The notes under the pieces: model-generated
Seen by the model: the letters and a program-made list of their open reading frames with translations, nothing else
Databases searched by the model: none
What the model was told of the DNA's origin: nothing
Translations under genes and position numbers: made by a program
Virus record (IMG/VR): IMGVR_UViG_3300008110_010000
Coordinates: 62,001-126,000 of that record
DNA: 64,000 nt
Reading direction: 5' to 3' (one strand)
Part shown: positions 1-64,000 of the stretch, one piece after another
Numbering within the stretch: the first letter of the stretch is position 1
How the letters are laid out: every line of letters begins with the position of its first letter

Positions 1-460
1 CCTCAAATGGAAACTTATAATCAAACGAATTTTTAGTAACTGCAACATTCAAATAATGCAAAGCTCTTAATAAAGCTAATAATCCATTTCCCGAACCCTC
101 GACTTCCAAAACTGTGGAATTATTGAACGGAATCTTGACGGAACCGGTTTCTGTCATTGTGTATTTTTTGCCATCAGCAGTTATTGTTAAATAATCCATT
201 CCTGCTTTGACTTTTTTCCCGCTCGTTACACTCTCGAATTTTTTTGCAGCCCCTATCTTTATCATCTCTTCTACTCCGCTTATTTTAAGCGAGGTTGTGG
301 TATCCTGTTGAATACCTATAGGATTTGCAGCTCCCGCAAAAAGATTGTCAGTGTCTGTGGATCCTATAACGGCTATAAAACCTTTATCTGTTCCTTCCTG
401 CTCTAAGATTGCATAGCTGTTTCTTTTTAAGAATTGATCGAACGTTTCTAGTATTTTCAT
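1..460 (-). CDS. Hypothetical protein, 3'-truncated by window edge; N-terminus MKILETFDQFLKRNSYAILE
   Basis: ATG at 460-458 on the minus strand, open to the window start; preceded by GATATATA; not in the ORF track. Confidence 0.75.
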   Translation of the reverse strand, partial: MKILETFDQFLKRNSYAILEQEGTDKGFIAVIGSTDTDNLFAGAANPIGIQQDTTTSLKISGVEEMIKIGAAKKFESVTSGKKVKAGMDYLTITADGKKYTMTETGSVKIPFNNSTVLEVEGSGNGLLALLRALHYLNVAVTKNSFDYKFPFE

Positions 461-461
461 A

Positions 462-475
462 AAGATATATATCTT
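462..475. promoter_or_regulatory. Palindromic bidirectional putative late promoter AAGATATATATCTT
   Basis: Perfect palindrome giving GATATATA on both strands, between divergent starts at 460 and 492. Confidence 0.6.
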
Positions 476-491
476 GTAAATATTCGTTTAT

Positions 492-1286
492 ATGAGAAAA
501 ATACAGTCATTTTCACAATTTGTCAGCGAAGCTCAATTTGCTATAAGTGATCCCTCAACAGCAGGAGAGAAATTAGCAGGTGTCCTAGTAGCTAATAAAG
601 ACGCAAAAGAAGAACCAAAGGGAAGTAATAAAGGACCGGAAGTAGACAAATATCTACAATCAGTAGGATTAGGCCCAGGTTTACCCTGGTGTGCAGCCTT
701 TGTTTATTATATTTTTGACCAGCTTTCCAAGCAACTTGGAACTTCAAACCCACTTCCTAAGACTGGAGGGGTAATGAATCACTGGAATAAATCAGACCAG
801 GATGCAAAGATTACCATAGATCAAGCTAGGATCAATCCAAATTTAGTTAGGCCAGGACAAGTATTTATAATGACCAGACCAGGTAAAGGATTGGGACATA
901 CTGGTATAATAGTATCAGTAGATCCACAAAAGAAAACCATGACAACTATGGAGGGTAACACCAACGATCAGCTTTCTGGTGAAGGTAACAGAGTCGGAAC
1001 TAATGTGAGAAAATTGGATCAAGGAACCCTAGTAGGATTCTTGGATTATTTTAAAACAAGTAGAACACCAGAATTTGAAGCAGATCTTTCTAAAGCAATA
1101 ACAGGTCAAGCCACAGCATTACCTCCTCTTTCAGCTGACGATGTTCCAGGAGACGATGTAGTAGGTCCGGTTAAAACCGATGCTGGAGGACAATTAATGG
1201 CTCAAGCTCTTGGTAATGTTGCAGCGGCAACTGCAAATATGGAAGCTCCTAGAACACCAGAAGAAGTTCCGGTGGAACTTAGATAA
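492..1286 (+). CDS. CHAP-domain peptidoglycan amidase/peptidase
   Basis: PWCAAFV (catalytic Cys), GHTGI (His) and EGNT motifs. Confidence 0.8.
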   Translation: MRKIQSFSQFVSEAQFAISDPSTAGEKLAGVLVANKDAKEEPKGSNKGPEVDKYLQSVGLGPGLPWCAAFVYYIFDQLSKQLGTSNPLPKTGGVMNHWNKSDQDAKITIDQARINPNLVRPGQVFIMTRPGKGLGHTGIIVSVDPQKKTMTTMEGNTNDQLSGEGNRVGTNVRKLDQGTLVGFLDYFKTSRTPEFEADLSKAITGQATALPPLSADDVPGDDVVGPVKTDAGGQLMAQALGNVAAATANMEAPRTPEEVPVELR

Positions 1287-1321
1287 ATAGATTATTAAAT
1301 ACAAAAATATAATAAGTAGAT

Positions 1322-1618
1322 ATGAAACATCTTAAAGGATATAACGAAATAAGCGAAAGTTTTTTCGATTTTAATTTTGGAAGGCCTACCGCTACAAAGG
1401 CAGCTAAAGACAGTCTAAGAGGAACTGGGGTTTCTGGATATTCAAGGGGAGATCAAAATTACGGAGAAGCTCCAGATCCTAAGAAAGAGGTAGTAATTTT
1501 TCAAGGAAGGGAATTCACGCAGGATCAAATAGAATATGCTGGTTATAACGATCTTGGAGAAATTCCAAGAATTGAAGGAGATAAATTAATTATTGCAAAT
1601 CCTGTTTGGGAAATGTAA
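1322..1618 (+). CDS. Hypothetical protein with capsid-targeting-like N-terminus
   Basis: ORF; begins MKHLKGYNEISES. Confidence 0.65.
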   Translation: MKHLKGYNEISESFFDFNFGRPTATKAAKDSLRGTGVSGYSRGDQNYGEAPDPKKEVVIFQGREFTQDQIEYAGYNDLGEIPRIEGDKLIIANPVWEM

Positions 1619-1638
1619 TTTTTTTCTTAAATTTACAC

Positions 1639-1667
1639 GAAACAAAAAATAACGTTTGATATATAAC
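1639..1667 (+). promoter_or_regulatory. Putative promoter of the tRNA leader (GAAAC-N18-TATAAC overlapping GATATATA)
   Basis: Matches two motif classes that recur across the window. Confidence 0.6.
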
Positions 1668-1676
1668 AAACATCTC

Positions 1677-1760
1677 ATGAAGACTCAGTTCACATATAAT
1701 TGCAACCAAATGCCTGAACAAGGTAATAAGGGGGATTATATGGATACGGATCTGGGTTAA
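1677..1760 (+). CDS. Putative attenuator leader peptide MKTQFTYNCNQMPEQGNKGDYMDTDLG (27 aa)
   Basis: ATG..TAA directly after the promoter; 3' end overlaps the antiterminator strand; enriched in amino acids of the downstream tRNAs. Confidence 0.7.
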   Translation: MKTQFTYNCNQMPEQGNKGDYMDTDLG

Positions 1761-1794
1761 CATGTCTAAAATATAAATTGAAAAACCCAGATCC
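1748..1794 (+). promoter_or_regulatory. Antiterminator helix GGATCTGGGTT / AACCCAGATCC
   Basis: Perfect 11-bp complementarity between 1748-1758 and 1784-1794, the terminator 5' arm. Confidence 0.7.
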
Positions 1795-1816
1795 AAAAGG
1801 TCTGGGTTTTTCTTTT
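1781..1816 (+). terminator. Intrinsic terminator immediately upstream of the tRNA array
   Basis: AAAAACCCAGATC-CAAAA-GGTCTGGGTTTTT hairpin with U-tract TTTTTCTTTT. Confidence 0.8.
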
Positions 1817-1819
1817 GAT

Positions 1820-1891
1820 GGCGATTTGGCCGAGTGGTTCAGGCAGGGGTCTGCAAAACCTCTTACTCCAGTTCGACTCTGGAAATCGCCT
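1820..1891 (+). tRNA. tRNA-Cys(GCA)
   Basis: Acceptor GGCGATT/AATCGCC, anticodon loop CTGCAAA, GTTCGA T-loop. Confidence 0.92.
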
Positions 1892-1899
1892 CAGAAATT

Positions 1900-1971
1900 G
1901 GGGATATAGCTCAGCGGTAGAGCAAGCGACTGTTAATCGCTAGGTCATAGGTTCGAATCCTTTTATCCCCG
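1900..1971 (+). tRNA. tRNA-Asn(GTT)
   Basis: Acceptor GGGGATA/TATCCCC, anticodon loop CTGTTAA. Confidence 0.92.
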
Positions 1972-1977
1972 CAGATG

Positions 1978-1993
1978 GTTCTTTGACATATTG
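1978..1993 (+). promoter_or_regulatory. boxA-like antitermination element GTTCTTTGACATATTG
   Basis: Resembles rrn boxA (E. coli TGCTCTTTAACA); lies in a tRNA spacer. Confidence 0.5.
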
Positions 1994-2001
1994 GAAAACT
2001 T

Positions 2002-2073
2002 GGCCCCGTCGTCTAATGGTTAGGACGCCTCCCTTTCACGGAGGAAATTTCGGTTCGACTCCGTGCGGGGCTA
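2002..2073 (+). tRNA. tRNA-Glu(TTC)
   Basis: Acceptor GGCCCCG/CGGGGCT, anticodon arm CCTCC-CTTTCAC-GGAGG. Confidence 0.9.
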
Positions 2074-2081
2074 CATTCGAG

Positions 2082-2154
2082 GATCTCTTAGCTCAATCGG
2101 TAGAGCACTACACTTTTAATGTAGGGGTTTTGGGTTCGAGTCCCAAAGGGATCA
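2082..2154 (+). tRNA. tRNA-Lys(TTT)
   Basis: Acceptor GATCTCT/AGGGATC, anticodon arm CTACA-CTTTTAA-TGTAG. Confidence 0.92.
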
Positions 2155-2243
2155 CATAATACCTTATTATAAGCTCATAGCTGAACTCTAATTTTTAATC
2201 AGATTTAGATACTATAAGCTAAAATAATCTCTTTAAACAAAGC

Positions 2244-2325
2244 GGGAGCATCGCATAGCGGCAATTGCAAGGGACTGTAAATCCCTCCTCTTACGAGTTC
2301 GGTGGTTCGAGTCCACCTGCTCCCA
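2244..2325 (+). tRNA. tRNA-Tyr(GTA)
   Basis: Acceptor GGGAGCA/TGCTCCC, anticodon arm AGGGA-CTGTAAA-TCCCT, long variable arm. Confidence 0.92.
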
Positions 2326-2326
2326 C

Positions 2327-2406
2327 AAATCAGAAGCGGTAAGAAGCGTTACTTCATCAAAATTGGATTTGACAACAACACACGCTGATTAAATATTCTC
2401 TGATTT
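2327..2406 (+). ncRNA. Candidate structured small RNA in the Tyr-Gln spacer
   Basis: Closing helix AAATCAGA/TCTGATTT with inner helices AGCGT/ACGCT and TCAAA/TTTGA. Confidence 0.35.
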
Positions 2407-2409
2407 TAT

Positions 2410-2480
2410 TGCCCGATGGTGTAATGGCAGCACAAGTGGTTTTGGTCCACTTAGTCTAGGTTCGAATCCTAGTCGGGCAT
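2410..2480 (+). tRNA. tRNA-Gln(TTG)
   Basis: Acceptor TGCCCGA/TCGGGCA, anticodon arm AGTGG-TTTTGGT-CCACT. Confidence 0.92.
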
Positions 2481-2485
2481 CATTA

Positions 2486-3142
2486 TTACCAATAATAGGA
2501 TTCCCATTTAAATTTTTCAATCGGAGTAAATACTGGTTCTTTTGTTCCGTATGATGCACGCTTCTCCACATCATCTTTAGGATTTTGAAGAATTTGGAGT
2601 GCATAATCTACAATTCTGGGTCCATGAGGTAAAACGTGAGTAACTTTATATCGGGATGCAAATTCTTTCACCCTGTTTATTATTTCAGGTAATATCTCAT
2701 AGTATTTTTCACTGTATCTTGATCCCCATGTTCTTTCAATTTTAAGATAATTTTCTGAATCCCATGATGCTCCGGGGGCGTAAACCTTTATAGGGGAGAA
2801 TTGATAAACAGTATCTATATACATAGGATGATAATAGGAGATAAGACACTCAAGTTCTTCCAGCTTATTTCCTATGAACCCCTTTATATTTTTTTCCGCA
2901 TGTTCTGCTCTTTTGATCTCGTCATTATTTAAGGTGAATCCCCCCCTCCACCCAAGATAACATGCATCAATTAATTTGGACTGATTTCTCTCGCTGAAAA
3001 GTTCCTCTATCTTTTCCTCGTTATAAATTGGCCCAGTTATTACTGTTCTATTATGGAGGATTTTTTTAAATTCCATCCCGAATAGATCTCTTCCTTTCTG
3101 AGAGATACCATAAAAACTCTCGTAAATTGTTAGATGTCTCAC
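2486..3142 (-). CDS. Hypothetical protein inserted antisense within the tRNA array
   Basis: 218-aa ORF, GTG start, AATATATA upstream, begins MRHLTIYESF. Confidence 0.65.
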   Translation of the reverse strand: MRHLTIYESFYGISQKGRDLFGMEFKKILHNRTVITGPIYNEEKIEELFSERNQSKLIDACYLGWRGGFTLNNDEIKRAEHAEKNIKGFIGNKLEELECLISYYHPMYIDTVYQFSPIKVYAPGASWDSENYLKIERTWGSRYSEKYYEILPEIINRVKEFASRYKVTHVLPHGPRIVDYALQILQNPKDDVEKRASYGTKEPVFTPIEKFKWESYYW

Positions 3143-3158
3143 AAATCTATATATTCCG

Positions 3159-3192
3159 CATTTTTTATTAATAATCCTCTTTATTAAATTTG
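3159..3192 (+). promoter_or_regulatory. Class I putative early promoter CATTTTTTAT...TAAATTTG
   Basis: Bacteroidota-type -7 element TAnnTTTG with CATTTTT starting 26 nt upstream; same geometry at five other sites. Confidence 0.55.
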
Positions 3193-3215
3193 GGATAGAT
3201 AGGAAACACTTTTAT

Positions 3216-3710
3216 ATGAAAACGAAAAAAATATTAGTGCTAATTTTTCTTTTTTTAATTCCAGCTTGGGAATTTCAAAAAGAACCAGATTTTAAATTCT
3301 TCAAAATAATTCCGGAGGAGGTAGAAAAAATTTCTCATCAAAATCTTTATAATGAAATTATTGAAAGCGGAATAAAATTCCCCGAAATAGCTTTCGTACA
3401 GGCAATTATAGAATCCGGGAATTTTACATCCGGGCTTTTTAAAAAGCATAACAATCTTTTTGGAATGAGATTTCCAGGAAGGAGAGAAACAACTTCTATA
3501 GGTAGAAACAAAAGGGGATATGCAAGATACGAAGATTGGGACGATAGCGTAAAGGATTATTTTCATTGGCAATCCTTTTTTATGAGAAGGAGAGACATCA
3601 ACACCAAAGAAGAGTATCTAGATCTTTTAGATGATGTGTATGCTGAAGATAAATCTTATGTTACTGTTATTAGAAAGAATATAAAGCAATACAAACACAT
3701 TTTTGATTAA
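3216..3710 (+). CDS. GH73 glucosaminidase (FlgJ-like peptidoglycan hydrolase) with N-terminal signal/anchor
   Basis: QAIIESG, NNLFGM, YARY..W.DSVKDY and YAED..Y motifs. Confidence 0.8.
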   Translation: MKTKKILVLIFLFLIPAWEFQKEPDFKFFKIIPEEVEKISHQNLYNEIIESGIKFPEIAFVQAIIESGNFTSGLFKKHNNLFGMRFPGRRETTSIGRNKRGYARYEDWDDSVKDYFHWQSFFMRRRDINTKEEYLDLLDDVYAEDKSYVTVIRKNIKQYKHIFD

Positions 3711-3711
3711 T

Positions 3712-3785
3712 GGACCGGTAGTTCAGCTGGTTAGAATGCCGCCCTGTCACGGCGGAGGTCGCGGGTTCGAGTCCCGTCCGGTCCG
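3712..3785 (+). tRNA. tRNA-Asp(GTC)
   Basis: Acceptor GGACCGG/CCGGTCC, anticodon arm CCGCC-CTGTCAC-GGCGG. Confidence 0.95.
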
Positions 3786-3790
3786 CAAAT

Positions 3791-3830
3791 GGTCAAAATT
3801 TGAGTAGTAAAACGGTCAAAATTTGAGTAG
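3791..3830. repeat. 17-bp direct repeat GGTCAAAATTTGAGTAG x2
   Basis: Identical copies at 3791-3807 and 3814-3830. Confidence 0.85.
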
Positions 3831-3883
3831 CAAATAATTACTAGGAACTTTTAAAATTTTTTAGCATATAATTTCGGATACTA

Positions 3884-3956
3884 GCAGCGGTGGTGTTCAA
3901 TGGTAGCACGCCAGCCTTCCAAGCTGGACGAGAGGGTTCGAATCCCTTTCGCTGCT
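3884..3956 (+). tRNA. tRNA-Gly(TCC)
   Basis: Acceptor GCAGCGG/TCGCTGC, anticodon arm CCAGC-CTTCCAA-GCTGG. Confidence 0.92.
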
Positions 3957-3962
3957 CAATAT

Positions 3963-4002
3963 AATAAACCAGATTCTGTCTAATAATCACATCTGGTTTA
4001 TT
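3963..4002. repeat. 12-bp inverted repeat between the two tRNA-Gly genes
   Basis: AATAAACCAGAT ... ATCTGGTTTATT. Confidence 0.7.
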
Positions 4003-4023
4003 TAGTAAAAACAGGTTTAGTAA

Positions 4024-4096
<73 letters not shown>

Positions 4097-4131
4097 CAAA
4101 ATATAAAAACAAGTATTTTTATAAATAGAAC

Positions 4132-5220
4132 ATGACTGATTATCTAATAGTTGGAGCTGGACTTTACGGATCTATTGTTGCAAACGAATTAAAAAAATCA
4201 GGTAAGTCAGTTATTGTAATAGATCAGAGAGATCATATTGGAGGAAACTGTTTCACACAAAGCATAGATGGTATTAATGTTCATAAATATGGGCCCCATA
4301 TATTTCACACAGATAATCTAAGTGTTTGGAATTACATTCAAAAATTCTGCGATTTTAATCATTTTAGCTACAGACCAAGGGTTAACTATAAAGGAAAAAT
4401 ATATTCCTTTCCGATCAACTTACTAACTTTTCAACAAGTATATGGTATCAGTTCTCCTGCTGAAGTCCAGAAATTACTGGAAGAGATAAGGATTTTTCAC
4501 GAGGATCCAAAAAACATGGAAGAATGGATGCTAGATCAAATTGGACCAGATCTTTATAAAATTTTTATAGAAGGGTATACTACAAAACAGTGGGGAAGAT
4601 CTCCGAAGGAACTTCCTGCTTCCATAGTAAAAAGAATTCCAATACGTCTAACTTTTGATGATAATTACTATAATCATCCATACCAAGGAATCCCAGTTGG
4701 CGGGTACACACAGATTTTTGAAAAACTTCTTAATGGTATAGACGTCAGATTAAATCACAATTATTTTGATAATAAAGAATTTTTTGACTCTCTAGCAAAG
4801 AATGTAATTTACACCGGTCCGATAGACAGATTCTATAATTATGAATTTGGAAAATTAGAATATAGATCCTTAGATTTTAAAACAGAACTTTTAGATATTC
4901 CGGATTTTCAGGGGGTAGCTGGGGTTAATTATACAGATTTAGATGTACCATATACAAGAATAGTAGAACACAAACATTTTGAATTTGGAAAACAAAACCA
5001 CACGATCATCACAAAAGAATATTCAAAATCGTTAGGTGATCCCTACTATCCAATAAATGACGGAAGAAATCAAAAGATTTATGAAGTGTATAGATCCAAG
5101 TCCGTGGAAAATCCGAAGTTTAATTTTGGCGGAAGATTAGCAGAGTATAAGTATTATGACATGCATCAAATAATCTCGCAAGCCCTTGATTTCTCTTCGA
5201 AAATTAGAATCAAAAATTAA
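4132..5220 (+). CDS. glf: UDP-galactopyranose mutase
   Basis: GAGLYG FAD motif, HIGGNC, YGPHIFHT, YTTKQW, YYP, GRLAEYKYYDMH. Confidence 0.93.
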   Translation: MTDYLIVGAGLYGSIVANELKKSGKSVIVIDQRDHIGGNCFTQSIDGINVHKYGPHIFHTDNLSVWNYIQKFCDFNHFSYRPRVNYKGKIYSFPINLLTFQQVYGISSPAEVQKLLEEIRIFHEDPKNMEEWMLDQIGPDLYKIFIEGYTTKQWGRSPKELPASIVKRIPIRLTFDDNYYNHPYQGIPVGGYTQIFEKLLNGIDVRLNHNYFDNKEFFDSLAKNVIYTGPIDRFYNYEFGKLEYRSLDFKTELLDIPDFQGVAGVNYTDLDVPYTRIVEHKHFEFGKQNHTIITKEYSKSLGDPYYPINDGRNQKIYEVYRSKSVENPKFNFGGRLAEYKYYDMHQIISQALDFSSKIRIKN

Positions 5221-5822
5221 TTTTTGTGATCCTTGTCTTCGCAAAGCATTTCTAATTGTTCCCAGCTAAATTTTGGCTTTTCATTTAAAAAAACAAAGCA
5301 TCTCCACTTTTTTTGAGACTCAAAGTAGATATGCTTTTGTAGGTGGGAGGGAATGGCAGCATTTGTCTCAACTCTTTTAACGGGATTGTCAAAAAATATT
5401 TTAATTAATACAGTGATATTTTCTTTATCGTCCCATTTTCTGATCTGCTCCTCCAATAATCTCCATTCACCCCTATTCAGATACTGATTTTGCATAATGC
5501 AATTAAGGTAAGAAAATGTTTGCTTTAGGTTTTCCATGTTGTCAGAAAATGTAGCAGCAGGTGCTCCATGTCCTTTATCATACACATTTTTTACATAATC
5601 ATCAGCATCCGAAGTTTTGACTGATTTTTCTGTGTAAAAATCCATTGATCCCCTATTAACATTAGTAGGTCTGTTGGTTGATCTATATTTGATCCATAAA
5701 GGCTGCTCTAATTTCTGCGAATATAAAACTTCAAACACTTGATTTTTAATTCTTACTGTGTCTTGGGCTTTTAATACTACTGATAGTGATAAAAATAGAA
5801 GTACTGATAAAATTCTTTTCAT
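5217..5822 (-). CDS. DNA/RNA non-specific endonuclease (NucA/EndA-like) with signal peptide
   Basis: DKGHGAPA His-Me finger motif, LNRGEWRLLEE, hydrophobic N-terminus. Confidence 0.8.
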   Translation of the reverse strand: MKRILSVLLFLSLSVVLKAQDTVRIKNQVFEVLYSQKLEQPLWIKYRSTNRPTNVNRGSMDFYTEKSVKTSDADDYVKNVYDKGHGAPAATFSDNMENLKQTFSYLNCIMQNQYLNRGEWRLLEEQIRKWDDKENITVLIKIFFDNPVKRVETNAAIPSHLQKHIYFESQKKWRCFVFLNEKPKFSWEQLEMLCEDKDHKN

Positions 5823-5824
5823 GT

Positions 5825-6643
5825 TTATTTTTTTCTTTTTAACTCTTTCATCGGAACATTTACATGTTTACCGAACGGCATTTGTTTACTGCTTATCATT
5901 GCCCAAATAATTTTTTTGTGCCATTTTGGTTTTTCAGGGTCGTGAGCACCACCGTCAGTAAAGTATATGAGGCAGGCAAGATCTTTTCCTTTTTTTAGAA
6001 TGTTATCTTCTGCCCATTTTATAGGCGGGTCAAATCCAAGTTCGTTACCACCCGTAGATCCCTGTTTAGAAGGATCTAATTTTTGAGTTGGGTATTTTAA
6101 ATAATCTATACCATCTATGTCATCACTGCAATAGATTATCCAAATTTCTTCAGGAGAAAAAGCTTTAAGTATACTTCTAGCTTCTGTCAAGAAAGTATTA
6201 TATTCTTCGGATCCTATACTTCCGGAGGTATCAACTGCAATTACAACTGATCCAAATCCCTCTTCCTTTCCTCTTAGACCAGGAAGGTAAATGCCTTGAC
6301 TAGCATATCTTCTGTTTGGTATTTTATACATTGTAGGTTCCTCGTTGGCAGTCGAAACGTATCTTTGTAATATTTTTCTCCAATTAATCTGTGGATTAGC
6401 TAATCTTTCAACGAATTTTCTAAGAGCCCCTGATCCTCCTCCACTGCCCATTCCTCTGTTTGCAGCATTGTTTACTATTTCTTTTACCTTGTCTTTTACA
6501 GATTTTCTTTCCTTCTGTATTGGTTTTTCTTTCTGTGGATTCCAATCCCCCTTCTCTTGATCTGGCTTATCTGGATCCCCATCTTTCCATTCGCTTTCTT
6601 TTTCGTCAGAAATGATTTTGTATTTTCCTTTTTGTACGTACAT
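5825..6643 (-). CDS. VWA-like domain protein (DUF2201 C-terminal part)
   Basis: INWRKIL, PNRRY, AVDTSGSI (MIDAS), YFTDG. Confidence 0.8.
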   Translation of the reverse strand: MYVQKGKYKIISDEKESEWKDGDPDKPDQEKGDWNPQKEKPIQKERKSVKDKVKEIVNNAANRGMGSGGGSGALRKFVERLANPQINWRKILQRYVSTANEEPTMYKIPNRRYASQGIYLPGLRGKEEGFGSVVIAVDTSGSIGSEEYNTFLTEARSILKAFSPEEIWIIYCSDDIDGIDYLKYPTQKLDPSKQGSTGGNELGFDPPIKWAEDNILKKGKDLACLIYFTDGGAHDPEKPKWHKKIIWAMISSKQMPFGKHVNVPMKELKRKK

Positions 6644-6644
6644 A

Positions 6645-7616
6645 TTAAACTTCTATATCTCCGTTTTTATAAACCTTCTTTATAGTTTTAATAGCTCCGC
6701 TATCTAATCTTACTTTTTGTCCGGTTTTAGGTAACTCCAATTCTCCGGATCCTCCCTCGGCATTTCCTGATCCTCCTTCACCTTCACCTTCTCCTTCACC
6801 TTCACCTTCTCCCTCGCCTTCTCCTTCACCTTCTCCCTCGCCTTCTCCCTCGCCTTCTCCCTCGCCTTCTCCTTCGCCTTCTCCTTCGCCTTCTCCCTCG
6901 CCTTCTCCTTCGCCTTCTCCCTCGCCTTCTCCCTCGCCTTCTCCCTCGCCTTCTCCCTCTCCTTCACCTTCTCCCGGTTGGTTATCATCAATTTCGGGGG
7001 TTTCCTCTTGGGGTTCTTCCGCATCCTTAGTGATTGAATCTTTCTCCCCAAGAACAGTTTCAGTAACTTGATCATGATCTATAGCTCCCGGCTCAAAAAC
7101 GTCACAATATGATTTAAAGAAAGGGTCTATTTTTAATCTACCAGATTTTATCTGGTCATAGATTTCTTCAGCAGAGAGATCCTGGAATTTTGAAGATTGC
7201 ATGGTAGTAGGAAGCTTTGATTTTCCAATACCATCTAAAAAAGCTTCAGCTGCCATGTCACATGCTGCGTTCCAGATATTAGTATCTTTACTTCCGATCC
7301 TATCATAGTGATCTAAAGCAAGATGAGAAATTCCTTGGCTAATAGCCCAGATTATTTCGTCTTCAGAAAGATCTATAACATTTTTAGGATTAAATATGAA
7401 TATGGTGCCATCAGTTGAAAAATATTCGCATTCATCAGAAACTCCTACTGGGATTTCAGCAAGAACCCTCCCGAATAATCCCTCTTTCATTAAGATTTTT
7501 GAAACCGATCTTCTAACTCGCATGACTGCTCTTTCATAGTCCTGCTCACTAATTCCGTAACTTGATGAATTTTCTAACAGAATACCATATTCTGCAAAGT
7601 TTCTAATTTTTCTCAT
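6645..7616 (-). CDS. DUF2201 N-terminal metallopeptidase-like protein with degenerate HExxH and a (GE)n tract
   Basis: STDG, QGISHLALDH in place of HExxH, WNAACD, SAEEIYD. Confidence 0.7.
   Translation of the reverse strand: MRKIRNFAEYGILLENSSSYGISEQDYERAVMRVRRSVSKILMKEGLFGRVLAEIPVGVSDECEYFSTDGTIFIFNPKNVIDLSEDEIIWAISQGISHLALDHYDRIGSKDTNIWNAACDMAAEAFLDGIGKSKLPTTMQSSKFQDLSAEEIYDQIKSGRLKIDPFFKSYCDVFEPGAIDHDQVTETVLGEKDSITKDAEEPQEETPEIDDNQPGEGEGEGEGEGEGEGEGEGEGEGEGEGEGEGEGEGEGEGEGEGEGEGEGEGEGEGEGEGEGEGEGEGGSGNAEGGSGELELPKTGQKVRLDSGAIKTIKKVYKNGDIEV
6775..6975 (-). repeat. Coding 6-/12-bp tandem repeat encoding about 33 Gly-Glu units
   Basis: CCTTCTCCCTCG and CCTTCA repeats on the plus strand. Confidence 0.95.
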
Positions 7617-7617
7617 T

Positions 7618-9186
7618 CTAGATTTCTTTCATTAAAGATCTATATCTGTTCACAAATGGTGTTACATATTGTTCTAGAGAGGTATCACCCAAATAGTTTT
7701 TGATTTCCGGATGAGTTCTTTTTGCCATGTTTAATGCACTCATAGCTAATTCTCCTGTGTTTAAATCTGTTAGATATGTTATAAAATTAGTGAATTCATC
7801 TTTTGTTAACTGTTGTCCGTTTTTGTATTTGGATGCTAAGTACATGATGCTATAGCCTTTTCTCAGATCAACTCTTCCAGTATTAGAACTCATTGGAAGT
7901 TTTACTGTTTCATCGCTAGGATCCGTAAATATCTTTTCTATTCTATTAACTGGCCAAACCTTCATCGTTTCAAGGAAATCTGTAATAATTGATGATACTT
8001 TTTTACCAATGTGTTTATCGAAGATAAGTCTGGTAGTTTCTGCTGAGATATCCCCTCCTTTTTCTTTTTGTGCGTCTCTCCTTTCTTTATATTCTCTAGC
8101 AGCATATTCCCATGCTCTTGGTGTAACACCCATTGTAGTTTCAATATCTCCTCCAACTAATCCGCTAGGTAAAACATAGAAATAATCCTGCATAAGTTCT
8201 ACAAATGCTATAACCTCGTCGCTTAGATCTGCTTCTTTTCTTCCCCTTGCCCATTTTGTCCAAGATACAGGATCGGAAATAAAATTGACTTGAGCAAATC
8301 TATTGGCTAGTGCGAAGCTCATTGGTTTAATCATAGATCCTGGTTCATCCTCCGGTCTATTTGCTGCAGCTAGAATTAGCCATTTGCTAGGAATTTTATA
8401 ATTAGCACTTGTGATTTCTCTGTCCAAAACAACTTTGAGCATTGCCGCTTGAACCGATGGGTGTGCTCTGTTAATCTCGTCTAAGAATATAATTCCACCC
8501 TTCCCCTCGATTTTTTCTATAGTGCCATCTTCCCTCTTGATTTCTCGGTCTCCGTTATCTAAAGGCCAAATCATTGGTAAATAATTTACTGATCTTTTTA
8601 CGTCGTAATCTACATCCTTTTCAGCACCAGGTAATCCGGCAACATCCGTCGGTTCCATTAAACTTAGAATTACCTCGATAACAGGAACACCCATTCCCTT
8701 AGTCCCAAAAGATTTTACCACGGAGGTTTTACCAATTCCTGGTGCTCCCCAAATTAATAATGGTCTACCAGTTTCTGGTTTCTGGAAGTGATATGATAGT
8801 TCCCCCGTTAACTGATCAGCATCAACGTCAGTTATTTGAGAGTCTTGGGTCTTTTGAGCAGTTTTCCAAGATGGATCATCAGATTCTTTAATTGAAGAAA
8901 TCGATCCGGATCTAAAGTTATACGAACTGCCAGCATCACCCTCTGGAAGGTAAACCTTTACAACACTCCGTGCTTTTGCTATATTACCATTTGCGTCTTT
9001 GAATTGTTCGAACCTTCCAGTCTCCGGATTGTATTTTTTGTCTCTAACTGGAATTTCCCCTTCCTTTTCTGCACGGATTAAATTCATTAGCCAGTTTCCT
9101 GCTTTTTTTAGTAATTCTGCTCCCCTGGAAAATATCCCAGCTTCATTAAGTCTATTAAACTCTTGAAATCCTTTGATTCTTTTCAT
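7618..9186 (-). CDS. MoxR-like AAA+ ATPase
   Basis: GAPGIGKT Walker A, IFLDEINRA Walker B, AANR, ALANRF, TPRAW. Confidence 0.88.
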   Translation of the reverse strand: MKRIKGFQEFNRLNEAGIFSRGAELLKKAGNWLMNLIRAEKEGEIPVRDKKYNPETGRFEQFKDANGNIAKARSVVKVYLPEGDAGSSYNFRSGSISSIKESDDPSWKTAQKTQDSQITDVDADQLTGELSYHFQKPETGRPLLIWGAPGIGKTSVVKSFGTKGMGVPVIEVILSLMEPTDVAGLPGAEKDVDYDVKRSVNYLPMIWPLDNGDREIKREDGTIEKIEGKGGIIFLDEINRAHPSVQAAMLKVVLDREITSANYKIPSKWLILAAANRPEDEPGSMIKPMSFALANRFAQVNFISDPVSWTKWARGRKEADLSDEVIAFVELMQDYFYVLPSGLVGGDIETTMGVTPRAWEYAAREYKERRDAQKEKGGDISAETTRLIFDKHIGKKVSSIITDFLETMKVWPVNRIEKIFTDPSDETVKLPMSSNTGRVDLRKGYSIMYLASKYKNGQQLTKDEFTNFITYLTDLNTGELAMSALNMAKRTHPEIKNYLGDTSLEQYVTPFVNRYRSLMKEI

Positions 9187-9200
9187 TTTTTTATTTTTTT

Positions 9201-10022
9201 TTAATCCTCGAAAAATCCTGCTGATTTGAGATCGCCAAGATTGTCTATAGTTTGTGCTACGTTTTCTGTTCCTTTTTCTTTTGCAAGATTTGAAATCATA
9301 TCAAAAACACCTTCTGAGAAATTTAATGCAACAAAGTCTCCGGGCTTTTGATTAAAGAGATCTAATAATTCCTGAGTTACATCAAATTCCGGTTCCTGCA
9401 TCTCTTTGGGATTTGCAAATTTTAAACCGATGTCCTCGGAAGATGCCGCAAAAAGTTTTTTAATTGTTTCTATCTGGAAATCCATTCCTCCATAAAATGA
9501 GAATTGTAAAGCCTTGTTAGTTTCGAATCCGTTTGCAATTTTTTTTCTGATGTTCTTTACTACTTCTTCGTCCCATCCTTGTTTTTTCATTAGAATTTCA
9601 AGTATCAATGCGTTACCAGATTTAAAATAAAAAGCAACATTTTGACCAAATCCAGGGATCTCAGAAAAAATTGAAGCCTTTCCTGTTAGTGATCCCGACA
9701 CCATATCAGCTGGAGAATTCATTACCGTATATCCATCCTGATTTGCGCTTCTACTATATGAAATACCTCCCTTAACTTCTGGAGTTTCTGATTTAAAATG
9801 CGGGCTATTAATAAATTGGGAGGTTTCCACAGTACATGGAACCAATACATATCCAGCTACCCCGCCAGTTCCTAAAAGTTCCGAAGGAAATTTGGTATCG
9901 GAGGTTGATAGATTTTTATCCACTGATTTGAAGTTTTTATCAACAGGAACAAATATAAAAGCGGAATGCGTTCCTATAAATCCTTCGTTGATAAACCCAG
10001 TAAAGTCTAAGATTCTTTTCAT
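9201..10022 (-). CDS. Hypothetical protein (start revised to 10022, MKRILDFTGFINE)
   Basis: ATG follows GATATATA at 10035-10028. Confidence 0.7.
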   Translation of the reverse strand: MKRILDFTGFINEGFIGTHSAFIFVPVDKNFKSVDKNLSTSDTKFPSELLGTGGVAGYVLVPCTVETSQFINSPHFKSETPEVKGGISYSRSANQDGYTVMNSPADMVSGSLTGKASIFSEIPGFGQNVAFYFKSGNALILEILMKKQGWDEEVVKNIRKKIANGFETNKALQFSFYGGMDFQIETIKKLFAASSEDIGLKFANPKEMQEPEFDVTQELLDLFNQKPGDFVALNFSEGVFDMISNLAKEKGTENVAQTIDNLGDLKSAGFFED

Positions 10023-10103
10023 TTTTTTATATATCAAAAAAATAAAGCCCACATCTGAAATATTTTTGGAAATTTCTCATAAAATGATCATATAAACACG
10101 ATA

Positions 10104-10880
10104 ATGAAGACTTTCGGGAAATTTAGCGCTGCAATTGATTGGACAAAATCTAAAATGTCTGATTATTGCTATGAGGTTCACACAGAAAAGTGGCAAGGCA
10201 AGAGAATTAAGGAGGACCTAAGATTCACTATGATTGAAATTCTCAATCATTCTTTCTCCTGCACAATGGTGGAGGATTTAGATGAATTGGTTAGCCAAAT
10301 AAAGCCAAATCTCCCTTGGGCTGATGATCATTTTCTAGAAAGAGTCGGGGGTAAACCCTTAAATCCTCCTCCTTCTCATAACTGGTGGCCTTTCGCACAG
10401 AAGAACAATCAAGAATTCGGGGGAACCACTAAATTTTCCCATACATATCCTGAAAGAATATGGCCTAGATACGCTAAGGATGATCCCAATCATTTAATGG
10501 AGGGAATTAGATTCGAGTATGGTGATTTTAATATGGTAGTGGATCTTTTAGAAAAGGAGCCATCAACTAGACAGGCCTTTCTTCCAATTTGGTTCCCAGA
10601 GGATACTGGGGGTGCAAACGGAGAAAGAGTTCCTTGTACTATTGGATATCACTTTATCATGAGGCATGGATACATGCATGTTGTTTACTATATAAGATCC
10701 TGTGATTTCTTCAGACACTTTAGAGATGACATTTATCTGTGTTGCAGAAAAGTACTTTGGCTTCTTGAAAGACTAAGGGAAAGGGATTCTTTCTGGAAAG
10801 ATGTTAAACCTGGTATGTTTACCATGCATATCACCTCCTTGCACGCATTCAAAAGTGAAAAATACCTACTTTCCAAGTAG
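10104..10880 (+). CDS. Thymidylate synthase-superfamily protein, probable dCMP-modifying enzyme
   Basis: TRQA, VPC catalytic Cys, RSCD, SLH; Asp at the position of E. coli ThyA N177. Confidence 0.75.
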   Translation: MKTFGKFSAAIDWTKSKMSDYCYEVHTEKWQGKRIKEDLRFTMIEILNHSFSCTMVEDLDELVSQIKPNLPWADDHFLERVGGKPLNPPPSHNWWPFAQKNNQEFGGTTKFSHTYPERIWPRYAKDDPNHLMEGIRFEYGDFNMVVDLLEKEPSTRQAFLPIWFPEDTGGANGERVPCTIGYHFIMRHGYMHVVYYIRSCDFFRHFRDDIYLCCRKVLWLLERLRERDSFWKDVKPGMFTMHITSLHAFKSEKYLLSK

Positions 10881-10965
10881 GAATTGCATTTTTATTTCCT
10901 GAAATTTCCTGTTAGATTTACACTAATAATTAGACAACTTTTATTTTTTACTAAAAAATCAGGAA

Positions 10966-11463
10966 ATGACAGAGGAAAATAATAAAAAACCCCCTAGCTA
11001 TCTAAGGGCTTCTTTAAAAACAGGAAAGCCTGTTCTTTATATTGATATGGACGGGGTTCTCTGTGATTTCGATAAAAGACAGGAAGAGCTATCAGCCAGA
11101 GGAATCAAGCAATATCAAGCTTTCAACCATACCCTTGCTTTTAAAGATTTGGATCCAATCCCTGGGGCAATAGAAGCATGGCACGCTTTGCAAGAAAAAT
11201 ATGATGCATACATTCTTTCTACTGCTATGTGGTCAAATGTGGAAGCCTGGACAGATAAAAGGGTTTGGGTTCAGAAATATCTAGGAAAAAGTGCCAATAA
11301 AAAATTAATACTTTCTCATAATAAGGGATTGCTAAGAGGTGAATATTTGATAGATGACCGTGTAGCTAATGGTGTTGCAGATTTTGAAGGAGAGCATATC
11401 CACTTTAGAACCGAAAAATTCCCAACGTGGAATGAAGTTTTACAATACTTGCTAACCAAATAA
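10966..11463 (+). CDS. HAD-family 5'(3')-deoxyribonucleotidase (NT5C-like)
   Basis: IDMDGVL, ILST, K..W, LIDD. Confidence 0.85.
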   Translation: MTEENNKKPPSYLRASLKTGKPVLYIDMDGVLCDFDKRQEELSARGIKQYQAFNHTLAFKDLDPIPGAIEAWHALQEKYDAYILSTAMWSNVEAWTDKRVWVQKYLGKSANKKLILSHNKGLLRGEYLIDDRVANGVADFEGEHIHFRTEKFPTWNEVLQYLLTK

Positions 11464-11466
11464 AAC

Positions 11467-11889
11467 ATGTTTACCAAATTGAAAGGCAGGATCTGGTTCA
11501 AGATCAAAAGATATATTTCTAAAAGAAGAAGTAAGGACCTCAAATCTGCTTTTAAAACTCTTTATAGCAATCAATCTAAAATAATTGAGATTGCAAATTA
11601 TATAATGTCACACCCAGACACAAAATTTATTTATTCTGCTCTTTCACATTCCATGTACATGGAATTGCGAGATGTTACATGTAAAATAGAAAAAGAAAGC
11701 ATCGTGATAACAAATGGGCTTTATTCTTATAACATCAGTGTTAACGAAGTCATACTTTTTGACTTTTCTAAAAAATATTTAAACCATCTTGAGTCTAGAA
11801 AAAGATCTGCTGACAAAAAAATGGTAGATAAGCTAACATCTTCTCTCGGAAAGGTTCACGAGCAATTGATACAAAAGGATAAGCTCTAG
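11467..11889 (+). CDS. Hypothetical protein
   Basis: ORF in operon context. Confidence 0.65.
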   Translation: MFTKLKGRIWFKIKRYISKRRSKDLKSAFKTLYSNQSKIIEIANYIMSHPDTKFIYSALSHSMYMELRDVTCKIEKESIVITNGLYSYNISVNEVILFDFSKKYLNHLESRKRSADKKMVDKLTSSLGKVHEQLIQKDKL

Positions 11890-12021
11890 AAACTTCCTTA
11901 ATTTACTTTCATATATACATTTGATTTAGAGACTTAACTCTAAGTTGCTTCCGGGTCTACCAGCCTTGGAGTGTCTTCACGAGGGACACAAAGGAAGTTG
12001 CTAAATATAAGTGAACAAATC

Positions 12022-12813
12022 ATGTATATCACTTCAACAAGTGGGTACTGCGCTATTAAGCCGTGTGTTGCCCAAATTACAAAAAAGAAAAACCGACTAA
12101 AGGTTTATCCATCTTCAAAAGATCAAGTTTATCTGAATGATGGCGAAGAATTCGAGATTGAACTTTTCAATCCGAAAACAAATCCAGTTTTAGCTAAGAT
12201 TAGTATCAACGGAAAAAGAATCTCGGAAAGAGGTATTATTCTTAATCCAGGACAAAGGGTCTTCCTAGAGAGATTCTTAGATTCCCCAGAGAAATTCAAA
12301 TTCTCAACTTACAAGGTAAATAATTCTCAAGAGGTTAAAGAAGCCATTGCCAATAATGGCTTAATTAAAATTGAGTTTTATGATGAATACACCACGTTCT
12401 CTACCTCTGGTGGAAATACATGGATAACAAATCCACGTTTTAATGGAACCGGAACAACTACAGGAGGGTGGGTAAATACCACAACCAGCACTTTTTATAA
12501 TGCAAACGTTTCCTACACCTCAAGTGTTGCTGGAAGCTTAAATATACCAACCAATGAGGTTTTTAGAAATGTTAATAAAAGGGCAGATTCCATAGAAACA
12601 GGGAGGGTGGAAGCTGGATCTAAATCGGATCAGGACTTTAAAGATGCCAACGGTAGTTTTAATTCTTGGACGTGCAACGTTGTAGAATATCAAATTCTTC
12701 CAACTGCACAAAAGAATATAGAGGCTAAAGAGATTCGAACCTACTGCACAGAATGTGGAACAAGAAACAGACAGGACTGGAAATTTTGTCCAACCTGTGG
12801 TAATAAATTTTAA
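12022..12813 (+). CDS. Hypothetical protein with C-terminal zinc ribbon (start revised to ATG 12022)
   Basis: CTECG...FCPTCG; the track's GTG start lies in a structured leader. Confidence 0.7.
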   Translation: MYITSTSGYCAIKPCVAQITKKKNRLKVYPSSKDQVYLNDGEEFEIELFNPKTNPVLAKISINGKRISERGIILNPGQRVFLERFLDSPEKFKFSTYKVNNSQEVKEAIANNGLIKIEFYDEYTTFSTSGGNTWITNPRFNGTGTTTGGWVNTTTSTFYNANVSYTSSVAGSLNIPTNEVFRNVNKRADSIETGRVEAGSKSDQDFKDANGSFNSWTCNVVEYQILPTAQKNIEAKEIRTYCTECGTRNRQDWKFCPTCGNKF

Positions 12814-12835
12814 TTAATGATTTAACTCGTGATAG

Positions 12836-12861
12836 AAGATCCGCTGAAAGGCGGATTTTTT
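12836..12861 (+). terminator. Intrinsic terminator
   Basis: GATCCGCT-GAAA-GGCGGATT followed by a T run. Confidence 0.8.
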
Positions 12862-13534
12862 ATGATGTCTGGATTGGAACCGCCTTTATAAACTGCTCCC
12901 AGTTTTCTTCTGCGGTAGAAGCTATTCTCGGATCTGTACCGGAAACTGCTTCAGATCCCTTTCCTCCGGGTACTAGCCACTGACCCCATTTGGTTAAAGC
13001 TTTACCCTCAGTTCTTGCGGTAAATATCTTCCCCATCATACCGACCTTTTTACCTGCAGAAAGATCCTTCAAAGCTAGTATCATGTTATCAGTGTACTTT
13101 CCTATTCCCTTAAACTTAGATGTAAATTCTGCGCTCTTAAGAAACCTAGTAATCTTAGGGAAAAATTTGGAAACTAACGAGGCTACAGGAGCAAGCATTT
13201 TTGATCCTATTTTTCCTGTTCCCCTTAAGGTTTTTATTAGGAGTGAACCCCCTGCCCCGATATATTGTCCAAAAATTGGAATTAATCCTATCGCGCAAAG
13301 TCCAGCTAAAAGATATTCCCCCTGCTTAGCATAAGATACTAAATTTATCCCCTCGAAAAAAGATCCAATTCCTGGTATCAGTGCCGCAAAGTCAAACACT
13401 GTATTATACCAATATTCAAAAAGCTCATCACTAGATTCTAGCATAATAAGGCTTTCTGTTATTTGATCCTCAGTAAAAACAAACTCTTTTACTAGAGAAC
13501 TGCGATAATCACTATATCTGGCCAAAAATTCCAT
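12860..13534 (-). CDS. Hypothetical protein with pre-toxin-TG-like hydrophobic hairpin (start revised to 13534)
   Basis: DFAALIPGIG...AIGLIPIFG; GATATATA at 13547-13540. Confidence 0.6.
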   Translation of the reverse strand: MEFLARYSDYRSSLVKEFVFTEDQITESLIMLESSDELFEYWYNTVFDFAALIPGIGSFFEGINLVSYAKQGEYLLAGLCAIGLIPIFGQYIGAGGSLLIKTLRGTGKIGSKMLAPVASLVSKFFPKITRFLKSAEFTSKFKGIGKYTDNMILALKDLSAGKKVGMMGKIFTARTEGKALTKWGQWLVPGGKGSEAVSGTDPRIASTAEENWEQFIKAVPIQTS

Positions 13535-13604
13535 ACCTTTATATATCAAAAGTTACATTTTTATCTTCGGGGAAAAACTCTTATTTTTACAACAAATTTA
13601 AAAG

Positions 13605-13835
13605 ATGGAAAATTTTGAAAAAATCCTGGGTGAAGAACAATTTGAGGTCGAGATCGATTCTCAAATAAATGTTGCATATAACAATATGTATAGCTGTTTT
13701 ATGCTGGGGGATCCAGTTAGAATTGCTAGAAAGATAGGTACTAAAAGCGAGATAGGAGAAATGCTAGACTATTTTTCTTCTCGTGAAGAATATGAAAAGT
13801 GCCATTTTCTTTCTAAGATCCTGGAAAAAATTTAA
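13605..13835 (+). CDS. Small hypothetical protein with UVR-like C-terminal motif
   Basis: EEYEKC motif; class I promoter upstream. Confidence 0.6.
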   Translation: MENFEKILGEEQFEVEIDSQINVAYNNMYSCFMLGDPVRIARKIGTKSEIGEMLDYFSSREEYEKCHFLSKILEKI

Positions 13836-13905
13836 AAATAGCCTCTTTTTTAGAGGAAATTTACCATGGGAAGAATATATAAAGACAGAAATATAACATA
13901 TTACT

Positions 13906-14271
13906 ATGCAGAACCTAAAACAAATGGAAGATTATAAAAAGGAAAGAATGTCTAAATCCCCTGTTGATGAAGCTCCTGTTGCTGATGATAATCTAGGCAT
14001 GGAAGACACTGAGGACGGAGAAGATATGGATATGGACTTTGCGGAAGAGCCAACTTTCTCACAAGAGGTTCCTGGACAAATAGAAATAGAGCCGAGTGAA
14101 GCTAAGCCCTATATGGTATTAGCAAATTTGAAGAAAATATGCGACCAGGCTAATCAACTAGTTTCTATGGTTCAAAGTTCTGGTAAAGTTGAGCAATGGG
14201 CAGTTGACCACATTACTACTTCGGCAGACGATATTGAGGAGGTTTATAACTATTACAAATACAGAGATTAA
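13906..14271 (+). CDS. Acidic hypothetical protein
   Basis: ORF after AATATATA, followed by a terminator. Confidence 0.7.
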   Translation: MQNLKQMEDYKKERMSKSPVDEAPVADDNLGMEDTEDGEDMDMDFAEEPTFSQEVPGQIEIEPSEAKPYMVLANLKKICDQANQLVSMVQSSGKVEQWAVDHITTSADDIEEVYNYYKYRD

Positions 14272-14293
14272 AAATATCTTACCTAATAATTAG

Positions 14294-14320
14294 AAGCCTC
14301 GGAAACCCCGGGGCTTTTTT
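14294..14320 (+). terminator. Intrinsic terminator
   Basis: AAGCCTCGG-AAACC-CCGGGGCTT followed by a T run. Confidence 0.75.
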
Positions 14321-14346
14321 ATTGTATAATAAATTAAAAATAAACC

Positions 14347-14616
14347 ATGGCTGACAAGAATTTTAGGAGAGTTAAGGACATTAGCCCAGATCTAGAAATT
14401 TACTACAGAAAGTATTTTGAAAGAAACGCTACCAAGTTTATCTGGAAATGGAATCTTAAGATGGCTGATCTCGAAGATACCTGGATTAGCGAGGATATTG
14501 AATACTCAATAATCGGACAGGTCAGCGAGCACACATTCATATTAAAAAGACTAGATGAAAATTCTAGATGGTTCGTTTCAGGAGAAAAGTTCGTAAGGGA
14601 TTTCTCTAAAAAATAA
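14347..14616 (+). CDS. Hypothetical protein
   Basis: ORF after a class II promoter. Confidence 0.6.
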   Translation: MADKNFRRVKDISPDLEIYYRKYFERNATKFIWKWNLKMADLEDTWISEDIEYSIIGQVSEHTFILKRLDENSRWFVSGEKFVRDFSKK

Positions 14617-14624
14617 AGGGGAAT

Positions 14625-15083
14625 ATGACAAGAGAATTTAAAAAGATCGGTGGGGAAAATGTAGCTGATCTATTATTATATGCAAAGGAAATTCTGGCAA
14701 AAAACCCAGATTCTAAAATACATGTGGGTTGTGATAGCCAGTCATATGCAACAAAAACAGTTTATGTTACAACAGTTGTCTTTAGGTACGAAAACAGAGG
14801 AGCTCATGTAATTTATCAAAGAGAGGTAATCCCAAGGGTAAAGGATCTTTGGTCTAAACTCTGGGGCGAACTTAACAGAGCTATTGATGTTGCGGGATAT
14901 TTGAAATTCGAGGGAAAAATTGATATTCACCAGATAGATCTGGATTATAACACAAGCCCGAAATATAAGTCTAACATCGTTTTAAAAGCTGCAGTCGGAT
15001 ATGTTGAAAGCATGGGATATAATTACGCTGTAAAACCCGAAACCCTTATCGCAATCAGTGCAGCAAACGAGCTTTGCCGCTGA
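14625..15083 (+). CDS. RNase H-like YkuK/DUF458 family protein
   Basis: VGCDSQ, KLWGE, DLDYN, VKP...AA motifs. Confidence 0.75.
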   Translation: MTREFKKIGGENVADLLLYAKEILAKNPDSKIHVGCDSQSYATKTVYVTTVVFRYENRGAHVIYQREVIPRVKDLWSKLWGELNRAIDVAGYLKFEGKIDIHQIDLDYNTSPKYKSNIVLKAAVGYVESMGYNYAVKPETLIAISAANELCR

Positions 15084-15129
15084 AACCAAAGAACATTTTA
15101 GATATATAAGACTTAAATTAATCAAAAAC

Positions 15130-15324
15130 ATGAAAAAAATCTTAGGAATTTTCGCATTATCTTTTGCTTTAGTTTCTTGTGGTTCTGGATCTTCTAATTC
15201 AGAATCTACAGTAGATTCTACCGCAGTGCAAGTTGATTCTTTAGCAGTAACTGCAAATGACTCAACAACGGCTCAAATCCCAACTGAAGAAGCACCAGCT
15301 GAACCAGTAGAACAAGTGAAATAA
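15130..15324 (+). CDS. Small lipoprotein
   Basis: MKK, hydrophobic core, LVS-C lipobox; DST/DSL/DST sequons. Confidence 0.8.
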   Translation: MKKILGIFALSFALVSCGSGSSNSESTVDSTAVQVDSLAVTANDSTTAQIPTEEAPAEPVEQVK

Positions 15325-15346
15325 CTTGAAAGAATTTGAATAGAAG

Positions 15347-15371
15347 AAGCAGACGAGAGTCTGCTTTTTTT
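15347..15371 (+). terminator. Intrinsic terminator
   Basis: AAGCAGAC-GAGA-GTCTGCTT followed by a T run. Confidence 0.8.
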
Positions 15372-15394
15372 ATTGTCCATCAAAAAATATCAAA

Positions 15395-15700
15395 ATGAAA
15401 GACGTTTTTTATTCAAAAGGTTTTATTCCGGGGAGGATGATCAGCGGATCAAAATCCAGATACAGAGACTTGTATCCTGACAACGAGGTTTATTTTAATG
15501 CGAACGTGTTTGTTTTAGGAGAGGGGAAGATTTGGCACGGGGATTTAGACTTAACAAGGGATAAGGATTCTCTTAGGGAAATAGCTAGGGAAATCGGGAA
15601 AAATCTTTTTATTCTTAGTGAAATGGACGGGAGATTCGAAAATGAGAACAGAACAGATTCCGATATCATAAAATTTGCAGTCCATAAGGTGGAAATCTAA
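15395..15700 (+). CDS. Hypothetical protein
   Basis: 101-aa ORF. Confidence 0.65.
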   Translation: MKDVFYSKGFIPGRMISGSKSRYRDLYPDNEVYFNANVFVLGEGKIWHGDLDLTRDKDSLREIAREIGKNLFILSEMDGRFENENRTDSDIIKFAVHKVEI

Positions 15701-15739
15701 TATGGTTTCAGGTCTATAATATTAAATTAATTAGAAAAT

Positions 15740-16921
15740 ATGGCTAAAGAAAAATCAACATCCAAGAAAGAATTTTCATTCCTAGAACTCGATAAACAAC
15801 TTTCAAAAATAGAAGGGTTTGAAGCTGGTTCAATTTTAGAAGAAAATGAATTTTCCGAAGTTACTGAGTGGATAGGAACGGGAAATTACGTTTTAAATGC
15901 ACAGCTTTCCGGAAGTCTTTTTGGCGGAGTAGCTAATAACAGATCGATGGGAATAGCAGGCGATCCACAAACTGGAAAAAGCTTTCTTTGTATGAATATA
16001 GTAAGAGAATCACAAAAGCAAGGATATAATGTAATCTATTGTGATACAGAGGGAGCCATCGATAGATCAATGGCAAAGAAATTTGGAATTGACACCAACA
16101 CTGTAAGATATCAGCCAATTAAATCAATTTCAGATTTTAAAGTATTTGTTGCCAATCTGGTAGATCAGATTAAAAAACTTAGAAAAGATGGAGCAGATCC
16201 TAAAATTTTATTGGTTTTGGATTCTCTGGGGATGCTTACAACAATGAAAGAATCAGCAGATGCTTTAAAAGGTAAAACTGCAATGGATATGGGTATCAGA
16301 TCCAAAGAAATGAGAGGGCTATTCAGAGAGATCACATTAGATCTAACCGGAGTTAGAATTCCTTTAATTTGTACCAACCACACAACAACTGCTGGTATTG
16401 GAAGTTTTATGACGACCAAAGAAGCTTCCGGAGGTGACGGACCGATTTTCTCTATGAGTAATGTTATCATGCTATCGAAAGCACAGCTTAAGGATAGCAA
16501 CGATAAGAAAACCGGTATCATCGTTACATCGACTCCCAAGAAAACAAGATTTACAAGACCATATCCAACAAAATTCCACATTTCTTTTATCAATGGTATG
16601 AATCCGTATGTTGGTTTGGAAGAGTTTGTTTCTTGGGACATTTGTGGAATCGAAAGAGGAAAATTGGAGGTAGATAAAAAAACAGGCGAATTAGAATTCA
16701 CCGCTAGTGCATCTTCCACAAAATGGGCAATTGCTCATTTGGGTAAATCTATATTCTCTTCACAATTATTCACGCCTGAAGTCTTTACAGAAGAGGTTTT
16801 AAGAAAAATAGACGAAAAAGCAATTAAACCTCATTTCTTGTTGCCTGATTTATTCGACATGAATGAACTGGATGCTATAGTTAACGGTGAAGAATCAGAC
16901 GAAGAAGATGGACAAGAATAA
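15740..16921 (+). CDS. uvsX: RecA-like recombinase (T4 UvsX-like)
   Basis: GDPQTGKS Walker A, DTEGA, VLDSLG, TNH, SGG. Confidence 0.88.
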   Translation: MAKEKSTSKKEFSFLELDKQLSKIEGFEAGSILEENEFSEVTEWIGTGNYVLNAQLSGSLFGGVANNRSMGIAGDPQTGKSFLCMNIVRESQKQGYNVIYCDTEGAIDRSMAKKFGIDTNTVRYQPIKSISDFKVFVANLVDQIKKLRKDGADPKILLVLDSLGMLTTMKESADALKGKTAMDMGIRSKEMRGLFREITLDLTGVRIPLICTNHTTTAGIGSFMTTKEASGGDGPIFSMSNVIMLSKAQLKDSNDKKTGIIVTSTPKKTRFTRPYPTKFHISFINGMNPYVGLEEFVSWDICGIERGKLEVDKKTGELEFTASASSTKWAIAHLGKSIFSSQLFTPEVFTEEVLRKIDEKAIKPHFLLPDLFDMNELDAIVNGEESDEEDGQE

Positions 16922-17198
16922 ATTAAAGATGAAATATCACATGGGTATCTGGAAAGAACTTCCAGATTATCCACGTGAGGAAGATGTGATTTTTGAATTA
17001 AATTCTTATCTAGTTAGAGATGGTCGACCACAGGGAGAATTTTCAGAACAGACCTTCAATTCTTTTTTACCCAATGATTGGGAATCTAAAAAACACGGAG
17101 AAATAATAAAATCTTTGATCGAAAAGGGAATTTTTGAGCGACAGAAGTCTAAAGGAAATAAGACCGTTTATAAGATTAAAGATAACCCTCACTATTAA
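16908..17198 (+). CDS. Hypothetical protein, possibly winged-helix
   Basis: ORF between UvsX and helicase. Confidence 0.6.
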   Translation: MDKNKLKMKYHMGIWKELPDYPREEDVIFELNSYLVRDGRPQGEFSEQTFNSFLPNDWESKKHGEIIKSLIEKGIFERQKSKGNKTVYKIKDNPHY

Positions 17199-17203
17199 TA
17201 ATT

Positions 17204-18508
17204 ATGGTTAATTCACATTTAGAGAACGTATGGTTTTGTAGCATAATTTCTGATCCAATTTACGTGGAAGCTGCTAAACCTTCTTTCTTTAAGGATGTCA
17301 GATATCAGGAATGTTTTAAAATAGTCAAGTCATTTTGGAAAAAATATTCACAACTTCCTTCTACCCAGCAGGTTAAGGAAATTGTTAAGATGTTAAAGCT
17401 GAACGACAAACTTCCAGAATCACAGATTGATGTTATCTTCGACATTAAGCTTAATGACTATGATTCCGAATGGCTAAAAGAAAACACAGAAGCCTGGATA
17501 GAATGGAAGAATCTAGAGCAAAGTGCGATGGATTCTATTTCATACATTAAATCAACTGAGGTTTCCCCCGAAAATATCAAGGATGTAGTTAACACTTTTA
17601 AAACCATTATTAACGAAAGAAACAGCCTTGACTTTTCTTTTGATCTTGGATTGGATTTCACTGATCCCGAAAATCACAAACAACCCAAATCTAATACATT
17701 CTCTTCCGGGTATGATTTTATTGATATTTGTCTTGGCGGTGGATTTTCTGCCAAAAACCTTTATGTTTTTCTAGGTCAACCTAAGGTAGGAAAAACTCTA
17801 TGGCTAGGAAATATAGCAGCACAAGCAATCAGGGCTTCAAATAATGTTGCGATTATAACATTGGAACTTAACGATCGCAAGTATATGAAAAGGGTAGGAG
17901 CTAATCTTCTTGGCATCAAAATGTCAGAATATAATAATGCGACAGAGGACGGGGAACTGATCAAGAAGAAAATTAGAAATCTAACTTTTGATAACCTGTC
18001 AGTTCCAGGCCAGCTTTACGTAAAGGAATTTGGTACTAGCCAGGCATCAGTTCTAGATGTTGAAAAATGGCTCAGAAAGGTTGAAGAAGTCAAAGGTATT
18101 AAGTTTAAGATAGTAGTCATAGACTACATTAATATCATGAAGAACTGGAGAAATCCAAACACAGAGAACACCTACATGAAGATTAAGCAAATAGCGGAGG
18201 ATCTAAGAGCGATGGCACAGAGAAATAATTGGTCCGTTATTACAGCAACACAAACCAAGCAATCTGAATTCGATGCTACAGATCTTTCCATGAATTCGGC
18301 TTCAGAATCATCTGGACTTGTTGCAACAGTCGATGGTATGTTTGGTATTATTCAAGATCCACTGATGTACTCCAATAATGAATATAAATTAAAGGTACTA
18401 GCTAATAGAGATGAAGGATATAAAAATTCTTATAAAAAATTCCTCGTTGATTATAGCTTTATGAGGATCTCCGAAGATCCCAACTCCCAAATAATGAATG
18501 AGTCTTAA
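17204..18508 (+). CDS. Replicative DnaB-like helicase (T4 gp41-like)
   Basis: GQPKVGKT, ITLE, VIDYIN, AEDLR, TATQ, SES. Confidence 0.9.
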   Translation: MVNSHLENVWFCSIISDPIYVEAAKPSFFKDVRYQECFKIVKSFWKKYSQLPSTQQVKEIVKMLKLNDKLPESQIDVIFDIKLNDYDSEWLKENTEAWIEWKNLEQSAMDSISYIKSTEVSPENIKDVVNTFKTIINERNSLDFSFDLGLDFTDPENHKQPKSNTFSSGYDFIDICLGGGFSAKNLYVFLGQPKVGKTLWLGNIAAQAIRASNNVAIITLELNDRKYMKRVGANLLGIKMSEYNNATEDGELIKKKIRNLTFDNLSVPGQLYVKEFGTSQASVLDVEKWLRKVEEVKGIKFKIVVIDYINIMKNWRNPNTENTYMKIKQIAEDLRAMAQRNNWSVITATQTKQSEFDATDLSMNSASESSGLVATVDGMFGIIQDPLMYSNNEYKLKVLANRDEGYKNSYKKFLVDYSFMRISEDPNSQIMNES

Positions 18509-18966
18509 TGAAACAGAAAAAACTAATTGAAGAGGAAGAGAAGAAAGAAATAGAATTACCCGCTCAGGATTCAACGTTTGAAGAATACCTACATATAGAT
18601 GATGGAAGTAGAGATTATCATTCATTTAAAACTAGCAAGGATAATGACGATGAAAATTACAGGCATCTATCAGCATTAAACACTTTAGTTTATGAAATTT
18701 TTCACAGATCTAGATGGTGTGCTTTGGGACCGAATAAAAAAATACCTAAGGACTTGATCCCATTTTTATTTCAAGATCTATTAGAAGAAATGGAAGGTAC
18801 CGAATTTAGTATGGTAGAAAAATTTGTTACTATATGTGATTTCATGAACGTGGGATATCAGAAAGCTTACGAGCTAATACACATGAAATACAAAGAAATT
18901 ATTGTTAACGAAATGGATCAAAAATTTGGAATTGTTTCCAAAAAGAAGATCAAGAAAATATTCTAA
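18508..18966 (+). CDS. Hypothetical protein
   Basis: ORF translationally coupled to neighbours. Confidence 0.7.
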   Translation: MKQKKLIEEEEKKEIELPAQDSTFEEYLHIDDGSRDYHSFKTSKDNDDENYRHLSALNTLVYEIFHRSRWCALGPNKKIPKDLIPFLFQDLLEEMEGTEFSMVEKFVTICDFMNVGYQKAYELIHMKYKEIIVNEMDQKFGIVSKKKIKKIF

Positions 18967-20061
18967 ATGGATTCATCAAAGATTAAAAGGGTTTGGATGA
19001 TAACAGATACCCATCTGGGTGTCAGAAATAGCTCGGAAGAGTGGATCCAAATCATGAGAAAATATTTTTTTGAATGGTTTATACCTTTGGTTAAAAAAGA
19101 ATATAAGCCTGGTGATGCTTTAGTTCACTTGGGTGATGTTTACGACTCCAGACAAAGTATTAATCTCAAGGTATTAAACTTGTGTGTTGAGATCTTTAGT
19201 GAACTCTCTAAGATTTTTCCCGATGGAGTATATGTAATTTTAGGAAATCATGACTGCTACTCCAAAGAATCTAATGACATTAATTCTCTTAGTTCTCTAA
19301 AATGGATTCCTAATGTGAAAATATACGAGGAGCCTGAAAGTATTAAATTGGGGACTAGAAAAGTTCTCATGATGCCGTGGAGAACTAGCGAAGAATCCGC
19401 GGTTGAGCTACTTTCTGAAGCGGAAGAACACGATTATCTTTTCTGCCACAGCGATATTAAAGGACTTAGCTTTAATAAATACACAAAAATAGAGGAAGGA
19501 ATTGGCTATAATAAGCTGGAAAATTTCAATCGAGTTTATTCTGGGCACATCCATTACTCTCAAAATTTTGGTAAGGTTAGAATGCTAGGATCACCCTATC
19601 AACTAACTAGATCCGATATGGATAACAAAAAGGCAATACTTTTACTTGATCTGTCAACAGAGGAAGAAAAGCTATTCGAAAACGATTTTTCTCCTAAATT
19701 TATCCGAATGGGGTTTGATCGGGTTCTGGAAAAAACTCCTTCAGAACTTAGTGAGATTTTTAGAAACAATTTCGTTGATATTTTAATAGACCCAAAACTA
19801 GCAGTAAAGGCTTCTCTTGGGATTTTAACTGAAATGGTGTCAACACAGTTAAAAACAAACTTCACACCAATAACAGAAAATCAGGCAGAACAAAATGTAG
19901 AGGAAACATTGTTCAACCTAGATGGTAAGAATTTTTCCATTATAGATTTTGCTGATCAATATATCGGTGCTTTGGATGAACCAGACGAAGTTAAGGAGAG
20001 AATGAAAAAAACAATAAAAGTTCTCTATAATAGAATAGCTCACAAAGAGGAAAAAGAATGA
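18967..20061 (+). CDS. Mre11/SbcD-like nuclease (T4 gp47-like)
   Basis: TDTH, GDVYD, GNHD, SGHIH metallophosphoesterase motifs. Confidence 0.9.
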   Translation: MDSSKIKRVWMITDTHLGVRNSSEEWIQIMRKYFFEWFIPLVKKEYKPGDALVHLGDVYDSRQSINLKVLNLCVEIFSELSKIFPDGVYVILGNHDCYSKESNDINSLSSLKWIPNVKIYEEPESIKLGTRKVLMMPWRTSEESAVELLSEAEEHDYLFCHSDIKGLSFNKYTKIEEGIGYNKLENFNRVYSGHIHYSQNFGKVRMLGSPYQLTRSDMDNKKAILLLDLSTEEEKLFENDFSPKFIRMGFDRVLEKTPSELSEIFRNNFVDILIDPKLAVKASLGILTEMVSTQLKTNFTPITENQAEQNVEETLFNLDGKNFSIIDFADQYIGALDEPDEVKERMKKTIKVLYNRIAHKEEKE

Positions 20062-21722
20062 GATTATCAAAAATAGAATGGAGAAATTTTGCTTCCTATG
20101 GAAATAAAATACAATCTCTAACTTTCGGGGATAACCCTGGATTATATTTAGTAGTAGGAGAAAACGGAGCAGGTAAATCCACAATATCCGACGTTATAAC
20201 TTTCGGTCTTTATGGTAAACTCGACGGGAAAAAACTAAAGGATATTCCTAATAGAATTAACGGAAATGCTTGGGTGAAAATAACTTTCTTAGTAAATGGG
20301 GAGGAATATTCAGTTGAGAGAGGTTTAGATCCCTCAATTTTTAACCTATATGTTAATGGATCATTATATGATAAGGCTGGTTCTAGGTCAGTACAGGACT
20401 ATTTAACCGATGATATAATCCAAATTCCTAACTACGTTTTTAACAATACAATTTCTTTATCAATTAATGATTTTAAGAGCTTCCTTAAAATGTCTCCGTC
20501 GGATAAAAAATCCATCATTGATAAAATATTCGGATTTTATGTGATCAACGAAATGAGGGATCTTCTGAAGGAAGAAACTAAATCCATTCGAGAAAATTTG
20601 ATCAGGATTTCGGGGGAAGTTGATTCTCTTTCTAAAACACTTAGCAGAACACAGGAAGAAATGGATGTTCTTTCTAAAAAGATTCTAGAGGTTTCTAAGG
20701 ATAAGATAAGTGATTTGGAGGATAAAATTTCCAAATACAACCAGCTATTAGAAATACACAAAACAAAAACCTCTGAATTTTCGAGATTAGAATCAGATCT
20801 CCAGGGGGAAACCAGAAAAGCATACAAGATATTAACAGAGTCTAAGGGATCGTTAAGAGGAGTGGAAGAAAAGATGAGACTTTATAATAACGATAAATGC
20901 CCGACATGCGCTTCAGATCTTTCTAGTATTTTTCATCAGGGAATAAAAGATGGACTACTTAAACAGATCGATGATTTTAAAAAAGAAATTCTAGATGCTC
21001 AAAAAAATTATGATGATTGCTCTTCCAAAGAAGCAAATCTAAGAAAGGAAAGAGAGGAAATAAACACCAAAGGTAACAAGATTATAGTCAACATAAACTC
21101 TGCAAAAGAAGAACTAAAAAAACTAAAATCCGGTGCTTCCTCGGATGGAATAGATTCTCTTAAAAAAATAGCAGAGGAGACAAGAAACAATATCCAGGGA
21201 TTTACCGAAGAAAAATCTAAGGAGGATAAAAAAAGTGAGTGGCTTAAGAAGATAGAGGAAATCCTAGGGGAAAAAGGAATCAAGCAACTAGCGCTTAAAA
21301 CCATTCTTCCTTCTTTAAATAACCATATAGCGGAATTAATGCAATCCCTGCATCTTTCATATACAGTTACCTTTGACGAGGATTTTAATGCTTCTATCAT
21401 CCATATGGGTGAGGATATATCAATTTCAACTTTAAGCACCGGAGAAATGAAGAAAGTTGATTTTGCTGTACTTCTTTCCGTTATAAAGCTGATGAAAATA
21501 AGATTCAGTAGCATAAATCTTCTATTTTTGGATGAAATTTTTAGTTCTGTAGATCCGGACGGGGTTTACACGATTCTAAACACCCTCAGAAAAGTTTGTG
21601 ATGACCACGGACTTAATGTTTTTGTGATCAATCACGCTCCAATGCCTACCGAAATTTTCGATTACAAGATAGAAATTCAGAAAAGAAACAACTTCTCTGA
21701 TCTTTTAATAGAGAAGGTATAG
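20058..21722 (+). CDS. Rad50/SbcC-like ATPase (T4 gp46-like)
   Basis: GENGAGKST, coiled coil with CPTC hook, LSTGE, LFLDE. Confidence 0.92.
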   Translation: MRLSKIEWRNFASYGNKIQSLTFGDNPGLYLVVGENGAGKSTISDVITFGLYGKLDGKKLKDIPNRINGNAWVKITFLVNGEEYSVERGLDPSIFNLYVNGSLYDKAGSRSVQDYLTDDIIQIPNYVFNNTISLSINDFKSFLKMSPSDKKSIIDKIFGFYVINEMRDLLKEETKSIRENLIRISGEVDSLSKTLSRTQEEMDVLSKKILEVSKDKISDLEDKISKYNQLLEIHKTKTSEFSRLESDLQGETRKAYKILTESKGSLRGVEEKMRLYNNDKCPTCASDLSSIFHQGIKDGLLKQIDDFKKEILDAQKNYDDCSSKEANLRKEREEINTKGNKIIVNINSAKEELKKLKSGASSDGIDSLKKIAEETRNNIQGFTEEKSKEDKKSEWLKKIEEILGEKGIKQLALKTILPSLNNHIAELMQSLHLSYTVTFDEDFNASIIHMGEDISISTLSTGEMKKVDFAVLLSVIKLMKIRFSSINLLFLDEIFSSVDPDGVYTILNTLRKVCDDHGLNVFVINHAPMPTEIFDYKIEIQKRNNFSDLLIEKV

Positions 21723-21743
21723 TCCTTTCAAATATATAGGAAC

Positions 21744-22070
21744 ATGGCTATCACATCAAGAAATGACCTTGAGAGGTTCACGTATTTCTTCGTTTCTAAA
21801 AGTGTCAAGAAATACCTATCTCCACTACCGATTATAGAGTTTCATGTCTATAAATTCGAAAATCCAGTTTCTGCTGAGAGAGGTAAAAAATATTTAAGAG
21901 ACGAATTTACTTTAGACGTTTATCAAATAACGGATGAAGTATACAAAACAGAGTCTTTTGAACATCCCAAGTATAGAAACCAGAAAAACCAGTATATAAA
22001 GTTCAAATACATAGATATACCACTTAAAACTGTTCCTGTGGAGACCAGTAGAAATATAGAATTAGCATGA
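21744..22070 (+). CDS. Hypothetical late protein
   Basis: ORF after AATATATA. Confidence 0.65.
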   Translation: MAITSRNDLERFTYFFVSKSVKKYLSPLPIIEFHVYKFENPVSAERGKKYLRDEFTLDVYQITDEVYKTESFEHPKYRNQKNQYIKFKYIDIPLKTVPVETSRNIELA

Positions 22071-22864
22071 ATTTTTTAGATAAATTTAATAGCGATGACG
22101 TTTTTTTCAGAGGATTAATTATTGGGATGCTAAAATCCCTAAATGAAAAAATTACGTTTTATCAGACAACTAGTTCCGGAAAAATCCAAGAGATCTATAT
22201 CCCCTTCTTTTATTCTTTAGCAGGAGATGAATCATTTTTACAAGATTTTTATTTGAATTATGGTGACTGTGACGGAAATCCTCTATTTGCAGAGGGTAAC
22301 TATGATGTTATTCCAAGGGGAATTTTAGAATATCAAAGTTCTAGGATCACAACATCATCATCAACAAATAAGTATGTGAGGGGTACATATGAGAAAGAAA
22401 TCGTTCAGGAATCTGGAGGATCTGAGATAAAAGCTTATTCTGCTTATCTGTCACCAATACCAATTGATGCAACATTTTCACTTAAAATTAAGGTTGATAC
22501 TACGACGGATGCTCTAAAAATTCAGGCTAGAACTATAGAGGTTCTATTCAAAAACTTTATTTATTATTTTGAATATAACGGATTTAGAGTTCCAGTTCAA
22601 GCATCATTGGCTGATCAATTGCCAGATAAAGCTCCAAACGTTTTTAATTTTAGCTATGGAAGTACTGGAGGAGAAGGAATTACCTTATCGATCAACGTTA
22701 ATGCTGAGACATATTTACCACAACTAGATCTCTCGACAGAAAGGTTTAGAGGAAATCTAATGCAGGGAGGGATCAAATTAAAAACCGAATTAGGAGTAGT
22801 CCCACCTGATAATTCAGCCATTCTAAAAGGGTTTACAACTCTTTCCCAAACCACAATTAAATAA
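22067..22864 (+). CDS. Putative tail terminator/sheath stabiliser (T4 gp15-like)
   Basis: IPFFY, IPRG, PIP and ETYLP pattern; size and context. Confidence 0.55.
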   Translation: MNFLDKFNSDDVFFRGLIIGMLKSLNEKITFYQTTSSGKIQEIYIPFFYSLAGDESFLQDFYLNYGDCDGNPLFAEGNYDVIPRGILEYQSSRITTSSSTNKYVRGTYEKEIVQESGGSEIKAYSAYLSPIPIDATFSLKIKVDTTTDALKIQARTIEVLFKNFIYYFEYNGFRVPVQASLADQLPDKAPNVFNFSYGSTGGEGITLSINVNAETYLPQLDLSTERFRGNLMQGGIKLKTELGVVPPDNSAILKGFTTLSQTTIK

Positions 22865-23152
22865 TTAGGAATTTAGAGGCTGATCCTGTACAATATCTGT
22901 GATCTCTGTTCCTTTGGATGGATCCTGAGACTTTCTATATCCAAGAAGTCCTGCACCAATTCCAGTAAAAACAACAGACTGAAGTAAAATGTCAGTGTCC
23001 TTTATTAATGAACCATAAAGGAAAGATATGCTACCGATGGTACATATTAGCACACCCATAGTCCCGCTAGCAGAAGTTTTCCCGTTCGAATTAGAGGTCA
23101 TCTGAGCAAAACTGAATTTATTAATCATTTCTTTAAGATCTTTTAATCCCAT
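22865..23152 (-). CDS. Small two-TM membrane protein, holin-like
   Basis: Two hydrophobic segments, charged C-tail. Confidence 0.5.
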   Translation of the reverse strand: MGLKDLKEMINKFSFAQMTSNSNGKTSASGTMGVLICTIGSISFLYGSLIKDTDILLQSVVFTGIGAGLLGYRKSQDPSKGTEITDIVQDQPLNS

Positions 23153-23184
23153 ACCTAGATTTTATTCACCGATATATATGAGAA

Positions 23185-25356
23185 ATGACAGACCCGATTA
23201 TTTTTTCCAGCATTGGAAACTACAGAATTATTAACTACAGCGAAGCATTTAGCGACGTTAAAAAGTTTAAGGGATGGATTATAGAGGCCACCGGGGAATC
23301 GGGCGCTTCTAGGTATCTTAAAAAAGAATTTAGATGGAGCTTAAATAATAGCAATTGGTCTCTATGGATAGAATTAACCGAAGAAAATACCAATGCTTTG
23401 GATTTAAACCCAGATAATAAATTATATTTAGAATTCAAGTTTACCGCATTTTCTGACGAAGATGCAAGCCCACACCTTTCGGAAGGATCCCAATTAAATC
23501 CTGTAATTGAAATAGAAAATTTTGATCTGGATTTAGAGTATTTTGTACCTGATTATAGAGATCTAATAGTAAAACCTGCAGTTCTCTGTTCCAAGGAAAT
23601 GTACACAAGATCTATCATTTTTAATGATGATTGCGATCCAGATAAAGTATTTAAGCCTTATGATGTAAATCGTGGAATAAATGTTTATCAGGATTTAAGT
23701 AAAACAGTAAATGTTCTTTTTGGGCACGAGGTAAATTATTACTCAGTACAACCAAACGGAAGGGGAAAGGATGTAGTTCTCCGAGAATACAGTCTCTTCG
23801 ATGTTGTTGATGAAAAGTGTGTTAAAGTAATGGTTCCGGGTAACAATTTTCCGGACAATAAACCAATTTATGACACTTTTGGAATTCAATTTGTACAGCC
23901 TTTAGAAGTTCATATTGACAGAAAATATTTTGAGGGGATTTTTGGAAAGGGTGCACAGCCAAGAAAAAGGGATATTATATTTTTCCCATTAACAAACAGA
24001 ATCTATCAAATTGAGTCAACTTATTTGCACAGGGATTTTAATTTATATCCAGTTTTCTTCAAATGCCAATTGATGAAATATGAGGTAAAGAAAAATACCC
24101 AATTTATTAACAAGGAAGCAGAAAAAGAGCTCCTAGATTACACCGTAAACACACAGGATCTTTTTGGGGAGGAAACTCAGGAGGAAATAGAAAAAACAGT
24201 AAAACCCCAACAATATTTTGTTTCGTCACAAAGAAGAAACGAAGACCCAACTAGAGCATACATAGATCAGTATCTTCCAATTATAGAATATGATCTAAAT
24301 AATAACTGGACAATAGTATTCAATAGTTATTACGATCTAGAAAGATTTTTATACGAAGATCCAACATCTACAGCTAAAACTGATGAGCAAAGACAAGCTA
24401 TTAGATATAAATCATTACCTGTTTTGGAAGAGAATGAAGAAATATCATTCACCTGCTGGTTTAAAATGAAAAACTATATAGATAAAACAAAACTTGTTAA
24501 TAAACCCGCTTCCAAAATATCTATAACTTCATACACACAGGAAGATGGATTAATCACATATTCAACATATCCTATAGCACACAAATTGAGTATGGGGAGT
24601 AATCCAGAAGGATATGTTTCTGTGATTGCGGATGGATCTAGAAGCGGAGGGTTCAAAATAGTAGGTATTCCAGATGTATACAGATTTACAGTAAAAGATA
24701 ATGGAGCTGCTATAACTTCGTCAATTTCCACATGGAAAATGCAAAAAGCACAAGCCAGAACATTGATTCATGGAAGGAAGAACAATCAAGGAATTTGGAT
24801 ACAAATGATCTGGTCTGGATCCAATGAAACAGAAACAAGCACTAGTTACATACAAACAGGTTCTTTTAGAATTCTGATTAATGATTTAGAGATACTTTCA
24901 CCTTTTGGTGCTGGAACAACATCTTCATTAGGACAATTAATACCATCGCTCGAAGATTGGTATGGATTTGTATTTAACTTTTCGAATATATTTAAACAAT
25001 ACTCCATAAACGTTTGGAAAATGCTTTATGACCCAGAAAATCCAGAAGCTCAAACTTCTGATCTTGGATTAATTCATAATAAAGAGGGTGTAATCACTGA
25101 AAAATACACTTATAATATACCTTCAGATATTGAATTAGATAACCAGAAAGAAACTTGGAAAACTGATAATAATGCATACAAAGTATTAGGGAGTCCGCTT
25201 TTATTAACCAATTTGAGAATTTTCCAAAACATGATCGAAAAAGAAAAGCAATCTGCAATCTTGAATCAGAATGTTGTAGGGGATTCTCAGTTAGCAGTTA
25301 TTATAGATAATGCTAAACCGGTATTGAAGCTACCTAAAATTGCTAAAAACAGATAA
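23185..25356 (+). CDS. Neck/head-closure protein (gp14-like core) with N- and C-terminal extensions
   Basis: FGHEVNYY, DVVLREY, FGI, P...DIIFFP core; next to terminase. Confidence 0.55.
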   Translation: MTDPIIFSSIGNYRIINYSEAFSDVKKFKGWIIEATGESGASRYLKKEFRWSLNNSNWSLWIELTEENTNALDLNPDNKLYLEFKFTAFSDEDASPHLSEGSQLNPVIEIENFDLDLEYFVPDYRDLIVKPAVLCSKEMYTRSIIFNDDCDPDKVFKPYDVNRGINVYQDLSKTVNVLFGHEVNYYSVQPNGRGKDVVLREYSLFDVVDEKCVKVMVPGNNFPDNKPIYDTFGIQFVQPLEVHIDRKYFEGIFGKGAQPRKRDIIFFPLTNRIYQIESTYLHRDFNLYPVFFKCQLMKYEVKKNTQFINKEAEKELLDYTVNTQDLFGEETQEEIEKTVKPQQYFVSSQRRNEDPTRAYIDQYLPIIEYDLNNNWTIVFNSYYDLERFLYEDPTSTAKTDEQRQAIRYKSLPVLEENEEISFTCWFKMKNYIDKTKLVNKPASKISITSYTQEDGLITYSTYPIAHKLSMGSNPEGYVSVIADGSRSGGFKIVGIPDVYRFTVKDNGAAITSSISTWKMQKAQARTLIHGRKNNQGIWIQMIWSGSNETETSTSYIQTGSFRILINDLEILSPFGAGTTSSLGQLIPSLEDWYGFVFNFSNIFKQYSINVWKMLYDPENPEAQTSDLGLIHNKEGVITEKYTYNIPSDIELDNQKETWKTDNNAYKVLGSPLLLTNLRIFQNMIEKEKQSAILNQNVVGDSQLAVIIDNAKPVLKLPKIAKNR

Positions 25357-25358
25357 CT

Positions 25359-26156
25359 ATGCCAAGAAGACCGCCTAAAAACAAGGAAGGATCACCTATT
25401 ACCAAGGAACAAGCTCTCAAGAAAAAGCAGGAATTAGAGGATCTAATCTTTAACAACGAAACCCTTGATGGTTTAACTGCTCCTGATATTCCACCAATGA
25501 AGCCATCAAGAGTTATGAATTTTGACTCTTTGAAAACTGAGGTTGAAACTGAAGCAAAAAGTATTCTAAACTCGTTAATTAAATTTTATATGGATAGCGA
25601 TATAATCGATGAGAAAGATTATATTTCATTCAGAGCAAAAGTTGATGCACTGAGTATTTCCACTATGGCTTTTCAGATCAGAACCGCTCAACATGCAGTG
25701 ACTAAAATGTTAGACGAGATAGACGCAGGGGGTCAATATCAAGCAAGAAACTTTGAGGTGTTAGCTCAAATGCAAAACCAATTGATGCAAATGCCTGCAA
25801 AATTTCAGGCTTATCTGGCAGACATGGAAAAAACATATAAGAATTTGAACAATGAAGCTAAGCTTCAGGATAACACCAAACAACCTGTCATGTTTGATGG
25901 TGATGGGAATGAAGTAATCATTCCTGGATTGGGGGGTGAAGGAGGAACAGTAAAGGTTAGGGGTAATAAAGGATTTATGGAAGGACTTCAAAGCGTGATT
26001 AAAACCGAGGTAATAGTTAAAAAAGCTCAGGTTGTGGAAGAAGTTGAAAGCAATTTGATAGACCCGAAGATGAAGGATTTAATTACCCCAGAAAACGAAT
26101 TAAAGAAACAGATCGAAGATGAAACTAAAATAGAATTAGATGAAGATCTATTTTAA
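25359..26156 (+). CDS. Putative terminase small subunit
   Basis: Helical protein with ARNFEVL, directly upstream of TerL. Confidence 0.45.
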   Translation: MPRRPPKNKEGSPITKEQALKKKQELEDLIFNNETLDGLTAPDIPPMKPSRVMNFDSLKTEVETEAKSILNSLIKFYMDSDIIDEKDYISFRAKVDALSISTMAFQIRTAQHAVTKMLDEIDAGGQYQARNFEVLAQMQNQLMQMPAKFQAYLADMEKTYKNLNNEAKLQDNTKQPVMFDGDGNEVIIPGLGGEGGTVKVRGNKGFMEGLQSVIKTEVIVKKAQVVEEVESNLIDPKMKDLITPENELKKQIEDETKIELDEDLF

Positions 26157-26158
26157 TT

Positions 26159-27970
26159 ATGGCAGCTGAAGAAAAAATACAAAGTAATTATTGGACGTCT
26201 GCAAGAGTTGAAGAAATTATCAAAAACGCAGACGAAAAGGGCATAGATTTTAAAGACGTTGATAATCCATTCCATGAAAATGACCCGGAGCTCAGAAGAG
26301 GAGGGGTTCTTTATGAATATACTGAATGGGAGGTAGCAGAAATGAAGAGGTGTGCTTCTGATGTTATTTATTTTGCTAACACTTATTGTAACGCGATGAC
26401 GGACGAGGGTATTCGAAAGATAACACTTCGTGATTATCAAGAACAAATTCTTAGTCAATATCAAAAACACAGATTTAATATCTTCCTAAGCCCCAGACAA
26501 AGCGGTAAAACTGTTACGTCATCTATATTCTTGCTGTGGTATTTGCTTTTTAATTATGACAAAAACGCCATGATTTTGGCAAACATTGGAGACACTGCAA
26601 CAGAATTGATGGATAAGATTAAGATCATTATGAAGGGTCTCCCGTTCTTTTTAAAGCCTGGAATTTTAGTTTATAACGTTATGACCATGAAATTTGATAA
26701 TGGTTGTAGGATTATGGCAAAAACAACAACCAAGCAATCATCTATCGGTTTTACGGTTCACTTTTTATATATGGACGAGTTTGCCCATATCAATCCTAAT
26801 TTCATAGGTCAGTTCTTTAAATCTGTATATCCTACCATATCTTCTTCAAAGATTTCCAGAATTATTATCACTTCCACCCCTAACGGAATGAACAAATTTT
26901 ATGAAATCTATAAGTCTGCTATTGACGGGGAGAATGAATTCAATCCTATAAGAGTTGATTGGTGGCAGGTTCCTGGAAGGGACGAAGAGTGGAGAAAGAA
27001 AGAAATTGCTAACCTCGGATCGGAAGAAGATTTTAACCAGGAGTATGGAAATCAATTTCTAAGCTCTTCTAAGTTGCTTTTAGATTCATACACATTGAAA
27101 AAGCTCAAAAAAACAGAGGTTAAATTTGTGCACAAGGAGCTGTTGCCGTTTCAAAATTCAATTATAGATTATCAAAATTTAACTTGGCATCCAAATTTTG
27201 ACCCAACAAATCTTTGGGAAGAGGGAGAAAATAAGAGATTTGTAATTTCTGTAGACACCGCAGCGGGAGGTGGTGGGGATTACAGTGTTGTTAATATTCT
27301 TAAGGTTTCTCCTAAACCTCTTGTCTTAATAGAGGAAAAGAAATTTTTTGAAGACGAATCTGACTTTTTTTCGTTGCTACAGGTCGGGATATTCAGATCA
27401 AATACTATTCAAATAGAGGAACTTAAGGTTTTTTTAGAAATATTATGCGCTGATGTTTTTAATCCGGAACAAATAAAATTGGTTGTTGAAGTTGACTACA
27501 GGGGAGAATATTTAATTGAAAAATTGCTTACGGGAGAGAAGCTTTTTTCTGAAATGTTTGTCTATACCAAGCATACAGAAAGCTCCAAGCAACTTAAAAC
27601 CGGAGTTAAAGTAACACCTAAAACCAAAGAAAAATACTGTGAGGACTTAAAAATTAATACAAGAAACTCAAAAATTATCCCCACAGAGATCACTACAATT
27701 CTAGAATTAAGCAATTTTGGGGAAACTAGCAAGGGAATTTATCAGAGTCAAATTGGAAATGATGATATAGCCATGACATTGGTAAATGCCAATTCTGTAT
27801 TTGAATATCAAGATTTTATGTATTTAGTAATGGATGTTTTCGATTCAATTTCGGAAAAATACAAAATTGCGATAAATAAAAAACTAGCAGAAACCGGAGA
27901 AACTGGAATTCAAGGTGACGCTGCTAGTAGAGAAATGGAAACATACAATGTTTTCAAGGACTTCTTTTAG
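26159..27970 (+). CDS. terL: Terminase large subunit (T4 gp17-like)
   Basis: LRDYQ, PRQSGKT, LYMDEFAHI, STPNG, SVDTA, DDIAM. Confidence 0.93.
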   Translation: MAAEEKIQSNYWTSARVEEIIKNADEKGIDFKDVDNPFHENDPELRRGGVLYEYTEWEVAEMKRCASDVIYFANTYCNAMTDEGIRKITLRDYQEQILSQYQKHRFNIFLSPRQSGKTVTSSIFLLWYLLFNYDKNAMILANIGDTATELMDKIKIIMKGLPFFLKPGILVYNVMTMKFDNGCRIMAKTTTKQSSIGFTVHFLYMDEFAHINPNFIGQFFKSVYPTISSSKISRIIITSTPNGMNKFYEIYKSAIDGENEFNPIRVDWWQVPGRDEEWRKKEIANLGSEEDFNQEYGNQFLSSSKLLLDSYTLKKLKKTEVKFVHKELLPFQNSIIDYQNLTWHPNFDPTNLWEEGENKRFVISVDTAAGGGGDYSVVNILKVSPKPLVLIEEKKFFEDESDFFSLLQVGIFRSNTIQIEELKVFLEILCADVFNPEQIKLVVEVDYRGEYLIEKLLTGEKLFSEMFVYTKHTESSKQLKTGVKVTPKTKEKYCEDLKINTRNSKIIPTEITTILELSNFGETSKGIYQSQIGNDDIAMTLVNANSVFEYQDFMYLVMDVFDSISEKYKIAINKKLAETGETGIQGDAASREMETYNVFKDFF

Positions 27971-27980
27971 GTATTTTTTT

Positions 27981-28034
27981 GATATATAGATTAAGAGCAG
28001 GACTCCCGAAGTTCTCACCTCGAAAAGATATATA
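27981..28034 (+). promoter_or_regulatory. Tandem GATATATA putative late promoters
   Basis: Copies at 27981 and 28027 upstream of the sheath gene. Confidence 0.6.
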
Positions 28035-28051
28035 CAAGTAAAAAATACAAA

Positions 28052-31000
28052 ATGGCAAAGAAGTTAACTCTGGATCTATCCGTTTTTAAAAGTTCTGGTG
28101 TCTATACCTTAGAATTTGATGCTTCTGAAAATATTGTAGTAAATCCACAGACAGTAAGATTAGTGGTTGGATTTTCAAACAAGGGCCCATTCAACACTCC
28201 AGTTTATGTGCCAGACGTTCAGACAGCTATTAAAGTTTTCGGTGATATCGATAGAGCTTTAGAAAAAAAGGGATCGTTCTTCCATCGATCAATATTCACA
28301 TGCTTAAACAGCGGACCTGTTTTTGCCCTTAATCTTTTAAAGTTGAACAATTCAGTCACAACAAGTGACGATCCAGATGTTGCTAACGGAGCTGATGTAG
28401 CTAGATATAGAACTTTTTCTGTTGACACTGCAGAATCTAACGGAACTAACTCAACTGATGAGTACACGAAGGTAAATGCAAATCTTCCTAAGCAGGATAA
28501 ATTGGTTTCTTCTTATTATAACAAAGAAAAGTTTTGGTTCCCAGATCCAAACATGCTTCTTGCCACAATAGATGTAACTGAGCAATCTAAATTGTTCAGT
28601 CTGGTTAACTTAAGCCAAAACCCAGTAAGTGTTATTGTAAAGAAATCTTTGGATGCTAGACTTCCTATTAAAGGATTTGATATCACAGCTCAAGAATATT
28701 TTGGAGCTAGCAATGTTCCAAACTTCATGAATCCTTATGATTACATTTCAGATTACTTTGTAGATGTTATCGTAGTAAGCGGAAATTGGACTAAATATCA
28801 AGAACTTTCTTTAGATCCTATTTACTCCTCATATTTCACATCAAAGGGATTCGTAAAAGCTCAGATTGACAATTTCTTGGCTCTGAAAGAAGTAAACGTG
28901 GTTCTAACTGTAACTGGATGCTTGATTCCAGATTTTGTTGATCAAAACGGAATCACACAATACATTAAGACATTAATTAACAATCAAGTAGGACAAACAG
29001 GAGTACTTTGTGCAGTAAATGAAGAGGCTTTAGATGATTTATCATCAGGAGATTACTCTTATATAGATTTAGTTGGCCATCACCTAACGGGTGCTTTAAA
29101 TCCAGCTAATCCTGAAATCAACGAAATAGATTTCTTAAGTTATAGTTCTCCGCTAACTGCAGATTTTACATACACTCAAAATTCTAACACCATAACAGAT
29201 CTTGATAGCCCTTATTCAGATCTTATTGAAATCGGAACAACATTTGTTGATGCCTTCGGCTCACCTAGTGTTGATGGAGTATTTGAAGAAGATTTTGCAG
29301 CATATAGCTCTACAAATCTTGATTCTGGATTACCATATTTGCAAACAAATTTCTTAGGTGCAGATGCAACTAGCAGAAAAAACGCACTAAAAAATTTCTT
29401 GGCAGTTACTGCAACATCTCCAGCATCTAAATTCATTATTGGTAAAGTTACTGGAAATATTTCAGGGAATGTTGAAGCTAAAAAAGCTTTCTCTGCCAAT
29501 GACATAGTTAAATTAAAGGTTGAGGAAGTAAAAGAGGTAACAGTTTCTCCTGGAAACGTACAACTTAGAATTAAATGGTCACATCCTTTATTTAAAGCTG
29601 CTTCTCCTTTAGTTTCTCCTTATTATAGAACAAACATAGGAGGAAGCCACTATCAATTCTGTAAAGCAGATTACTTTGATAGATTTGATCCAATTGAAAC
29701 AAGTCCTGGACCTCTTGGAAGTCCAACTCCTATTAATCCACAGACATTAGGAAACTACACATACTTCGGTTATGCTGAATCTAAACTTTTCTTAGATCAT
29801 AAAAATGGATTAATTAGCGACGGAGACGTAATTTACAAAGCATATGACGGATCATCAGTTCAATATCTTAAATTTGAAAACTCTGTAGACAGAGACGGAT
29901 TTGAAACAGTTGAAATGAAATCCTACGTTGATGCTGATTTCACAACAGAAGAAGCAGCGGTTTCATTGGGTGTAAGTTATAAAACTTCCTCAACAGGATC
30001 ATCAGATACTGTAGACTCTGATGAAGTAAACATCGTATCAATTGCAGGAAACCTAAATCAATTTGTTAATGTAATCTCGGTTATTTCAACAAACCAGGTG
30101 GAAGTATCAGTTACTGAAGTAGCTGCAACATCTCTTAAAGTAGGTGATCTCCTAGTATCACAGGACGTTGATCAATTTGAAAACGCAGTTGGTAATAAAC
30201 TTAACAGATTAACAAGAATTATAGAATCTAAGAAAGTAGCAGTTCCTGGATCACCTGGAAACTACACAATTTACGTGAAAACGGATAGACCTATTCTTCT
30301 TTACTCCGGAGCTAACGCAAGAGTGAATAAGTTTAGACCGATACATCAATTCGTGGAAACCTACAAGATTTCATATCTTCCCGGCTTCCAGCTTAAAACC
30401 TCTCACAAGCCTAACGGATCTGATGACAGATTAGACGAAATCTTGGACGTTTTAACCACAACCAATATTTCTAAAACACTTGCTGATAGAAATATTATCA
30501 CTTTCAGATATGTTGTTGATACGTTTGATGGACAAATTCAAACTAACTCCAAACATCAACTAGCTAAATTAGCTAAAGATAGACAGAAATGTCTTGCAAT
30601 TATTAATGCTCCTTCAATGGAGAAATTTAAGGATTCAATAGATCCAAGATTTACTGACGCACCTTCAGCAACAGAACCAGCTCCTTTACTAAGAGCAAAG
30701 TATATTGCAGAGGGCGGAAACTTAGAACTAAATCCTTCATTCAGATTCACTTTACCTGATGAAGATAGTGGAGCTAAATTCTGCGGTGTGTTTGGACCTT
30801 TCTTAACTATAAGAGAAAATGGTAAAAACTTTAATATTCCTCCAGCTGCACACGTAAGTAATAATTTCATTAGAAAATTTGTTACTGGAGAACCTTATTC
30901 TATCGTAGCTGGTCAAAAAAGAGGGGTACTTTCAGGATCTAACTTAGTTGGACTTGAATATGATTTCTCTCAGGATGATAGAGATTTCTTAGAACCCTTT

Positions 31001-31423
31001 GGATTCAACCCAATCATCAGAAAGAGAAATATTGGATTGGTAATATTTGGTAACCAAACAGGATATCAAAGAACTAACTCAGCATTTAATAACTTGCACG
31101 TTAGAGATCTTCTAATTACTCTTGAAGAAAGTGTTGAGGATATTCTTTCGAATTACGTATTTGATTTTAACGAAGATTCAATCAGACTTGAAATTAAAAC
31201 TATCGTAGACAATTACTTAAGCGGCGTTAAAAACGTTGGAGGTATCTATAACTACTTAACTATTATGGATTCTTCTAATAATACTCCTGCTATCATAGAT
31301 CAAAACTTAGGAATTATCGATATCATTCTCGAACCTGCTAGAGGTATTCATAAGTTTATCAACAGAGTAACTGTTACAAGAACTGGTGGTATTGCTTCTG
31401 GAGGTTTCATCCAATTCAGTTAA
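28052..31423 (+). CDS. Contractile tail sheath protein (gp18-like)
   Basis: SSGVY..EFD, GFS.KGP, AGQKRG, NPI, GNQT, VRDLL, FDFN. Confidence 0.9.
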   Translation: MAKKLTLDLSVFKSSGVYTLEFDASENIVVNPQTVRLVVGFSNKGPFNTPVYVPDVQTAIKVFGDIDRALEKKGSFFHRSIFTCLNSGPVFALNLLKLNNSVTTSDDPDVANGADVARYRTFSVDTAESNGTNSTDEYTKVNANLPKQDKLVSSYYNKEKFWFPDPNMLLATIDVTEQSKLFSLVNLSQNPVSVIVKKSLDARLPIKGFDITAQEYFGASNVPNFMNPYDYISDYFVDVIVVSGNWTKYQELSLDPIYSSYFTSKGFVKAQIDNFLALKEVNVVLTVTGCLIPDFVDQNGITQYIKTLINNQVGQTGVLCAVNEEALDDLSSGDYSYIDLVGHHLTGALNPANPEINEIDFLSYSSPLTADFTYTQNSNTITDLDSPYSDLIEIGTTFVDAFGSPSVDGVFEEDFAAYSSTNLDSGLPYLQTNFLGADATSRKNALKNFLAVTATSPASKFIIGKVTGNISGNVEAKKAFSANDIVKLKVEEVKEVTVSPGNVQLRIKWSHPLFKAASPLVSPYYRTNIGGSHYQFCKADYFDRFDPIETSPGPLGSPTPINPQTLGNYTYFGYAESKLFLDHKNGLISDGDVIYKAYDGSSVQYLKFENSVDRDGFETVEMKSYVDADFTTEEAAVSLGVSYKTSSTGSSDTVDSDEVNIVSIAGNLNQFVNVISVISTNQVEVSVTEVAATSLKVGDLLVSQDVDQFENAVGNKLNRLTRIIESKKVAVPGSPGNYTIYVKTDRPILLYSGANARVNKFRPIHQFVETYKISYLPGFQLKTSHKPNGSDDRLDEILDVLTTTNISKTLADRNIITFRYVVDTFDGQIQTNSKHQLAKLAKDRQKCLAIINAPSMEKFKDSIDPRFTDAPSATEPAPLLRAKYIAEGGNLELNPSFRFTLPDEDSGAKFCGVFGPFLTIRENGKNFNIPPAAHVSNNFIRKFVTGEPYSIVAGQKRGVLSGSNLVGLEYDFSQDDRDFLEPFGFNPIIRKRNIGLVIFGNQTGYQRTNSAFNNLHVRDLLITLEESVEDILSNYVFDFNEDSIRLEIKTIVDNYLSGVKNVGGIYNYLTIMDSSNNTPAIIDQNLGIIDIILEPARGIHKFINRVTVTRTGGIASGGFIQFS

Positions 31424-31463
31424 TTTGATGAATACAGAAAAGAGGAAATATATAAAATAAAAA

Positions 31464-32036
31464 ATGGCAGGATTACCACATTATACGTCTTCGAAAGCAG
31501 CAGTAAACAAATTTGAACCGATCTATACGAATCAGTTTGAAGTTGTTATTACTCCACCTGCTTCCGTAGTTCCCCCTCAGGGAAATCCTAATAATGGCAA
31601 CATTCTTTTAGAGCACGTAAAAAGTGTAGAAGGATTGGGTGTTGATCAGAATCCAGGAGAAATAGCTCAGCAATATAAAAATGCTAAGAGATATTACTCC
31701 GGGGCAAAACCTAGCCAAACTGGATTTGATCTAACGATCAACTTTGAGGTAAACCTAGACGAAAATAATTCAATGTACGTTTTTAAAACAATGAGACAGT
31801 GGGCGGATTTAATTTACAATCCACTTACGGGAGCTCAGGGTTTGAAAAGAGATTATACTGGTACCATAGTAATTAGTGCATTTAATAAGGCAGGTGACGT
31901 TTTTAGAAGAATCACATGTAAAGACTGCTTTCTTATGGCAAGTTTAACACCTATGGATCTTAACTACACTAACACTCAGATATTTAGTTTGAGAGCTCAG
32001 TGGGCAGTAGATTACTTTGATGACGTATTTTTATAA
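31464..32036 (+). CDS. Tail tube protein (gp19-like), copy 1
   Basis: NQFEV, W.DLIYNPLTG, DY motifs; follows sheath. Confidence 0.8.
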   Translation: MAGLPHYTSSKAAVNKFEPIYTNQFEVVITPPASVVPPQGNPNNGNILLEHVKSVEGLGVDQNPGEIAQQYKNAKRYYSGAKPSQTGFDLTINFEVNLDENNSMYVFKTMRQWADLIYNPLTGAQGLKRDYTGTIVISAFNKAGDVFRRITCKDCFLMASLTPMDLNYTNTQIFSLRAQWAVDYFDDVFL

Positions 32037-32050
32037 TAATTAAATAAAAA

Positions 32051-32632
32051 ATGGCAGGACTACCACATTTTACGAGTTCAAAAGCAGCAGTAAGCCTATA
32101 TGAACCGGTTTATTTAAACCAGTTTGAGGTTATAATCCAACCCCCTGCAGCAGTTTCAAACCCTGTGGGAAATGCAGGTAGATCACTTTTGGTTGAAAAT
32201 ATCATCTCTATCACAGGATTGGAGGTAGATAAAACACCAAGACCTGTAGAACAAAACTACAAATTTGCAAGAAGAAGATATGCAGGTGGAGCAGTAGAGG
32301 ATACTGGTGCTAGAATTAGATTACAATTCCACACAAATCTAGATGACAATAATTCTAACTATGTTCACAAGACATTGAGAGAATGGTCAGATTTAGTTTA
32401 TAATCCTCTAACAGGTGCTATGGGAATTAAAAGTACTTATGCAGCTAACACATACGTTTTAGTAAGTATGTTCAATAAACAAGGAGATGTTTTTAGAAGA
32501 GTTAAATTTTTAAATTGCTTCCCGATAGAAGCGATTACAGCTATTCCTCTACAATATGAGGGAGGTGGAAATAGACTTTATGATATAAACATATCATTCA
32601 GAGCTGACTACTTCGAAGACACATTCAATTAA
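32051..32632 (+). CDS. Tail tube protein (gp19-like), copy 2
   Basis: Clear paralogue of the preceding gene (MAGLPH.TSSKAAV). Confidence 0.8.
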   Translation: MAGLPHFTSSKAAVSLYEPVYLNQFEVIIQPPAAVSNPVGNAGRSLLVENIISITGLEVDKTPRPVEQNYKFARRRYAGGAVEDTGARIRLQFHTNLDDNNSNYVHKTLREWSDLVYNPLTGAMGIKSTYAANTYVLVSMFNKQGDVFRRVKFLNCFPIEAITAIPLQYEGGGNRLYDINISFRADYFEDTFN

Positions 32633-32653
32633 AAACTTTACGTTCGAATATAT

Positions 32654-32683
32654 AAAAGGCTTATCTACCAATAAGCCTTTTTT
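32654..32683 (+). terminator. Intrinsic terminator after the tail tube genes
   Basis: AAAAGGCTTAT-CTACCA-ATAAGCCTTTT followed by T. Confidence 0.8.
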
Positions 32684-32730
32684 ATTGATTTTTTGTAAAG
32701 AAGGAGAACATTATCCAAGCATGGACGAAG

Positions 32731-32970
32731 GTGATAAAGAATCTAGAGAAATACAAGAAGAAGGAGAAAAGGATGATCCTTTTCAGAGATACGTCTCTAA
32801 TGTTAGCGATGTTCTTTCTCCCATTTGGTTACGACGCTTTATTCAAGTTAATCATGGATTTAACTGGTTCATATTGGGTTGCAGATATCGTTTTTTATTC
32901 AATTTCAGGATGTTTTTGGTTATCATATATCTTACTTACGAGACATTTAAATAAAGCCAAAAAATCTTAG
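32731..32970 (+). CDS. Small two-TM membrane protein
   Basis: Two hydrophobic helices, basic termini. Confidence 0.55.
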   Translation: MIKNLEKYKKKEKRMILFRDTSLMLAMFFLPFGYDALFKLIMDLTGSYWVADIVFYSISGCFWLSYILLTRHLNKAKKS

Positions 32971-33038
32971 ACTCTCACCCCGAATTTTATTTTAAACCTC
33001 CTACTACAAGTAAGGATAGATAAAATAGAATTGTTTTT

Positions 33039-34022
33039 ATGGAAAATACTTTTGAAAACGAAATGCTTTCAAAGCTCTCTGAAAGAGAGAAAGAAAGCGG
33101 ATTAAACTATGAGGAATTAACCCCTCCCCAACAGGAAATTCCAAAATCACTAGGAAAGGCGTCCTTTGTCGAAGAGAGTCTTTCTGAACTGGCCATGGAA
33201 TCCCCCTGGAAAAAATTACCTCTAGAAAATTTACCCTCTCAGGGTTTTGGATATCCGGAAGAAACAGAGCTTTCTATTAGATCAGCGGAGGTTTCAGAAA
33301 TTCGTCATTTCTCAACAATAGATGAAAATGATCCCATAGATATAGACGATAAAATAAATCATATAATTTCTAAATGCTCTTCTTTTAGATGGAAAGGAGG
33401 GGTCTTGAATTTCCAAGATATTTATCAGGAAGATAGATTTTATATTTTTATGGCAATTCGTGATTTGACTTTTGTTAAAGGGGAAAACAGAATATTTATT
33501 CCTATTCAAAATAAATGCACTAAAGAAGATTGCCCGATTCCTTCAGAGATTGAATTGACGTCAGGAGTTCTTTCTAATTTTTCATTAGATCCAAAACTTA
33601 AAACATATTATGACCATGAAAATGGTTATTTTCAATTAACACCCAAAAATGGTGATCCTGCAATTCAACTTTTCATTCCTACTATTGGGGTATCTCAAAA
33701 AATCAGGAAAATTCTAAGAGATAAAACTAGGGCAGGTAAAAAATACGACTCATCATTTGCCACGGTATCTCCTTTCCTAATACCTAACTGGAGAGATCTT
33801 GATGAAAAATCTTACGACTCTTATGAAATGAACTCCAAAAACTGGACATATACCCAGTTTGTTTTATCTGATAATATTTCTAAACAGATAACATTTGCTA
33901 CAAAAAATAATTTGTCTGTAATTTGTAATAAATGCGGTGCCGAGGTCACTGCTCCTATCCGATTTCGCGGGGGAATCAGATCCCTTTTCATTGTTTCAGA
34001 TATCTTTGGACAACTACTTTGA
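33039..34022 (+). CDS. Baseplate hub/tail assembly protein (gp26-like)
   Basis: LPSQG.GY, DRFYIF..IR, Cys pairs (CTKEDC, CNKC); follows the tube genes. Confidence 0.6.
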   Translation: MENTFENEMLSKLSEREKESGLNYEELTPPQQEIPKSLGKASFVEESLSELAMESPWKKLPLENLPSQGFGYPEETELSIRSAEVSEIRHFSTIDENDPIDIDDKINHIISKCSSFRWKGGVLNFQDIYQEDRFYIFMAIRDLTFVKGENRIFIPIQNKCTKEDCPIPSEIELTSGVLSNFSLDPKLKTYYDHENGYFQLTPKNGDPAIQLFIPTIGVSQKIRKILRDKTRAGKKYDSSFATVSPFLIPNWRDLDEKSYDSYEMNSKNWTYTQFVLSDNISKQITFATKNNLSVICNKCGAEVTAPIRFRGGIRSLFIVSDIFGQLL

Positions 34023-34200
34023 AATCAAAAGAAAGCTAGCAAAAGATCATAATATTTCTTTTTCAGAGCTGGAAAAACTTCCATATTTTGAATTTCAAAT
34101 CATCCTTGAAAAAATAAACAGGGAAATAGAAGAGAGAAACAAGAAAATTATCAAAGAGAAAGACGGATTGGTACCCATTTTTAATTTAACCAAGCAATAA
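33991..34200 (+). CDS. Baseplate hub assembly factor (gp51-like); start uncertain (TTG 33991, GTG 33937 or frameshift)
   Basis: LAKDHNISFSELEKLPYFE resembles the gp51 pattern; no in-frame ATG. Confidence 0.55.
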   Translation: MFQISLDNYFEIKRKLAKDHNISFSELEKLPYFEFQIILEKINREIEERNKKIIKEKDGLVPIFNLTKQ

Positions 34201-34230
34201 ACCTTTAATATATAGAGGAAAAGGTAGAAT

Positions 34231-35721
34231 TTGGCAATAATTAATTCCGAACAGGTAGATGTTTTTAACAAACAGCTCTCAGATAAAAAATCTGCAGATC
34301 CTTTATTGGGTAATGCTTCACAAGAAGCTCTTGATATTGCTATAGGGCAGGCAAGGGGTGAAGTTCTTCCTGGGAGTTTTGGAGCTGCTATGTTTGAAAT
34401 TCCGGAAGGGAAGGATCCGAGTCAATATATTAATTCTATCACGGATAATATCGTTAGTACAGCAGTTGAAAACTTCAAGGGTCTTTCATATCAAAATCCA
34501 AAATATTTAAGCGGGTGGGTCCAAAATAGACCTTCATTTAAGGATTCTAACGCGTATAACGAACTTAGAACAATAACTAAAACTGAATTCAATACCATAG
34601 AAAACGGAATTGATGATCTGGAAATGGGGGAAAGTCCGGACTTCAATAACAAAGAGCTGAACAAAATTTCAAGTAATAATTTACAGCACATTTTAGATTC
34701 TACTGTTCTTAATTTTCTAAAAGAGATTGGGATACAAAGACAATCCGGGGCTGCTCCTAGCGATGAATATGTCATGAATAGCGCTAAAGAGGTTTTCGAT
34801 TTTCTGGCTAAATCGTTAATTCCTCCTGCTCCTAAACCTGAACCGATACTCCCGCCTCCTCCCCCAGCTCCTACAGAACCAGCTCAATCCCCAGCAGCAG
34901 AAATCCCTGCCTCTGTTATCACCACACAACAAGAGATAGCCAAACCTGCTGAACCCACACAGGAAATAACCCCCGCTACTGCAAATCCGCCGGTAACACA
35001 GACCCCTCCTGCTGCAAATCCCCCAGCGGAACCAACATCCACGGTAGTTCAACAAACACAGACGAATGTTACTAATGTTACAAATCAGGCTGCTGTGGAA
35101 GGTCCTAAAACATTTGATGCTGCTACTACCAAAGAATTCACTAAGGAAGAATCCCCTCTACTTAGTATGTTAGGGGATCAATTAGGAATGAGTGCAGGAG
35201 AGATTGCTAACATGTTTGCCGGAGCAGATATTGCAACATTTGATCAAGCAATTGCTCAGAGCTTTGGAGGTGAATCCGATGCTATAAATCAAGCGACAGG
35301 AGAAATCCTTCAAAACCCCGATTTAGCAGCTAAAGCAAGTACCGTGGTTCAAAATTTAACACAAAATGAATCCGTTCCAACAGAAGCAAAAGAGCAAGTT
35401 GCAAATGTAGTGTCCCAGGCAACCCCAATGGTGGAACAAACCCCTGTTCCTCCAGTTGAACAACAACCTGCCACCCCTCCCCCACCATCTCCACAAACAC
35501 CTGCACCCTCCCCACAGGAAGAACCTGAAAAAACCTCAGAAACTAAAGCTCAAGAGGAAAAACAAAAATCTGCCGCTGAAGCTGAAACAAAAGCTGCAGA
35601 TGAATCTAGGAAAGATGAAGACCAAAGAATCAATGGAGAATTACTCAAGACAATGAGAGAAATTTTAAAGGTTCTTCAAGGTCCACTAATCGTTACAGAC
35701 AACACTCACAAATTTTCATAA
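34231..35721 (+). CDS. Pro/Thr/Gln-rich protein, possibly tail-associated
   Basis: TTG start after AATATATA; low-complexity linker. Confidence 0.6.
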   Translation: MAIINSEQVDVFNKQLSDKKSADPLLGNASQEALDIAIGQARGEVLPGSFGAAMFEIPEGKDPSQYINSITDNIVSTAVENFKGLSYQNPKYLSGWVQNRPSFKDSNAYNELRTITKTEFNTIENGIDDLEMGESPDFNNKELNKISSNNLQHILDSTVLNFLKEIGIQRQSGAAPSDEYVMNSAKEVFDFLAKSLIPPAPKPEPILPPPPPAPTEPAQSPAAEIPASVITTQQEIAKPAEPTQEITPATANPPVTQTPPAANPPAEPTSTVVQQTQTNVTNVTNQAAVEGPKTFDAATTKEFTKEESPLLSMLGDQLGMSAGEIANMFAGADIATFDQAIAQSFGGESDAINQATGEILQNPDLAAKASTVVQNLTQNESVPTEAKEQVANVVSQATPMVEQTPVPPVEQQPATPPPPSPQTPAPSPQEEPEKTSETKAQEEKQKSAAEAETKAADESRKDEDQRINGELLKTMREILKVLQGPLIVTDNTHKFS

Positions 35722-35778
35722 GGTTCAGTTTTTTTTGTGAAACTTTCTTTCTATATTTGTATAGGATAATAAAAAGCT

Positions 35779-36021
35779 ATGTCGGTTACTGAAAAAAAAT
35801 ATATTATGGAGGAAAATTTAAGAGAATCCCTAGCGGATTTTCTAAAAAATCCCTTCGATAACTATCAGGAATTGATTGGTTTGATTGAAAGCAAAAGCTC
35901 CTTCACAGAATCTGAAATCAACAAGATAGTTTCTCTGCTCGGTAAGTTTCCTGCTTATTCTGTTTATCCAGTAATAGATTTATTTAAAGGAAACTTAAAA
36001 GAGGAAAATATTGGAGAATAA
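35779..36021 (+). CDS. Hypothetical protein
   Basis: ORF after a class I promoter (TATATTTG at 35752). Confidence 0.6.
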   Translation: MSVTEKKYIMEENLRESLADFLKNPFDNYQELIGLIESKSSFTESEINKIVSLLGKFPAYSVYPVIDLFKGNLKEENIGE

Positions 36022-36523
36022 TTTTTTTACTGAGCAAGATTCAAATAACTGTTTAGATAAAAAGCAGTTTAAGTTAGATCTTGTTTATCTCAGAATGGCA
36101 AAAGAATGGTCAACTAATTCTCATTGCAAAAGAAGTCAGGTTGGATGTTTAGTAGTCAAAGACAAAACCATAATTTCAGACGGATATAACGGAACTCCAA
36201 CAGGATTTCCAAACATTTGCGAAAATGAAATAAATGAAACCTTGCCTTATGTTTTGCACGCAGAAGCAAATGCTATAACAAAGCTTGCAAAAAATACGGT
36301 GAGTTCACACGGGAGCACGATGTATGTAACGCTTTCCCCGTGTTATGATTGCTCAAAATTAATTATTCAATCCGGGATTAAAAGAATCGTTTTCTGTGAG
36401 ATTTACAGAAAGACTGATTCTCTCCAACTGCTAAACCAAGCTGGGATTGAAATTGTTTATATTAACTTACATAACCCTTTAAACCAAGAACCAGATGGCA
36501 AAGAGCATTCAAGAATTAGCTGA
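36011..36523 (+). CDS. dCMP deaminase
   Basis: C.R.QVG, GYNG, HAEANAI, PCYDC. Confidence 0.92.
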   Translation: MENNFFTEQDSNNCLDKKQFKLDLVYLRMAKEWSTNSHCKRSQVGCLVVKDKTIISDGYNGTPTGFPNICENEINETLPYVLHAEANAITKLAKNTVSSHGSTMYVTLSPCYDCSKLIIQSGIKRIVFCEIYRKTDSLQLLNQAGIEIVYINLHNPLNQEPDGKEHSRIS

Positions 36524-37118
36524 AAAATTTTTAATGACATCCCAAGAGAAAGATTTTAAGTCTCTCTATGATAGGATTAAACCAGGTTTACTTAATCACT
36601 GTAAATCAATCCTAATTGATGAAGAGGTTGCGCAAGATGCAGTGTCAAAAACTTTTGAAAAGATCTGGGTAAAAGTTGCCCAATATGATCCTTCTAGGGG
36701 AAATTTTTCCACATGGGCATATAACATAGCAAGAAACGAATCTCTGCTAATCAAAAAAAATTCGAAGAAATTTACTCCATTAGTTTATGAATCGATAGAA
36801 TTAGATGGTAGAGATCATGATGAATTCATTCCTCTCTCTGATATAACCCCAGAGGATATTTTTGCTGAACCAGAATGGGAAATAAATAATCAGGAAGGAG
36901 GCTTTGATGATCTATATGATACAGTCTTAGAAAAGATGAAACAGCTTCCTGCGATTTATAAGGATATTCTTATGGATCGGGAACTACATAAGATGAAGTA
37001 TCAAGATATTGCTGATAAATACGGAATGAAAAAGAGAGCAGTTGCAACACGTATTAGAAGAGCTAGAATAAAGATCAGGGAGATGTTTCCTGGAATAAAA
37101 TTAAATTTTATCGATTGA
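36495..37118 (+). CDS. ECF-type RNA polymerase sigma factor
   Basis: AQD...F.K.W, FSTWAYNIARN (region 2); YQDIA...VATRIRRAR (region 4). Confidence 0.85.
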   Translation: MAKSIQELAEKFLMTSQEKDFKSLYDRIKPGLLNHCKSILIDEEVAQDAVSKTFEKIWVKVAQYDPSRGNFSTWAYNIARNESLLIKKNSKKFTPLVYESIELDGRDHDEFIPLSDITPEDIFAEPEWEINNQEGGFDDLYDTVLEKMKQLPAIYKDILMDRELHKMKYQDIADKYGMKKRAVATRIRRARIKIREMFPGIKLNFID

Positions 37119-37119
37119 T

Positions 37120-37590
37120 ATGATAGATTTTTTAAAGGGATTAATCAGAATTTTTGGAGTTATTAGAGACATTAGAAATTATCTATTTCTCCGTAGGGTA
37201 ATTAAAAAGGAGCTGATGAATTCTCCGATATGGTCAAAAAACAATTTGAGGGTAGACTGGATTGGCAGAATTTACACAGTTATGAATTTACCACCCGAAG
37301 TGACAATGTCCCCAGATTTACCACGGGAGCTTTGGCCAGCTTATTTAATAGAACAATCGAAGGGATTAAATGAATATCTCACTTCTCTTAATCTTCATGA
37401 GATAATCATTCCTGAATATAAGGAGATTCCAGAAAGCAATTCATATCTTTTAGTTTATTATCCTTATTTCAGAGATCTAACAACCTGGTGGATTGCAAGT
37501 AGAACTATTTTTTGGACCACTGCTATCATCATTGAAAGCAAAACACAGTGGCTATCCCAAGCTTGGACTTGGACAATATCATTATTTTAA
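37120..37590 (+). CDS. Hypothetical protein
   Basis: ORF with hydrophobic C-terminus. Confidence 0.65.
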   Translation: MIDFLKGLIRIFGVIRDIRNYLFLRRVIKKELMNSPIWSKNNLRVDWIGRIYTVMNLPPEVTMSPDLPRELWPAYLIEQSKGLNEYLTSLNLHEIIIPEYKEIPESNSYLLVYYPYFRDLTTWWIASRTIFWTTAIIIESKTQWLSQAWTWTISLF

Positions 37591-37593
37591 AAA

Positions 37594-38340
37594 TTGACAA
37601 ATCCTAATATTCAGAGAAAAAGCTATCCCTGGGGAAGAGCTTATGAGGTTATCACGGATCACCAGACTAAGCTGGTTCTTCCTTCCGTTACAACAGTTTT
37701 AAAGCTCCTTACTGAGCCTAAATTCCAACACTTGAGAGAAAAGTTCGGTAACGAGAAATGGCAGCAGATACTGGATAAAGCATCATTCAGAGGAACAGTT
37801 ATGCACTCGATGCTTGAACATTTCCTATTGGAGTATGCAGAATCAAAATCAGTGGATAAGAGTCTTCTATCAGCTCAAAATATTGCTAAGGAAGAAGAAA
37901 AAAATTCACCAGACAAGTTGGATTTGATTGTGAGAGGTAGAGATCTTTTTTGGAATTTTTATCATGAAAAATTTTGGTCAGATATTAAATGTGTTCTTCA
38001 TAACGAACTTTTTCTGTGGACAGATTTTAGAGGCGGATGGGCAGGAGCAACAGATTTTATTTTTCAAGACTTTAATGACGAGCACGTGGTAATAGATTTC
38101 AAGTCTGCTAGCTCACCTAAAGATGAAGACGATATTGATTCCTATAAATGCCAAATTTCCGCATATATGTTTGCTTATGCTGAGAGGTATGGAGTAATTC
38201 CTCACCGTGGGGAAATTTGGATTTCTAACGAAAAAAACTCTTCAATCCAAAGATTCATCGTTACAAGAGACGAGTTTAAAGAACATCTAAGAAAATTTCT
38301 GGATCTCTTGAAACAATTCAGGGAAATCCACTCTATTTGA
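37594..38340 (+). CDS. PD-(D/E)XK exonuclease
   Basis: PSVTTVL, RGT.MH, GATD, IDFKS, QISAY. Confidence 0.85.
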   Translation: MTNPNIQRKSYPWGRAYEVITDHQTKLVLPSVTTVLKLLTEPKFQHLREKFGNEKWQQILDKASFRGTVMHSMLEHFLLEYAESKSVDKSLLSAQNIAKEEEKNSPDKLDLIVRGRDLFWNFYHEKFWSDIKCVLHNELFLWTDFRGGWAGATDFIFQDFNDEHVVIDFKSASSPKDEDDIDSYKCQISAYMFAYAERYGVIPHRGEIWISNEKNSSIQRFIVTRDEFKEHLRKFLDLLKQFREIHSI

Positions 38341-38389
38341 TGAAACATTAGGTTTAAGAGGATCTAAAAATGAATATAAAAAATAAAAA

Positions 38390-38842
38390 ATGGCAGAAGA
38401 ATTAATCACCGAAGTGGAAGTAGATCAAAAAAGAGTCGAAGAGCTACAATCAGCTCTTGACAAAAAACAAAAAGAACTGAGTAATAAGGTCTATGGAGTA
38501 TCTATGAATTCAAAAGATCTAGAGGTGTATAATGATATTGTTTCCTCTCTAGAATGGAGGGGAAAGGAAGCTTTAGGAATTTTAGAGATCACAAAAAAGC
38601 TCGACCAAATCAAAGAAGAAGGCATAAAAAGTGGAGTGATCTATATGAATGCTCTAGAAATCGAAGCATCACATTATTTTCTAAATAAATTTTCAGGGAA
38701 GGGAAAAAGCCTAGCAAATGATTTTATCCGCATTTTTAAGGCATTCGAACAATCTTTGACCAATATTAGCCTAGATAATAAAGAGTTTGACGATCTAAAA
38801 AAGGATCTAGCAGCAGCTCAACAGGGCTTAGAATCTGAATAA
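38390..38842 (+). CDS. Hypothetical coiled-coil protein
   Basis: ORF followed by a terminator. Confidence 0.7.
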   Translation: MAEELITEVEVDQKRVEELQSALDKKQKELSNKVYGVSMNSKDLEVYNDIVSSLEWRGKEALGILEITKKLDQIKEEGIKSGVIYMNALEIEASHYFLNKFSGKGKSLANDFIRIFKAFEQSLTNISLDNKEFDDLKKDLAAAQQGLESE

Positions 38843-38863
38843 ATTCCGGGTTTTTAATCTTTT

Positions 38864-38893
38864 AGGGCTCACTTTATCAAGTGGGCCTTTTTT
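38864..38893 (+). terminator. Intrinsic terminator
   Basis: AGGGCTCACTT-TATC-AAGTGGGCCTT followed by a T run. Confidence 0.8.
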
Positions 38894-38927
38894 CTGTGGA
38901 TATATAATACTTAAAGAAATAACTTAG

Positions 38928-40298
38928 ATGAAAGAAAACAAGTATTTCCCATATATTGTAGCTATTTCTGCAATCAGCATCTCGTTTTCTGCTGCATTTT
39001 ATTCGATCTTTGGTATCGGTAAAATGTTTGCAGGTGCTTCTACCAACGTGATGGTGATGGCAGCTAGTTTAGAATTTGCTAAACTAGTCATAGCTTCTCT
39101 GTTGTACAGATTCTGGGACGAAATAAACAAGGCACTTAAGGTTTACCTCACTATAGCATGTTTTGTACTAATAGTAATAACCTCGGCGGGGATCTATGGG
39201 TTCTTGTCCTCAGCTTATCAGGAAACCGCAAATAAGGTAGAAAACGTAGATAAAAATACTGCTGTCATTGAGAAAAGAAAGCAAATGATTCAAAGGCAGC
39301 TGGATCAGGCAGAAAAACAGTTGGAGCTTAAAAGTACCAGACAGAACACACTCTCTGATATGAGAAATAGACAGCAGAGCAATGCTGATAATCTCATAGC
39401 TCAAAACAAATCAACTTCCTCTGTTAGATCACAGATGAACCAATTGAGTAAAGAGAGCAAATCTTTGGATGATGATATAAAAGTTTTACAGGACACGATA
39501 GCTTCAAAAACTCAGCAAATCAACGATTTAGATCTGGAGATTCTAAACGTCTCTTCCAATAATGATATAGCTAACGAAATCGGACCTTTAAAATTTATCG
39601 CTAAGATCACTGGTAAATCTTTAGATCAAGTTGTAAACTGGTTTATTATAGCTTTAATGCTGGTATTTGACCCACTTGCGATTGCACTAGTTGTTGCCGC
39701 TAACTTCGTATTCTCCTATGTCAGCGAGAAGAAAAAAACAGAAGAATCCCCAAAAAATCCAGAACCGGAAAAAATTGAGGAAAAAATTATAGAGACTATA
39801 GAGCCAGAAAAGGAAGAAGAAATCAAATTGCCGGATCTAAAAATCGTAGATGAATACAAAACAGAGATAGAGGGAATTCCACTTACCTTAAAAGGATTTA
39901 TTGTAGGAGATACCCCGATAGCAGAGATCAATAATGATATAATAAATGAAAATGAGCAGGAAGACATTTCCGAGAAAATCGAAGAAACAATTGAAAAAGA
40001 AGAAAGAGAAATCATTCTTCCAGAAGATGCGGGAGATAATGAGAAGAGCAAAGAAGATGATGATGTAGTTTATTCTCCAGATCTCTCCAGTATCGACCCA
40101 GATTTAACCCCTGATGAGGATTCAGAAATAATAGAAGAACACGAGGATCTGCCAGAAAATACGGAAGACGGTGAATTTGGTGGATACAGGCTAGGTAACG
40201 TTTACGGAAAAGAGAGAAGGAGTATCAAAGATTACAAGAATAAAAAGGAAATTCCGATCGACTTATTAGTCAGAAAGGAAGATCCTACCAGATTATAA
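38928..40298 (+). CDS. Multi-TM membrane protein with long coiled coil and acidic tail
   Basis: Three N-terminal TMs, coiled coil, FDPLA TM segment. Confidence 0.7.
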   Translation: MKENKYFPYIVAISAISISFSAAFYSIFGIGKMFAGASTNVMVMAASLEFAKLVIASLLYRFWDEINKALKVYLTIACFVLIVITSAGIYGFLSSAYQETANKVENVDKNTAVIEKRKQMIQRQLDQAEKQLELKSTRQNTLSDMRNRQQSNADNLIAQNKSTSSVRSQMNQLSKESKSLDDDIKVLQDTIASKTQQINDLDLEILNVSSNNDIANEIGPLKFIAKITGKSLDQVVNWFIIALMLVFDPLAIALVVAANFVFSYVSEKKKTEESPKNPEPEKIEEKIIETIEPEKEEEIKLPDLKIVDEYKTEIEGIPLTLKGFIVGDTPIAEINNDIINENEQEDISEKIEETIEKEEREIILPEDAGDNEKSKEDDDVVYSPDLSSIDPDLTPDEDSEIIEEHEDLPENTEDGEFGGYRLGNVYGKERRSIKDYKNKKEIPIDLLVRKEDPTRL

Positions 40299-40299
40299 G

Positions 40300-40884
40300 A
40301 TGCCAAACGTATTAAAAACAGATTCAAGATATGTCAAGTACATTGATTGTAATCCAGAAAAACAGAAAAAAATAGTTTTTGAAGGATCCATTCTTAAAAT
40401 CATAGAGGGATCTAAAGTTTTGCATTCTGTGGATATGTCTGGATTTTTTCACCCTGCATCAATTACCGGGGGAAGCTTCAAAAAGAGAATCTTTATAGAT
40501 CCCGAAACGTCTTGGAATTTATACGGAGGAAACATAGCTCAAGATCAGGGAGAGGTTTCTTTAATCATAGTTAAAGTGAAATATGATAAATCTTTAACAG
40601 AAGATGAGAAGTTAATTTTCTGGGAATATAAAGGAAGGACGTTTCCTCTAAAAAACGTCTTATTCCTAACAGGGAAAACTTTAGATCATGTTAAACATCA
40701 CGGATGGGATTTAGAGCCATATAATGTGTATGGTGATCCCACTAATGTTTCTCCTGTGGTAGATCCAGAATTTAGTCCGGTTTTAAGTCCTCAACCAACC
40801 TCGCCAGATTTTAGTTTGGGTGGAATTAAAATTATGAATACAACCCGGAAAGAGGTTGAGGTAGAAATATTAGTTATGAATTAA
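40300..40884 (+). CDS. Hypothetical virion protein
   Basis: Late operon; resembles the next ORF (E..I+VKY...Y..+.+P+). Confidence 0.6.
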   Translation: MPNVLKTDSRYVKYIDCNPEKQKKIVFEGSILKIIEGSKVLHSVDMSGFFHPASITGGSFKKRIFIDPETSWNLYGGNIAQDQGEVSLIIVKVKYDKSLTEDEKLIFWEYKGRTFPLKNVLFLTGKTLDHVKHHGWDLEPYNVYGDPTNVSPVVDPEFSPVLSPQPTSPDFSLGGIKIMNTTRKEVEVEILVMN

Positions 40885-41528
40885 TGGCAACAGCACCCCT
40901 TATATGTAAAGCAGATTTAGCTAATACCTTAATTGAAGGAGGTCAATTTAATCGTTGCACCTTTCAAGTAACCAAAGATTCGTCTGTTCTAAATTCTTTT
41001 GATTTATGTGATTTCTCCCTCGATATAGACGATTTTTTTGCACAAACACTAAAGTTAAAGGGTGGCAGTGCATTTCTTTTGGATGATTCCGGTTTATCTA
41101 ATACATTCGGGGAGGTAAAAGCACTTATAGTTAGCGTAAAATATCCAGCATCATTTACAACAGATTCGAGTAAATATATTAACCTTATTTACGAAGAGAA
41201 AATCTATCCAATTGGAGGTTTCCATATCTGGACTGGAGAACCAGGAGCTGATCCCGGAAGAGGGATTTCAATATATCCGAGCAATTTTCTATCTAGTCCT
41301 CTTTATAATGAGGGAGGGATAGTGATACACAATCCACATTCTAATGATGTTGAGATCACTATTATAGTTGCTTCTGGTGGTGCTCTAGGAACAGGCATCA
41401 GCGGAACAAGCGGAACGAGTGCTAGCCCAACTACCAGCGGAAGCAGTGGAACTAGTGGATCTTCTGGAAGTTCCGGATCAACATCAACTTATTTTGGAAT
41501 AAGTACAACATCAATAACCCTACCATAA
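40884..41528 (+). CDS. Hypothetical virion protein with short Gly-Ser-Thr tail
   Basis: SGTSG repeats at the C-terminus. Confidence 0.6.
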   Translation: MATAPLICKADLANTLIEGGQFNRCTFQVTKDSSVLNSFDLCDFSLDIDDFFAQTLKLKGGSAFLLDDSGLSNTFGEVKALIVSVKYPASFTTDSSKYINLIYEEKIYPIGGFHIWTGEPGADPGRGISIYPSNFLSSPLYNEGGIVIHNPHSNDVEITIIVASGGALGTGISGTSGTSASPTTSGSSGTSGSSGSSGSTSTYFGISTTSITLP

Positions 41529-43300
41529 TGCCATACTCAAATATAACTATAACGACAAATTCGGGGCTTTCATTCAGACAGTATGACTTTATACAAGTAA
41601 CCCATGATTCCGATAATTACATCATCGGTAGAGTTGTTAGCTATAATTCTTCAACAGGCCAATTAACTTTTACCCCATTAGTAGTTAGGGGGTCGGGGAG
41701 TTTTAGCACCTGGGAAGTAACATTAACAGGTGATCCCGGGGATGATGGAAGTAGCGGAAGTAGTGGAACTGCAGGATCTGCAACATCAGGAACTTCAGGA
41801 GGATCGGGAACTGCAGGAACTTCGGGTACTACCCCCTCGGTATTAGATTCAGGTAATCCATATTCAGTTCTCAGATATAACGGGTCGGGTACTGGAGTTA
41901 CTGGTGATGCCAATCTTACTTTTGATGGAGCAACACTCTCGATAGATCCATTAGAATATAGCTCTGGGGGAGATCCAATCTATCGGATAATTTATCACAA
42001 TGACGGAACTGCGGGAACCGCGGGCATAGTGGTTCGAGGTCCAATTTTTGGACAACCTTATACTGGGATAATTGAGAATAGGATACCACACGATTATCAG
42101 CAACAATTTGTCATCGGGGGTAACAATATAGCTCATATAGATTCTCAAGGATTCCACGTCCAGCAAGCTTTAATAGCAGATAATGGTGTCTATTTAGAAA
42201 GTCTAGAATTAGACCCATCACAAACAAGATTTTTAGTATGGGATCCTTCAACTAGTGGGGGTCTTCAGGGAAAAATTAAATGGAGAACTTCGGGTGCAGA
42301 AGGTGCTCAGGGACCAGCGGGAGCACCAGGTTCCTCAGGAAGTTCTGGAACATCAGGAACATCCGGTACATCTGGAGAAACCGGAGCATCTGGTTCTTCT
42401 GGGACATCAGGAACATCCGGTACATCTGGAGAAACCGGAGAATCTGGTTCTTCTGGGACATCTGGAGAAAATGGAACATCCGGTTCTTCTGGATCAACTG
42501 GTACTTCTGGTACTTCCGGTACATCCGGAAATGGAACATCCGGTACTTCAGGAGCTGGATTTGTTTGGAGAGGGGAGTGGCAACCAATTCCAACAGTTTA
42601 TGTAGGTGGCCAAGACGTAGTTTCATATACCGGAGGTTCATACATAAAAATCGGGGACGGTAACTCTGGCAGTGCTCCTCCAGACGATCCAGTAAGATGG
42701 GGTTTAGTTGCTGACAAAGGCTCATCAGGAACTTCTGGGTTAGCTGGAACATCAGGACAATCTGGTACTTCAGGTACATCCGGAAATGGAACATCAGGAA
42801 CATCAGGTGAAACTGGAACATCTGGATCAACCGGTACTTCAGGAAGCTCTGGATCTACAGGAACATCAGGATCTTCGGGGCAATCTGGTGCTGCGGGGAC
42901 ATCAGGGACTTCAAGCAACGGAACATCTGGTACTTCTTTCAGCTCACCATATTCAGGTAACTTAAATGTAACATCTGGACAAGCTTGGGTTAGCGCAGAT
43001 GCTAATGGTAATACTACTTCATCAACCACGGTAAACTGGAACGATAGTAATGTTCAAACTTTTACTCTAAATGCAGCAACAACTACATTTACATTTAGTA
43101 ACGGTCAAGCAGGTGCTACATATATTTTAATAATAAGACAAAATGCATCAGGTTCTCAAGTTATAACATGGCCTGGAACAGTTGCATGGACAGGCGCAGC
43201 TACTCCAACGATGACCTCGACTGCTAGCCGATATGATGTTTTCACTTTCATTTTTGATGGTAGCAAGTATTTTGGTTCCTATATACAAAACTTCATATAA
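41528..43300 (+). CDS. Fibre protein with collagen-like Gly-Ser/Thr triplet repeats
   Basis: GSSGTS tracts, WRGEW motif, beta-rich C-terminal domain. Confidence 0.7.
   Translation: MPYSNITITTNSGLSFRQYDFIQVTHDSDNYIIGRVVSYNSSTGQLTFTPLVVRGSGSFSTWEVTLTGDPGDDGSSGSSGTAGSATSGTSGGSGTAGTSGTTPSVLDSGNPYSVLRYNGSGTGVTGDANLTFDGATLSIDPLEYSSGGDPIYRIIYHNDGTAGTAGIVVRGPIFGQPYTGIIENRIPHDYQQQFVIGGNNIAHIDSQGFHVQQALIADNGVYLESLELDPSQTRFLVWDPSTSGGLQGKIKWRTSGAEGAQGPAGAPGSSGSSGTSGTSGTSGETGASGSSGTSGTSGTSGETGESGSSGTSGENGTSGSSGSTGTSGTSGTSGNGTSGTSGAGFVWRGEWQPIPTVYVGGQDVVSYTGGSYIKIGDGNSGSAPPDDPVRWGLVADKGSSGTSGLAGTSGQSGTSGTSGNGTSGTSGETGTSGSTGTSGSSGSTGTSGSSGQSGAAGTSGTSSNGTSGTSFSSPYSGNLNVTSGQAWVSADANGNTTSSTTVNWNDSNVQTFTLNAATTTFTFSNGQAGATYILIIRQNASGSQVITWPGTVAWTGAATPTMTSTASRYDVFTFIFDGSKYFGSYIQNFI
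42351..42458. repeat. 54-bp near-perfect tandem duplication
   Basis: CATCAGGAACATCCGGTACATCTGGAGAAACCGGAG... x2. Confidence 0.8.
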
Positions 43301-44430
43301 TGATAGTATTTCCGTTTTCTTTTAAGAAAATGCCAGCATCAGCATCTTTTCTTGAGATTTTTACTACAGTTGGCACTACCACATGGACTGCACCGGCTAA
43401 CGTTAATTCTGTCGAATATTTAGTAGTCGGCGGTGGTGGAGGTGGCGGTAACGGCTATGATAATGCTGGTGGTGGAGGAGGTGGAGGAGGTATGGTATTA
43501 ACAGGAACCCTATCGGTAGTACCTGGAGCTTCATATGTGGTAACAGTAGGCGACGGCGGTCTTGGTGGAGCTAATGCTAGAGCCAATAATGCAGGCCTTC
43601 CGGGAGATAATAGCGTATTTAGCTCAATAACAGCCCTTGGCGGGGGTAATGGCTTAGGATCAAGAACTGGAGGTGTAGCCGGGGTTGCGCAGATCAGTAA
43701 TACTTCTTCCGCTACAGGTGGTAGTGGTTCAGGTGGAGGTAACGGTGGAAAGGGAGGTGGAGGAGCAGGGGGAGCTGGTTCTGCCAACTCAGTAGCAACA
43801 GGTGGAGCGGGTGGTTCAGGAATCAGTTCTTCTCTCAGTGGTTCAGAGGTTATTTATGGTGTAGGTGGTGCAGGAGGAAATGCTGGCACTCAAAATGGTG
43901 GTGCATCCGGATCGACCAACACAGGTAATGGTGGGCAAGCTGGTGGCGCTGCATCTAGTAACTCAGTAGGTGGTGGTAAAGGAGGATCTGGAATAGTTGT
44001 TATTAAACTTATATCTGTAACATTTTCTCAAGCATTCGTACAAGGAGTAGCCCCCACGACAACAGTAGAAACTGCATGGAATACCTTTAGGGCTTCTTTA
44101 ACCGGATCATATACAACATTTACTATGTCTAGCACGAACGGTACTTCGATTACAGTTACAGATCCTACTAAAGTACAAACACTTGCAAATAATCTAAGAA
44201 CTGGAACATCGGGGAGCGTTACCATCGGATCTACCTTATGGTTAGTCGGAGTAGGATGTGGCACACCTAAGATAGGCGGTACAGCTGTTGAATTTTCTAA
44301 TATAGGAAGTTGTTCAGGCTCTAGTACAGTTGCACTTAGACCGATGATCAATAACTTAAACTGGGGTGGTATAGGAACAGGATCTACTGTCAATCAAGCT
44401 TCACAAACTATAACACTAATATTCTTTTAA
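43300..44430 (+). CDS. Glycine-rich domain virion/fibre-associated protein
   Basis: EYLVVGGGGGGG, VTVG.GG, GGSGIVVI. Confidence 0.7.
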   Translation: MIVFPFSFKKMPASASFLEIFTTVGTTTWTAPANVNSVEYLVVGGGGGGGNGYDNAGGGGGGGGMVLTGTLSVVPGASYVVTVGDGGLGGANARANNAGLPGDNSVFSSITALGGGNGLGSRTGGVAGVAQISNTSSATGGSGSGGGNGGKGGGGAGGAGSANSVATGGAGGSGISSSLSGSEVIYGVGGAGGNAGTQNGGASGSTNTGNGGQAGGAASSNSVGGGKGGSGIVVIKLISVTFSQAFVQGVAPTTTVETAWNTFRASLTGSYTTFTMSSTNGTSITVTDPTKVQTLANNLRTGTSGSVTIGSTLWLVGVGCGTPKIGGTAVEFSNIGSCSGSSTVALRPMINNLNWGGIGTGSTVNQASQTITLIFF

Positions 44431-44431
44431 T

Positions 44432-44569
44432 ATGTACTATATAGCTTACGTAACTGATTTAAAATCACCAGTTTCTCCTGAACTTGATAATTTAACACAG
44501 GAAGAAGCTATGTCATGGATGATAAATTTTGGTAATATCGTCGATTATACTATTGTCCAGAAAATGTAA
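44432..44569 (+). CDS. Small hypothetical protein (45 aa, MYYIAYVTDLK...)
   Basis: ATG 1 nt after the previous stop; below the track's size cutoff. Confidence 0.5.
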   Translation: MYYIAYVTDLKSPVSPELDNLTQEEAMSWMINFGNIVDYTIVQKM

Positions 44570-44704
44570 ATTAGGAAGTATCAATAATTGATTGAATACC
44601 TTCTAAAATTTTCGATATATAATGAATATGCTGACTTTAAAGACTAAAAGCTTAAAGAATGGTTTTAAATCGTAGATATATAGAATAAAAATAAATCCCT
44701 CAAA

Positions 44705-46981
44705 ATGGATAGAATTAACTTTGACAATAATCTAGACCAAATTAAAATGGAAAAGGCTAAGGCTGCTGCAAACAGTTTAAATGAAAGTTGGGCAGGAACC
44801 AAGGCATTTGGACCAGGCACAGCTGGATCCTACGTTGATGGTCTACAAAAAGAGATTGCTCAAGCATCTGCTCAAGGAACTAAGATATCTAAACCAACTT
44901 TCTCTGTTGGTGTTTTAGAAACTGCAATGGCTTTGAATAATACATCTTTCGTTGAATTACATGAAGCTAAGATTTTGGTTGAAAAATACATTCATCATGC
45001 ATCAATTAAAGGAGTTTCTGAAGCTTTCTTAATTGAATCTATGATTTCAGAATTGGAAAATTTTAGCTGGGAAAAACACGCTAAAAGCTCTTTAGTTAAT
45101 CTAAAGAAGATTTACGAAAAAAACAGAAAAGAAATCGAAGTTGCTAAGGCAATCGAAGATATTAATAGATCAGGAGGCAGAGACCTTTTCTCTTCTATTG
45201 TTGAATCAATGAGAACTTGGTTAGACACAGAGAACAGGGTTTCTGAGAAACTGGTTAATGACCTTAAAAAATGGTCCTTCAATCCAACAGTTAGAAGCTT
45301 GGTTGAGAAGTTTACACAGCTTGAGGGAAGCAATGGTAAATTCTCTATCAATGTTAATTCTGAAAATTGCGAGGTAAAATCTATCATAGCGCCAAGTTTA
45401 GTTTTTGAGAACCATTCGGTTTTTGTTACTTCAGATAGATTCTTCAAGGCAACTCAAAGAGGCGTATCTGTTATGGAAAGAGCAGAAGCTTCTAAACTCC
45501 CTGGAAAATTCTTAAAAGCAGCTTTATCACTTAGCAATCCTGCTGTAAGAATTAACGAGAATGGTTTAGATATGTTCATCGGGAAAAATAAGCTTTCTGT
45601 AGTTTTTGAAAGTGACACCGAAACAAAGGCAGTATTCCTTAACGGAAAAAGAATTCCAGAAGACAGATTAGGATTTATCCTTTCTATGGAATTGAGAAAT
45701 TCGTTCCAATCTTCTGCAAGTATAGTAGAACAAGCTACTGAAGTAGTAAAAGCTGCTAATTTCCTTTCTGAAATTGATTTTGGTAAAAAAATCGTTTCTA
45801 AAATATACGAAGGGGTAGAAGCTAACGTATTTAGATTCGGACAAAAAGTTTATGTTCACAAAGTTAACCCAGCTATGAAGAAGAATGATTTATTCGAGGG
45901 TAACGGAACACAGGCAGTTAATATAGTTAAAGAATTTTTAGGATTTGATATTTCTGAATCAATGTCAGATATTCTAGAAAACGAAGATAGAGCTTTAGCT
46001 ATCATGAGAAACGATAAGCAAGCTATTAAGAACAACATGTCTATTGTTGAAAGTGAAATGGCAAAAATTGCAAAAGCAATTCAGGATAATCCATCTCTTA
46101 CTGGATCTCAAGAGATTAAAGAAGCTCAAGCAATGCTTCAAAAAGAATCTGAATCTCTAAAAGATAAATGGAACCAAATCAATGTTGAAATCGAGAGATT
46201 TGAAAAGTATGCTAAAAAGGTTTCTTCAGTTAACGAAAGTGACGGATATCAAATAAACACAGACGTTAAGATCAGAAGAAACGGAGAAAAAGGTAAGGTT
46301 GTAGGGGTTAACGGTAATTCTAAAACATACACTGTTATGTTTGAAAACGGTAGAACGGGAGAATACTTCTTTAATGATGTAGTTGATATTTCAGACGAAA
46401 TTGAAAACATTGAACTTAAACCAGTAAATGATCTAGGCGAAGAATCAATCGAAAACATAGAAATAGAAGGATCAGAAGCAAACGAAGGCCTAGATGCTGA
46501 TATGAATTTAGCTGAGGCACCTTCTAAATCTGCTGGGGGATCTGCTAAAGATATTGATAATTTAGGAAATCATAACCTATCTGAAGCCCCTAATAAGCAA
46601 GCTAAATCTGCTAAAGATCCTAGAGGAGTAACTGGAAATCATGAATTAGCTTCCGCTCCAGAGGGAAAATCTGGAAAAGATAAAAAATTCATCGATAAAG
46701 AAGGTAATATGAACCTGGCAGAAGCTCCTGGCACAAGTGCAGGCGCAGCTCCTAAATTTATTGACAATTTGAAAAATCACAAACTTTCTGAATCACAAAA
46801 GAATTCGCATGTTGAAAAAGCACCTAAAGGAAAATCTGAAAAACCTAAAAAATTTGTAGAAGATTTAGATGATGCTGAATTAGCAGAAGCACCAGGTAAT
46901 CACAAGAAAAATGGCAAGAAAGATCATGAACCTCTTAACAGAGCAACCCTTGCAAAAGCACCTGCTTCAAAAAAAAAGTAA
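44705..46981 (+). CDS. Large late protein, possible prohead core/scaffold, with C-terminal LAEAP repeats
   Basis: Tandem GATATATA promoters (44614, 44675), coiled coil, many L-x-E sites. Confidence 0.6.
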   Translation: MDRINFDNNLDQIKMEKAKAAANSLNESWAGTKAFGPGTAGSYVDGLQKEIAQASAQGTKISKPTFSVGVLETAMALNNTSFVELHEAKILVEKYIHHASIKGVSEAFLIESMISELENFSWEKHAKSSLVNLKKIYEKNRKEIEVAKAIEDINRSGGRDLFSSIVESMRTWLDTENRVSEKLVNDLKKWSFNPTVRSLVEKFTQLEGSNGKFSINVNSENCEVKSIIAPSLVFENHSVFVTSDRFFKATQRGVSVMERAEASKLPGKFLKAALSLSNPAVRINENGLDMFIGKNKLSVVFESDTETKAVFLNGKRIPEDRLGFILSMELRNSFQSSASIVEQATEVVKAANFLSEIDFGKKIVSKIYEGVEANVFRFGQKVYVHKVNPAMKKNDLFEGNGTQAVNIVKEFLGFDISESMSDILENEDRALAIMRNDKQAIKNNMSIVESEMAKIAKAIQDNPSLTGSQEIKEAQAMLQKESESLKDKWNQINVEIERFEKYAKKVSSVNESDGYQINTDVKIRRNGEKGKVVGVNGNSKTYTVMFENGRTGEYFFNDVVDISDEIENIELKPVNDLGEESIENIEIEGSEANEGLDADMNLAEAPSKSAGGSAKDIDNLGNHNLSEAPNKQAKSAKDPRGVTGNHELASAPEGKSGKDKKFIDKEGNMNLAEAPGTSAGAAPKFIDNLKNHKLSESQKNSHVEKAPKGKSEKPKKFVEDLDDAELAEAPGNHKKNGKKDHEPLNRATLAKAPASKKK

Positions 46982-47220
46982 ATAGTATTTCTGAAAATTA
47001 CGAAAAGTTCGTTTCTGAGGGTATCGGAAACGAACTTTTTCTTTTCCAGGAAGACCTACAAGACATTTTAGGTAAATTAAAAGAATTGGAAACAACTAGT
47101 CATGCTAGTAGTAAGATAGGATTGAGTACTATTGAAGACTCAATAAAAAACCTAGAAGCCCTAAAAAAAGATGTTGAAGGCCAGATAGGCAAACTAGAAA
47201 ATAATTTCCCACAAAACTAA
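46972..47220 (+). other. Putative -1 programmed frameshift (A_AAA_AAG) with 80-codon extension frame
   Basis: Slippery heptamer before the stop, downstream stem-loop, ATG-less -1 frame open to TAA 47220. Confidence 0.7.
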
Positions 47221-47576
47221 TGGAGTATGTTAAAAACAAAGAGCTTAAAAGGGCATTGCTAGAATCCAAAGAAAAAGGAAGATTGACAGCAGAAACGGTA
47301 AAGATGTTTACACTTATTGTTAATGGTCTTTCTAAAACTAAATCTTATCGAGATATCGAAGATAAAGAGGATTGTATTGCTTTCGGAATGGAGGATCTAA
47401 TTAAATATTGGGACAGATTCGATCCCAATAAATCAGACAACCCGTTCGCATTTATCTCACAGATAGCTAAAAATGGTATGCAAAAAGGATGGAAAAAAAT
47501 ACATTCTACAAGATCTATAAAAACAATATCTTTTTCTAGGTTAACTAGAGATGATAATCAGAACTTCAATGTCTAA
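47220..47576 (+). CDS. Late-transcription sigma factor (T4 gp55-like)
   Basis: YVKNKEL, FDPNKSDNPFAFISQI. Confidence 0.8.
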   Translation: MEYVKNKELKRALLESKEKGRLTAETVKMFTLIVNGLSKTKSYRDIEDKEDCIAFGMEDLIKYWDRFDPNKSDNPFAFISQIAKNGMQKGWKKIHSTRSIKTISFSRLTRDDNQNFNV

Positions 47577-48063
47577 AATTAATATCAAAAATATTAAGCC
47601 CAATGGTAAATTTAAATCAGGAAAGTTTGTACCAACTAATCCGGAAAAGTATATTGGGGATATTCATGATATAATTTATAGATCCTCTTGGGAAGGAAGA
47701 TTTTGTCAATACTGTGACCAAAATCCAAATATTTTAAAATGGGCATCAGAAGCTGTTCAAATAGAATATTGGAATCCCATCGATAAAAAAACACACACAT
47801 ATCATCCCGATTATTATATAAAGGTAAAAAAAGCTGACGGATCAACAGAGGACTGGATTCTTGAAATTAAGCCATCTGCTCAGTACAAATTGGAAAAAAA
47901 ACCAACAATCTCCGGAAACTTAACTGAGAAGAAGGTTAGATCTTATAATCAAGCCATGGAAATATGGATTGTTAACAGAGCTAAATTTGATGCTGCGACT
48001 CGTTTTGCTAAGCACAATGGCTATAGATTTGGTGCCGTTGATGAAAATTTTATCTTTAGATAA
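47569..48063 (+). CDS. Head completion nuclease (T4 gp4/TnsA-like)
   Basis: NPEKY.G, YRSSWE, WASE, Y.PD, EIKP, N.AK. Confidence 0.85.
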   Translation: MSKINIKNIKPNGKFKSGKFVPTNPEKYIGDIHDIIYRSSWEGRFCQYCDQNPNILKWASEAVQIEYWNPIDKKTHTYHPDYYIKVKKADGSTEDWILEIKPSAQYKLEKKPTISGNLTEKKVRSYNQAMEIWIVNRAKFDAATRFAKHNGYRFGAVDENFIFR

Positions 48064-48635
48064 TGGATTTTAAAAGGGAAATTAGAGAGGCAATAGAAAA
48101 GGCTGGATCTCCTGGAAAATTGACAGAGGAGAGTTTTTTACATTATACCAATAATTATTCAGTTTTAAAAAAATCTGAATCTATAAAGAATTTAATTCAG
48201 GGGAAAATATTTACTTTTTACTACGATTCCCCAAAGAGAAAGGACCAGGAATTTGTTAATAAAAGACCCGTCATATTTTATGAAGGATCTGAGATTAGCC
48301 CAGAAAGATCCATTATTAAAGGAGTAGATTTGGTCCTATTAACACCAAGAGACCGAACTAATTTTTTTATTAGGCTCTATACTATATTTGGTAAAATCAT
48401 GGAGCAAAATGAAAAGAGAGAGATTTCATCCCAAATGCCTCTCAGATTCGATTCTGAGATTTTAGAAACTTTAATGGGAGGAGTTAAGTATAATCATGCA
48501 TACCGTGGTTACAAGTTGGAAAAGATAAAGGGTCTTTCCGAAATACCAAGCGATGAATGGAAGTATTTAGTGTATCTAGATACTAAGTCTTTAGAGGGGG
48601 CTATTTTGAATGATATATACAATAAATTCGGATAA
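48063..48635 (+). CDS. DNA end protector-like protein (T4 gp2-like)
   Basis: GKIFTFYYD..K pattern; position beside gp4 and portal. Confidence 0.5.
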   Translation: MDFKREIREAIEKAGSPGKLTEESFLHYTNNYSVLKKSESIKNLIQGKIFTFYYDSPKRKDQEFVNKRPVIFYEGSEISPERSIIKGVDLVLLTPRDRTNFFIRLYTIFGKIMEQNEKREISSQMPLRFDSEILETLMGGVKYNHAYRGYKLEKIKGLSEIPSDEWKYLVYLDTKSLEGAILNDIYNKFG

Positions 48636-50278
48636 TGGCAGGATTTTTAGAAAACAACAGAAATAATCCATTTTTTAGCAACGTTCTAAGTGCTCTTAGA
48701 AAAATAGGGTCATTTGGGATGAGCTATGGGGATATGGTTGTTAAAAACTCCCAGGCCGTTGGTACTACTGAAGCGATTTTCACGCAAAAGGGTGGAATTC
48801 TGGACGAAAATTTCCTTTATACCCTCAGAAAAGCTGACACTACTGCGAAACAGTATATTGCTTATTTCGATAAAGATTACAAGAACAAAAAGACCTATTT
48901 AAGAAATTTTGCTCTTAACCCCGAAATTGAATTTATTCTCGATACAGTTTGTGACGAAGCGATAGTTTATGATGATAAAAACTTTTTCTCCTATTTTGTT
49001 AGTACAGACATTCATGGGATTGGGGAGAAAAAAGAAGCTAAAATTCAAGAAAGGTATAAAGAGATCTATAATTTATTTGGATTTAATCAGGACATTTCAG
49101 GATGGCATTTTTTTAGAAACTTCCTCATTGATGGTATTCTGGCATTTGAAATTATTTTTGACACAAAGGGAAAAAATATTATTGGGTTTAAGGAATTAGA
49201 CCCAGCATCTCTTCTTCCGTCTGTCGAAAAACAGATGGATGGATCTTTTGTTGAGTGCTGGATACAATATCCAGATAACCCTGCTCTAACCAGAAAATTA
49301 TATGATTCTCAGATCATTTATATTTCCTATGCAAAGGGAAATACAATGACGAGGGTAAGCTATATCGAAAGATTAATTAGATCGTTTAATCTTTTGAGAA
49401 TCATGGAACACACCAGGGTGATCTGGAATGTAATGAATTCTTCCTATAGAATGACCATGACAGTTCCGATCGGAACTAAATCACCACAAAAGGCCAAGCA
49501 AAGTCTTGCAGAATTAATGAGTATCTATAAAGAAGATATCAGATTAGATTCGGATTCTGGTGAACTTTTCGTAAACGGTAGACCTAACATTCAGTTCTTC
49601 AAGAATTATTTAATGCCTTCAACCCCGAACGGAACACCAGACATTGCTCCATTAGCAGGATCCGGGGACGCAACACCTTTTAGCGATCTTAAAGCTTTAG
49701 CTTATTTTGCTGATAAATTAAAACTTGATTCTAAAATTCCATATTCGAGATTTGATCGTGAAGATAGAGGAACACAAGGAACTTTTAGTGGTAACGCAGA
49801 AGGATTGGATCAAGAAGAAATAAGATTCTTTAAATTTATAACCAGATTAAGATCTATTTTCCAGGACATTCTTGTAAAACCCCTTTGGATCCAATTTTGT
49901 TTGGATTATCCGGAGCATAAGAAGGATTTTATGGTTAAGAGCCAATTTGGTTTGGATTATGTGAAAGATAATTCTTTTGCTGAAATAAGATACATGGAGA
50001 TTCTAAATGCTAGAAAAGATCAGGTAACAAAAATTTCAGGATTGACTGATTCTGAAGGTAAACCTTATTTTTCATTAAGATATGTGCTCGACAAGTACTT
50101 AGGTATGACTGACGATGACAGGGTAGCTAACGAGAAAGCCAAGGAAAGAGATGCTGAGAAAAAGAAGAAAGCCGCTGAAGAGGAAGCTAAAAAAGCAGCA
50201 GAGACGGCTCCAGCGGCAGAAGAAGGAGCAGGAACAGAAGGAGCAGGAACAGAAGGAGGAGACGAATTTAAACTTTAA
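48635..50278 (+). CDS. Portal protein (gp20-like), copy 1
   Basis: EI...DEAIV, FR.F.IDG, LDP, SY.ER, N.L..ME, KIP.SRF, EIRF.KFI.RLR. Confidence 0.85.
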   Translation: MAGFLENNRNNPFFSNVLSALRKIGSFGMSYGDMVVKNSQAVGTTEAIFTQKGGILDENFLYTLRKADTTAKQYIAYFDKDYKNKKTYLRNFALNPEIEFILDTVCDEAIVYDDKNFFSYFVSTDIHGIGEKKEAKIQERYKEIYNLFGFNQDISGWHFFRNFLIDGILAFEIIFDTKGKNIIGFKELDPASLLPSVEKQMDGSFVECWIQYPDNPALTRKLYDSQIIYISYAKGNTMTRVSYIERLIRSFNLLRIMEHTRVIWNVMNSSYRMTMTVPIGTKSPQKAKQSLAELMSIYKEDIRLDSDSGELFVNGRPNIQFFKNYLMPSTPNGTPDIAPLAGSGDATPFSDLKALAYFADKLKLDSKIPYSRFDREDRGTQGTFSGNAEGLDQEEIRFFKFITRLRSIFQDILVKPLWIQFCLDYPEHKKDFMVKSQFGLDYVKDNSFAEIRYMEILNARKDQVTKISGLTDSEGKPYFSLRYVLDKYLGMTDDDRVANEKAKERDAEKKKKAAEEEAKKAAETAPAAEEGAGTEGAGTEGGDEFKL

Positions 50279-50281
50279 TAA

Positions 50282-51994
50282 ATGGCAGGATTTATAGATG
50301 ATTTTTCACAAAGGAATCCTAATATAGGAAAGATCCTTAAGAGTGTGAGCAAGATAGGAAGCTTCGGAATGGAGTATAAGGATCTTGTTGTGAAAAATTC
50401 ACAGGCCATTGGTGTTTCCGAAGCAATGATGAGGGAAAGAATGGGTCTTACCGATTCAGATGAAGATTTCATTTTTAGTTTGGCTTCTCAAGACACTAGT
50501 AACAGAAAGTATATTGCTTACTTTGATAAAGACTATCCTTTTAAGAGAGAGTTTTTACGCAGGTTTGCTTTAAATGCAGAAATAGAATGGATCCTTGATA
50601 TTCTTGCTGATGAAGCTATAGTTTACGATGATAGAAATTTTTGTTGTAGTCTATCTCTTGTTAATATGGATCTCAAAGAAGATGTTGTTGATTCATTAAG
50701 AGATAACTTTAGAAAAATGTATATCTCCCATGGATTTAATAATGGGATATCCGCTTGGCAATATTTTAGACAGTTTTTAATTGACGGATTTTTATCTTTC
50801 GAAATTGTTTATTCTGATGATGGAAGGCAAATTGTAGGATTTAAAGAATTGGATCCAACATCATTGACCCCGACAACAGAAAGAAACCAGTCGGGGGAGA
50901 CGATTCCTATCTGGATTCAATATTATGGAGATAGTACTAGAGAAAGAAGGCTTTACGATTCTCAAGTCATTTATATTTCATTTGCCAAAGGAAATAGCGC
51001 TAGTAGAACTAGTTACTGTGAAAGATTGATACGTTCACATAATCTTTTAAAGATTATGGAGCATACCAGAATTATCTGGAATGTGATGAATGCCTCTTTC
51101 AGAATTAAGATGACAATTCCAGTTGGATCTAGATCTCCACAAAAAGCAAAAGAGACTTTAGGTGAATTGATGACCATGTATAAAGAGGATATCAAATTAA
51201 ACACAGAATCAGGCGAACTGAGTGTTAACGGAAGACCCAATTTACAGTTTTATAAAAACTATCTTTTCCCAGTTCAAGGTGGGGAATCTCCTAAGATTGA
51301 GACCATCAATTCTGCTGGACCAAATCTTAATATCATAGATGCTGTTGTATACTTTTTCAATAAGCTTAAGGCAGACTCTAAAATACCTTTTAACAGATTT
51401 GCTGCTAGATCAGGCGGAACAGTTGGAACTTACAAGATAGGTGCTGAATCTGCTGAAAGAGATGAAATCAGATACAATAAGTTCATTAATAGAATCAGAT
51501 CGATCTATCAAGAGATCATGCTTAAACCTCTTTGGATCCAAATGACGTTAGATCATCCAGAATTGAAAAATGACGCAGTTTTCAGATCTCAGCTAGGTAT
51601 CAAATGGAACTCTGATAATCAATTTGGAGAATCCAAAGAGATTGAACAGCTGATTAAAAAAATAGATTTTATAGCAGGACTTTCAGAAATTAAGGAAAAG
51701 AAAGGCGAGGAAGAAAATCCTTATTTTAGTCAAGACTTCTTAATAGATAAATTCCTCGGATTAACCAACGAGGATCGTAGGGTAAATGAAATCTATAAGA
51801 AGAAAGACGAAGAAGAAAATGCTGAAATTAAGGTTGAAGGGGACGGCGGAGCAGGAGGGGGAGCCTCTATAGAACCTCCTGCAGCAGATACCACAGAATC
51901 AACTCCGGCGGATGAACCAGAAGCACCCGCAGCAGAGGAGCCGGCAGCTACCCCTGAACCCCCAGCAGAGCCAGCAGCAGCTGAAGCTCCATAA
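50282..51994 (+). CDS. Portal protein (gp20-like), copy 2
   Basis: Full-length paralogue with the same motifs. Confidence 0.85.
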   Translation: MAGFIDDFSQRNPNIGKILKSVSKIGSFGMEYKDLVVKNSQAIGVSEAMMRERMGLTDSDEDFIFSLASQDTSNRKYIAYFDKDYPFKREFLRRFALNAEIEWILDILADEAIVYDDRNFCCSLSLVNMDLKEDVVDSLRDNFRKMYISHGFNNGISAWQYFRQFLIDGFLSFEIVYSDDGRQIVGFKELDPTSLTPTTERNQSGETIPIWIQYYGDSTRERRLYDSQVIYISFAKGNSASRTSYCERLIRSHNLLKIMEHTRIIWNVMNASFRIKMTIPVGSRSPQKAKETLGELMTMYKEDIKLNTESGELSVNGRPNLQFYKNYLFPVQGGESPKIETINSAGPNLNIIDAVVYFFNKLKADSKIPFNRFAARSGGTVGTYKIGAESAERDEIRYNKFINRIRSIYQEIMLKPLWIQMTLDHPELKNDAVFRSQLGIKWNSDNQFGESKEIEQLIKKIDFIAGLSEIKEKKGEEENPYFSQDFLIDKFLGLTNEDRRVNEIYKKKDEEENAEIKVEGDGGAGGGASIEPPAADTTESTPADEPEAPAAEEPAATPEPPAEPAAAEAP

Positions 51995-52006
51995 TACCTC
52001 TTGAAA

Positions 52007-52040
52007 CATTTTTATTAATCGGGGATTTCATGTAAATTTG
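52007..52040 (+). promoter_or_regulatory. Class I putative early promoter
   Basis: CATTTTTAT..TCGGGG...TAAATTTG with 26-nt spacing. Confidence 0.55.
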
Positions 52041-52060
52041 GTGTTATAAAAAAACATCAA

Positions 52061-53380
52061 ATGAAGAAAGAACTGGAACTCCTTTTAGAAATTGAAAACT
52101 GCACTGGGGAGGGATCTCAGAAGAAAAAGCAGGAATTAATTTCAAAAAATCTTACACCCGAATTAGAGTATATCCTCTCTATTTGTTTTGATCCTTTTGT
52201 CACTACAAAACTTCACAAGTTAAATTACGAGGATAAGGATTGCAAGGAAAACCCTCAATTATTTCAGGAATTCGTGGATCTTTGTGAGACACTTAAAAAA
52301 GCACCTGCTATAAACGATCATTTAAGGGGCGTAGCTGAACGCTTGGTAGAATCTACTGGTTATCATATAGAACTGAAAAAGGTCTTTGCTAAGGTGCTTA
52401 CGAAGCGTATGAACATAGGTATAGGAGCCAAGATGATCAATAAAGCGGTCGGAAAGGAATTAATTCCAGACCCTAGTCTTATGCTTGCGGAGGATGATCA
52501 TAAAGTCCTCGATAAATGGGGGTCTATAGTTTGTGAGGAAAAGTATGACGGAGTTAGAGTTATCTGTGTGGTAGAAAATAAAAATCCAAAATTTTATACC
52601 AGAGCGTTTAACGAATTAGATTCTAGATTTCTTTCCCGTATAGCAAATCAAATACTAGAACTTTCCCATGGTATAGACGGAATTTTCTTCGACGGGGAAT
52701 TAACTGATTTAGATAGAAAAAGTGTTAGTGGTAAGGTTACCCAGATGATGAAGGGTTCACCAAAGGAGAGCATTGGTGACGATCTACTATTTAATATCTT
52801 TGATGTTGAGCCCACAAAAACTATTAAAGATGGTAAGGGTATCACTGTTTACACTCAAAGAAGGGAACTTCTAGAACAATTTTTTAAGAACAAATCTTTC
52901 GAAAATATTAAGATCGCTCAGAAGTGGGAGGCAAAAACCAAAGACGAATTAATGCCTATCTACGAGCAAATCGTTGCTAATGGGGGAGAGGGTGTGATTA
53001 TGAAAGATCCTACACACTTTTACGAATGCAAAAGATCTAAAAGCTGGATCAAATTCAAGGAGGTTCAAGACTGCGATTTGGTAGTTACTGGTTGGTATCC
53101 AGGAGAAGGAAAAAGAGAAGGATTTATCGGGGGTTTTATGTGTAAGGATTTATCAGGAGAATATGAAGTTAAGGTTGGATCTGGATTCACGGAACAAGAT
53201 TTGATTGAACTTTCTCGCAACCCTGATGATATAATTGGTAAGGTCGTTGCCATTCAGTATAACGTTCCTATCGAGGATAAGAACGGCAATAAATCTCTTT
53301 TTCTACCCAGATTCATCGAGGTAAGAAACGATAAGAGTGAACCTGAATCATTAGTAGAAAAATTTAGCAAGAAGAAATGA
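52061..53380 (+). CDS. ATP-dependent DNA ligase
   Basis: EKYDGVR, FDGE, EGVIMK, WIKFK, VGSG, FLPRF. Confidence 0.93.
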   Translation: MKKELELLLEIENCTGEGSQKKKQELISKNLTPELEYILSICFDPFVTTKLHKLNYEDKDCKENPQLFQEFVDLCETLKKAPAINDHLRGVAERLVESTGYHIELKKVFAKVLTKRMNIGIGAKMINKAVGKELIPDPSLMLAEDDHKVLDKWGSIVCEEKYDGVRVICVVENKNPKFYTRAFNELDSRFLSRIANQILELSHGIDGIFFDGELTDLDRKSVSGKVTQMMKGSPKESIGDDLLFNIFDVEPTKTIKDGKGITVYTQRRELLEQFFKNKSFENIKIAQKWEAKTKDELMPIYEQIVANGGEGVIMKDPTHFYECKRSKSWIKFKEVQDCDLVVTGWYPGEGKREGFIGGFMCKDLSGEYEVKVGSGFTEQDLIELSRNPDDIIGKVVAIQYNVPIEDKNGNKSLFLPRFIEVRNDKSEPESLVEKFSKKK

Positions 53381-54321
53381 TAAACATGCTTTTAACAGAA
53401 AAGCTTAGGCCTAAAGAGCTTAAGCACATGATTTTACCAGAGAGGATCAAGGATGCTTTCAAGAACGGTTTACAACAAAACGTATTACTGACTGGATCTC
53501 CAGGATCTGGTAAAACTTCTCTTGCAAAGATTTTGTCTGAAAATTCACCAAGGCTTTTTATCAATGTTTCCGATGAAAGTTCTGTTGATACCGTACGAGA
53601 AAAAATTACAGGATTTTGTTCGACTGTGTCAATCATGAACGACGAAAATCCAACAAAGATCGTGGTTCTTGACGAGTTTGACGGGGCTTCTGATCAATTC
53701 TACAAAGCACTTAGAGGTGTTATCGAAAAATTTGCCAAGAATACTAGATTCGTAGCAACCTGCAATTGGATCAATAAGGTACCAGATCCGATGAAGAGTA
53801 GATTTGAGGTTTTTGTCTTTGATCCTGTTAACAAGGAAGAAGAGCAGGATCTCAAGGATCAGTGGGAAAAAAGAATAGTACTCATTCTAGGAAAGTTAGG
53901 AATTTCTATCGAGGATAAAGCATTACAATCTTTCGTCAAGAAGTATTATCCTGATATGAGATCAGCTCTGAATTGCATTCAAAGGTGGCAAATTCAAGGC
54001 ACAGAAAAAATAACAGATCAGAAGGTATCTGAAACAGCTTGGGACTATGAAGAACTTTATGAAATGCTTTTTCAAAAATTAGACCCTCTTAAAAGTTATC
54101 AAACAATAGTCGGACAATATTCTAATTCTGTTGGTGAGGTAATGGAATCACTTGGACGAGATTTTATAGAATGGATCAGGGAAAGAAAACCCGAAAAAAT
54201 CTCTATAATTCCTGCTGTTATTATTTTAGTTGCACAACACCAATCCCAAAGACATCAGGTCATCGATCCCGTAGTGAGTCTATTATCACTTTTTTATTCG
54301 ATTCAAAAATTAACTCAATAA
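53377..54321 (+). CDS. Clamp loader large subunit (T4 gp44/RFC-like)
   Basis: EKLRP, GSPGSGKT, LDEFD, SRF, PDMR. Confidence 0.9.
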   Translation: MINMLLTEKLRPKELKHMILPERIKDAFKNGLQQNVLLTGSPGSGKTSLAKILSENSPRLFINVSDESSVDTVREKITGFCSTVSIMNDENPTKIVVLDEFDGASDQFYKALRGVIEKFAKNTRFVATCNWINKVPDPMKSRFEVFVFDPVNKEEEQDLKDQWEKRIVLILGKLGISIEDKALQSFVKKYYPDMRSALNCIQRWQIQGTEKITDQKVSETAWDYEELYEMLFQKLDPLKSYQTIVGQYSNSVGEVMESLGRDFIEWIRERKPEKISIIPAVIILVAQHQSQRHQVIDPVVSLLSLFYSIQKLTQ

Positions 54322-54800
54322 TGGCTTTTAAGGATAGTAAAATAATTTTAGTTGGTAGAGGAGGATCCGGGAAGGATTTCATGAGAAAAAAGCTCGAACA
54401 AAGAGGATTTAAATACTGTGTTTCCTATACTAGTCGCCCAAAAAGGGAAACTGAAAAGGAGGGGAGGGATTACTACTTTAGAGACGATACCTTCTTCAAT
54501 AATAACGTTCACAAGTTTTATGAAATAGATGATTTCAATGGATGGAAGTATGGAAGAACTATAGAGGACTTTGAAAAATCCAGTCTTTTGATTATGACAC
54601 CAAGAGGTGTTGCAAGCATAAAACCAGAGCACAGAAAAAAGTGTTTTATTATTTTCATAGATCCTGACAGAGAAATCCTAAGAAAAAGATTAGCAGAAAG
54701 AAATGATGCAGATAGTGCAGAACGTAGATTAGAGGCTGATGACAGGGATTTTATGGATTTTAAAGACTATGATATTAGAATTAAAAACGAAGACTTTTAA
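54321..54800 (+). CDS. Guanylate kinase-like NMP kinase (start revised to MAFKD)
   Basis: GRGGSGKD, SYTSRPKR.E..G.DYYF, YG. Confidence 0.85.
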   Translation: MAFKDSKIILVGRGGSGKDFMRKKLEQRGFKYCVSYTSRPKRETEKEGRDYYFRDDTFFNNNVHKFYEIDDFNGWKYGRTIEDFEKSSLLIMTPRGVASIKPEHRKKCFIIFIDPDREILRKRLAERNDADSAERRLEADDRDFMDFKDYDIRIKNEDF

Positions 54801-54802
54801 TT

Positions 54803-55936
54803 ATGATAAGTGTTATAATAGACGGTAATTACCTATTCCACAAGACGTTTGCTATATTTTCCGATTTTGGATCCAAGCAACCTGGAGAGGTACTTTCTAG
54901 CCCTGCTGAACAGGGAATGTTTATGAGAAAGATCATTACAGATCTTTGCTATTCTTTAAACCAGCTTCCGATTACGGGACATGTTATTTTTTGTAAGGAC
55001 TCTAGATCCTGGAGAAAAGACCTCAAAATAGAAAGGGTTGATTACAAAGGTTCTAGAATTAAGGACGAGAAGGTAGATTGGGGTTCTTTCTTCGATCTTA
55101 TGGACGAATTTGGGAAATTTCTAGAAATGAATGGATACGTTTACTCCAAATCCCCAGGAGCAGAGGGTGACGATCTTCTCTGGTTTTGGAACGAAAAACT
55201 CAAAGAAATAGGTCACAATGTTGTGGTTTTTTCTGGTGATAAAGACAGTCACCAGTTAGTAGAATCAACAGATAATAGATGGACGATATGCTGGAATGCA
55301 AATTCTAAGAACAATAAGATATTTTGTGGCAATGGATGGAAAAATAATTTCATTGATAAGGAAGAGGAAGCTTCTATTTTCAATCTGGATTTTGTAAAAG
55401 ACACAGAAAAAGAGAAAATGATTAAAATTTGCTCTTCCGCAACTTTAGAAGAAATTGACACAAAAAAATTAACATTTGAAAAAATCCTTACAGGAGATGC
55501 TAAGGATGATGTACCAAGTGTATTTTCTTATGAAAAAACCCCAGGTAAGATTTTTAAGCTAACTAAGACTAAGGCGGAATCAATCTATGAGCATTATAAG
55601 AAATCCGGATGGGGAAATTCAAATCTGGAAGATGTGTGGAAGGATGAAGAATTTTTGGATTGGATATCCGGATATGTTTTAAGGAGCATGGCATATACTG
55701 ATACTGCATCTAACAGAAAAGAGGTAGCAAAAAACTACTCTGAGAATGCACAATTGGTTTGGTTATCAGATCAGGTTATACCAGAAAAGGTTTTGGCTGA
55801 TATGGAATTTTCTTTTGTTTCCAATAAGCCAGAAATTAAGTCAGTGTTGACTGATAAGAAAAATATGATCGGGAGATCCAGATGGGATTCTTATGAAGCA
55901 CCTTCTGCTTTTAACCCATTTAAGAGCTTTAGATAA
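54803..55936 (+). CDS. 5'-3' exonuclease/RNase H (T4 rnh, FEN-like)
   Basis: IDGN, SWRK, YKG.R, EGDD, SGDKD, GD.KD.VP. Confidence 0.88.
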   Translation: MISVIIDGNYLFHKTFAIFSDFGSKQPGEVLSSPAEQGMFMRKIITDLCYSLNQLPITGHVIFCKDSRSWRKDLKIERVDYKGSRIKDEKVDWGSFFDLMDEFGKFLEMNGYVYSKSPGAEGDDLLWFWNEKLKEIGHNVVVFSGDKDSHQLVESTDNRWTICWNANSKNNKIFCGNGWKNNFIDKEEEASIFNLDFVKDTEKEKMIKICSSATLEEIDTKKLTFEKILTGDAKDDVPSVFSYEKTPGKIFKLTKTKAESIYEHYKKSGWGNSNLEDVWKDEEFLDWISGYVLRSMAYTDTASNRKEVAKNYSENAQLVWLSDQVIPEKVLADMEFSFVSNKPEIKSVLTDKKNMIGRSRWDSYEAPSAFNPFKSFR

Positions 55937-56334
55937 TGGAACTTTTTGACATTTTAAAATCATTTTTCTCGGAAAAGGACTGGGAGGAAGTCTCTAAACA
56001 TGATAAGTCTAGAAATTTTTTCATGATAAATCGGATCATGTCAATATCCTTTCCCCTACAGGCAAATGCTTTTAACAATACCAAAGTAGATCCAGTTCCT
56101 GTTATAGATTTTTGGAAAGCAACTTTGAATCAAAAATATAAAGCTACGCCAGGATGGTTCTTCACATCAACCAAGAAAAAAGATAAAAAGGAGATATTTA
56201 ACCCCTCAGATGAGGTCTCTTCCTTTATAAAGCACAAATACGAAATATCGGATAGAGAAATCAAAGAGCTTAGTCAATACTATCCGCAGGAATTTAAATC
56301 CTTCTGCAAGTCAATAGAAGAACTGCTTTCTTAA
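55936..56334 (+). CDS. Possible clamp loader small subunit (gp62-like)
   Basis: MINR..S, AN..N, Y.IS.RE pattern. Confidence 0.5.
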   Translation: MELFDILKSFFSEKDWEEVSKHDKSRNFFMINRIMSISFPLQANAFNNTKVDPVPVIDFWKATLNQKYKATPGWFFTSTKKKDKKEIFNPSDEVSSFIKHKYEISDREIKELSQYYPQEFKSFCKSIEELLS

Positions 56335-56342
56335 ATATGCTT

Positions 56343-56391
56343 ATTCTTTCTGTGGATATATAAGAAAAGTATCCACCAAGAATGAAAGAAT
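56343..56391 (+). promoter_or_regulatory. Late promoter GATATATA inside a hairpin that sequesters the start codon
   Basis: GTGGATA/TATCCAC plus ATTCTT/AAGAAT pairing over ATG 56382. Confidence 0.55.
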
Positions 56392-58898
56392 TAAGGCAAT
56401 ATACCAGTGCTATTCAGTCAGTTTCATCCTCTCAGCAAAAGGATTTAACCACAGATCAAAATTTCCAGCAACTGTCTGGTGCAATAAACGATCTGCAAGA
56501 AGCATTCGGGATAAAAATAGCTGACCCCTATCCAGAGTTCAATAACTCTACGCAGGGACAATTTTTTCTTAAACTTGTAAAATCTGACCTCATCCAACTT
56601 CCAGCTACCGGTCCAGTTAAAATAGGATTGGATGGAAATAACGGCGGAATTACAGGAGCTTCTATAGCAGTTACAAATAACGTTTTTGTTGGCGGAGATA
56701 TAGAACTTTACAACAAGAATGGTACAGGTGGAGCAGTTAGATTTAGGGTTGACAGAAATAGTGCAATCACAAAACCTCCTGTCCCAGGAGAGGTTAGATT
56801 CGTCGGAAATAATTTCCAAGGATATATTTTCCAGGGGGAGGTTGCTTCTTCGTTTACATTTGAAATACTTTCAGGATCAACGGGTGGAACCATAACAGTA
56901 GCTTTAGATGCAGTAAATATAGCAACTGCTACATGGCAAGGTACACCATATCAAACTGCACAAAAGATAGTTTCTGAAATACTTTCCCTCCAGGGAACAC
57001 TTAGTGATCCAAACGTAAAAGCATCTTCACATATAGGGAACGTGACTATAGAATCTGTTCCGGGTTATGCTAGTTCTTTTAATGGATCAGATATCACAAT
57101 AACAGTTTCTAATATTGTAACAGACGTAACATCTGGTGAAATGTTAGGTGGTATAGATGGATCTACTGAGTGGGTAAATTTTTCAGGATATGTTGGATCA
57201 ACAGGTCCAACTGGTCCTACAGGAGCAACAGGATCTGTTGGTGCTACTGGACCAGCAGGAGGATCTTCAGGAACAGCGGGATCTTCCGGAAGTTCGGGGA
57301 GTTCTGGATCTATGGGAACATCAGGATCTTCAGGGACATCTGGACAAAATGGGTCATCTGGAACATCCGGACAATCTGGATCCTCTGGCACTTCAGGCGG
57401 CGATGGCCCTTCTGGACCTCCTGGTGCTAATGGAACATCTGGGGTTAACGGATCATCAGGAACCTCCGGATCTTCGGGAAGATCTGGAATGGATGGTTCA
57501 CATGGAACTTCCGGGTCTACTGGTACATCTGGATCTACCGGAACTTCAGGGGTAAACGGATCCTCAGGATCGACGGGAACCTCTGGATCATCAGGAACCT
57601 CCGGATCATCAGGAGCTTCTGGAACATCAGGGTCGACGGGAACTTCTGGATCTTCTGGATCTATGGGAACTTCAGGAACTGCGGGACTTAATGGGGACAG
57701 ATATGCAACAGGAGCATCTAGTTATGATGTAACGCACAATACCGCTTCTGCCATAACTCTTAGCCAATCTTTAGTAGGAACTTCAGTATATTTTAATACG
57801 GAAGAATTTGATCTTTCATATACAGTAGCACAAAATGTTGTCGTTGCGGTAGATGAGGATAATTGGATAGCAGGTATTATCCAATCTTTCGATGGACCAA
57901 ATGGATATGCTGACATTTTAGTAAATGATGTTGAGGGAACCTCAACATACGGTACTTCACAGGAATGGTTCATGAACTTGGATGGGTCAGTAGGACCCGC
58001 GGGATCTGCAGGTAGTTCAGGATCATCAGGAACTTCGGGTTCTTCAGGAAGATCTGGATCTTCTGGATCTACTGGTACATCAGGTTCTTCAGGAACATCT
58101 GGATCATCAGGAACCTCTGGATCATCAGGAACCTCTGGATCTACTGGTACATCAGGTTCTTCAGGAACATCTGGATCATCAGGAACCTCCGGATCTACTG
58201 GTACATCAGGTTCTTCGGGAACATCTGGATCATCGGGGGAAAATGGATCATCAGGAACCTCTGGATCATCAGGAACCTCCGGATCCTCTGGGGCAAACGG
58301 AGCACCAGGTTCTTCTGGGACATCTGGATCCTCTGGGGCAAACGGAGCACCAGGTTCTTCTGGGACATCTGGATCCTCTGGGGCAAACGGAGCACCAGGT
58401 TCTTCTGGGACATCTGGAGTAGGTGGAGCTTCTGGGACAGCAACAGAGGTTGCATTCTTTACAGCTGGAACCACATTAGGGTCCGATTCTGGTCTATACT
58501 GGGATAACACAAATAAAAGATTAAGTATAGGTGCAGGAACCAATCCAACACATCCTTTAGAGGTAGACGGAAACGTTTCTAATATTTCAATCTATGCTAG
58601 CCATGATGTTGCAGCTTTCTCAGATATTTCGGTTAAAGAGGATGTTCAGGTTATCGGAAATGCAATAGAAAAAATAAAGCAAATCAGAGGAGTAACTTTC
58701 ATAAGAAAAGATTCTGAAGATAAAAGTAGAAGAGCGGGTGTTATCGCTCAAGAGGTAGAAAAGGTTATGCCAGAGGTTGTTTCAACTAAAGAAGACGGAA
58801 CACTAATGGTAGCATATGGTAACCTTGTTTCGTTGCTTATTGAGGCAATAAAAGAGCAGCAAGAAGAGATTGAAATCCTTAAGGCAAAATTAAAATAA
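56382..58898 (+). CDS. Tail fibre with Gly-Ser-Thr collagen-like repeats and C-terminal S74 intramolecular chaperone
   Basis: SD...KE, GV.F, GVIAQEVE.V.PE.V, V.YG...LLIEAIKE. Confidence 0.85.
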   Translation: MKELRQYTSAIQSVSSSQQKDLTTDQNFQQLSGAINDLQEAFGIKIADPYPEFNNSTQGQFFLKLVKSDLIQLPATGPVKIGLDGNNGGITGASIAVTNNVFVGGDIELYNKNGTGGAVRFRVDRNSAITKPPVPGEVRFVGNNFQGYIFQGEVASSFTFEILSGSTGGTITVALDAVNIATATWQGTPYQTAQKIVSEILSLQGTLSDPNVKASSHIGNVTIESVPGYASSFNGSDITITVSNIVTDVTSGEMLGGIDGSTEWVNFSGYVGSTGPTGPTGATGSVGATGPAGGSSGTAGSSGSSGSSGSMGTSGSSGTSGQNGSSGTSGQSGSSGTSGGDGPSGPPGANGTSGVNGSSGTSGSSGRSGMDGSHGTSGSTGTSGSTGTSGVNGSSGSTGTSGSSGTSGSSGASGTSGSTGTSGSSGSMGTSGTAGLNGDRYATGASSYDVTHNTASAITLSQSLVGTSVYFNTEEFDLSYTVAQNVVVAVDEDNWIAGIIQSFDGPNGYADILVNDVEGTSTYGTSQEWFMNLDGSVGPAGSAGSSGSSGTSGSSGRSGSSGSTGTSGSSGTSGSSGTSGSSGTSGSTGTSGSSGTSGSSGTSGSTGTSGSSGTSGSSGENGSSGTSGSSGTSGSSGANGAPGSSGTSGSSGANGAPGSSGTSGSSGANGAPGSSGTSGVGGASGTATEVAFFTAGTTLGSDSGLYWDNTNKRLSIGAGTNPTHPLEVDGNVSNISIYASHDVAAFSDISVKEDVQVIGNAIEKIKQIRGVTFIRKDSEDKSRRAGVIAQEVEKVMPEVVSTKEDGTLMVAYGNLVSLLIEAIKEQQEEIEILKAKLK
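58281..58415. repeat. Perfect 45-bp tandem repeat x3 (GSSGANGAPGSSGTS)
   Basis: GGATCCTCTGGGGCAAACGGAGCACCAGGTTCTTCTGGGACATCT x3. Confidence 0.92.
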
Positions 58899-58899
58899 G

Positions 58900-59445
58900 A
58901 TGATTAAAAATATGCCTAAATTGAGCGAAGTTGACAAGAGACTAGTACAGAGTGTTATTAACTCAATTGATTGGGATCAAATAGCAAAATTCTATAGGAT
59001 TCTAAACAAAAAAATAGGATATGAACAGGTTAAAATAAAAGGTATTTCCAGAGACGAAAAAGTAACTCCAGAATCTGTAAAGGAAGAGCTCAATAAAGTT
59101 TTGGAATATATTATAGAAAACGATTTACCCGAAATGACTTATGGAAATTGGGTAATAGTATGGACTAACGGTGAATGGGAGATCTCACAGACTATAGATT
59201 CATCGGATATGGAAGGAGAAAAAGAAGAAATTGACATTCCTATAATGGAATCTACCTTACACGTGCATTTTGTCCCTCAAAGTGTTACTGTGAAGGAGGA
59301 AATAGATATTCCTGAAAACTTTTTTGAGATAGACGATTCAGTTCTACTAGAGGGTAGACTAAAACAGTGCATAGAGCAGGAAGATTATATTTTAGCTGGA
59401 AAAATTAGAGACGTAATAGAGGAATTAAATAAGAGAAAGAAATGA
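58900..59445 (+). CDS. Hypothetical protein with C-terminal UVR motif
   Basis: EDYILAGKIRD. Confidence 0.65.
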   Translation: MIKNMPKLSEVDKRLVQSVINSIDWDQIAKFYRILNKKIGYEQVKIKGISRDEKVTPESVKEELNKVLEYIIENDLPEMTYGNWVIVWTNGEWEISQTIDSSDMEGEKEEIDIPIMESTLHVHFVPQSVTVKEEIDIPENFFEIDDSVLLEGRLKQCIEQEDYILAGKIRDVIEELNKRKK

Positions 59446-60338
59446 TTAAAAGACTAAATGAGCAATTTGCTCAGACATTTGCTGGCGATGGATTTAATAG
59501 CTCAAATGGCGTATTTAAAGTTAAGTATAAATCCTTTGACGACCTTTCTCAAGCTAGGGGAAGGGAAGATCATCCATATGATTACGTAAAGGGAAGTGAA
59601 TTTCAAGCGGGTGATGTTGTAATGGCTAAAATTAAAAATTTAGGAAATAAAATAAAAGCCGAGATAATTTCAAGTGCTAGAACATCTGACGGTAAAAGAA
59701 CTGTTTTCAAAATAAAAAGTCTAGCAGACAATAAGATTTATACTGTTCCGGTTTATGCTCTAGAACTATCTAACGATCAAGGAAATATAGCTAAGAAAAA
59801 TATGGGAGCTTCTACCATTTCAAACAGACAAAAATTTTTAACAGGGTTAAAATATAATAACGGGAATTTTATTTGGGGTTCTTTAGAATCCAAATTAAAT
59901 TCTAAAACTGATATTCTTCTTCAGGAGGGAACCTCAAAAATGGAAAGACCCGGAATCATTGATCCGTCTATGAAGATCGTTTTAATAGACACAAATATTC
60001 CAGATTATGAACAGCATATAGAAAATTTTAAAAAACTTGGAATAGTTTATTTGGTCCCTGAAAATAAAACTCTTTTTATTCACAAGTCGGATCCTAATTT
60101 CTTAAAATTAACTGACAATCATTTAATTGTAATAGAAGCGGTAGAAGTTGCAAAAAATCTTTCCAAAAATCATAGAGATGGGAGGGTACAAGATATTTTA
60201 GCAGCACAAATCCTAAGAAACAAGGGACTTAAAGAAGCGTATAAAATTATAGCATCAAATTTTGAAAAAAAGCACGGCGTTTCTTATGGAGAATCCTTAG
60301 ATGAGCTATTCTCAGAAATTGAAGGTTACCTTTTATAA
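59442..60338 (+). CDS. Hypothetical protein
   Basis: ORF; begins MIKRLNE. Confidence 0.65.
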   Translation: MIKRLNEQFAQTFAGDGFNSSNGVFKVKYKSFDDLSQARGREDHPYDYVKGSEFQAGDVVMAKIKNLGNKIKAEIISSARTSDGKRTVFKIKSLADNKIYTVPVYALELSNDQGNIAKKNMGASTISNRQKFLTGLKYNNGNFIWGSLESKLNSKTDILLQEGTSKMERPGIIDPSMKIVLIDTNIPDYEQHIENFKKLGIVYLVPENKTLFIHKSDPNFLKLTDNHLIVIEAVEVAKNLSKNHRDGRVQDILAAQILRNKGLKEAYKIIASNFEKKHGVSYGESLDELFSEIEGYLL

Positions 60339-60341
60339 AAT

Positions 60342-61049
60342 ATGTCGATAGAAAGAATCAGAAGAAAGATTCCGTTTCCGGAGCAGTCCAATTTAAAAAA
60401 ACCAGAAAATCTAAATTCAGATTATCCGACAGGAGATCCTGGTGAATTTCAAAAATTTATAAATCTTCACAAAGAAGAATCATTTGTTATTTGTGGATGT
60501 GGTGTTTCGCTGAATGATTACGGGTTTGACAGTTTCAATAAGCATGTAACTATTGGTGTTAATGATGCAGGTCAAAAAATAAACTGTAAATATTTGGTCG
60601 TTGTAAATGAGCCACACACGTTTAAATGGGGCAGGTGGGAATCAGTTAAAAACAATGATTCGGAATACACCTTTACACACATAAAGAATCTCCCTATTGA
60701 AAAAAGAGAGAGAACAGTTCTAGTTAAACTTGGAAAATATGAGGGATTGAATCTCTATAACCATGGATTCATAGACTACACCACAAATTCTCCTTATATG
60801 GCAATCGTAATTGCTTGCCAGATGGGTGCAAGAAAAATAGCTTTAATTGGTGTAGACTTTACTATGAATCACTTTTTCGGAGAAACGGGAAAGCATCAAA
60901 TCATGAGGGAAATTGAAAAGGTAAAGGAGCAATATTCAAATCTAGGAAAGCATTTAAGTTCTAGCGGAATTAAAATAGCAAATCTTTCATCAGAGAGTTT
61001 AATTGAGTCCTGGCCTAAAATGACCCTGGAAGAATTTGAAACAATCTAA
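60342..61049 (+). CDS. Glycosyltransferase-like protein (DUF115/Maf/Cst-like fold)
   Basis: ICGCGVSL, IGVND, NS...A..IA..MGA.KI.LIGVDF. Confidence 0.65.
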   Translation: MSIERIRRKIPFPEQSNLKKPENLNSDYPTGDPGEFQKFINLHKEESFVICGCGVSLNDYGFDSFNKHVTIGVNDAGQKINCKYLVVVNEPHTFKWGRWESVKNNDSEYTFTHIKNLPIEKRERTVLVKLGKYEGLNLYNHGFIDYTTNSPYMAIVIACQMGARKIALIGVDFTMNHFFGETGKHQIMREIEKVKEQYSNLGKHLSSSGIKIANLSSESLIESWPKMTLEEFETI

Positions 61050-61070
61050 ATTCTTTTCGTTATAATTTAG

Positions 61071-61835
61071 ATGAACGCTCACAAAACAGGGATATTAATT
61101 AGATTCCCTCTTATTCACAAAAAAGGGAAAAAACACGCATATAAAGTCACATTTAGCGACTTTATACTTAGGAAGATCCAAGAAGGATTAAATCTGGGAT
61201 ATAAGTGCTTGATATTTGAGATATCGGATGATGATTTTGATTGTTTGGATTTTTCGGTGGGGAGTGGAGATAAAGAATCCATTTTGGATTATTTAAAATC
61301 CGGAACCAGATTATCTTTTTATATAAAAGGTAAAAAACATTTAACTTCCGACTCTGAAGATGAAACAGAGCAAGCTAAATCACAAATATCCCACTGTTTA
61401 GATTTTATTAAGGAATTTGATCTCGAGGGACAGGAATTTCCCCTTATACTTCATGTTGGTGGAGCAAAGGGAGACAGAAAAGGAACTATGGAAGATTTCT
61501 GTAAAAAACTAGAATCCTTTTTGTCCACAGAAAACATTCAAAGAATTGCAGTAATTAATGACGAGAAGCCGAGTCTTTTTTCTGTCAAGGATCTATTGCC
61601 GGGTGTTTTTTACAAGATTAAAATTCCTATAGTTTTTAGATCTACCTCTTATCCAACAAATCAGGGAAATCTAACACTCAATGAATCCCTATTCCTAGCA
61701 GCTTCTACCTGGAAAAGAAACATCAATCCTATTTTTATTTACCTTCCGGGAAACACTAAGCTTTCAGACGATCAAACAAGACCATTTGGCTTAGAGCTAG
61801 ATTTTGTTTTTGATAACAGATTACCTGAGCCTTAA
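61071..61835 (+). CDS. Degenerate UV-damage endonuclease (UvsE/UVDE-like)
   Basis: RLSF, LHVGG, INDEK, IPIVF, LAASTW; several metal ligands appear lost. Confidence 0.6.
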   Translation: MNAHKTGILIRFPLIHKKGKKHAYKVTFSDFILRKIQEGLNLGYKCLIFEISDDDFDCLDFSVGSGDKESILDYLKSGTRLSFYIKGKKHLTSDSEDETEQAKSQISHCLDFIKEFDLEGQEFPLILHVGGAKGDRKGTMEDFCKKLESFLSTENIQRIAVINDEKPSLFSVKDLLPGVFYKIKIPIVFRSTSYPTNQGNLTLNESLFLAASTWKRNINPIFIYLPGNTKLSDDQTRPFGLELDFVFDNRLPEP

Positions 61836-61888
61836 ACATTTTTTATTTTCGGGGTGTTTTATTATTTTTACCAATAAACTTTAATGTT

Positions 61889-62707
61889 ATGCCCGAAATC
61901 AGTGAGGTTAGAATAATGTCCGAATTTATCAACAGGAGAGCGGGAGAAGTTGATTATTTCCACAGCATTTCCAAAAATCCAGAGCATAAGAGCAAAACGA
62001 ACTTGATCCTTCCCTTTTCTAGATTTCAGCTAAGAGCTGATTCCCGGGGTAAGGAATTAAGATTGAGATTTATTGATCTTGATTTTAAATATGAGGAAAC
62101 ATCAAGTAGGGATATGGTTTTTACTATGGGAATGAGCGGAAATTGGAATTATTCCAACGATGTTTTCTCCATTCCAAACCACACACATCTAAGAATTGTT
62201 GATTCCAAGTATGGCATTCTTGGATTACATGACGTTAGAAGATTTGCCAGATGGGACTGGAGAGGATGGAATCCGGAAAGAGGTCCGGACCCAGATACTG
62301 AATTTGATTCTTTCGTTGACAACATTTACAAGAATATTCAAACGGACAGGGTTTTTAATAAACCCGTGTATGAAGTATTAATGAACCAAAAATATTTTAA
62401 CGGCGTAGGAAATTACTTAAGAGCGGAGATTCTAGGAAGAATCGATTCAGATCCCACAGCTTCTGCCAGAGAATATATTCTTCTTAATGGACCTGAATTT
62501 TTTGCTATTCTTTCTAAGGTTATTAAGGAATCCTATATCCTAGGAGGAGGACAATTTAAAGATTGGTACAATCAGGCAGATTTGGAAAAGAAAAAAAGTA
62601 AAGAATTTCAAGCATGGATGAAATTCTATTTACATAAAGAAAGGTGTATTGCAATTAAAGATTCGTCTAAAAGAACTTTTTGGATGGATAAAAAATGGAT
62701 AAAATGA
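61889..62707 (+). CDS. Fpg/Nei family DNA glycosylase (no zinc finger)
   Basis: N-terminal MPE, GKEL, GMSG, RRFA, GPD, NQ..FNGVGNY. Confidence 0.88.
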   Translation: MPEISEVRIMSEFINRRAGEVDYFHSISKNPEHKSKTNLILPFSRFQLRADSRGKELRLRFIDLDFKYEETSSRDMVFTMGMSGNWNYSNDVFSIPNHTHLRIVDSKYGILGLHDVRRFARWDWRGWNPERGPDPDTEFDSFVDNIYKNIQTDRVFNKPVYEVLMNQKYFNGVGNYLRAEILGRIDSDPTASAREYILLNGPEFFAILSKVIKESYILGGGQFKDWYNQADLEKKKSKEFQAWMKFYLHKERCIAIKDSSKRTFWMDKKWIK

Positions 62708-63399
62708 TAAGTAAAGAAGACCTTAAAAAAATTCTATATTTCGACATCGAAACTGCTGGGATAACGAATACTTTCGAAGAGCTTGAAATTGAAAATCCTA
62801 GACTTGCTAAATTGTGGGAAAAAAGATCATCCTGGCTCTTGAAAAATTCAGGTGAAGAGATGAAAGATTATTCTCCAGCAGATTTTTGGAAGGTTAAATC
62901 TTCGTTGCACCCGGAGTTCTCCAAAATCGTTTGCATAACTTTTGGATGCTATGATGAAGATAAATCAATCAGGCTAGTTTCTTTTTCCGGTGAAGAGGAT
63001 CAAATTCTGATGGATTCCAACAAGATCTTTAATAACGCATTTACAAAAGGATGGAAACTTGCAGGACATACGATTAAAAATTTTGACATTCCCTTTGTTG
63101 GAAAGAGAATGATAATCAATAAAATTAAGCCTTCCCATTTGGTAGCATATCTGAATAGAAAACCCTGGGAATCTCCACACCTAGACATATCTGAGATTTT
63201 TGCTTTTGGAGGATGGGGACAAACTCACACTTCACTTGATTTAATGGCTTGCGTTCTGGGTATAGAATCCCCTAAAGACGATATGGACGGATCAATGGTC
63301 CATGAATACTTCTATGAGGGAAAGATTGAGAACATTAAAAAGTACTGCGAAATGGATGTGACTGTTCTGATGAAGTGCTTTGATGCTCTTTCTTTTTAA
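62695..63399 (+). CDS. DnaQ-like 3'-5' exonuclease (PolB exo2 family)
   Basis: FDIET, GH.IK.FD.PF, SL, YCE.DV. Confidence 0.82.
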   Translation: MDKMISKEDLKKILYFDIETAGITNTFEELEIENPRLAKLWEKRSSWLLKNSGEEMKDYSPADFWKVKSSLHPEFSKIVCITFGCYDEDKSIRLVSFSGEEDQILMDSNKIFNNAFTKGWKLAGHTIKNFDIPFVGKRMIINKIKPSHLVAYLNRKPWESPHLDISEIFAFGGWGQTHTSLDLMACVLGIESPKDDMDGSMVHEYFYEGKIENIKKYCEMDVTVLMKCFDALSF

Positions 63400-63420
63400 T
63401 CTAATTACAACTATAGTACT

Positions 63421-63460
63421 ACACCCTAGGATATATACTTTTAAAATATTCCTAGGGTGT
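63421..63460 (+). promoter_or_regulatory. 11-bp inverted repeat enclosing a late promoter and covering the GTG start
   Basis: ACACCCTAGGA...TCCTAGGGTGT; GATATATA at 63430-63437; GTG at 63457. Confidence 0.7.
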
Positions 63461-64000
63461 TTCGTATACAAAATTTTAAAGACTGGTCGCTAAACGAGGA
63501 TCGTTTCTATCAAAAGGAGCTAAATACTGTTTTTTGGAAGAATGGCTCGTTCGACTCTGGGGTAAGAGAAAAACTTCTAGATATAGCCCAGGATTTCTAC
63601 TCGATCTTTAAAATAGAACTGCCGATAGATGATATTCAATTAACCGGATCTCTGGCAAATTATAACTGGACCCCAAAATCAGATCTTGATGTTCACGTTT
63701 TAATCGATTTTTCACAGATAGATTCCAATAAAGAGCTTGTAAAAAAAGCTTTTGATGGACAAAGATTCATATGGAATCTAAGGCATAACATTGTTATCAG
63801 AGGGTATGATGTTGAACTTTACCTACAAGACATAAACGAACCCCATGTAGCATCCGGACTTTTTTCCCTTAAAAACAACGAATGGATTAGAATTCCTTCT
63901 TATAATCCTCCTCAGATAGACGAAAGAGATGTGGATTTGAAATATGATGGTATTATAAACGATATAGACAGTGTGGATATAGAACTTTCTAAAACAGACT
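63457..64000 (+). CDS. Pol-beta-superfamily nucleotidyltransferase, 3'-truncated
   Basis: MFRIQNFKDWSLNE..., LTGSLANYNW...SDLDVH, VELY. Confidence 0.8.
   Translation, partial: MFRIQNFKDWSLNEDRFYQKELNTVFWKNGSFDSGVREKLLDIAQDFYSIFKIELPIDDIQLTGSLANYNWTPKSDLDVHVLIDFSQIDSNKELVKKAFDGQRFIWNLRHNIVIRGYDVELYLQDINEPHVASGLFSLKNNEWIRIPSYNPPQIDERDVDLKYDGIINDIDSVDIELSKTD

What the first reader, a model, noticed from the sequence alone, without database searches (positions are those of the whole stretch)
1639..1820. Candidate translation-sensing attenuator that gates a phage tRNA array
Seen: a promoter (1639-1667) is followed by a 27-codon ORF (1677-1760, MKTQFTYNCNQMPEQGNKGDYMDTDLG), then an intrinsic terminator (1781-1816), then tRNA-Cys at 1820. 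The last leader codons and the first base of the stop (GGATCTGGGTT, 1748-1758) are an 11/11 complement of the terminator 5' arm (AACCCAGATCC, 1784-1794), so the two helices are mutually exclusive. 18 of the 26 non-initiator codons encode Cys, Asn, Glu, Lys, Tyr, Gln, Asp or Gly, and all eight amino acids served by the downstream tRNAs are present (13 of 15 in YNCNQMPEQGNKGDY). Known: this is the logic of trp/his attenuation. Inference: a ribosome reaching the stop masks the antiterminator and transcription ends, whereas stalling caused by tRNA depletion or cleavage allows read-through. The phage would then supply replacement tRNAs on demand, a possible inducible counter to anticodon-nuclease defences. 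I do not know of a described multi-tRNA attenuator of this kind in a phage.
Basis: partly seen in the sequence, partly recalled or inferred. Interest (0 to 1): 0.93.

Follow-up and report, generated by a model that had tools for sequence, protein, structure and literature searches.

The report
Leader-peptide attenuator gating phage tRNA genes
A short translated leader just before a phage tRNA gene cluster is rich in the codons those tRNAs read and can switch a transcription terminator on or off, and dozens of unrelated phages have the same arrangement, so phages appear to measure decoding speed to control their own tRNA supply.

Summary
The sequence holds a 27-codon ORF (1677-1760) and a strong hairpin plus T-run (1780-1816) that ends 4 nt before tRNA-Cys. 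An 11/11 complement of the terminator's 5' arm overlaps the leader's stop codon (0 of 10,000 shuffles match its duplex energy).

I sampled phage contigs with patterns that ignore the leader and found 48 distinct small ORFs (40 families) in the same position. Their residues match their own downstream tRNAs (mean z 2.1-2.4 against 0.0-0.26 for permuted arrays; 0 of 20,000 permutations reach this). The matching codons peak 12-24 nt upstream of an antiterminator and fall to baseline inside it.

The window's own phage has a paralogous second leader, 5 kb upstream. It is rich in Ser, Thr, Leu, Arg, His and Pro, and its array is Ser-Thr-Ser-Leu-Arg-His-Pro-Ser (reciprocal Fisher P 0.0017).

Five diverged homologues keep the ORF, the stop and all three helices. 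Seven literature searches found no prior description.

This is classical ribosome-mediated attenuation applied to tRNA genes with a composite multi-codon sensor. The anticodon-nuclease counter-defence idea is untested, and nothing here is experimental.

The parts
1628..1635 (+). Candidate promoter -7 box, TAAATTTA (Bacteroidota type TAnnTTTG with the last G replaced by A). Transcription would start about 1642-1646.
   Evidence: The box is exact (TAAATTTG or TATATTTG) at the aligned position in L211, L219 and L223, and in the paralogous leader at L007 361-368. An exact TAnnTTTG lies within 90 nt upstream of the leader ATG in 19 of 40 leader families, against 2.0 expected. No sigma-70 match exists at 1639-1667.
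1677..1760 (+). Leader ORF: 27 codons plus TAA.
   Evidence: ORF length, frame and stop position are kept in five diverged metagenome homologues despite many substitutions in codons 10-25. The MK(T) start is typical of the class: K or R at position 2 in 23 of 40 families against a frequency of 0.29 in long ORFs.
1695..1739 (+). Sensor zone, codons 7-21 (YNCNQMPEQGNKGDY). A ribosome stalled here leaves the antiterminator free.
   Evidence: 13 of 15 residues are in the set served by the downstream tRNAs. Stall map: antiterminator pairing probability is at least 0.89 with the A site at codons up to 20, then 0.62 at 21, 0.11 at 22 and 0 from 23 to the stop. Class-wide, matching codons peak 12-24 nt upstream of the antiterminator.
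1676..1764 (+). Large leader hairpin (regions 1:2, anti-antiterminator). 1682-1703 pairs with 1732-1758, and CAUG of the start codon pairs with CAUG at 1761-1764.
   Evidence: -24.9 kcal/mol. 184 of 186 pair cells are kept in six homologues, with two fully compensated double changes at 1703-1732 and 1712-1724.
1748..1758 (+). Antiterminator strand (3' part of region 2), GGATCTGGGTT. It covers the last three codons and the first base of the stop.
   Evidence: 11/11 complement of 1784-1794. Hairpin -17.6 kcal/mol. 0 of 10,000 shuffles reach the duplex energy. 64 of 66 pair cells are kept in six homologues, and changes in the partner arm stay compatible through G-U pairs.
1759..1779 (+). Spacer between the stop codon and the terminator (loop of the antiterminator hairpin). 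It is almost invariant in all six homologues. Its role is unknown; an RNA polymerase pause site is one possibility.
   Evidence: Alignment A2: 1750-1778 is invariant, while codons 10-25 just upstream vary.
1780..1816 (+). Intrinsic terminator. The 5' arm includes region 3 (1784-1794), the 3' arm is region 4 (1799-1812), and the T-run extends to 1816.
   Evidence: 14 pairs, 6 G-C, T-run. -19.6 kcal/mol. 82 of 84 pair cells are kept, with one compensated A-U to G-C change at 1789-1803 in L220. No room is left for a promoter before tRNA-Cys.
1820..2481 (+). Gated tRNA array: Cys(GCA), Asn(GUU), Glu(UUC), Lys(UUU), Tyr(GUA), Gln(UUG).
   Evidence: ARAGORN and Rfam tRNA hits.
3712..4097 (+). tRNA-Asp, Gly(UCC) and Gly(GCC). 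These amino acids occur in the leader, but the tRNAs are probably a separate transcription unit.
   Evidence: They are separated from tRNA-Gln by a minus-strand gene (2486-3142) and a plus-strand gene (3216-3710) preceded by an exact TAAATTTG at 3185.

Best explanation
This is a ribosome-mediated transcription attenuator that controls a six-tRNA operon of a roughly 219-kb phage whose promoters look Bacteroidota-type.

Proposed sequence of events:
1. Transcription starts just after the -7 box at 1628-1635.
2. A ribosome loads on the 27-codon leader while RNA polymerase moves towards the terminator.
3. If the ribosome reads the leader quickly, it reaches the last codons and the stop. There it covers 1748-1758, so 1784-1794 is free to pair with 1799-1808. 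The terminator forms and transcription ends in the U-run, 4 nt before tRNA-Cys.
4. If decoding of Tyr, Asn, Cys, Gln, Glu, Lys (and Gly, Asp) codons in codons 7-21 is slow, the ribosome stalls upstream. Then 1748-1758 pairs with 1784-1794, the terminator cannot form, and the tRNA genes are transcribed.

The products of the array are the tRNAs that speed up reading of the leader. The circuit is therefore a negative-feedback regulator of phage tRNA supply. It would also switch on whenever the host's pool of those tRNAs is low, cleaved or uncharged.

Shown in silico: all sequence parts, mutual exclusivity of the helices, their conservation, the class-wide match between leader and array, and the position of the matching codons.

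Inferred: that the leader is translated, that polymerase and ribosome are coupled, that the hairpin terminates, and what the physiological signal is.
For: 1. Anatomy and energies.

2. Five diverged homologues of this element (L211, L219, L220, L221, L223) keep the ORF, the stop and the three helices. Pair cells kept are 82/84, 64/66 and 184/186, with compensated changes.

3. The same phage carries a paralogue 5.1 kb upstream of the window (L007: ORF 408-500, hairpin about 527-563, tRNA-Ser at 596).
- It shares the promoter box, antiterminator core and terminator with the window element, but its sensor codons are rewritten.
- 17 of its 29 residues are Ser, Thr, Leu, Arg, His or Pro, and its array is Ser-Thr-Ser-Leu-Arg-His-Pro-Ser.
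- The reciprocal 2x2 table is [[17, 8], [5, 18]], Fisher P 0.0017.
- It folds at -62 kcal/mol, z -9.5.

4. Class-level evidence comes from leader-blind sampling, which gave 48 distinct small ORFs in 40 families.
- Own-array z is 2.1-2.4 against 0.0-0.26 (sd 0.19) for permuted arrays, and 0 of 20,000 permutations reach it.
- Within genomes that carry several leaders, own z is 3.28 against -0.76 for the other arrays, P 2e-4.
- Complementarity of the terminator 5' arm to the leader's end has mean z -2.7, with 60% of loci at P below 0.05. Hairpins before tRNAs that lack a small ORF give -0.63 and 15%.
- Matching codons reach 76-78% against 26% expected at 12-24 nt upstream of the antiterminator, and fall to baseline at and after it.
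- Codon choice fits the array's anticodons in split codon families: 44 of 79 against 34.5 expected, P 0.007.

5. Single-amino-acid cases look like textbook attenuators.
- L039: a TTA-TTA-CTA run before tRNA-Leu(UAG) and tRNA-Leu(UAA), with a 9/9 antiterminator overlapping the stop.
- L111: five Cys codons (excluding the initiator) before tRNA-Cys.
- L203: Ser and Gln codons of all six cognate classes before four tRNA-Ser and two tRNA-Gln.
Against: - There is no experimental datum of any kind.
- For this locus alone the composition signal is modest (P 0.003-0.005). It rests partly on Asp and Gly, whose tRNAs are probably outside the gated unit. With the six proximal tRNAs only, the count is 12 of 20 in codons 2-21 (P 0.0035).
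- At equilibrium the terminator always wins, so the model depends on kinetics and on polymerase pausing, neither of which can be computed here.
- In the nascent RNA without a ribosome, the antiterminator is predicted to form (P 0.98). The role of the 1:2 hairpin is therefore unclear.
- The -7 box of the window copy has a mismatch.
- Transcription-translation coupling is not established for the host group.
- The host itself is inferred only from the promoter type.
Confidence: 0.8

Rival explanations
1. The architecture is the same attenuator, but its selected role is an inducible counter-defence. When a host anticodon nuclease or other tRNA-depleting defence removes Lys, Tyr, Asn, Asp, Glu or Gln tRNAs, ribosomes stall in the leader and the phage switches on replacement tRNAs.
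For: The circuit would respond to tRNA loss by construction. From general knowledge, the window array is rich in species that known anticodon nucleases target (Lys, Tyr, Asn, Asp, Glu, Gln).
Against: Leaders of the class cover every kind of tRNA, including Ser, Leu, Val, Cys, Pro and Trp. That fits general supply control better than defence against particular nucleases. No defence or anti-defence gene was linked to the element, and nothing was tested.
Confidence: 0.2
2. The same attenuator reads amino-acid starvation (uncharged tRNA), as in biosynthetic operons, rather than tRNA abundance. It ties tRNA synthesis to the host's nutritional state.
For: Stalling cannot distinguish missing tRNA from uncharged tRNA. 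Classical attenuators respond to charging (established knowledge).
Against: Making more tRNA does not relieve starvation, so the output would not correct the signal. Codon choice follows the array's isoacceptors, not only the amino acids (and L203). That points to sensing at the level of the tRNA.
Confidence: 0.15
3. This is an ordinary small protein gene with its own leaky terminator or 3'-stabilising hairpin. The tRNAs are made by constitutive read-through and processing, and the complementarity and composition are incidental.
For: Terminators of long genes do abut tRNAs in some phages (L042 and L068). The stop-to-hairpin spacing of about 20 nt is also usual for ordinary genes. For this single locus the composition P is only about 0.005.
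Against: It does not explain the class-wide and within-genome match of leader to array. It does not explain the position-specific enrichment just upstream of the antiterminator. It does not explain the excess complementarity compared with hairpins that lack a small ORF. Nor does it explain the two paralogous leaders in this phage having swapped compositions.
Confidence: 0.05
4. Leader and array both merely reflect the phage's genome-wide codon or amino-acid bias.
For: From general knowledge, phage tRNA sets tend to match phage codon usage.
Against: In four genomes with two or three leaders, each leader matches its own array and is depleted for the other arrays of the same genome (own z 3.28 against -0.76, P 2e-4). 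Baselines taken from long ORFs of the same loci were already used.
Confidence: 0.02

Closest known systems
Leader-peptide (ribosome-mediated) transcription attenuators of amino-acid biosynthetic operons: trp, his, leu, thr, ilv, pheA
   Same: A short translated leader with regulatory codons, mutually exclusive antiterminator and terminator helices, an upstream 1:2 helix, and a stop codon placed so that a terminating ribosome masks the antiterminator. Control is kinetic, with the terminator slightly more stable than the antiterminator.
   Different: The regulated genes are tRNAs, not enzymes. The sensor is a composite of six to eight amino acids rather than a run of one or two. The output feeds back on decoding speed itself. 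The element is in a phage. There is no sequence homology: the best Rfam match is Thr_leader at 31.3 bits, against a threshold of 55.
pheST (phenylalanyl-tRNA synthetase) and hisS leader-peptide attenuators
   Same: Attenuation by a leader peptide applied to a gene of the translation apparatus, responding to the state of a particular tRNA. The hisS case is described in PMC2965389.
   Different: Those regulate synthetases and sense one amino acid. Here the tRNA genes themselves are gated, and several tRNA species are sensed at once.
T-box riboswitches
   Same: A terminator/antiterminator switch that reports on tRNA status.
   Different: A T-box binds uncharged tRNA directly, has no leader ORF, and regulates synthetase or amino-acid genes. 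No T-box match was found by Rfam in 1-6000.
Stalling-dependent leaders of resistance genes (ermC, cat, msrD)
   Same: A ribosome stalled in a short leader ORF rearranges the downstream RNA structure.
   Different: There the stall is caused by a drug and a specific nascent peptide, and it mostly controls translation. There is no match between leader codons and the regulated product.

Membership tests
Ribosome-mediated (leader-peptide) transcription attenuator | Short ORF with a start codon between the promoter and the regulated genes, and translated | tested here: inconclusive
   The ORF is present and kept in frame and length in five diverged homologues. The class shows a K/R-rich second codon. 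A related family shows 5 synonymous against 2 non-synonymous changes, counted by eye between the L037 and L075 sequences printed. Translation itself cannot be shown with these tools.
Ribosome-mediated (leader-peptide) transcription attenuator | Leader enriched in codons that correspond to the regulated function | tested here: met
   18 of 26 residues, P 0.005. In codons 2-21, 15 of 20, P 0.003. The class-wide permutation gives a Z of about 10.
Ribosome-mediated (leader-peptide) transcription attenuator | Intrinsic terminator between the leader and the regulated genes | tested here: met
   1780-1816: 14 pairs, a T-run, -19.6 kcal/mol, with a compensated change in L220.
Ribosome-mediated (leader-peptide) transcription attenuator | Antiterminator helix mutually exclusive with the terminator | tested here: met
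   1748-1758 pairs with 1784-1794: 11 bp, -17.6 kcal/mol, and 0 of 10,000 shuffles reach the duplex energy.
Ribosome-mediated (leader-peptide) transcription attenuator | Geometry: a stall at regulatory codons frees the antiterminator, and a ribosome at the stop masks it | tested here: met
   The class-wide peak of matching codons lies 12-24 nt upstream of the antiterminator, with baseline values within it.
Ribosome-mediated (leader-peptide) transcription attenuator | Read-through changes with ribosome stalling in vivo | not testable with these tools
   Needs reporter fusions, 3'-end mapping and ribosome profiling.
Ribosome-mediated (leader-peptide) transcription attenuator | The regulated genes are amino-acid biosynthesis or synthetase genes (all described members) | tested here: not met
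   The regulated genes are six tRNAs. I therefore file this as a new variant of the mechanism, not as a member of any described leader family.
Rfam Thr_leader (RF00506) and other curated leader families | Score at or above the family's gathering threshold | tested here: not met
   31.3 bits against 55, E 0.006, at 1732-1816. The match reflects a similar hairpin layout only.
T-box riboswitch | Specifier loop and T-box sequence recognised by the Rfam model | tested here: not met
   No T-box hit in 1-6000 at E up to 1.

The most novel reading that the evidence does not exclude
Phage tRNA arrays, and a few bacterial tRNA genes, may commonly be gated by an undescribed class of leader-peptide attenuators whose leader 'spells out' the amino acids, and partly the codons, of the tRNAs behind it. 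This would give closed-loop control of tRNA supply by measured decoding speed. Such a circuit would also act as a built-in alarm for host tRNA depletion or cleavage. The window element and its paralogue 5 kb upstream would be two members in one jumbo phage.
Probability: 0.7. Interest if true: 0.92.

Novelty: new variant of a known kind. Interest (0 to 1): 0.88.

Why it matters
How and why phages carry tRNA genes is an old question, and almost nothing is known about how those genes are regulated. If this reading holds, the phage measures how fast specific codons are decoded and makes the matching tRNAs only when decoding is slow.

That gives a direct, testable link between phage tRNA content, codon demand and host tRNA status, including tRNA-targeting defences.

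It also extends leader-peptide attenuation in three ways: to a new kind of target (RNA genes of the translation apparatus), to composite multi-codon sensors, and to phages whose promoters suggest Bacteroidota hosts, where such attenuators are little documented.

There are practical consequences too. Many small ORFs next to tRNA arrays could be annotated as leaders, and each leader predicts which tRNAs belong to one transcription unit.

Tried and rejected
- Synteny through the flanking proteins (492-1286, 1322-1618, 2486-3142, 3216-3710) found only identical copies of the same phage, or relatives at 38-64% identity without tRNAs next to them. The five identical IMG/VR copies carry no variation in the leader.
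- GenBank phages contain no relative of the region. Only tRNAs match.
- Rfam has no family at threshold other than tRNA.
- The sigma-70 promoter proposed at 1639-1667 is not found.
- The window-wide count of TAnnTTTG is not above shuffles (66 against 76, sd 9). The host cannot be inferred from that count; only the positional enrichment before leaders is informative.
- Equilibrium folding with a masked ribosome footprint on the full transcript always gives the terminator. It cannot discriminate between states, so the nascent-transcript version was used instead.
- Bacteroides phage crAss001 has a large tRNA region but no such leader-terminator arrangement. The element is therefore not universal among Bacteroidota phages.
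- Searches for a cultured relative of two other leader families found only uncultured 634-642-kb phages.
- Seven full-text literature searches and one paper check found no description of leader-peptide attenuators before tRNA genes.

Full report
**1. What is in the sequence**

The window holds nine tRNA genes on the plus strand. Cys, Asn, Glu, Lys, Tyr and Gln lie at 1820-2481. Asp, Gly and Gly lie at 3712-4097.

- A hairpin of 14 pairs (six G-C) at 1780-1812 is followed by a T-run to 1816. It is the best terminator-like site in the first 6 kb. It ends four bases before tRNA-Cys, so no promoter fits between them.
- The eleven bases 1748-1758 are the exact complement of 1784-1794, the 5' arm of the terminator.
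- Folded alone, the terminator is -19.6 kcal/mol. The alternative hairpin 1748-1758 with 1784-1794 is -17.6. A larger hairpin, 1676-1764, encloses most of the ORF and is -24.9.
- The duplex between the arm and the 72 nt upstream scores -19.8 kcal/mol. Shuffles give mean -6.4, sd 2.05, and 0 of 10,000 reach it.

**2. Diverged copies of this element**

IMG/VR holds five contigs of the same phage, the longest 219 kb, and they are identical through the leader. A metagenome scan for a terminator tail followed by this type of tRNA-Cys gave five diverged homologues: L211, L219, L220, L221 and L223.

- All keep a 27-codon ORF with the stop at the same base.
- Codons 1-9, the block 1733-1741, and everything from 1750 to 1778 are invariant.
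- Codons 10-25 vary. The replacements are mostly Lys, Asn, Glu, Gly and Asp, plus Met where the array has gained a tRNA-Met.

Counting pairs on the alignment gave the following:

| Helix | Pair cells kept | Notable changes |
|---|---|---|
| Terminator | 82 of 84 | One compensated A-U to G-C change |
| Antiterminator | 64 of 66 | Two changes in the shared arm remain compatible as G-U |
| 1:2 hairpin | 184 of 186 | Two compensated double changes |

In L223 the homology begins at a promoter box and the upstream context is different. The unit 'promoter, leader, switch, tRNAs' therefore moves as a block.

The box is an exact TAnnTTTG, the Bacteroidota -7 motif, in L211, L219 and L223. The window has TAAATTTA at 1628-1635.

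**3. A paralogue in the same phage**

A second element lies 5.1 kb upstream of the window start (L007).

- It has an exact TATATTTG box, a 30-codon ORF (L007 408-500), a hairpin and T-run (about 527-563), and then tRNA-Ser at 596.
- The array that follows is Ser, Thr, Ser, Leu, Arg, His, Pro, Ser.
- Aligned with the window element, it shares the promoter box, the ATCTGGG antiterminator core, part of the spacer and the CCCAGATC...GGTCTGGG terminator. The middle of the ORF is different.
- It folds at -62 kcal/mol, z -9.5, with the same layout.

| Leader | Residues in {Ser, Thr, Leu, Arg, His, Pro} | Residues in the window array's set |
|---|---|---|
| Paralogue (L007), 29 residues | 17 | 8 |
| Window leader, 26 residues | 5 | 18 |

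Fisher P is 0.0017. The two copies keep the switch, and each has sensor codons rewritten to suit its own array.

**4. A class, found without looking at leaders**

I collected phage tRNA loci in two ways:
- with a tRNA-Cys pattern (49 loci);

A fixed procedure was then applied:
- ARAGORN tRNA calls;
- a hairpin of at least 9 pairs plus a T-run within 35 nt of a tRNA;
- an ATG ORF of 12-70 codons ending 10-35 nt before the hairpin.

This gave 48 distinct ORFs in 40 families. Examples:

| Locus | Leader feature | Downstream tRNAs |
|---|---|---|
| L039 | TTA-TTA-CTA run; 9/9 antiterminator overlapping the stop, the same geometry as the window | Leu(UAG), Leu(UAA) |
| L111 | Five Cys codons (excluding the initiator) | Cys |
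| L114, L185 | KYYYGKKSYKK | Tyr and Lys tRNAs |
| L169 | PQPQQHPQ | Pro, His, Pro, His, Gln |
| L188 | FLLLLS | Leu, Leu, Ser, Tyr, Trp |
| L088 | Three different leaders in one phage | Each matches its own array |

A GC-rich 410-kb contig (L203) has a Shine-Dalgarno-preceded leader. Its Ser and Gln codons cover all six cognate classes of the four tRNA-Ser and two tRNA-Gln that follow.

**5. Statistics**

- **Leader against own array.** One representative per family was scored against the amino-acid set of its own array. Mean z is 2.1-2.4 under three definitions of the array and two backgrounds. Permuted arrays give 0.0-0.26 (sd 0.19), and none of 20,000 permutations reaches the observed value.
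- **Within genomes.** In genomes with several leaders, own-array z is 3.28 and other-array z is -0.76 (P 2e-4). This excludes genome-wide codon bias as the cause.
- **Antiterminator complementarity.** The terminator 5' arm is complementary to the leader's 3' part well beyond shuffles (mean z -2.7; 60% of loci at P below 0.05). The 26 hairpins before tRNAs that lack a small ORF show almost none of this (mean z -0.63; 15%).
- **Position of matching codons.** They are enriched 2.3-2.5-fold at codons 7-18 and not at all in the last nine codons. Relative to the antiterminator they peak at 76-78% (26% expected) 12-24 nt upstream, and drop to baseline at and beyond it. That distance is what a ribosome footprint predicts if a stalled ribosome must leave the antiterminator free.
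- **Codon choice.** For Leu, Arg, Ser and Gly, codon choice fits the array's anticodons more often than the phage's own codon usage predicts (44 of 79 against 34.5, P 0.007).
- **Promoters.** Half of the leaders have an exact TAnnTTTG 26-60 nt upstream (19 of 40, 2.0 expected).
- **Start context.** Position 2 is Lys or Arg in 23 of 40, against a frequency of 0.29 in long ORFs.
- **Cellular genomes.** The same generic pattern there gave 21 hairpins before tRNAs and only three small-ORF candidates. Two of the three look real: CCCPCC before tRNA-Cys in an Acidobacteriota MAG (L295), and a Phe/Met-rich leader before tRNA-Phe and tRNA-Met (L283). The arrangement is therefore much commoner in phages (48 of 74 hairpins against 3 of 21), but not exclusive to them.

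**6. Mechanism for the window element**

I masked a 30-nt footprint at each codon and folded the nascent RNA up to 1797, that is, before the terminator's 3' arm exists. The probability that the antiterminator is paired was:

| Ribosome A site at | Antiterminator pairing probability |
|---|---|
| Codons up to 20 | at least 0.89 |
| Codon 21 | 0.62 |
| Codon 22 | 0.11 |
| Codon 23 to the stop | 0 |

The enriched stretch, codons 7-21, is the stretch where a stall allows the antiterminator to form. A ribosome that reaches the end hides it, and the terminator forms.

As in the trp and his leaders, the terminator is the more stable helix and always wins at equilibrium. The decision must therefore be kinetic.

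The array's products speed up reading of the leader, so the simplest reading is negative feedback on tRNA supply. The same circuit would respond to any loss of those tRNAs. Whether that is used against anticodon nucleases is not addressed by any result here.

**7. Limits**

- Nothing is experimental.
- For this locus alone the composition signal is moderate.
- Asp and Gly codons count towards the signal, although their tRNAs lie behind a minus-strand gene and a gene with its own exact -7 box at 3185. Using only the six proximal tRNAs, codons 2-21 still give 12 of 20 (P 0.0035).
- The role of the 1:2 hairpin is unclear, because the antiterminator is predicted to form in nascent RNA even without a ribosome.
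- The host is inferred only from the promoter type.

**8. Comparison and novelty**

The mechanism is that of classical leader-peptide attenuation, and every sequence-level defining feature I could test is met. The described families all regulate biosynthetic or synthetase genes, and no curated RNA family matches (Thr_leader 31.3 bits against 55, no T-box).

Seven full-text searches and a check of a genome-wide attenuator survey found no report of leader-peptide attenuators in front of tRNA genes, in phages or in bacteria.

I therefore rate it a new variant of a known kind. It is supported here as a whole class rather than as a single oddity.

A cultured candidate for bench work exists in Cellulophaga phage phi10:1. 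There, an unannotated 21-codon ORF with Trp, Tyr and Phe codons and a hairpin plus T-run directly precede tRNA-Tyr and tRNA-Phe. That single case is statistically weak (P 0.04).

Noticed in passing
L007 408-596 (same phage, about 5.1 kb upstream of window position 1): A second, paralogous leader-attenuator before the array Ser-Thr-Ser-Leu-Arg-His-Pro-Ser. It folds at -62 kcal/mol, z -9.5. The single tRNA-Met, tRNA-Leu and tRNA-Arg genes lying between the two arrays show no such hairpin.
   Followed up: yes
window 3787-3835: A tandem direct repeat of about 22 nt (GGTCAAAATTTGAGTAG...) lies between tRNA-Asp and tRNA-Gly. A similar doubled motif lies between tRNA-Glu and tRNA-Cys in L053. Each copy contains AAAATTTG, which resembles a -7 promoter box, so these could be tandem promoters.
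   Followed up: no
window 3185-3192 and 3216-3712: An exact TAAATTTG box precedes the 164-aa gene, whose stop codon is one base from tRNA-Asp. The Asp-Gly-Gly tRNAs are probably co-transcribed with that protein gene rather than from the leader.
   Followed up: partly
window 1759-1778: The 20-nt spacer between the leader's stop and the terminator is invariant in six homologues, although the coding stretch just upstream varies. The reason is unknown; a polymerase pause site or a binding site are possibilities.
   Followed up: partly
L037 about 3180-3315; also L072, L073, L075, L080, L081, L082: A conserved element of about 130 nt lies directly upstream of tRNA-Cys in several phages, in place of a leader. 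It contains a strong CCCCACTGACGAGTGGGG hairpin. No Rfam family matches it at threshold.
   Followed up: partly
L055 about 3100-3258; L057 about 4358-4520 (minus strand); L066 about 3840-3983: Another conserved element of about 150 nt lies directly upstream of tRNA-Phe. No Rfam family matches it at threshold.
   Followed up: partly
L295 (Acidobacteriota MAG) near 5333; L283 near 1066; L203 (410-kb GC-rich contig, minus strand): The same architecture occurs outside AT-rich phages. There is a CCCPCC leader before tRNA-Cys and a Phe/Met-rich leader before tRNA-Phe and tRNA-Met. A Ser/Gln leader with a Shine-Dalgarno site precedes four tRNA-Ser and two tRNA-Gln and has one codon class per anticodon.
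   Followed up: partly
L344 1149-1280 (Cellulophaga phage phi10:1, KC821618 about 31467-31598): A cultured phage carries an unannotated 21-codon ORF rich in Trp, Tyr and Phe, followed by a hairpin and T-run, before tRNA-Tyr and tRNA-Phe. Between the two tRNAs lies a tRNA-Trp-like remnant that ARAGORN does not call.
   Followed up: partly
window 2369-2397: A good sigma-70-type match (TTGACA, 17 nt, AATATT) lies just before tRNA-Gln inside the array. Its relevance is doubtful if the host uses Bacteroidota-type promoters.
   Followed up: no
L088 (three leaders) and GenBank LR745206, LR756502, LR756504: The closest GenBank relatives of the phage carrying three separate leader-attenuators are uncultured phages of 634-642 kb. 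The class therefore reaches into the largest known phage genomes.
   Followed up: no

What the first reader, a model, noticed from the sequence alone, without database searches (positions are those of the whole stretch)
10104..10880. Thymidylate synthase homologue with the dCMP-specifying Asp: probable cytosine modification
RSCDFFRHFRDD aligns with E. coli ThyA RSCDVFLGLPFN, placing Asp at the N177 position. Known: Asn selects dUMP, whereas Asp selects dCMP as in T4 gp42 hydroxymethylase. A deoxyribonucleotidase is adjacent, and a dCMP deaminase and an NMP kinase are elsewhere in the window. GATC and CCGG sites look common by eye, consistent with protected DNA, but this was not counted.
Basis: partly seen in the sequence, partly recalled or inferred. 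Interest (0 to 1): 0.6.

Follow-up and report, generated by a model that had tools for sequence, protein, structure and literature searches.

The report
Phage cytosine-modifying thymidylate synthase homologue
A freshwater jumbo phage encodes a very divergent thymidylate-synthase-like enzyme whose active site is built for dCMP rather than dUMP; with a T4-like dCTPase, kinase and deaminase it probably replaces cytosine in the phage DNA by a 5-substituted cytosine whose chemical identity is still open.

Summary
ORF 10104-10880 (+, 258 aa) has the thymidylate synthase (TS) fold. Its motif RSCDFFRHFRDD (nt 10695-10730) aligns without gaps to E. coli R166-N177, so Asp209 falls on N177, which is T4 gp42 D179.

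Other cytosine-type markers agree: H147 is Thr and Q165 is Ile. D169 is kept, so this is not the flavin-dependent 5-hydroxy-dCMP type.

The context argues for a cytosine-replacement pathway like that of T4:
- The 219-kb phage contig also encodes a T4 gp56-like dCTPase/dUTPase, a guanylate-kinase-like NMP kinase and a dCMP deaminase.
- All seven near-complete relatives carry this homologue together with a separate canonical ThyA that has the full N177 signature.

The product cannot be assigned:
- The family forms its own long-branched clade.
- It lacks the TS C-terminal tail.
- It has an invariant Arg where hydroxymethylases have Asp/Glu and TS has Leu.

The nucleotidase is adjacent in only 8 of 80 relatives. 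The GATC and CCGG excess disappears under a second-order Markov model.

Verdict: probable dCMP C5-modifying enzyme, a new variant of a known kind. No direct evidence of modified DNA could be obtained.

The parts
10104..10880 (+). Divergent TS-superfamily enzyme (P0001, 258 aa), predicted dCMP C5 one-carbon transferase. Catalytic Cys178 is in ERVPCT (nt 10623-10640). RSCD..H..DD is at nt 10695-10730, with Asp209 at the N177 position.
10966..11463 (+). NT5C-type 5'(3')-deoxyribonucleotidase (165 aa), 86 nt downstream on the same strand. It is conserved in relatives (about 63% identity) but usually at a distant locus.
   Evidence: Pfam PF06941 4.2e-15; within 10 kb of the TS homologue in 8 of 80 relatives; present elsewhere in G008 and G009
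36011..36523 (+). dCMP deaminase (170 aa, HAE...PCxxC zinc site). It supplies dUMP, or may deaminate the modified dCMP or dCTP.
   Evidence: PF00383 2e-25; phrog_174 8.5e-57; present in 7 of 7 near-complete relatives
54321..54800 (+). Guanylate-kinase-like NMP kinase (159 aa), candidate kinase for the modified dCMP. It is not a T4 gp1 (DNMK) homologue.
   Evidence: PF00625 8.2e-16; phrog_1815 5.6e-37; no similarity to T4 gp1; present in 7 of 7 near-complete relatives
5217..5822 (-). DNA/RNA non-specific endonuclease (201 aa). It may degrade unmodified host DNA (inference only).
   Evidence: PF01223 4.3e-22; within 10 kb of the TS homologue in 20 of 80 relatives
62695..64000 (+). Exonuclease part of a split family-B DNA polymerase, the enzyme that would have to accept the modified dCTP. 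The polymerase part lies outside the window at G000 216469-217878, immediately followed by the gp56-like dCTPase/dUTPase at G000 217880-218359.
   Evidence: PF10108 DNA_pol_B_exo2; phrog_2062 DNA polymerase 3e-73; gp56-like 31% identity to T4 gp56, 8e-25

Best explanation
P0001 is an active, folate-dependent member of the thymidylate synthase superfamily that acts on dCMP, not dUMP. It adds a one-carbon unit at C5 as the committed step of a pre-replicative cytosine-replacement pathway of the T4 type.

Proposed pathway:
1. The gp56-like pyrophosphatase (G000 217880-218359) turns dCTP and dCDP into dCMP and keeps dCTP out of the pool.
2. Cys178 of P0001 attacks C6 of dCMP, whose N3/N4 face is read and protonated by Asp209.
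3. Methylene-tetrahydrofolate donates the carbon and an exocyclic methylene intermediate forms.
4. The guanylate-kinase-like kinase and the host NDP kinase raise the product to the triphosphate.
5. The phage family-B polymerase incorporates it.

dTMP comes from a separate route: dCMP deaminase plus a canonical ThyA. That ThyA is present in the relatives. It was not found in this 79%-complete contig, where the host enzyme or the missing part of the genome would have to serve.

What is shown: fold, catalytic residues, cytosine-type specificity residues, and co-occurrence of the pathway genes. What is inferred: substrate, pathway and product.

My best guess for the last chemical step is capture of water, giving 5-hydroxymethyl-dCMP, at about 0.4. 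The reason is that the enzyme lacks the C-terminal tail and the R21 loop that seal the TS site for hydride transfer. However, the Asp/Glu that activates the water in known hydroxymethylases is replaced by an invariant Arg. 5-methyl-dCMP (about 0.25) or another 5-substituent therefore remains open.
For: TS fold.

Catalytic and folate-site residues retained: C146, Y94, R126, R166, S167, D169, H207 and an acid at E58.

Specificity residues of the cytosine type: N177D, H147T and Q165I, as in T4 gp42, RB69 gp48 and PaMx74. All five dUMP users tested have N177. The rule comes from the literature.

Conservation: the motif [E/G]RVPC[T/S]..RSCD..H..DD is kept in 80 of 80 IMG/VR relatives, and 95 columns are invariant among 37 homologues. 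The gene is therefore under selection and not decaying.

Pathway genes: a T4 gp56 homologue is in the same genome (1.4e-19 and 8e-25, full length), directly after the polymerase gene.

Co-occurrence in 16 large relatives:
- gp56-like in 14 of 16, and in 7 of 7 near-complete genomes.
- Canonical ThyA with every canonical residue in 15 of 16, and in 7 of 7.
- Kinase in 7 of 7.
- Deaminase in 7 of 7.
The homologue is thus a second, specialised TS paralogue.

Small siphophage relatives (PMBT14, Muddy, Zuko, P744, Strzyga) carry the gene in a cassette of dNMP kinase, NTP pyrophosphatase, TS homologue, dCMP deaminase and PolA. This is the same cassette logic as in the 5mC phage PaMx74.

The C-terminus aligns with E. 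coli TS residue 219 of 264, so the tail is absent as in T4 dCH.
Against: There is no direct evidence of modified bases. All public runs holding the phage are kept only as contigs.

The family is its own clade (100/99 support, stem length 3.65). Function cannot be transferred from any characterised relative.

The hydroxymethylase signature of Park et al. 2019 is not met: Arg175 stands in place of Asp145 and His113 in place of Ser94.

The R21 loop and R127 of the phosphate site are missing, so nucleotide binding may differ.

The gp56-like enzyme could be only a dUTPase.

No T4 gp1, alpha-gt or beta-gt homologue was found, and no glycosyltransferase is conserved with the relatives.

This contig itself lacks a canonical ThyA or ThyX. 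Here the homologue is the only TS-like gene, which leaves some room for a role in dTMP supply.
Confidence: 0.7

Rival explanations
1. It is a dCMP methylase of the XP12/PaMx74 kind. It makes 5-methyl-dCMP, so the phage DNA carries 5mC in place of C. The dCMP deaminase homologue then deaminates part of the 5-methyl-dC nucleotide pool to give dT nucleotides. That would explain why this contig needs no canonical ThyA.
For: Asp is at position 177, as in PaMx74. Five of seven metagenomic N177D homologues tested by others made 5mdCMP, and their deaminases supply dTTP. This contig has no ThyA or ThyX but does have a deaminase. The small-phage relatives have the PaMx74-like cassette of pyrophosphatase, TS and deaminase.
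Against: The enzyme is not in the PaMx74 clade (27% identity over the C-terminal half). [quoted passage not shown] All near-complete relatives keep a canonical ThyA, so the deamination bypass is not needed in the lineage. DHFR is absent in 16 of 17 genomes, though this point is weak because the canonical ThyA also needs DHFR.
Confidence: 0.2
2. It traps the exocyclic methylene with a nucleophile other than hydride or water, or it acts on a cytosine nucleotide other than dCMP (for example CMP, as MilA does). The result would be a new 5-substituted cytosine or a non-DNA product.
For: The invariant Arg175, His113 and His205 sit where TS has Leu143, Val93/Pro92 and Gly173, and where hydroxymethylases have Asp/Glu, Ser and Gly. 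This constellation matches no characterised subgroup. The best PDB sequence and fold hit is MilA, a CMP hydroxymethylase. Tyr209, the ligand of the 3'-OH, is Phe or Trp.
Against: The pathway partners (dCTPase-like enzyme, deaminase, polymerase neighbourhood) are those of DNA precursor metabolism. The MilA similarity is marginal: E 1.5e-4, and Z values are tied with ordinary TS. Nothing identifies an alternative nucleophile.
Confidence: 0.1
3. It is simply the phage's thymidylate synthase. It makes dTMP from dUMP and the DNA is canonical.
For: It is annotated 'thymidylate synthase' in about 190 phage records. It is the only TS-like gene in this contig. The dCMP deaminase could feed it dUMP.
Against: Asn177, His147, Gln165, Leu143, Arg127, the R21 loop and the C-terminal tail are all replaced or missing. 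The relatives carry a fully canonical ThyA alongside it. N177D mutants of TS switch to dCMP (literature).
Confidence: 0.05

Closest known systems
T4 gp42 deoxycytidylate hydroxymethylase (dCH; PDB 1b5e, 6a9b)
   Same: TS fold. Cys nucleophile. Asp at the N177 position. Thr after the Cys. A hydrophobic residue at Q165. Asp169 kept. No TS C-terminal tail. The genome also has a gp56-like dCTPase/dUTPase, a dCMP deaminase, a family-B polymerase and, in the relatives, a separate canonical td/ThyA.
   Different: Only 25% identity over 122 residues, and a separate clade. Arg replaces the water-activating Asp145 and His replaces Ser94. The kinase is guanylate-kinase-like, not gp1. No alpha- or beta-glucosyltransferase homologue was found.
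XP12 / PaMx74-type 5-methyl-dCMP synthase
   Same: Asp at position 177. In the small-phage relatives the same gene cassette occurs: NTP pyrophosphatase, TS homologue and dCMP deaminase next to a polymerase gene.
   Different: PaMx74 ThyA is a close relative of ordinary ThyA (PF00303 145 bits) and groups with E. coli ThyA in the tree. P0001 scores 21 bits, lacks the tail and the R21 loop, and is about 27% identical over its C-terminal half only.
MilA CMP 5-hydroxymethylase (PDB 5jnh, 5b6d)
   Same: It is the best sequence hit in the PDB (1.5e-4) and the top Foldseek hit. It is cytosine-specific, with Asp at position 177.
   Different: MilA acts on the ribonucleotide for antibiotic synthesis in Streptomyces and has Asp three residues before the Cys. 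P0001 has Arg there and sits in a phage DNA-precursor context.
RB69 gp48 / DLP3 gp80 / HY126 AfhB 5-hydroxy-dCMP synthases (flavin-dependent)
   Same: TS fold, Asp at position 177, Thr after the Cys, Phe at Y209. A structural hit with Z 16.0 (9iqu).
   Different: Their diagnostic D169N change is absent: P0001 keeps RSCD. It therefore most likely remains folate-dependent.
Canonical ThyA (E. coli; also the ThyA of the related jumbo phages)
   Same: Fold. Cys146, Tyr94, Arg126, Arg166, Ser167, Asp169 and His207.
   Different: N177D, H147T, Q165I, L143R, G173H, F176D, R127Q and Y209F. No R21 loop. No residues equivalent to E. coli 220-264.

Membership tests
Thymidylate synthase superfamily (ThyA fold) | TS alpha/beta fold | tested here: met
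   AF2 model pTM 0.81. Foldseek prob 1.00 to 396 TS-family chains. VIA-align Z 15-16.4 with about 200 aligned residues.
Thymidylate synthase superfamily (ThyA fold) | Catalytic Cys in a P-C motif, plus the R-S-x-D motif 20-23 residues later | tested here: met
   VPC178 and R198-S-C-D201. Kept in 80 of 80 relatives.
Thymidylate synthase superfamily (ThyA fold) | Pfam PF00303 gathering score | tested here: not met
   21.4 bits against a cut-off of 24.3 for P0001. Clade members PMBT14 gp47 and Muddy gp46 pass with 28 bits. phrog_160 gives 7.5e-26.
Canonical dTMP-forming ThyA | Asn177, His147 and Gln165 reading the uracil O4/N3 face | tested here: not met
   The residues are Asp209, Thr179 and Ile197.
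Canonical dTMP-forming ThyA | C-terminal tail and R21 loop that close the site for hydride transfer, and Leu143 | tested here: not met
   The model end aligns with E. coli residue 219 of 264. No Arg aligns at position 21, and Arg175 sits at position 143. The role of the tail is taken from PMC6400193.
T4 gp42-type dCMP hydroxymethylase | Asp at the N177-equivalent position (T4 D179) | tested here: met
   Asp209.
T4 gp42-type dCMP hydroxymethylase | Asp/Glu three residues before the catalytic Cys (water activation; D145N is inactive) | tested here: not met
   Arg175, invariant in 37 homologues and in 80 loci. The signature is from PMC6400193 and PMC13326640.
T4 gp42-type dCMP hydroxymethylase | Ser/Thr two residues before the catalytic-base Tyr | tested here: not met
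   The sequence is His113-Thr114-Tyr115. The alignment of this loop is less certain because pLDDT is below 50 at residues 112-115.
T4 gp42-type dCMP hydroxymethylase | Falls in the gp42 clade | tested here: not met
   It forms its own clade with 100/99 support. T4 gp42 sits on a long branch, so its exact placement is unsure.
T4-type cytosine replacement pathway | dCTPase (gp56), dCMP deaminase, a kinase for the modified dNMP, and a separate td | tested here: met
   gp56-like. cd. A guanylate-kinase-like kinase, but no gp1 homologue. Canonical ThyA is found only in the relatives and not in this contig.
T4-type cytosine replacement pathway | DNA glucosyltransferases acting on hmC | tested here: not met
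   No T4 beta-gt homologue. The many glycosyltransferases of this genome are not shared with relatives G008 and G009. T4 alpha-gt was not tested.
Flavin-dependent 5-hydroxy-dCMP synthase | D169N substitution | tested here: not met
   Asp201 is retained, whereas RB69 gp48 shows RSQN in the same alignment.
XP12/PaMx74-type 5-methyl-dCMP synthase | Asp177 on an otherwise ThyA-like scaffold, grouping with PaMx74 | tested here: not met
   The Asp is present, but the protein is outside the PaMx74 + ThyA group. PaMx74 scores 145 bits on PF00303 against 21 for P0001.
Any of the above | Identity of substrate and product | not testable with these tools
   This needs an enzyme assay or nucleoside LC-MS. 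Only assembled contigs of public runs were available.

The most novel reading that the evidence does not exclude
This clade has more than 3,400 proteins in metagenomes and about 190 isolated phages, including Mycobacterium phage Muddy and many Gordonia phages. It may be a third mechanistic type of dCMP-modifying TS homologue. In that reading the invariant Arg175/His113/His205 triad directs the exocyclic methylene intermediate to a nucleophile other than hydride or Asp-activated water, producing a cytosine derivative not yet described. In this particular phage the derivative might then be decorated further by its lineage-specific sugar machinery: a UDP-galactopyranose mutase 5 kb upstream and at least seven glycosyltransferase-type genes.
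Probability: 0.12. Interest if true: 0.8.

Novelty: new variant of a known kind. Interest (0 to 1): 0.5.

Why it matters
TS homologues with Asp at position 177 are the entry point to every known pre-replicative cytosine modification in phages: 5mC, 5hmC and its sugars, 5-hydroxy-C and its sugars. This clade is large and widespread. It occurs in abundant freshwater jumbo phages found in at least 13 independent studies. It also occurs in small siphophages, including the therapeutically used mycobacteriophage Muddy.

The clade is routinely annotated as plain thymidylate synthase, yet its active site fits neither the methylase nor the hydroxymethylase signature. If its members do replace cytosine, three things follow:
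- Many phages thought to have canonical DNA would be resistant to restriction and CRISPR, and partly invisible to some sequencing chemistries.
- The paired canonical and divergent TS genes in the jumbo relatives would be an independent re-invention of the T4 td/42 division of labour.
- The product could be a new base, or a new enzymatic route to a known one, which is of interest for epigenetic sequencing tools.

Tried and rejected
1. **Direct evidence of modification from reads.** The look-up of sequencing runs returned 20 holders, all freshwater or lake metagenomes kept as Logan contigs, and two RNA runs with small shares. Read laying showed RNA contigs only over 9000-10010, the neighbouring minus-strand genes, and none over the ORF. 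Neither modification nor expression can be read from this.

2. **Restriction-site avoidance as a proxy.** GATC and CCGG are in excess against mono- and dinucleotide models but at par under a second-order Markov model. CGCG and GCGC are depleted (O/E 0.14 and 0.23 mononucleotide; 0.57 and 0.75 Markov). The pattern is not interpretable for or against protection.

3. **Functional link to the adjacent NT5C nucleotidase.** It is a neighbour in only 8 of 80 relatives, although the gene is conserved elsewhere in the relatives' genomes.

4. **Link to the UDP-galactopyranose mutase 5 kb upstream and to the many glycosyltransferases.** GLF lies within 10 kb in 2 of 80 relatives. None of this genome's glycosyltransferase, radical-SAM or sugar-nucleotide genes is shared with the complete relatives G008 and G009. 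They are a lineage-specific island, not part of the conserved pathway.

5. **A second TS-fold 'partner' protein.** Such a gene precedes the homologue in the small siphophages. It has no homologue in this genome, and the divergent upstream ORF 9201-10052 is unrelated to it.

6. **T4 gp1, beta-gt and Dam homologues.** None found.

7. **MazG (PF03819) and trimeric dUTPase (PF00692).** None found.

8. **Literature search for a characterised member of this clade** (PMBT14, Serbin, Muddy, Zukovirus). Nothing found in the held library.

Full report
**Setting.** The window is bases 62001-126000 of a 219,355-bp IMG/VR viral contig. CheckV rates it 79% complete and its ends are linear. GC content is 35%.

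The contig is a T4-like jumbo myophage. It encodes:
- UvsX, a DnaB-like helicase and Mre11/Rad50-like proteins;
- a T4-type terminase, sheath and portal, gp23 and gp32;
- a split family-B polymerase, two sigma-like factors and nine tRNAs.

Identical or near-identical DNA occurs in freshwater and lake metagenomes from at least 13 studies.

**The observation.** ORF 10104-10880 (+) is intact and encodes 258 aa.
- The nucleophile motif ERVPCT is nt 10623-10640.
- From the Cys to the last Asp is 31 residues, exactly as from C146 to N177 in E. coli ThyA. MAFFT places D209 on N177 and on T4 gp42 D179.

Sequence similarity to ordinary TS is weak: PF00303 gives 21.4 bits, under the 24.3 cut-off. Other evidence makes the fold secure:
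- phrog_160 matches at 7.5e-26.
- An AlphaFold model built on 37 homologues has pLDDT 78.7 and pTM 0.81.
- That model hits TS-family structures with Foldseek probability 1.00.
- VIA-align gives Z 15-16.4 over about 200 residues.

**Active-site reading.** I fetched enzymes of experimentally known specificity and aligned them.

| Group | Enzymes | Residue at 177 |
|---|---|---|
| dUMP users | E. coli ThyA, RB69 td, SPO1 gp29, M6 and ViI hydroxymethylases | Asn in all five |
| dCMP users | T4 gp42, RB69 gp48, PaMx74 ThyA | Asp in all three |

P0001 and all its relatives have Asp. They also share Thr at H147 with T4 gp42 and RB69 gp48 (PaMx74 has Pro) and, like all three dCMP users, a hydrophobic residue at Q165. 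Positions 177 and 147 are the two that a metagenome-wide association study found most diagnostic of cytosine-modified phage DNA (PMC8670742).

Residues retained: C146, Y94, R126, R166, S167, H207, an acid at E58, and D169. The last point excludes the flavin-dependent 5-hydroxy-dCMP synthases, whose signature is D169N (PMC13326640). RB69 gp48 shows that Asn in my alignment.

Residues that differ from every characterised group:
- Arg175 lies three residues before the Cys. TS has Leu143 there and all hydroxymethylases have Asp or Glu.
- His113 lies two residues before Tyr115, where T4 has Ser94.
- His205 is at G173.
- Gln replaces R127.
- Phe or Trp replaces Y209.
- There is no R21 loop.

The protein ends where E. 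coli TS residue 219 aligns, so the C-terminal 45 residues are absent. These include the tail that seals the site for hydride transfer (PMC6400193).

The string [E/G]RVPC[T/S]..RSCD..H..DD is kept in 80 of 80 IMG/VR relatives. This is a conserved, working active site and not a relic.

**Phylogeny and distribution.**
- The word-index search found 3,454 homologues at E <= 1e-5.
- tblastn found 190 isolated-phage records, all under 60% identity.
- The full-length relatives (41-47% identical) are Brevundimonas, Streptomyces, Microbacterium, Yersinia, Serratia, Pseudomonas (PMBT14), Mycobacterium (Muddy) and many Gordonia phages.
- In a maximum-likelihood tree the family is one clade (100/99) on a stem of 3.65 substitutions per site, outside every characterised group.
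- PaMx74, the 5mC type, groups with ordinary ThyA.

Function therefore cannot be transferred by clade membership.

**Genomic context.** This is the strongest new evidence.

In this genome:
- There is a full-length homologue of T4 gp56 dCTPase/dUTPase at G000 217880-218359 (1.4e-19; 31% identity, 8e-25 pairwise). It lies directly downstream of the polymerase-domain gene.
- The window itself holds a dCMP deaminase at 36011-36523 and a guanylate-kinase-like NMP kinase at 54321-54800.

I then took 16 large related contigs whose homologue is 60-71% identical.

| Gene | All 16 relatives | 7 relatives at least 90% complete |
|---|---|---|
| gp56-like | 14 | 7 |
| Kinase | 12 | 7 |
| Deaminase | 11 | 7 |
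| Second PF00303 gene (270-325 bits) | 15 | 7 |

I extracted three of these second genes. They carry every canonical residue: R21, E58, W80, Y94, R126, R127, L143, C146, H147, Q165, R166, S167, D169, G173, F176, N177, H207 and Y209.

The lineage thus keeps a normal thymidylate synthase and this divergent paralogue side by side, exactly as T4 keeps td and gene 42. That is hard to reconcile with the divergent gene being just another dTMP synthase.

ThyX is absent from all 16. DHFR is present in 1 of 17.

The window's own contig has no canonical ThyA or ThyX. The gene may lie in the missing 21% or have been lost.

**Small-phage relatives.** PMBT14, Muddy, Zuko, Yersinia P744 and Brevundimonas Strzyga carry the homologue in one cassette: dNMP kinase, NTP pyrophosphatase/dUTPase, an unannotated 260-350 aa protein, the TS homologue, (usually) a dCMP deaminase, and DNA polymerase I.

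Apart from the extra protein, this is the arrangement of PaMx74. That arrangement is described for phages that replace C by 5mC and make dTTP by deaminating 5-methyl-dCTP (bioRxiv 10.1101/2024.12.05.627091).

The extra protein aligns weakly as a degenerate TS fold. It has a Cys, an R-[ST] motif and an Asp at position 177, but lacks Y94 and H207, and it has no Pfam match. It has no counterpart in the jumbo phage.

- The NT5C nucleotidase is real and adjacent, but it lies within 10 kb of the homologue in only 8 of 80 relatives. The gene is conserved elsewhere in relatives' genomes, so it may belong to nucleotide metabolism in general.
- GATC and CCGG are frequent (z about 9.5 and 6.3 against dinucleotide shuffles). 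Under a second-order Markov model they are at par, while CGCG and GCGC are depleted. No conclusion on protection can be drawn.

**Mechanism and product.** I commit to a folate-dependent C5 one-carbon transfer to dCMP as part of a T4-type replacement pathway (confidence 0.7).

The reasoning for a folate-dependent transfer is that Cys178, the Tyr115 base, the acid at E58, Asp201 for the pterin and the Trp at position 83 are all retained.

For the last step the evidence points in different directions:
- No tail and no R21 loop argue against a sealed site and hydride transfer, and so for hydration to 5hm-dCMP.
- The Asp/Glu whose carboxylate is essential in T4 dCH (D145N is dead) is an invariant Arg here.

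My estimates are:

| Outcome | Probability |
|---|---|
| 5hm-dCMP | about 0.4 |
| 5m-dCMP | about 0.25 |
| Another substituent or substrate | about 0.15 |
| No cytosine modification | about 0.2 |

No glycosyltransferase is conserved with the homologue. The striking sugar, radical-SAM and 2OG-oxygenase islands of this genome, and the UDP-galactopyranose mutase at 4132-5220, are absent from relatives G008 and G009. Any further decoration would therefore be specific to this phage, and it remains speculation.

**Novelty.** Using N177D to predict dCMP-directed TS homologues in viromes is established practice. The kind of thing is therefore known.

What is not described in the library I could search is this clade with its Arg/His/His active site. 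It is annotated as thymidylate synthase throughout. I rate it a new variant of a known kind, of moderate interest. The product is a directly testable question.

**Limits.**
- There is no experimental or read-level evidence of modified DNA.
- The model has low confidence at residues 112-115 and 165-174, next to two of the unusual residues.
- T4 gp42 and RB69 gp48 sit on long branches in the tree.
- The contig is incomplete.
- The gp56-like enzyme may be a dUTPase only.

Noticed in passing
window 4132-5220 (+): A phage-encoded UDP-galactopyranose mutase (PF03275 GLF, 3e-76; phrog_9677 4e-125) lies 5 kb upstream of the TS homologue. Such mutases were recently tied to galactofuranosyl DNA modification in Pootjesviridae (PMC13326640). 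Here the gene lies within 10 kb of the homologue in only 2 of 80 relatives and is absent from G008 and G009.
   Followed up: partly
G000 3.5-50 kb and 143-152 kb (outside the window; loci L011-L013, L015-L016): Large accessory islands. They hold at least 6 radical-SAM/SPASM proteins, 3 2OG-Fe(II) oxygenases, 2 SET-domain proteins, GT7 x2, GT8, a GT2-radical-SAM fusion, GT10, a pyruvyl transferase, mannose-1-P guanylyltransferase/isomerase, GDP-mannose-dehydratase-like epimerases, ATP-grasp enzymes and methyltransferases. None is shared with two complete relatives. The target (virion glycan, host surface or DNA) is unknown.
   Followed up: partly
loci L002 5214-6047, L003 5165-6004, L023 4144-4932, L024 4033-4926, L025 3880-4941: In small siphophages (P744, Strzyga, PMBT14, Muddy, Zuko) the TS homologue is always preceded by a 260-350 aa protein without Pfam match. 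It aligns as a degenerate TS fold: Cys, R-[ST] and Asp at position 177 are present, but Y94 and H207 are lost. It may be a heterodimer partner or a second enzyme. One record annotates it 'pyrimidine hmase synthase'.
   Followed up: partly
window 62695-64000 and G000 216469-217878: The family-B DNA polymerase is split. The exonuclease part is at the end of the window and the polymerase part about 92 kb away. The polymerase part is immediately followed by the gp56-like pyrophosphatase, and this adjacency is kept in relatives G008 and G009.
   Followed up: partly
window 48635-50278 and 50282-51994: Two adjacent genes of 547 and 570 aa both match PF07230 Portal_T4. Both are conserved in the relatives. 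This may be a duplicated or split portal.
   Followed up: no
window 5825-9186 (-) and G000 208080-211516 (+): A trio of a MoxR-like AAA_5 ATPase and two DUF2201 (VWA-like / putative metallopeptidase) proteins occurs twice in the genome.
   Followed up: no
window 1820-4097: A cluster of nine tRNA genes: Cys, Asn, Glu, Lys, Tyr, Gln, Asp and Gly x2. Short stretches are about 90% identical to tRNAs of Erwinia jumbo phages.
   Followed up: no
G000 13606-15480 (-), outside the window: A 624-aa protein with Hint/intein-splicing domains (PF14890, PF01079) and an AXH match. It may be an intein-containing gene.
   Followed up: no
window 41528-43300 (+): A collagen-triple-helix repeat protein (PF01391, 8e-19) in the only GC-rich stretch of the window (46% GC at 42-44 kb), followed by a glycine-rich-domain protein. 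CCGG sites cluster here.
   Followed up: no
window 61071-62707 (+): A UvdE-like UV endonuclease and an Fpg/Nei-like DNA glycosylase (weak match) lie next to the polymerase exonuclease gene. Base-excision enzymes are of some interest in a phage suspected of carrying non-canonical cytosine.
   Followed up: no
relatives G002, G006 and G009 (loci L125-L127): The canonical ThyA genes of the related jumbo phages are unusually long, at 406-416 aa. Several have the PF00303 match broken at profile position 222-235, which suggests an insertion near the C-terminus.
   Followed up: no
whole genome G000: CpG-containing palindromes are strongly depleted against base composition: CGCG O/E 0.14, GCGC 0.23, ACGT 0.45. 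CCGG and GATC are enriched at 1.8.
   Followed up: partly

What the first reader, a model, noticed from the sequence alone, without database searches (positions are those of the whole stretch)
46967..47220. Programmed -1 ribosomal frameshift extending the putative core protein by 80 residues
Seen: the ORF ends TCA AAA AAA AAG TAA, containing the A_AAA_AAG heptamer (46972-46978). A 16-bp stem (47003-47039), extendable down to about 46988, follows. The -1 frame is open for 80 codons (VNSISENYEKFVSEG...NNFPQN), has no ATG, looks like a coiled coil and stops in TAATG coupled to the gp55-like start. Known: A_AAA_AAG plus a hairpin drives dnaX and IS frameshifts. Inference: two isoforms are made (758 and about 838 aa). 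The hairpin with its U-tract may double as a terminator, so frameshifting could also tune expression of the late sigma factor.
Basis: partly seen in the sequence, partly recalled or inferred. Interest (0 to 1): 0.72.

Follow-up and report, generated by a model that had tools for sequence, protein, structure and literature searches.

The report
Conserved A-run frameshift extends phage protein
In an uncultured freshwater T4-like phage, a run of nine A's at the end of a 758-residue gene of the virion-gene region lets a fraction of expression slip into the -1 frame and add an 80-residue helical tail; relatives as distant as 30% identity keep this arrangement, so it is real programmed recoding and not a sequencing error.

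Summary
ORF 44705-46981 ends TCA AAA AAA AAG TAA, with an A9 run at 46969-46977. The -1 frame is open for 80 codons (46978-47217). Its stop overlaps the start of the gp55-like late sigma gene (TAATG).

It is not an assembly error. Every relative examined that carries an A9 or A10 run directly before the stop also has an open -1 extension, down to about 30% protein identity. The one exception cannot be judged because its contig ends 8 codons in. The three lineages examined that lack the run lack the extension.

The extension evolves as coding sequence (pN/pS 0.19-0.39 over the whole ORF). Four relatives have no ATG, GTG or TTG anywhere in it. No protein database entry carries it fused in frame.

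Recoding on the A-run is therefore well supported. Whether RNA polymerase or the ribosome slips is unresolved. I lean towards polymerase slippage, because at least nine A's are conserved (more than a heptamer needs) and the following base varies.

The 17-bp hairpin is real and covaries. It is best read as the gene's intrinsic terminator embedded in the extension. It occurs without the frameshift in some clades, and the frameshift occurs without it in another clade.

The "core protein" label is unsupported. This is a new member of a known kind.

The parts
44705..46981 (+). Main ORF, 758 aa (P0001). Residues 1-568 are folded and 569-758 are a disordered Lys-rich tail with repeated NLAxAP-like motifs. 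Function unknown. It lies among virion genes, between tail-fibre-like genes and gp55/gp4/gp2/gp20.
46969..46977 (+). A9 run, the slip site. It contains the overlapping heptamers A_AAA_AAA (46969-46975) and A_AAA_AAG (46972-46978). Relatives with the extension carry A9 or A10. The codon before the run always ends in A although its amino acid varies (S, T, A, Q or L).
46979..46981 (+). 0-frame stop TAA, placed exactly one base after the A-run in every run-bearing locus (TAG in L036). It may act as a 'shifty stop'.
46978..47220 (+). -1 frame extension: 80 codons (P0002) plus stop TAA at 47218-47220. No conserved start codon. Under purifying selection. Predicted helical hairpin (helices 16-44 and 49-75).
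47002..47040 (+). Conserved RNA hairpin: 17-bp core (47002-47018 / 47024-47040) with loop 47019-47023. A weaker lower stem extends it to about 46985-47055.
47036..47045 (+). T-rich tract TTTTTCTTTT that overlaps and follows the 3' arm. Together with the hairpin it looks like an intrinsic terminator embedded in the extension ORF.
47220..47576 (+). gp55-like late sigma factor gene (118 aa). Its ATG overlaps the extension's stop (TAATG). Across the homologous-extension clades the gap is 0-20 nt.

Best explanation
This is a programmed -1 recoding site on a homopolymeric A-run. Standard expression ends at TAA 46979-46981 and gives the 758-aa protein. A minority of expression events slip by one base within the A9 run (46969-46977), enter the -1 frame and add 80 residues, giving an 838-aa isoform of the form ...ASKKK-VNSISE.... 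The added residues put a helical hairpin at the end of a disordered tail of about 190 residues.

The product is the same wherever in the run the slip happens and at whichever level. My estimates for the level are: about 50% that the main event is RNA-polymerase realignment on the 9-bp rA:dT hybrid, giving A10 mRNA read normally; about 35% that it is ribosomal -1 slippage of tRNA-Lys on A_AAA_AAA / A_AAA_AAG helped by the adjacent stop codon; the remainder that both contribute.

The strong hairpin with its U-tract, 23 nt after the stop, is most likely the gene's intrinsic terminator and not an obligatory frameshift stimulator.

Shown here: the site, its conservation, the coding nature of the extension, the absence of a start codon, and the hairpin covariation. 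Inferred: that slippage occurs, at what level and rate, and what the long isoform does. The confidence given (0.8) is for conserved A-run recoding that yields the two isoforms, not for the level at which the slip occurs.
For: 1. Not an error. The identical A9 sequence is found in three other IMG/VR contigs and in a 7.2-kb contig of DNA run X1.

2. Conservation of the site. All 21 related loci L002-L022, down to 41% protein identity, end NCA AAA AAA AA(G/C) TAA and have a -1 frame open for 80-86 codons. Clades at 30-43% identity also have A9 or A10 directly before the stop and a -1 ORF (L023, L025, L028/29, L030). Run lengths are 9 or 10. In L036 the contig ends 8 codons into the -1 frame. Of 95 family proteins of at least 600 aa, 81 end in KK[K/N].

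3. Co-occurrence. The lineages examined as DNA that lack the run (L026/27, L031-34, L035) have a -1 frame open for 8 codons at most. L031 and L035 keep decayed nucleotide relics of the extension. On the protein tree the forms without the KK[K/N] ending fall in three nested clades, and the deepest clade all carries that ending.

4. The extension is coding. pN/pS is 0.19-0.39 over the whole ORF and third-position changes dominate. The part before any start codon has pN/pS 0.3-0.7. L013, L016, L017 and L022 have no ATG, GTG or TTG anywhere in the ORF.

5. Never fused. None of the 97 homologues is an in-frame fusion. A profile of the extension searched against 1.84 billion proteins found only 45-74-aa fragments called from internal starts.

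6. Signature of transcriptional realignment. The wobble A of the preceding S/T/A/Q/L codon is kept in every locus, so at least 9 A's are selected. The next base varies (G, C, T or A). Runs of nine A or T are the published threshold, and the published criterion for functional slippage (conserved ORF organisation plus a conserved 9A run in non-identical homologues) is met (PMC1088944, PMC5009743).

7. The hairpin as terminator. There are 17 and 19 predicted pairs with compensatory changes in two clades that use different 5' arms, and a T-rich tract always follows. Clades without the frameshift have canonical terminators 23-27 nt after the stop, the same offset. The distant frameshifting clade has no comparable hairpin.
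Against: There is no direct evidence that a slipped mRNA or an 838-aa protein exists. The only RNA data were short assembled contigs that stop at 46941-46961, before the run.

A sense-strand T9 run sits in the middle of an ordinary 319-aa ORF elsewhere in the genome. So 9-runs are tolerated, and polymerase slippage may be modest in this host.

The stop codon lies directly after the run in every locus. Pure transcriptional slippage does not explain this, and it points to a translational component.

A_AAA_AAG, the best ribosomal shift site in E. coli, is the commonest form.

One otherwise identical contig carries A8 (L037), so there is some DNA-level or assembly length variation.

The simple terminator scan did not flag the hairpin.

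Part of the extension's conservation (TGGAAACTTC and nearby) persists in non-coding relics. It could be a cis element for gp55.
Confidence: 0.8

Rival explanations
1. Classical dnaX/IS-type -1 programmed ribosomal frameshift. Tandem tRNA-Lys slippage occurs on A_AAA_AAG (46972-46978), stimulated by the downstream hairpin.
For: The heptamer is in the correct phase. G is the commonest base after the run. The stop is adjacent in all loci. The hairpin is strong and conserved, and its weak lower stem could start about 9 nt after the heptamer. A_AAA_AAG is the most shift-prone heptamer in E. coli (PMC5009743).
Against: The hairpin core starts 23 nt after the heptamer (17-18 nt in the L018 clade), outside the usual 5-9 nt. 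Hairpin and frameshift are dissociable. The distant clade has the run and the extension but no comparable hairpin, and clades without the frameshift keep a hairpin with U-tract at the same offset. Two further A's beyond the heptamer are conserved at a wobble position. About 30% of family members have AAC or AAT in place of AAG.
Confidence: 0.15
2. Homopolymer sequencing or assembly error, or a recent frameshift pseudogene. The true gene would be a single 838-aa ORF (A10), or the tail would be dead sequence.
For: The contig is a metagenome assembly. One near-identical contig has A8.
Against: A9 or A10 in the same phase with the same ORF layout recurs in dozens of independent assemblies spanning 30-100% protein identity. 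No fused homologue exists among 97 hits or in 1.84 billion representatives. The extension is under purifying selection.
Confidence: 0.02
3. The 80-codon frame is a separate small gene with its own, possibly non-canonical, start. It would be unrelated to the upstream ORF.
For: Gene callers-74-aa ORFs from internal ATG or TTG codons in some relatives. The window has TTG at codon 37.
Against: No start codon is conserved, and four relatives have no ATG, GTG or TTG at all in the frame. Protein-level conservation and pN/pS below 1 begin at the junction. The frame is open only where the upstream gene ends in an A-run.
Confidence: 0.04
4. DNA-level phase variation. Replication slippage would create A9 and A10 sub-populations of phage genomes, and only A10 genomes would make the long form.
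For: Homopolymer runs mutate quickly. An A8 variant contig exists.
Against: No A10-fused variant appears among the near-identical assemblies or protein clusters. The phase is held stably across deep divergence, so selection acts on the out-of-frame state itself.
Confidence: 0.05

Closest known systems
Thermus thermophilus dnaX and the 9A-type IS-element ORF fusions (programmed transcriptional realignment; Larsen et al. 2000 from my own knowledge, not read here; Baranov 2005 PMC1088944)
   Same: A run of nine A's in the sense strand lies at the overlap of two frames. No downstream stimulator is needed. The run and the ORF layout are conserved among non-identical homologues. Standard translation of the slipped mRNA gives the second product.
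   Different: In dnaX the slip truncates the protein, whereas here it extends it. Here the stop codon is always directly adjacent to the run. Here the gene belongs to a phage virion-gene region. RNA heterogeneity has not been shown here.
E. coli dnaX and IS911/IS3 -1 programmed ribosomal frameshifting (A_AAA_AAG plus a 3' hairpin or pseudoknot)
   Same: The heptamer is the same and in the same phase. A stable hairpin lies downstream. Two products result in a set ratio.
   Different: The hairpin core is 23 nt away, against about 6 nt in dnaX. No upstream Shine-Dalgarno-like element was noticed by eye, but none was formally searched for. The run is longer than the heptamer. In relatives the hairpin and the frameshift occur without each other.
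Frameshift-made C-terminal extensions of phage structural proteins: T7 gene 10A/10B (from my own knowledge) and the Lactobacillus phage A2 major head protein and the lambda-type G/GT tail chaperone work (A2 and the tail-chaperone paper are both listed in PRFect's reference list, PMC10885494)
   Same: A gene in a phage virion-gene region makes a major short form and a minor long form through a -1 shift near its 3' end.
   Different: The protein family is unrelated and of unknown role. The slip site is a 9-10 A run abutting the stop. For T4-like phages, the paper cited by PRFect (PMC10885494) suggests that the tail chaperone forms are made by a mechanism other than frameshifting. This would therefore be an unusual recoding case for the group.
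Ribosome-dependent repression of intrinsic terminators inside or close behind coding regions (Li et al. 2016, PMC4824070)
   Same: A terminator hairpin lies about 23 nt behind one frame's stop codon and inside the other frame's coding region. Whether it fires should depend on whether a ribosome is translating through it.
   Different: That work used engineered constructs. No natural frame-dependent case coupled to a sigma-factor gene is known to me. It is untested here.

Membership tests
Programmed transcriptional realignment, 9A/9T type | Homopolymeric run of at least 9 A or T at the frame overlap | tested here: met
   A9 at 46969-46977. Relatives with the extension carry A9 or A10.
Programmed transcriptional realignment, 9A/9T type | Same ORF organisation and a conserved run in non-identical homologues (criterion of Baranov 2005, PMC1088944) | tested here: met
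   More than 20 distinct loci at 30-97% identity share the layout. Lineages without the run lack the extension.
Programmed transcriptional realignment, 9A/9T type | Heterogeneous mRNA population (A10 and others) from an A9 template | tested here: inconclusive
   The RNA runs X19, X25 and X26 are held only as short contigs ending at 46941-46961, before the run.
-1 programmed ribosomal frameshift (dnaX/IS type) | X_XXY_YYZ slippery heptamer in the 0-frame phase | tested here: met
   A_AAA_AAG at 46972-46978 and A_AAA_AAA at 46969-46975.
-1 programmed ribosomal frameshift (dnaX/IS type) | Stimulatory RNA structure starting about 5-9 nt 3' of the heptamer, co-conserved with the shift site | tested here: not met
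   The core stem starts 23 nt downstream. Only a weak AU-rich lower stem reaches about 9 nt. No comparable hairpin is found in L023, L025 or L030, which keep the frameshift. A hairpin with U-tract is present in L026, L031 and L035, which lack it.
-1 programmed ribosomal frameshift (dnaX/IS type) | Trans-frame protein made from unaltered mRNA | not testable with these tools
   This needs proteomics together with RNA sequencing.
Intrinsic (Rho-independent) terminator | Stable G+C-containing stem-loop followed directly by a U-tract | tested here: met
   17-bp stem, -27.6 kcal/mol, z -4.4, followed by TTTTTCTTTT. Relatives have CTCTTTTTTT or TTTTATTTT. The simple scan did not flag it, apparently because the stem absorbs part of the T-tract.
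Intrinsic (Rho-independent) terminator | Structure conserved by compensatory change | tested here: met
   5 of 17 pairs and 3 of 19 pairs show double changes. The two clades pair the same 3' arm with different 5' arms.
Intrinsic (Rho-independent) terminator | Transcript 3' ends at the U-tract | not testable with these tools
   RNA contigs do not reach the site. This needs Term-seq or 3' RACE.
   No Pfam or PHROG hit. Fold searches match only uncharacterised myovirus proteins, a Tudor/SH3-like domain and generic helical hairpins.
   The window protein has LAEAP repeats, but in relatives the Glu is replaced: LAAAP, LAKAP, MAVAP, LSSAP.

The most novel reading that the evidence does not exclude
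The extension ORF is laid over the gene's own intrinsic terminator and ends on the start codon of the late sigma factor gene. Expression in the 0 frame stops 23 nt before the hairpin, so the terminator can fire. Expression in the -1 frame, from A10 mRNA or a shifted ribosome, carries a ribosome through the hairpin. That would suppress termination and deliver ribosomes to the translationally coupled gp55 start. Slippage on the A-run would then set both an isoform ratio and the read-through supply of the late sigma factor, as a frame-dependent attenuator.
Probability: 0.2. Interest if true: 0.8.

Novelty: new member of a known kind. Interest (0 to 1): 0.55.

Why it matters
Gene callers miss the extension in every relative: the public records examined either leave a gap of about 240 nt after the main ORF or call only a 45-97-residue fragment there. 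The annotation of a whole clade of abundant freshwater T4-like phages therefore lacks a conserved protein domain.

The site is a clean natural test case for separating polymerase slippage from ribosomal slippage, because it combines an A9 run, an adjacent stop and an optional hairpin.

The nesting of terminator, extension ORF and sigma-factor start suggests a testable link between recoding and control of late transcription.

It also shows that an A-run directly before a stop, followed by an "empty" gap, is a useful search pattern for recoding in phage metagenomes.

Tried and rejected
- RNA evidence. Two run searches and the single read-laying run found only Logan contigs. The RNA contigs end before the run, so A9 versus A10 in RNA could not be read, and RNA depth around the terminator is uninformative.
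- Cultured relatives. Searches of 50,697 phage records by megablast and tblastn found none. There was one 24%-identity hit to an unannotated uncultured phage and no hit for the extension.
- Identity of the 758-aa protein. Pfam, PHROGs, Foldseek against PDB and BFVD, the VIA wide search and the ESM Atlas gave no function. The "core protein" label and the gp21-cleavage reading of the LAEAP repeats were rejected.
- The 843-977-aa homologues were suspected to be in-frame fusions. They are not. They have longer repeat regions and still end in KKK/KKN, or they belong to a clade without the run.
- Rfam. Nothing reached the gathering score. A PyrG-leader match at E 0.5 is at chance level.
- T4 late promoter TATAAATA. 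It does not occur anywhere in or near the locus (nearest copies at window 862 and 4120), and it is not enriched in the window.
- The simple terminator scan did not call the hairpin.
- Census of 9-runs in the 219-kb genome. There are five, and none is longer. The census did not decide the mechanism.
Full report
WHAT IS THERE. The window is bases 62001-126000 of a 219,355-bp IMG/VR contig (35% G+C) from a T4-like phage. ORF 44705-46981 encodes 758 aa and ends TCA AAA AAA AAG TAA. The A-run is nine bases long (46969-46977). It contains A_AAA_AAG (46972-46978) and also A_AAA_AAA (46969-46975). The -1 frame is open from 46978 for 80 codons. Its TAA (47218-47220) overlaps the ATG of a 118-aa gp55-like late sigma gene (phrog_234 at 6e-17, Sigma70_r2). 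Downstream come genes for gp4-like head completion, gp2-like DNA end protector and gp20 portal. Upstream are collagen-like and glycine-rich tail-fibre-like genes. A 17-bp hairpin (47002-47018 / 47024-47040) folds at -27.6 kcal/mol with z = -4.4.

NOT AN ERROR. The identical A9 sequence occurs in three other IMG/VR contigs from different samples (L002-L004). It also occurs in a 7.2-kb contig of DNA run X1 with no differences. One otherwise identical contig has A8 (L037). No contig has A10 in the phase that would fuse the two frames.

CONSERVATION.
- All 21 related viral loci, down to 41% protein identity, end NCA AAA AAA AA(G/C) TAA and have a -1 frame open for 80-86 codons.
- More distant lineages behave the same way. 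L028/29 have GCA AAA AAA AAA TAA (A10). L025 has CAA AAA AAA AAG TAA (A10). L023 has A9-C-TAA, L030 has A9-T-TAA and L036 has A9-G-TAG (its contig ends 8 codons into the -1 frame).
- In L023, L025 and L030 the -1 ORF is 53-60 codons of a different sequence: it continues the xxAP repeats, ends in an acidic tail, and is conserved between L023 and L030.
- Of 95 family proteins of at least 600 aa, 81 end in KK[K/N].
- The lineages examined as DNA whose gene does not end in an A-run (L026/27, L031-34, L035) have a -1 frame of 8 codons at most. They have a canonical terminator 23-27 nt after the stop instead.
- L031 and L035 still show nucleotide relics of the extension.
- On a maximum-likelihood tree the forms without the KK[K/N] ending make three nested clades among 47 rows with it, and the deepest clade all carries the ending. 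This suggests an old site lost several times. The root is only a midpoint root.

THE EXTENSION IS CODING AND HAS NO START OF ITS OWN. Pairwise pN/pS is 0.19-0.39 over the whole ORF, and third codon positions carry most of the differences. The first 37 alignment columns, before any canonical start in the window, have pN/pS 0.3-0.7. L013, L016, L017 and L022 contain no ATG, GTG or TTG anywhere in the frame. A profile of 17 extensions searched against 1.84 billion representative proteins found eight hits. All are 45-74-aa fragments called from internal starts, and none is part of a long protein. AlphaFold predicts a helical hairpin (helices 16-44 and 49-75, mean pLDDT 80). The frame is therefore translated, from the junction onwards, as a C-terminal extension.

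THE HAIRPIN. Among the 13 sequences of the window's clade, 17 pairs are predicted and 5 of them show compensatory changes. In the L018/19/20/28 clade, 19 pairs are predicted. There the homologous 3' arm pairs with a different 5' arm three codons further upstream. In both clades a T-rich tract follows directly (TTTTTCTTTT, CTCTTTTTTT, TTTTATTTT). The core starts 23 nt after the stop (17-18 nt in the second clade). That matches the offset of the plain terminators in the clades that have lost the frameshift. The distant clade keeps the run and the extension without a comparable hairpin. The hairpin thus occurs without the frameshift, and the frameshift without the hairpin. I therefore read the hairpin as the gene's intrinsic terminator embedded in the extension ORF, and not as a dnaX-type stimulator. 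The weak lower stem that would bring it to about 9 nt from the heptamer is AU-rich and is not consistently predicted.

WHICH MACHINE SLIPS.
- The product is the same (...SKKK-VNS...) for a slip on either heptamer and for an mRNA with one extra A.
- For the polymerase: the wobble A of the preceding Ser, Thr, Ala, Gln or Leu codon is kept in every locus, so at least nine A's are selected, more than a heptamer needs. The base after the run is G, C, T or A, and about 30% of proteins end in KKN. Nine is the run length at which bacterial polymerases slip efficiently and at which selection against such runs appears. A conserved 9A run with conserved ORF layout is the published criterion for functional realignment (PMC5009743, PMC1088944). 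A phage with a gp55-type sigma presumably uses the host core polymerase (inference).
- For the ribosome: the stop is directly adjacent in every locus ("shifty stop"). A_AAA_AAG, the best E. coli shift site, is the commonest form.
- Against strong polymerase slippage: a sense-strand T9 run sits inside an ordinary 319-aa ORF elsewhere in the genome.
- I could not obtain RNA reads across the run. My split is roughly 50% polymerase, 35% ribosome and 15% both.

THE PROTEIN. Residues 1-568 fold with pLDDT 70-88, and 569-758 are disordered, Lys-rich and carry NLAxAP-like repeats. There is no Pfam or PHROG family. Foldseek against BFVD finds uncharacterised proteins of other large myoviruses, including Tenacibaculum phage PTm1 (E 1e-17 to 3e-23). 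PDB searches match only a Tudor/SH3-like domain (about 520-565) and generic helical hairpins (425-505). The Glu of the LAEAP repeats is not conserved in relatives, so a gp21-cleavage reading is not supported. Its place among virion genes is context only, and the function is unknown.

A POSSIBLE REGULATORY LAYER (inference). The 0-frame stop lies 23 nt before the terminator, while the -1 frame runs through it. Translating ribosomes repress intrinsic terminators that lie inside or very close behind a coding region (PMC4824070). Only frame-shifted expression should therefore read through. The extension's stop lies 0-20 nt from the gp55 start in all loci of the homologous-extension clades. This would couple slippage to the supply of the late sigma factor. 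It is untested, and I give it about 0.2.

COMPARISON AND NOVELTY. The logic matches known recoding: T. thermophilus dnaX and 9A IS elements at the transcription level, dnaX and IS911 at the translation level, and T7 10A/10B and phage A2 head protein for structural isoforms. I found no description of this family or site. No cultured phage carries it, and gene callers leave the extension uncalled or call only a 45-97-residue fragment of it. I file it as a new member of a known kind, with a possibly new regulatory variant.

Noticed in passing
window 48635-50278 and 50282-51994: There are two adjacent gp20-type portal genes (547 and 570 aa). Both match phrog_213 (E 6e-64 and 5e-58), and the first also matches Pfam Portal_T4. 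Tandem portal paralogues are unusual.
   Followed up: no
window 1820-4097 (tRNAs); G000:C1:41802-42184, outside the window (tmRNA): ARAGORN finds 21 phage-encoded tRNAs in the genome. Nine lie in the window, including tRNA-Lys(UUU) at window 2082-2155 and tRNA-Asn(GUU) at 1900-1972, the tRNAs that decode the slip site. It also calls a phage tmRNA. The phage may thus supply the very tRNA that reads the A-run, and a rescue system for non-stop mRNAs.
   Followed up: partly
L037:3265-3272 (contig of ERZ27247979): A contig otherwise identical to the window carries A8 in place of A9, which puts the extension in the +1 frame. The gene caller then called a 97-aa ORF from an upstream ATG. This is either a homopolymer assembly error or natural length variation.
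   Followed up: partly
L031:3814-4024 and L035:3817-4010: In lineages that lost the A-run and the extension, the spacer before gp55 still keeps short blocks identical to the extension's most conserved nucleotides (TGGAAACTTCTA, GGTAAAA, AGGGAAAAT). They may be relics of decay or a cis element for gp55 expression.
   Followed up: partly
G000:C1:17643-17651 and 7362-7370 (outside the window): The other coding 9-runs are a sense-strand T9 (Asp-Phe-Phe-Leu) in the middle of a 319-aa minus-strand ORF, and a sense-strand A9 two codons before the stop of a 163-aa minus-strand ORF. The genome has no run longer than 9.
   Followed up: partly
window 46411-46978 (residues 569-758 of P0001): The disordered Lys-rich C-terminal tail carries about eight repeats of an N-L-[AS]-x-A-P-like motif. 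The repeat number varies widely among relatives (proteins of 720-977 aa). The distant clade's frameshift extension continues the same motif (SFAP, SVAP).
   Followed up: partly
window 47551-48063: The gp4-like head completion gene (phrog_218, E 2e-43) also matches Pfam Tn7_TnsA-like_N. It overlaps the 3' end of the gp55-like gene by 26 nt.
   Followed up: no
window 46742-46961: Three metatranscriptome runs from different studies each hold a short contig (165-210 nt) that covers only the last ~230 nt of the main ORF and ends 8-28 nt before the A-run. All carry T>C at 46855. This may reflect assembly breaking at a run of variable length, or simply low coverage.
   Followed up: no
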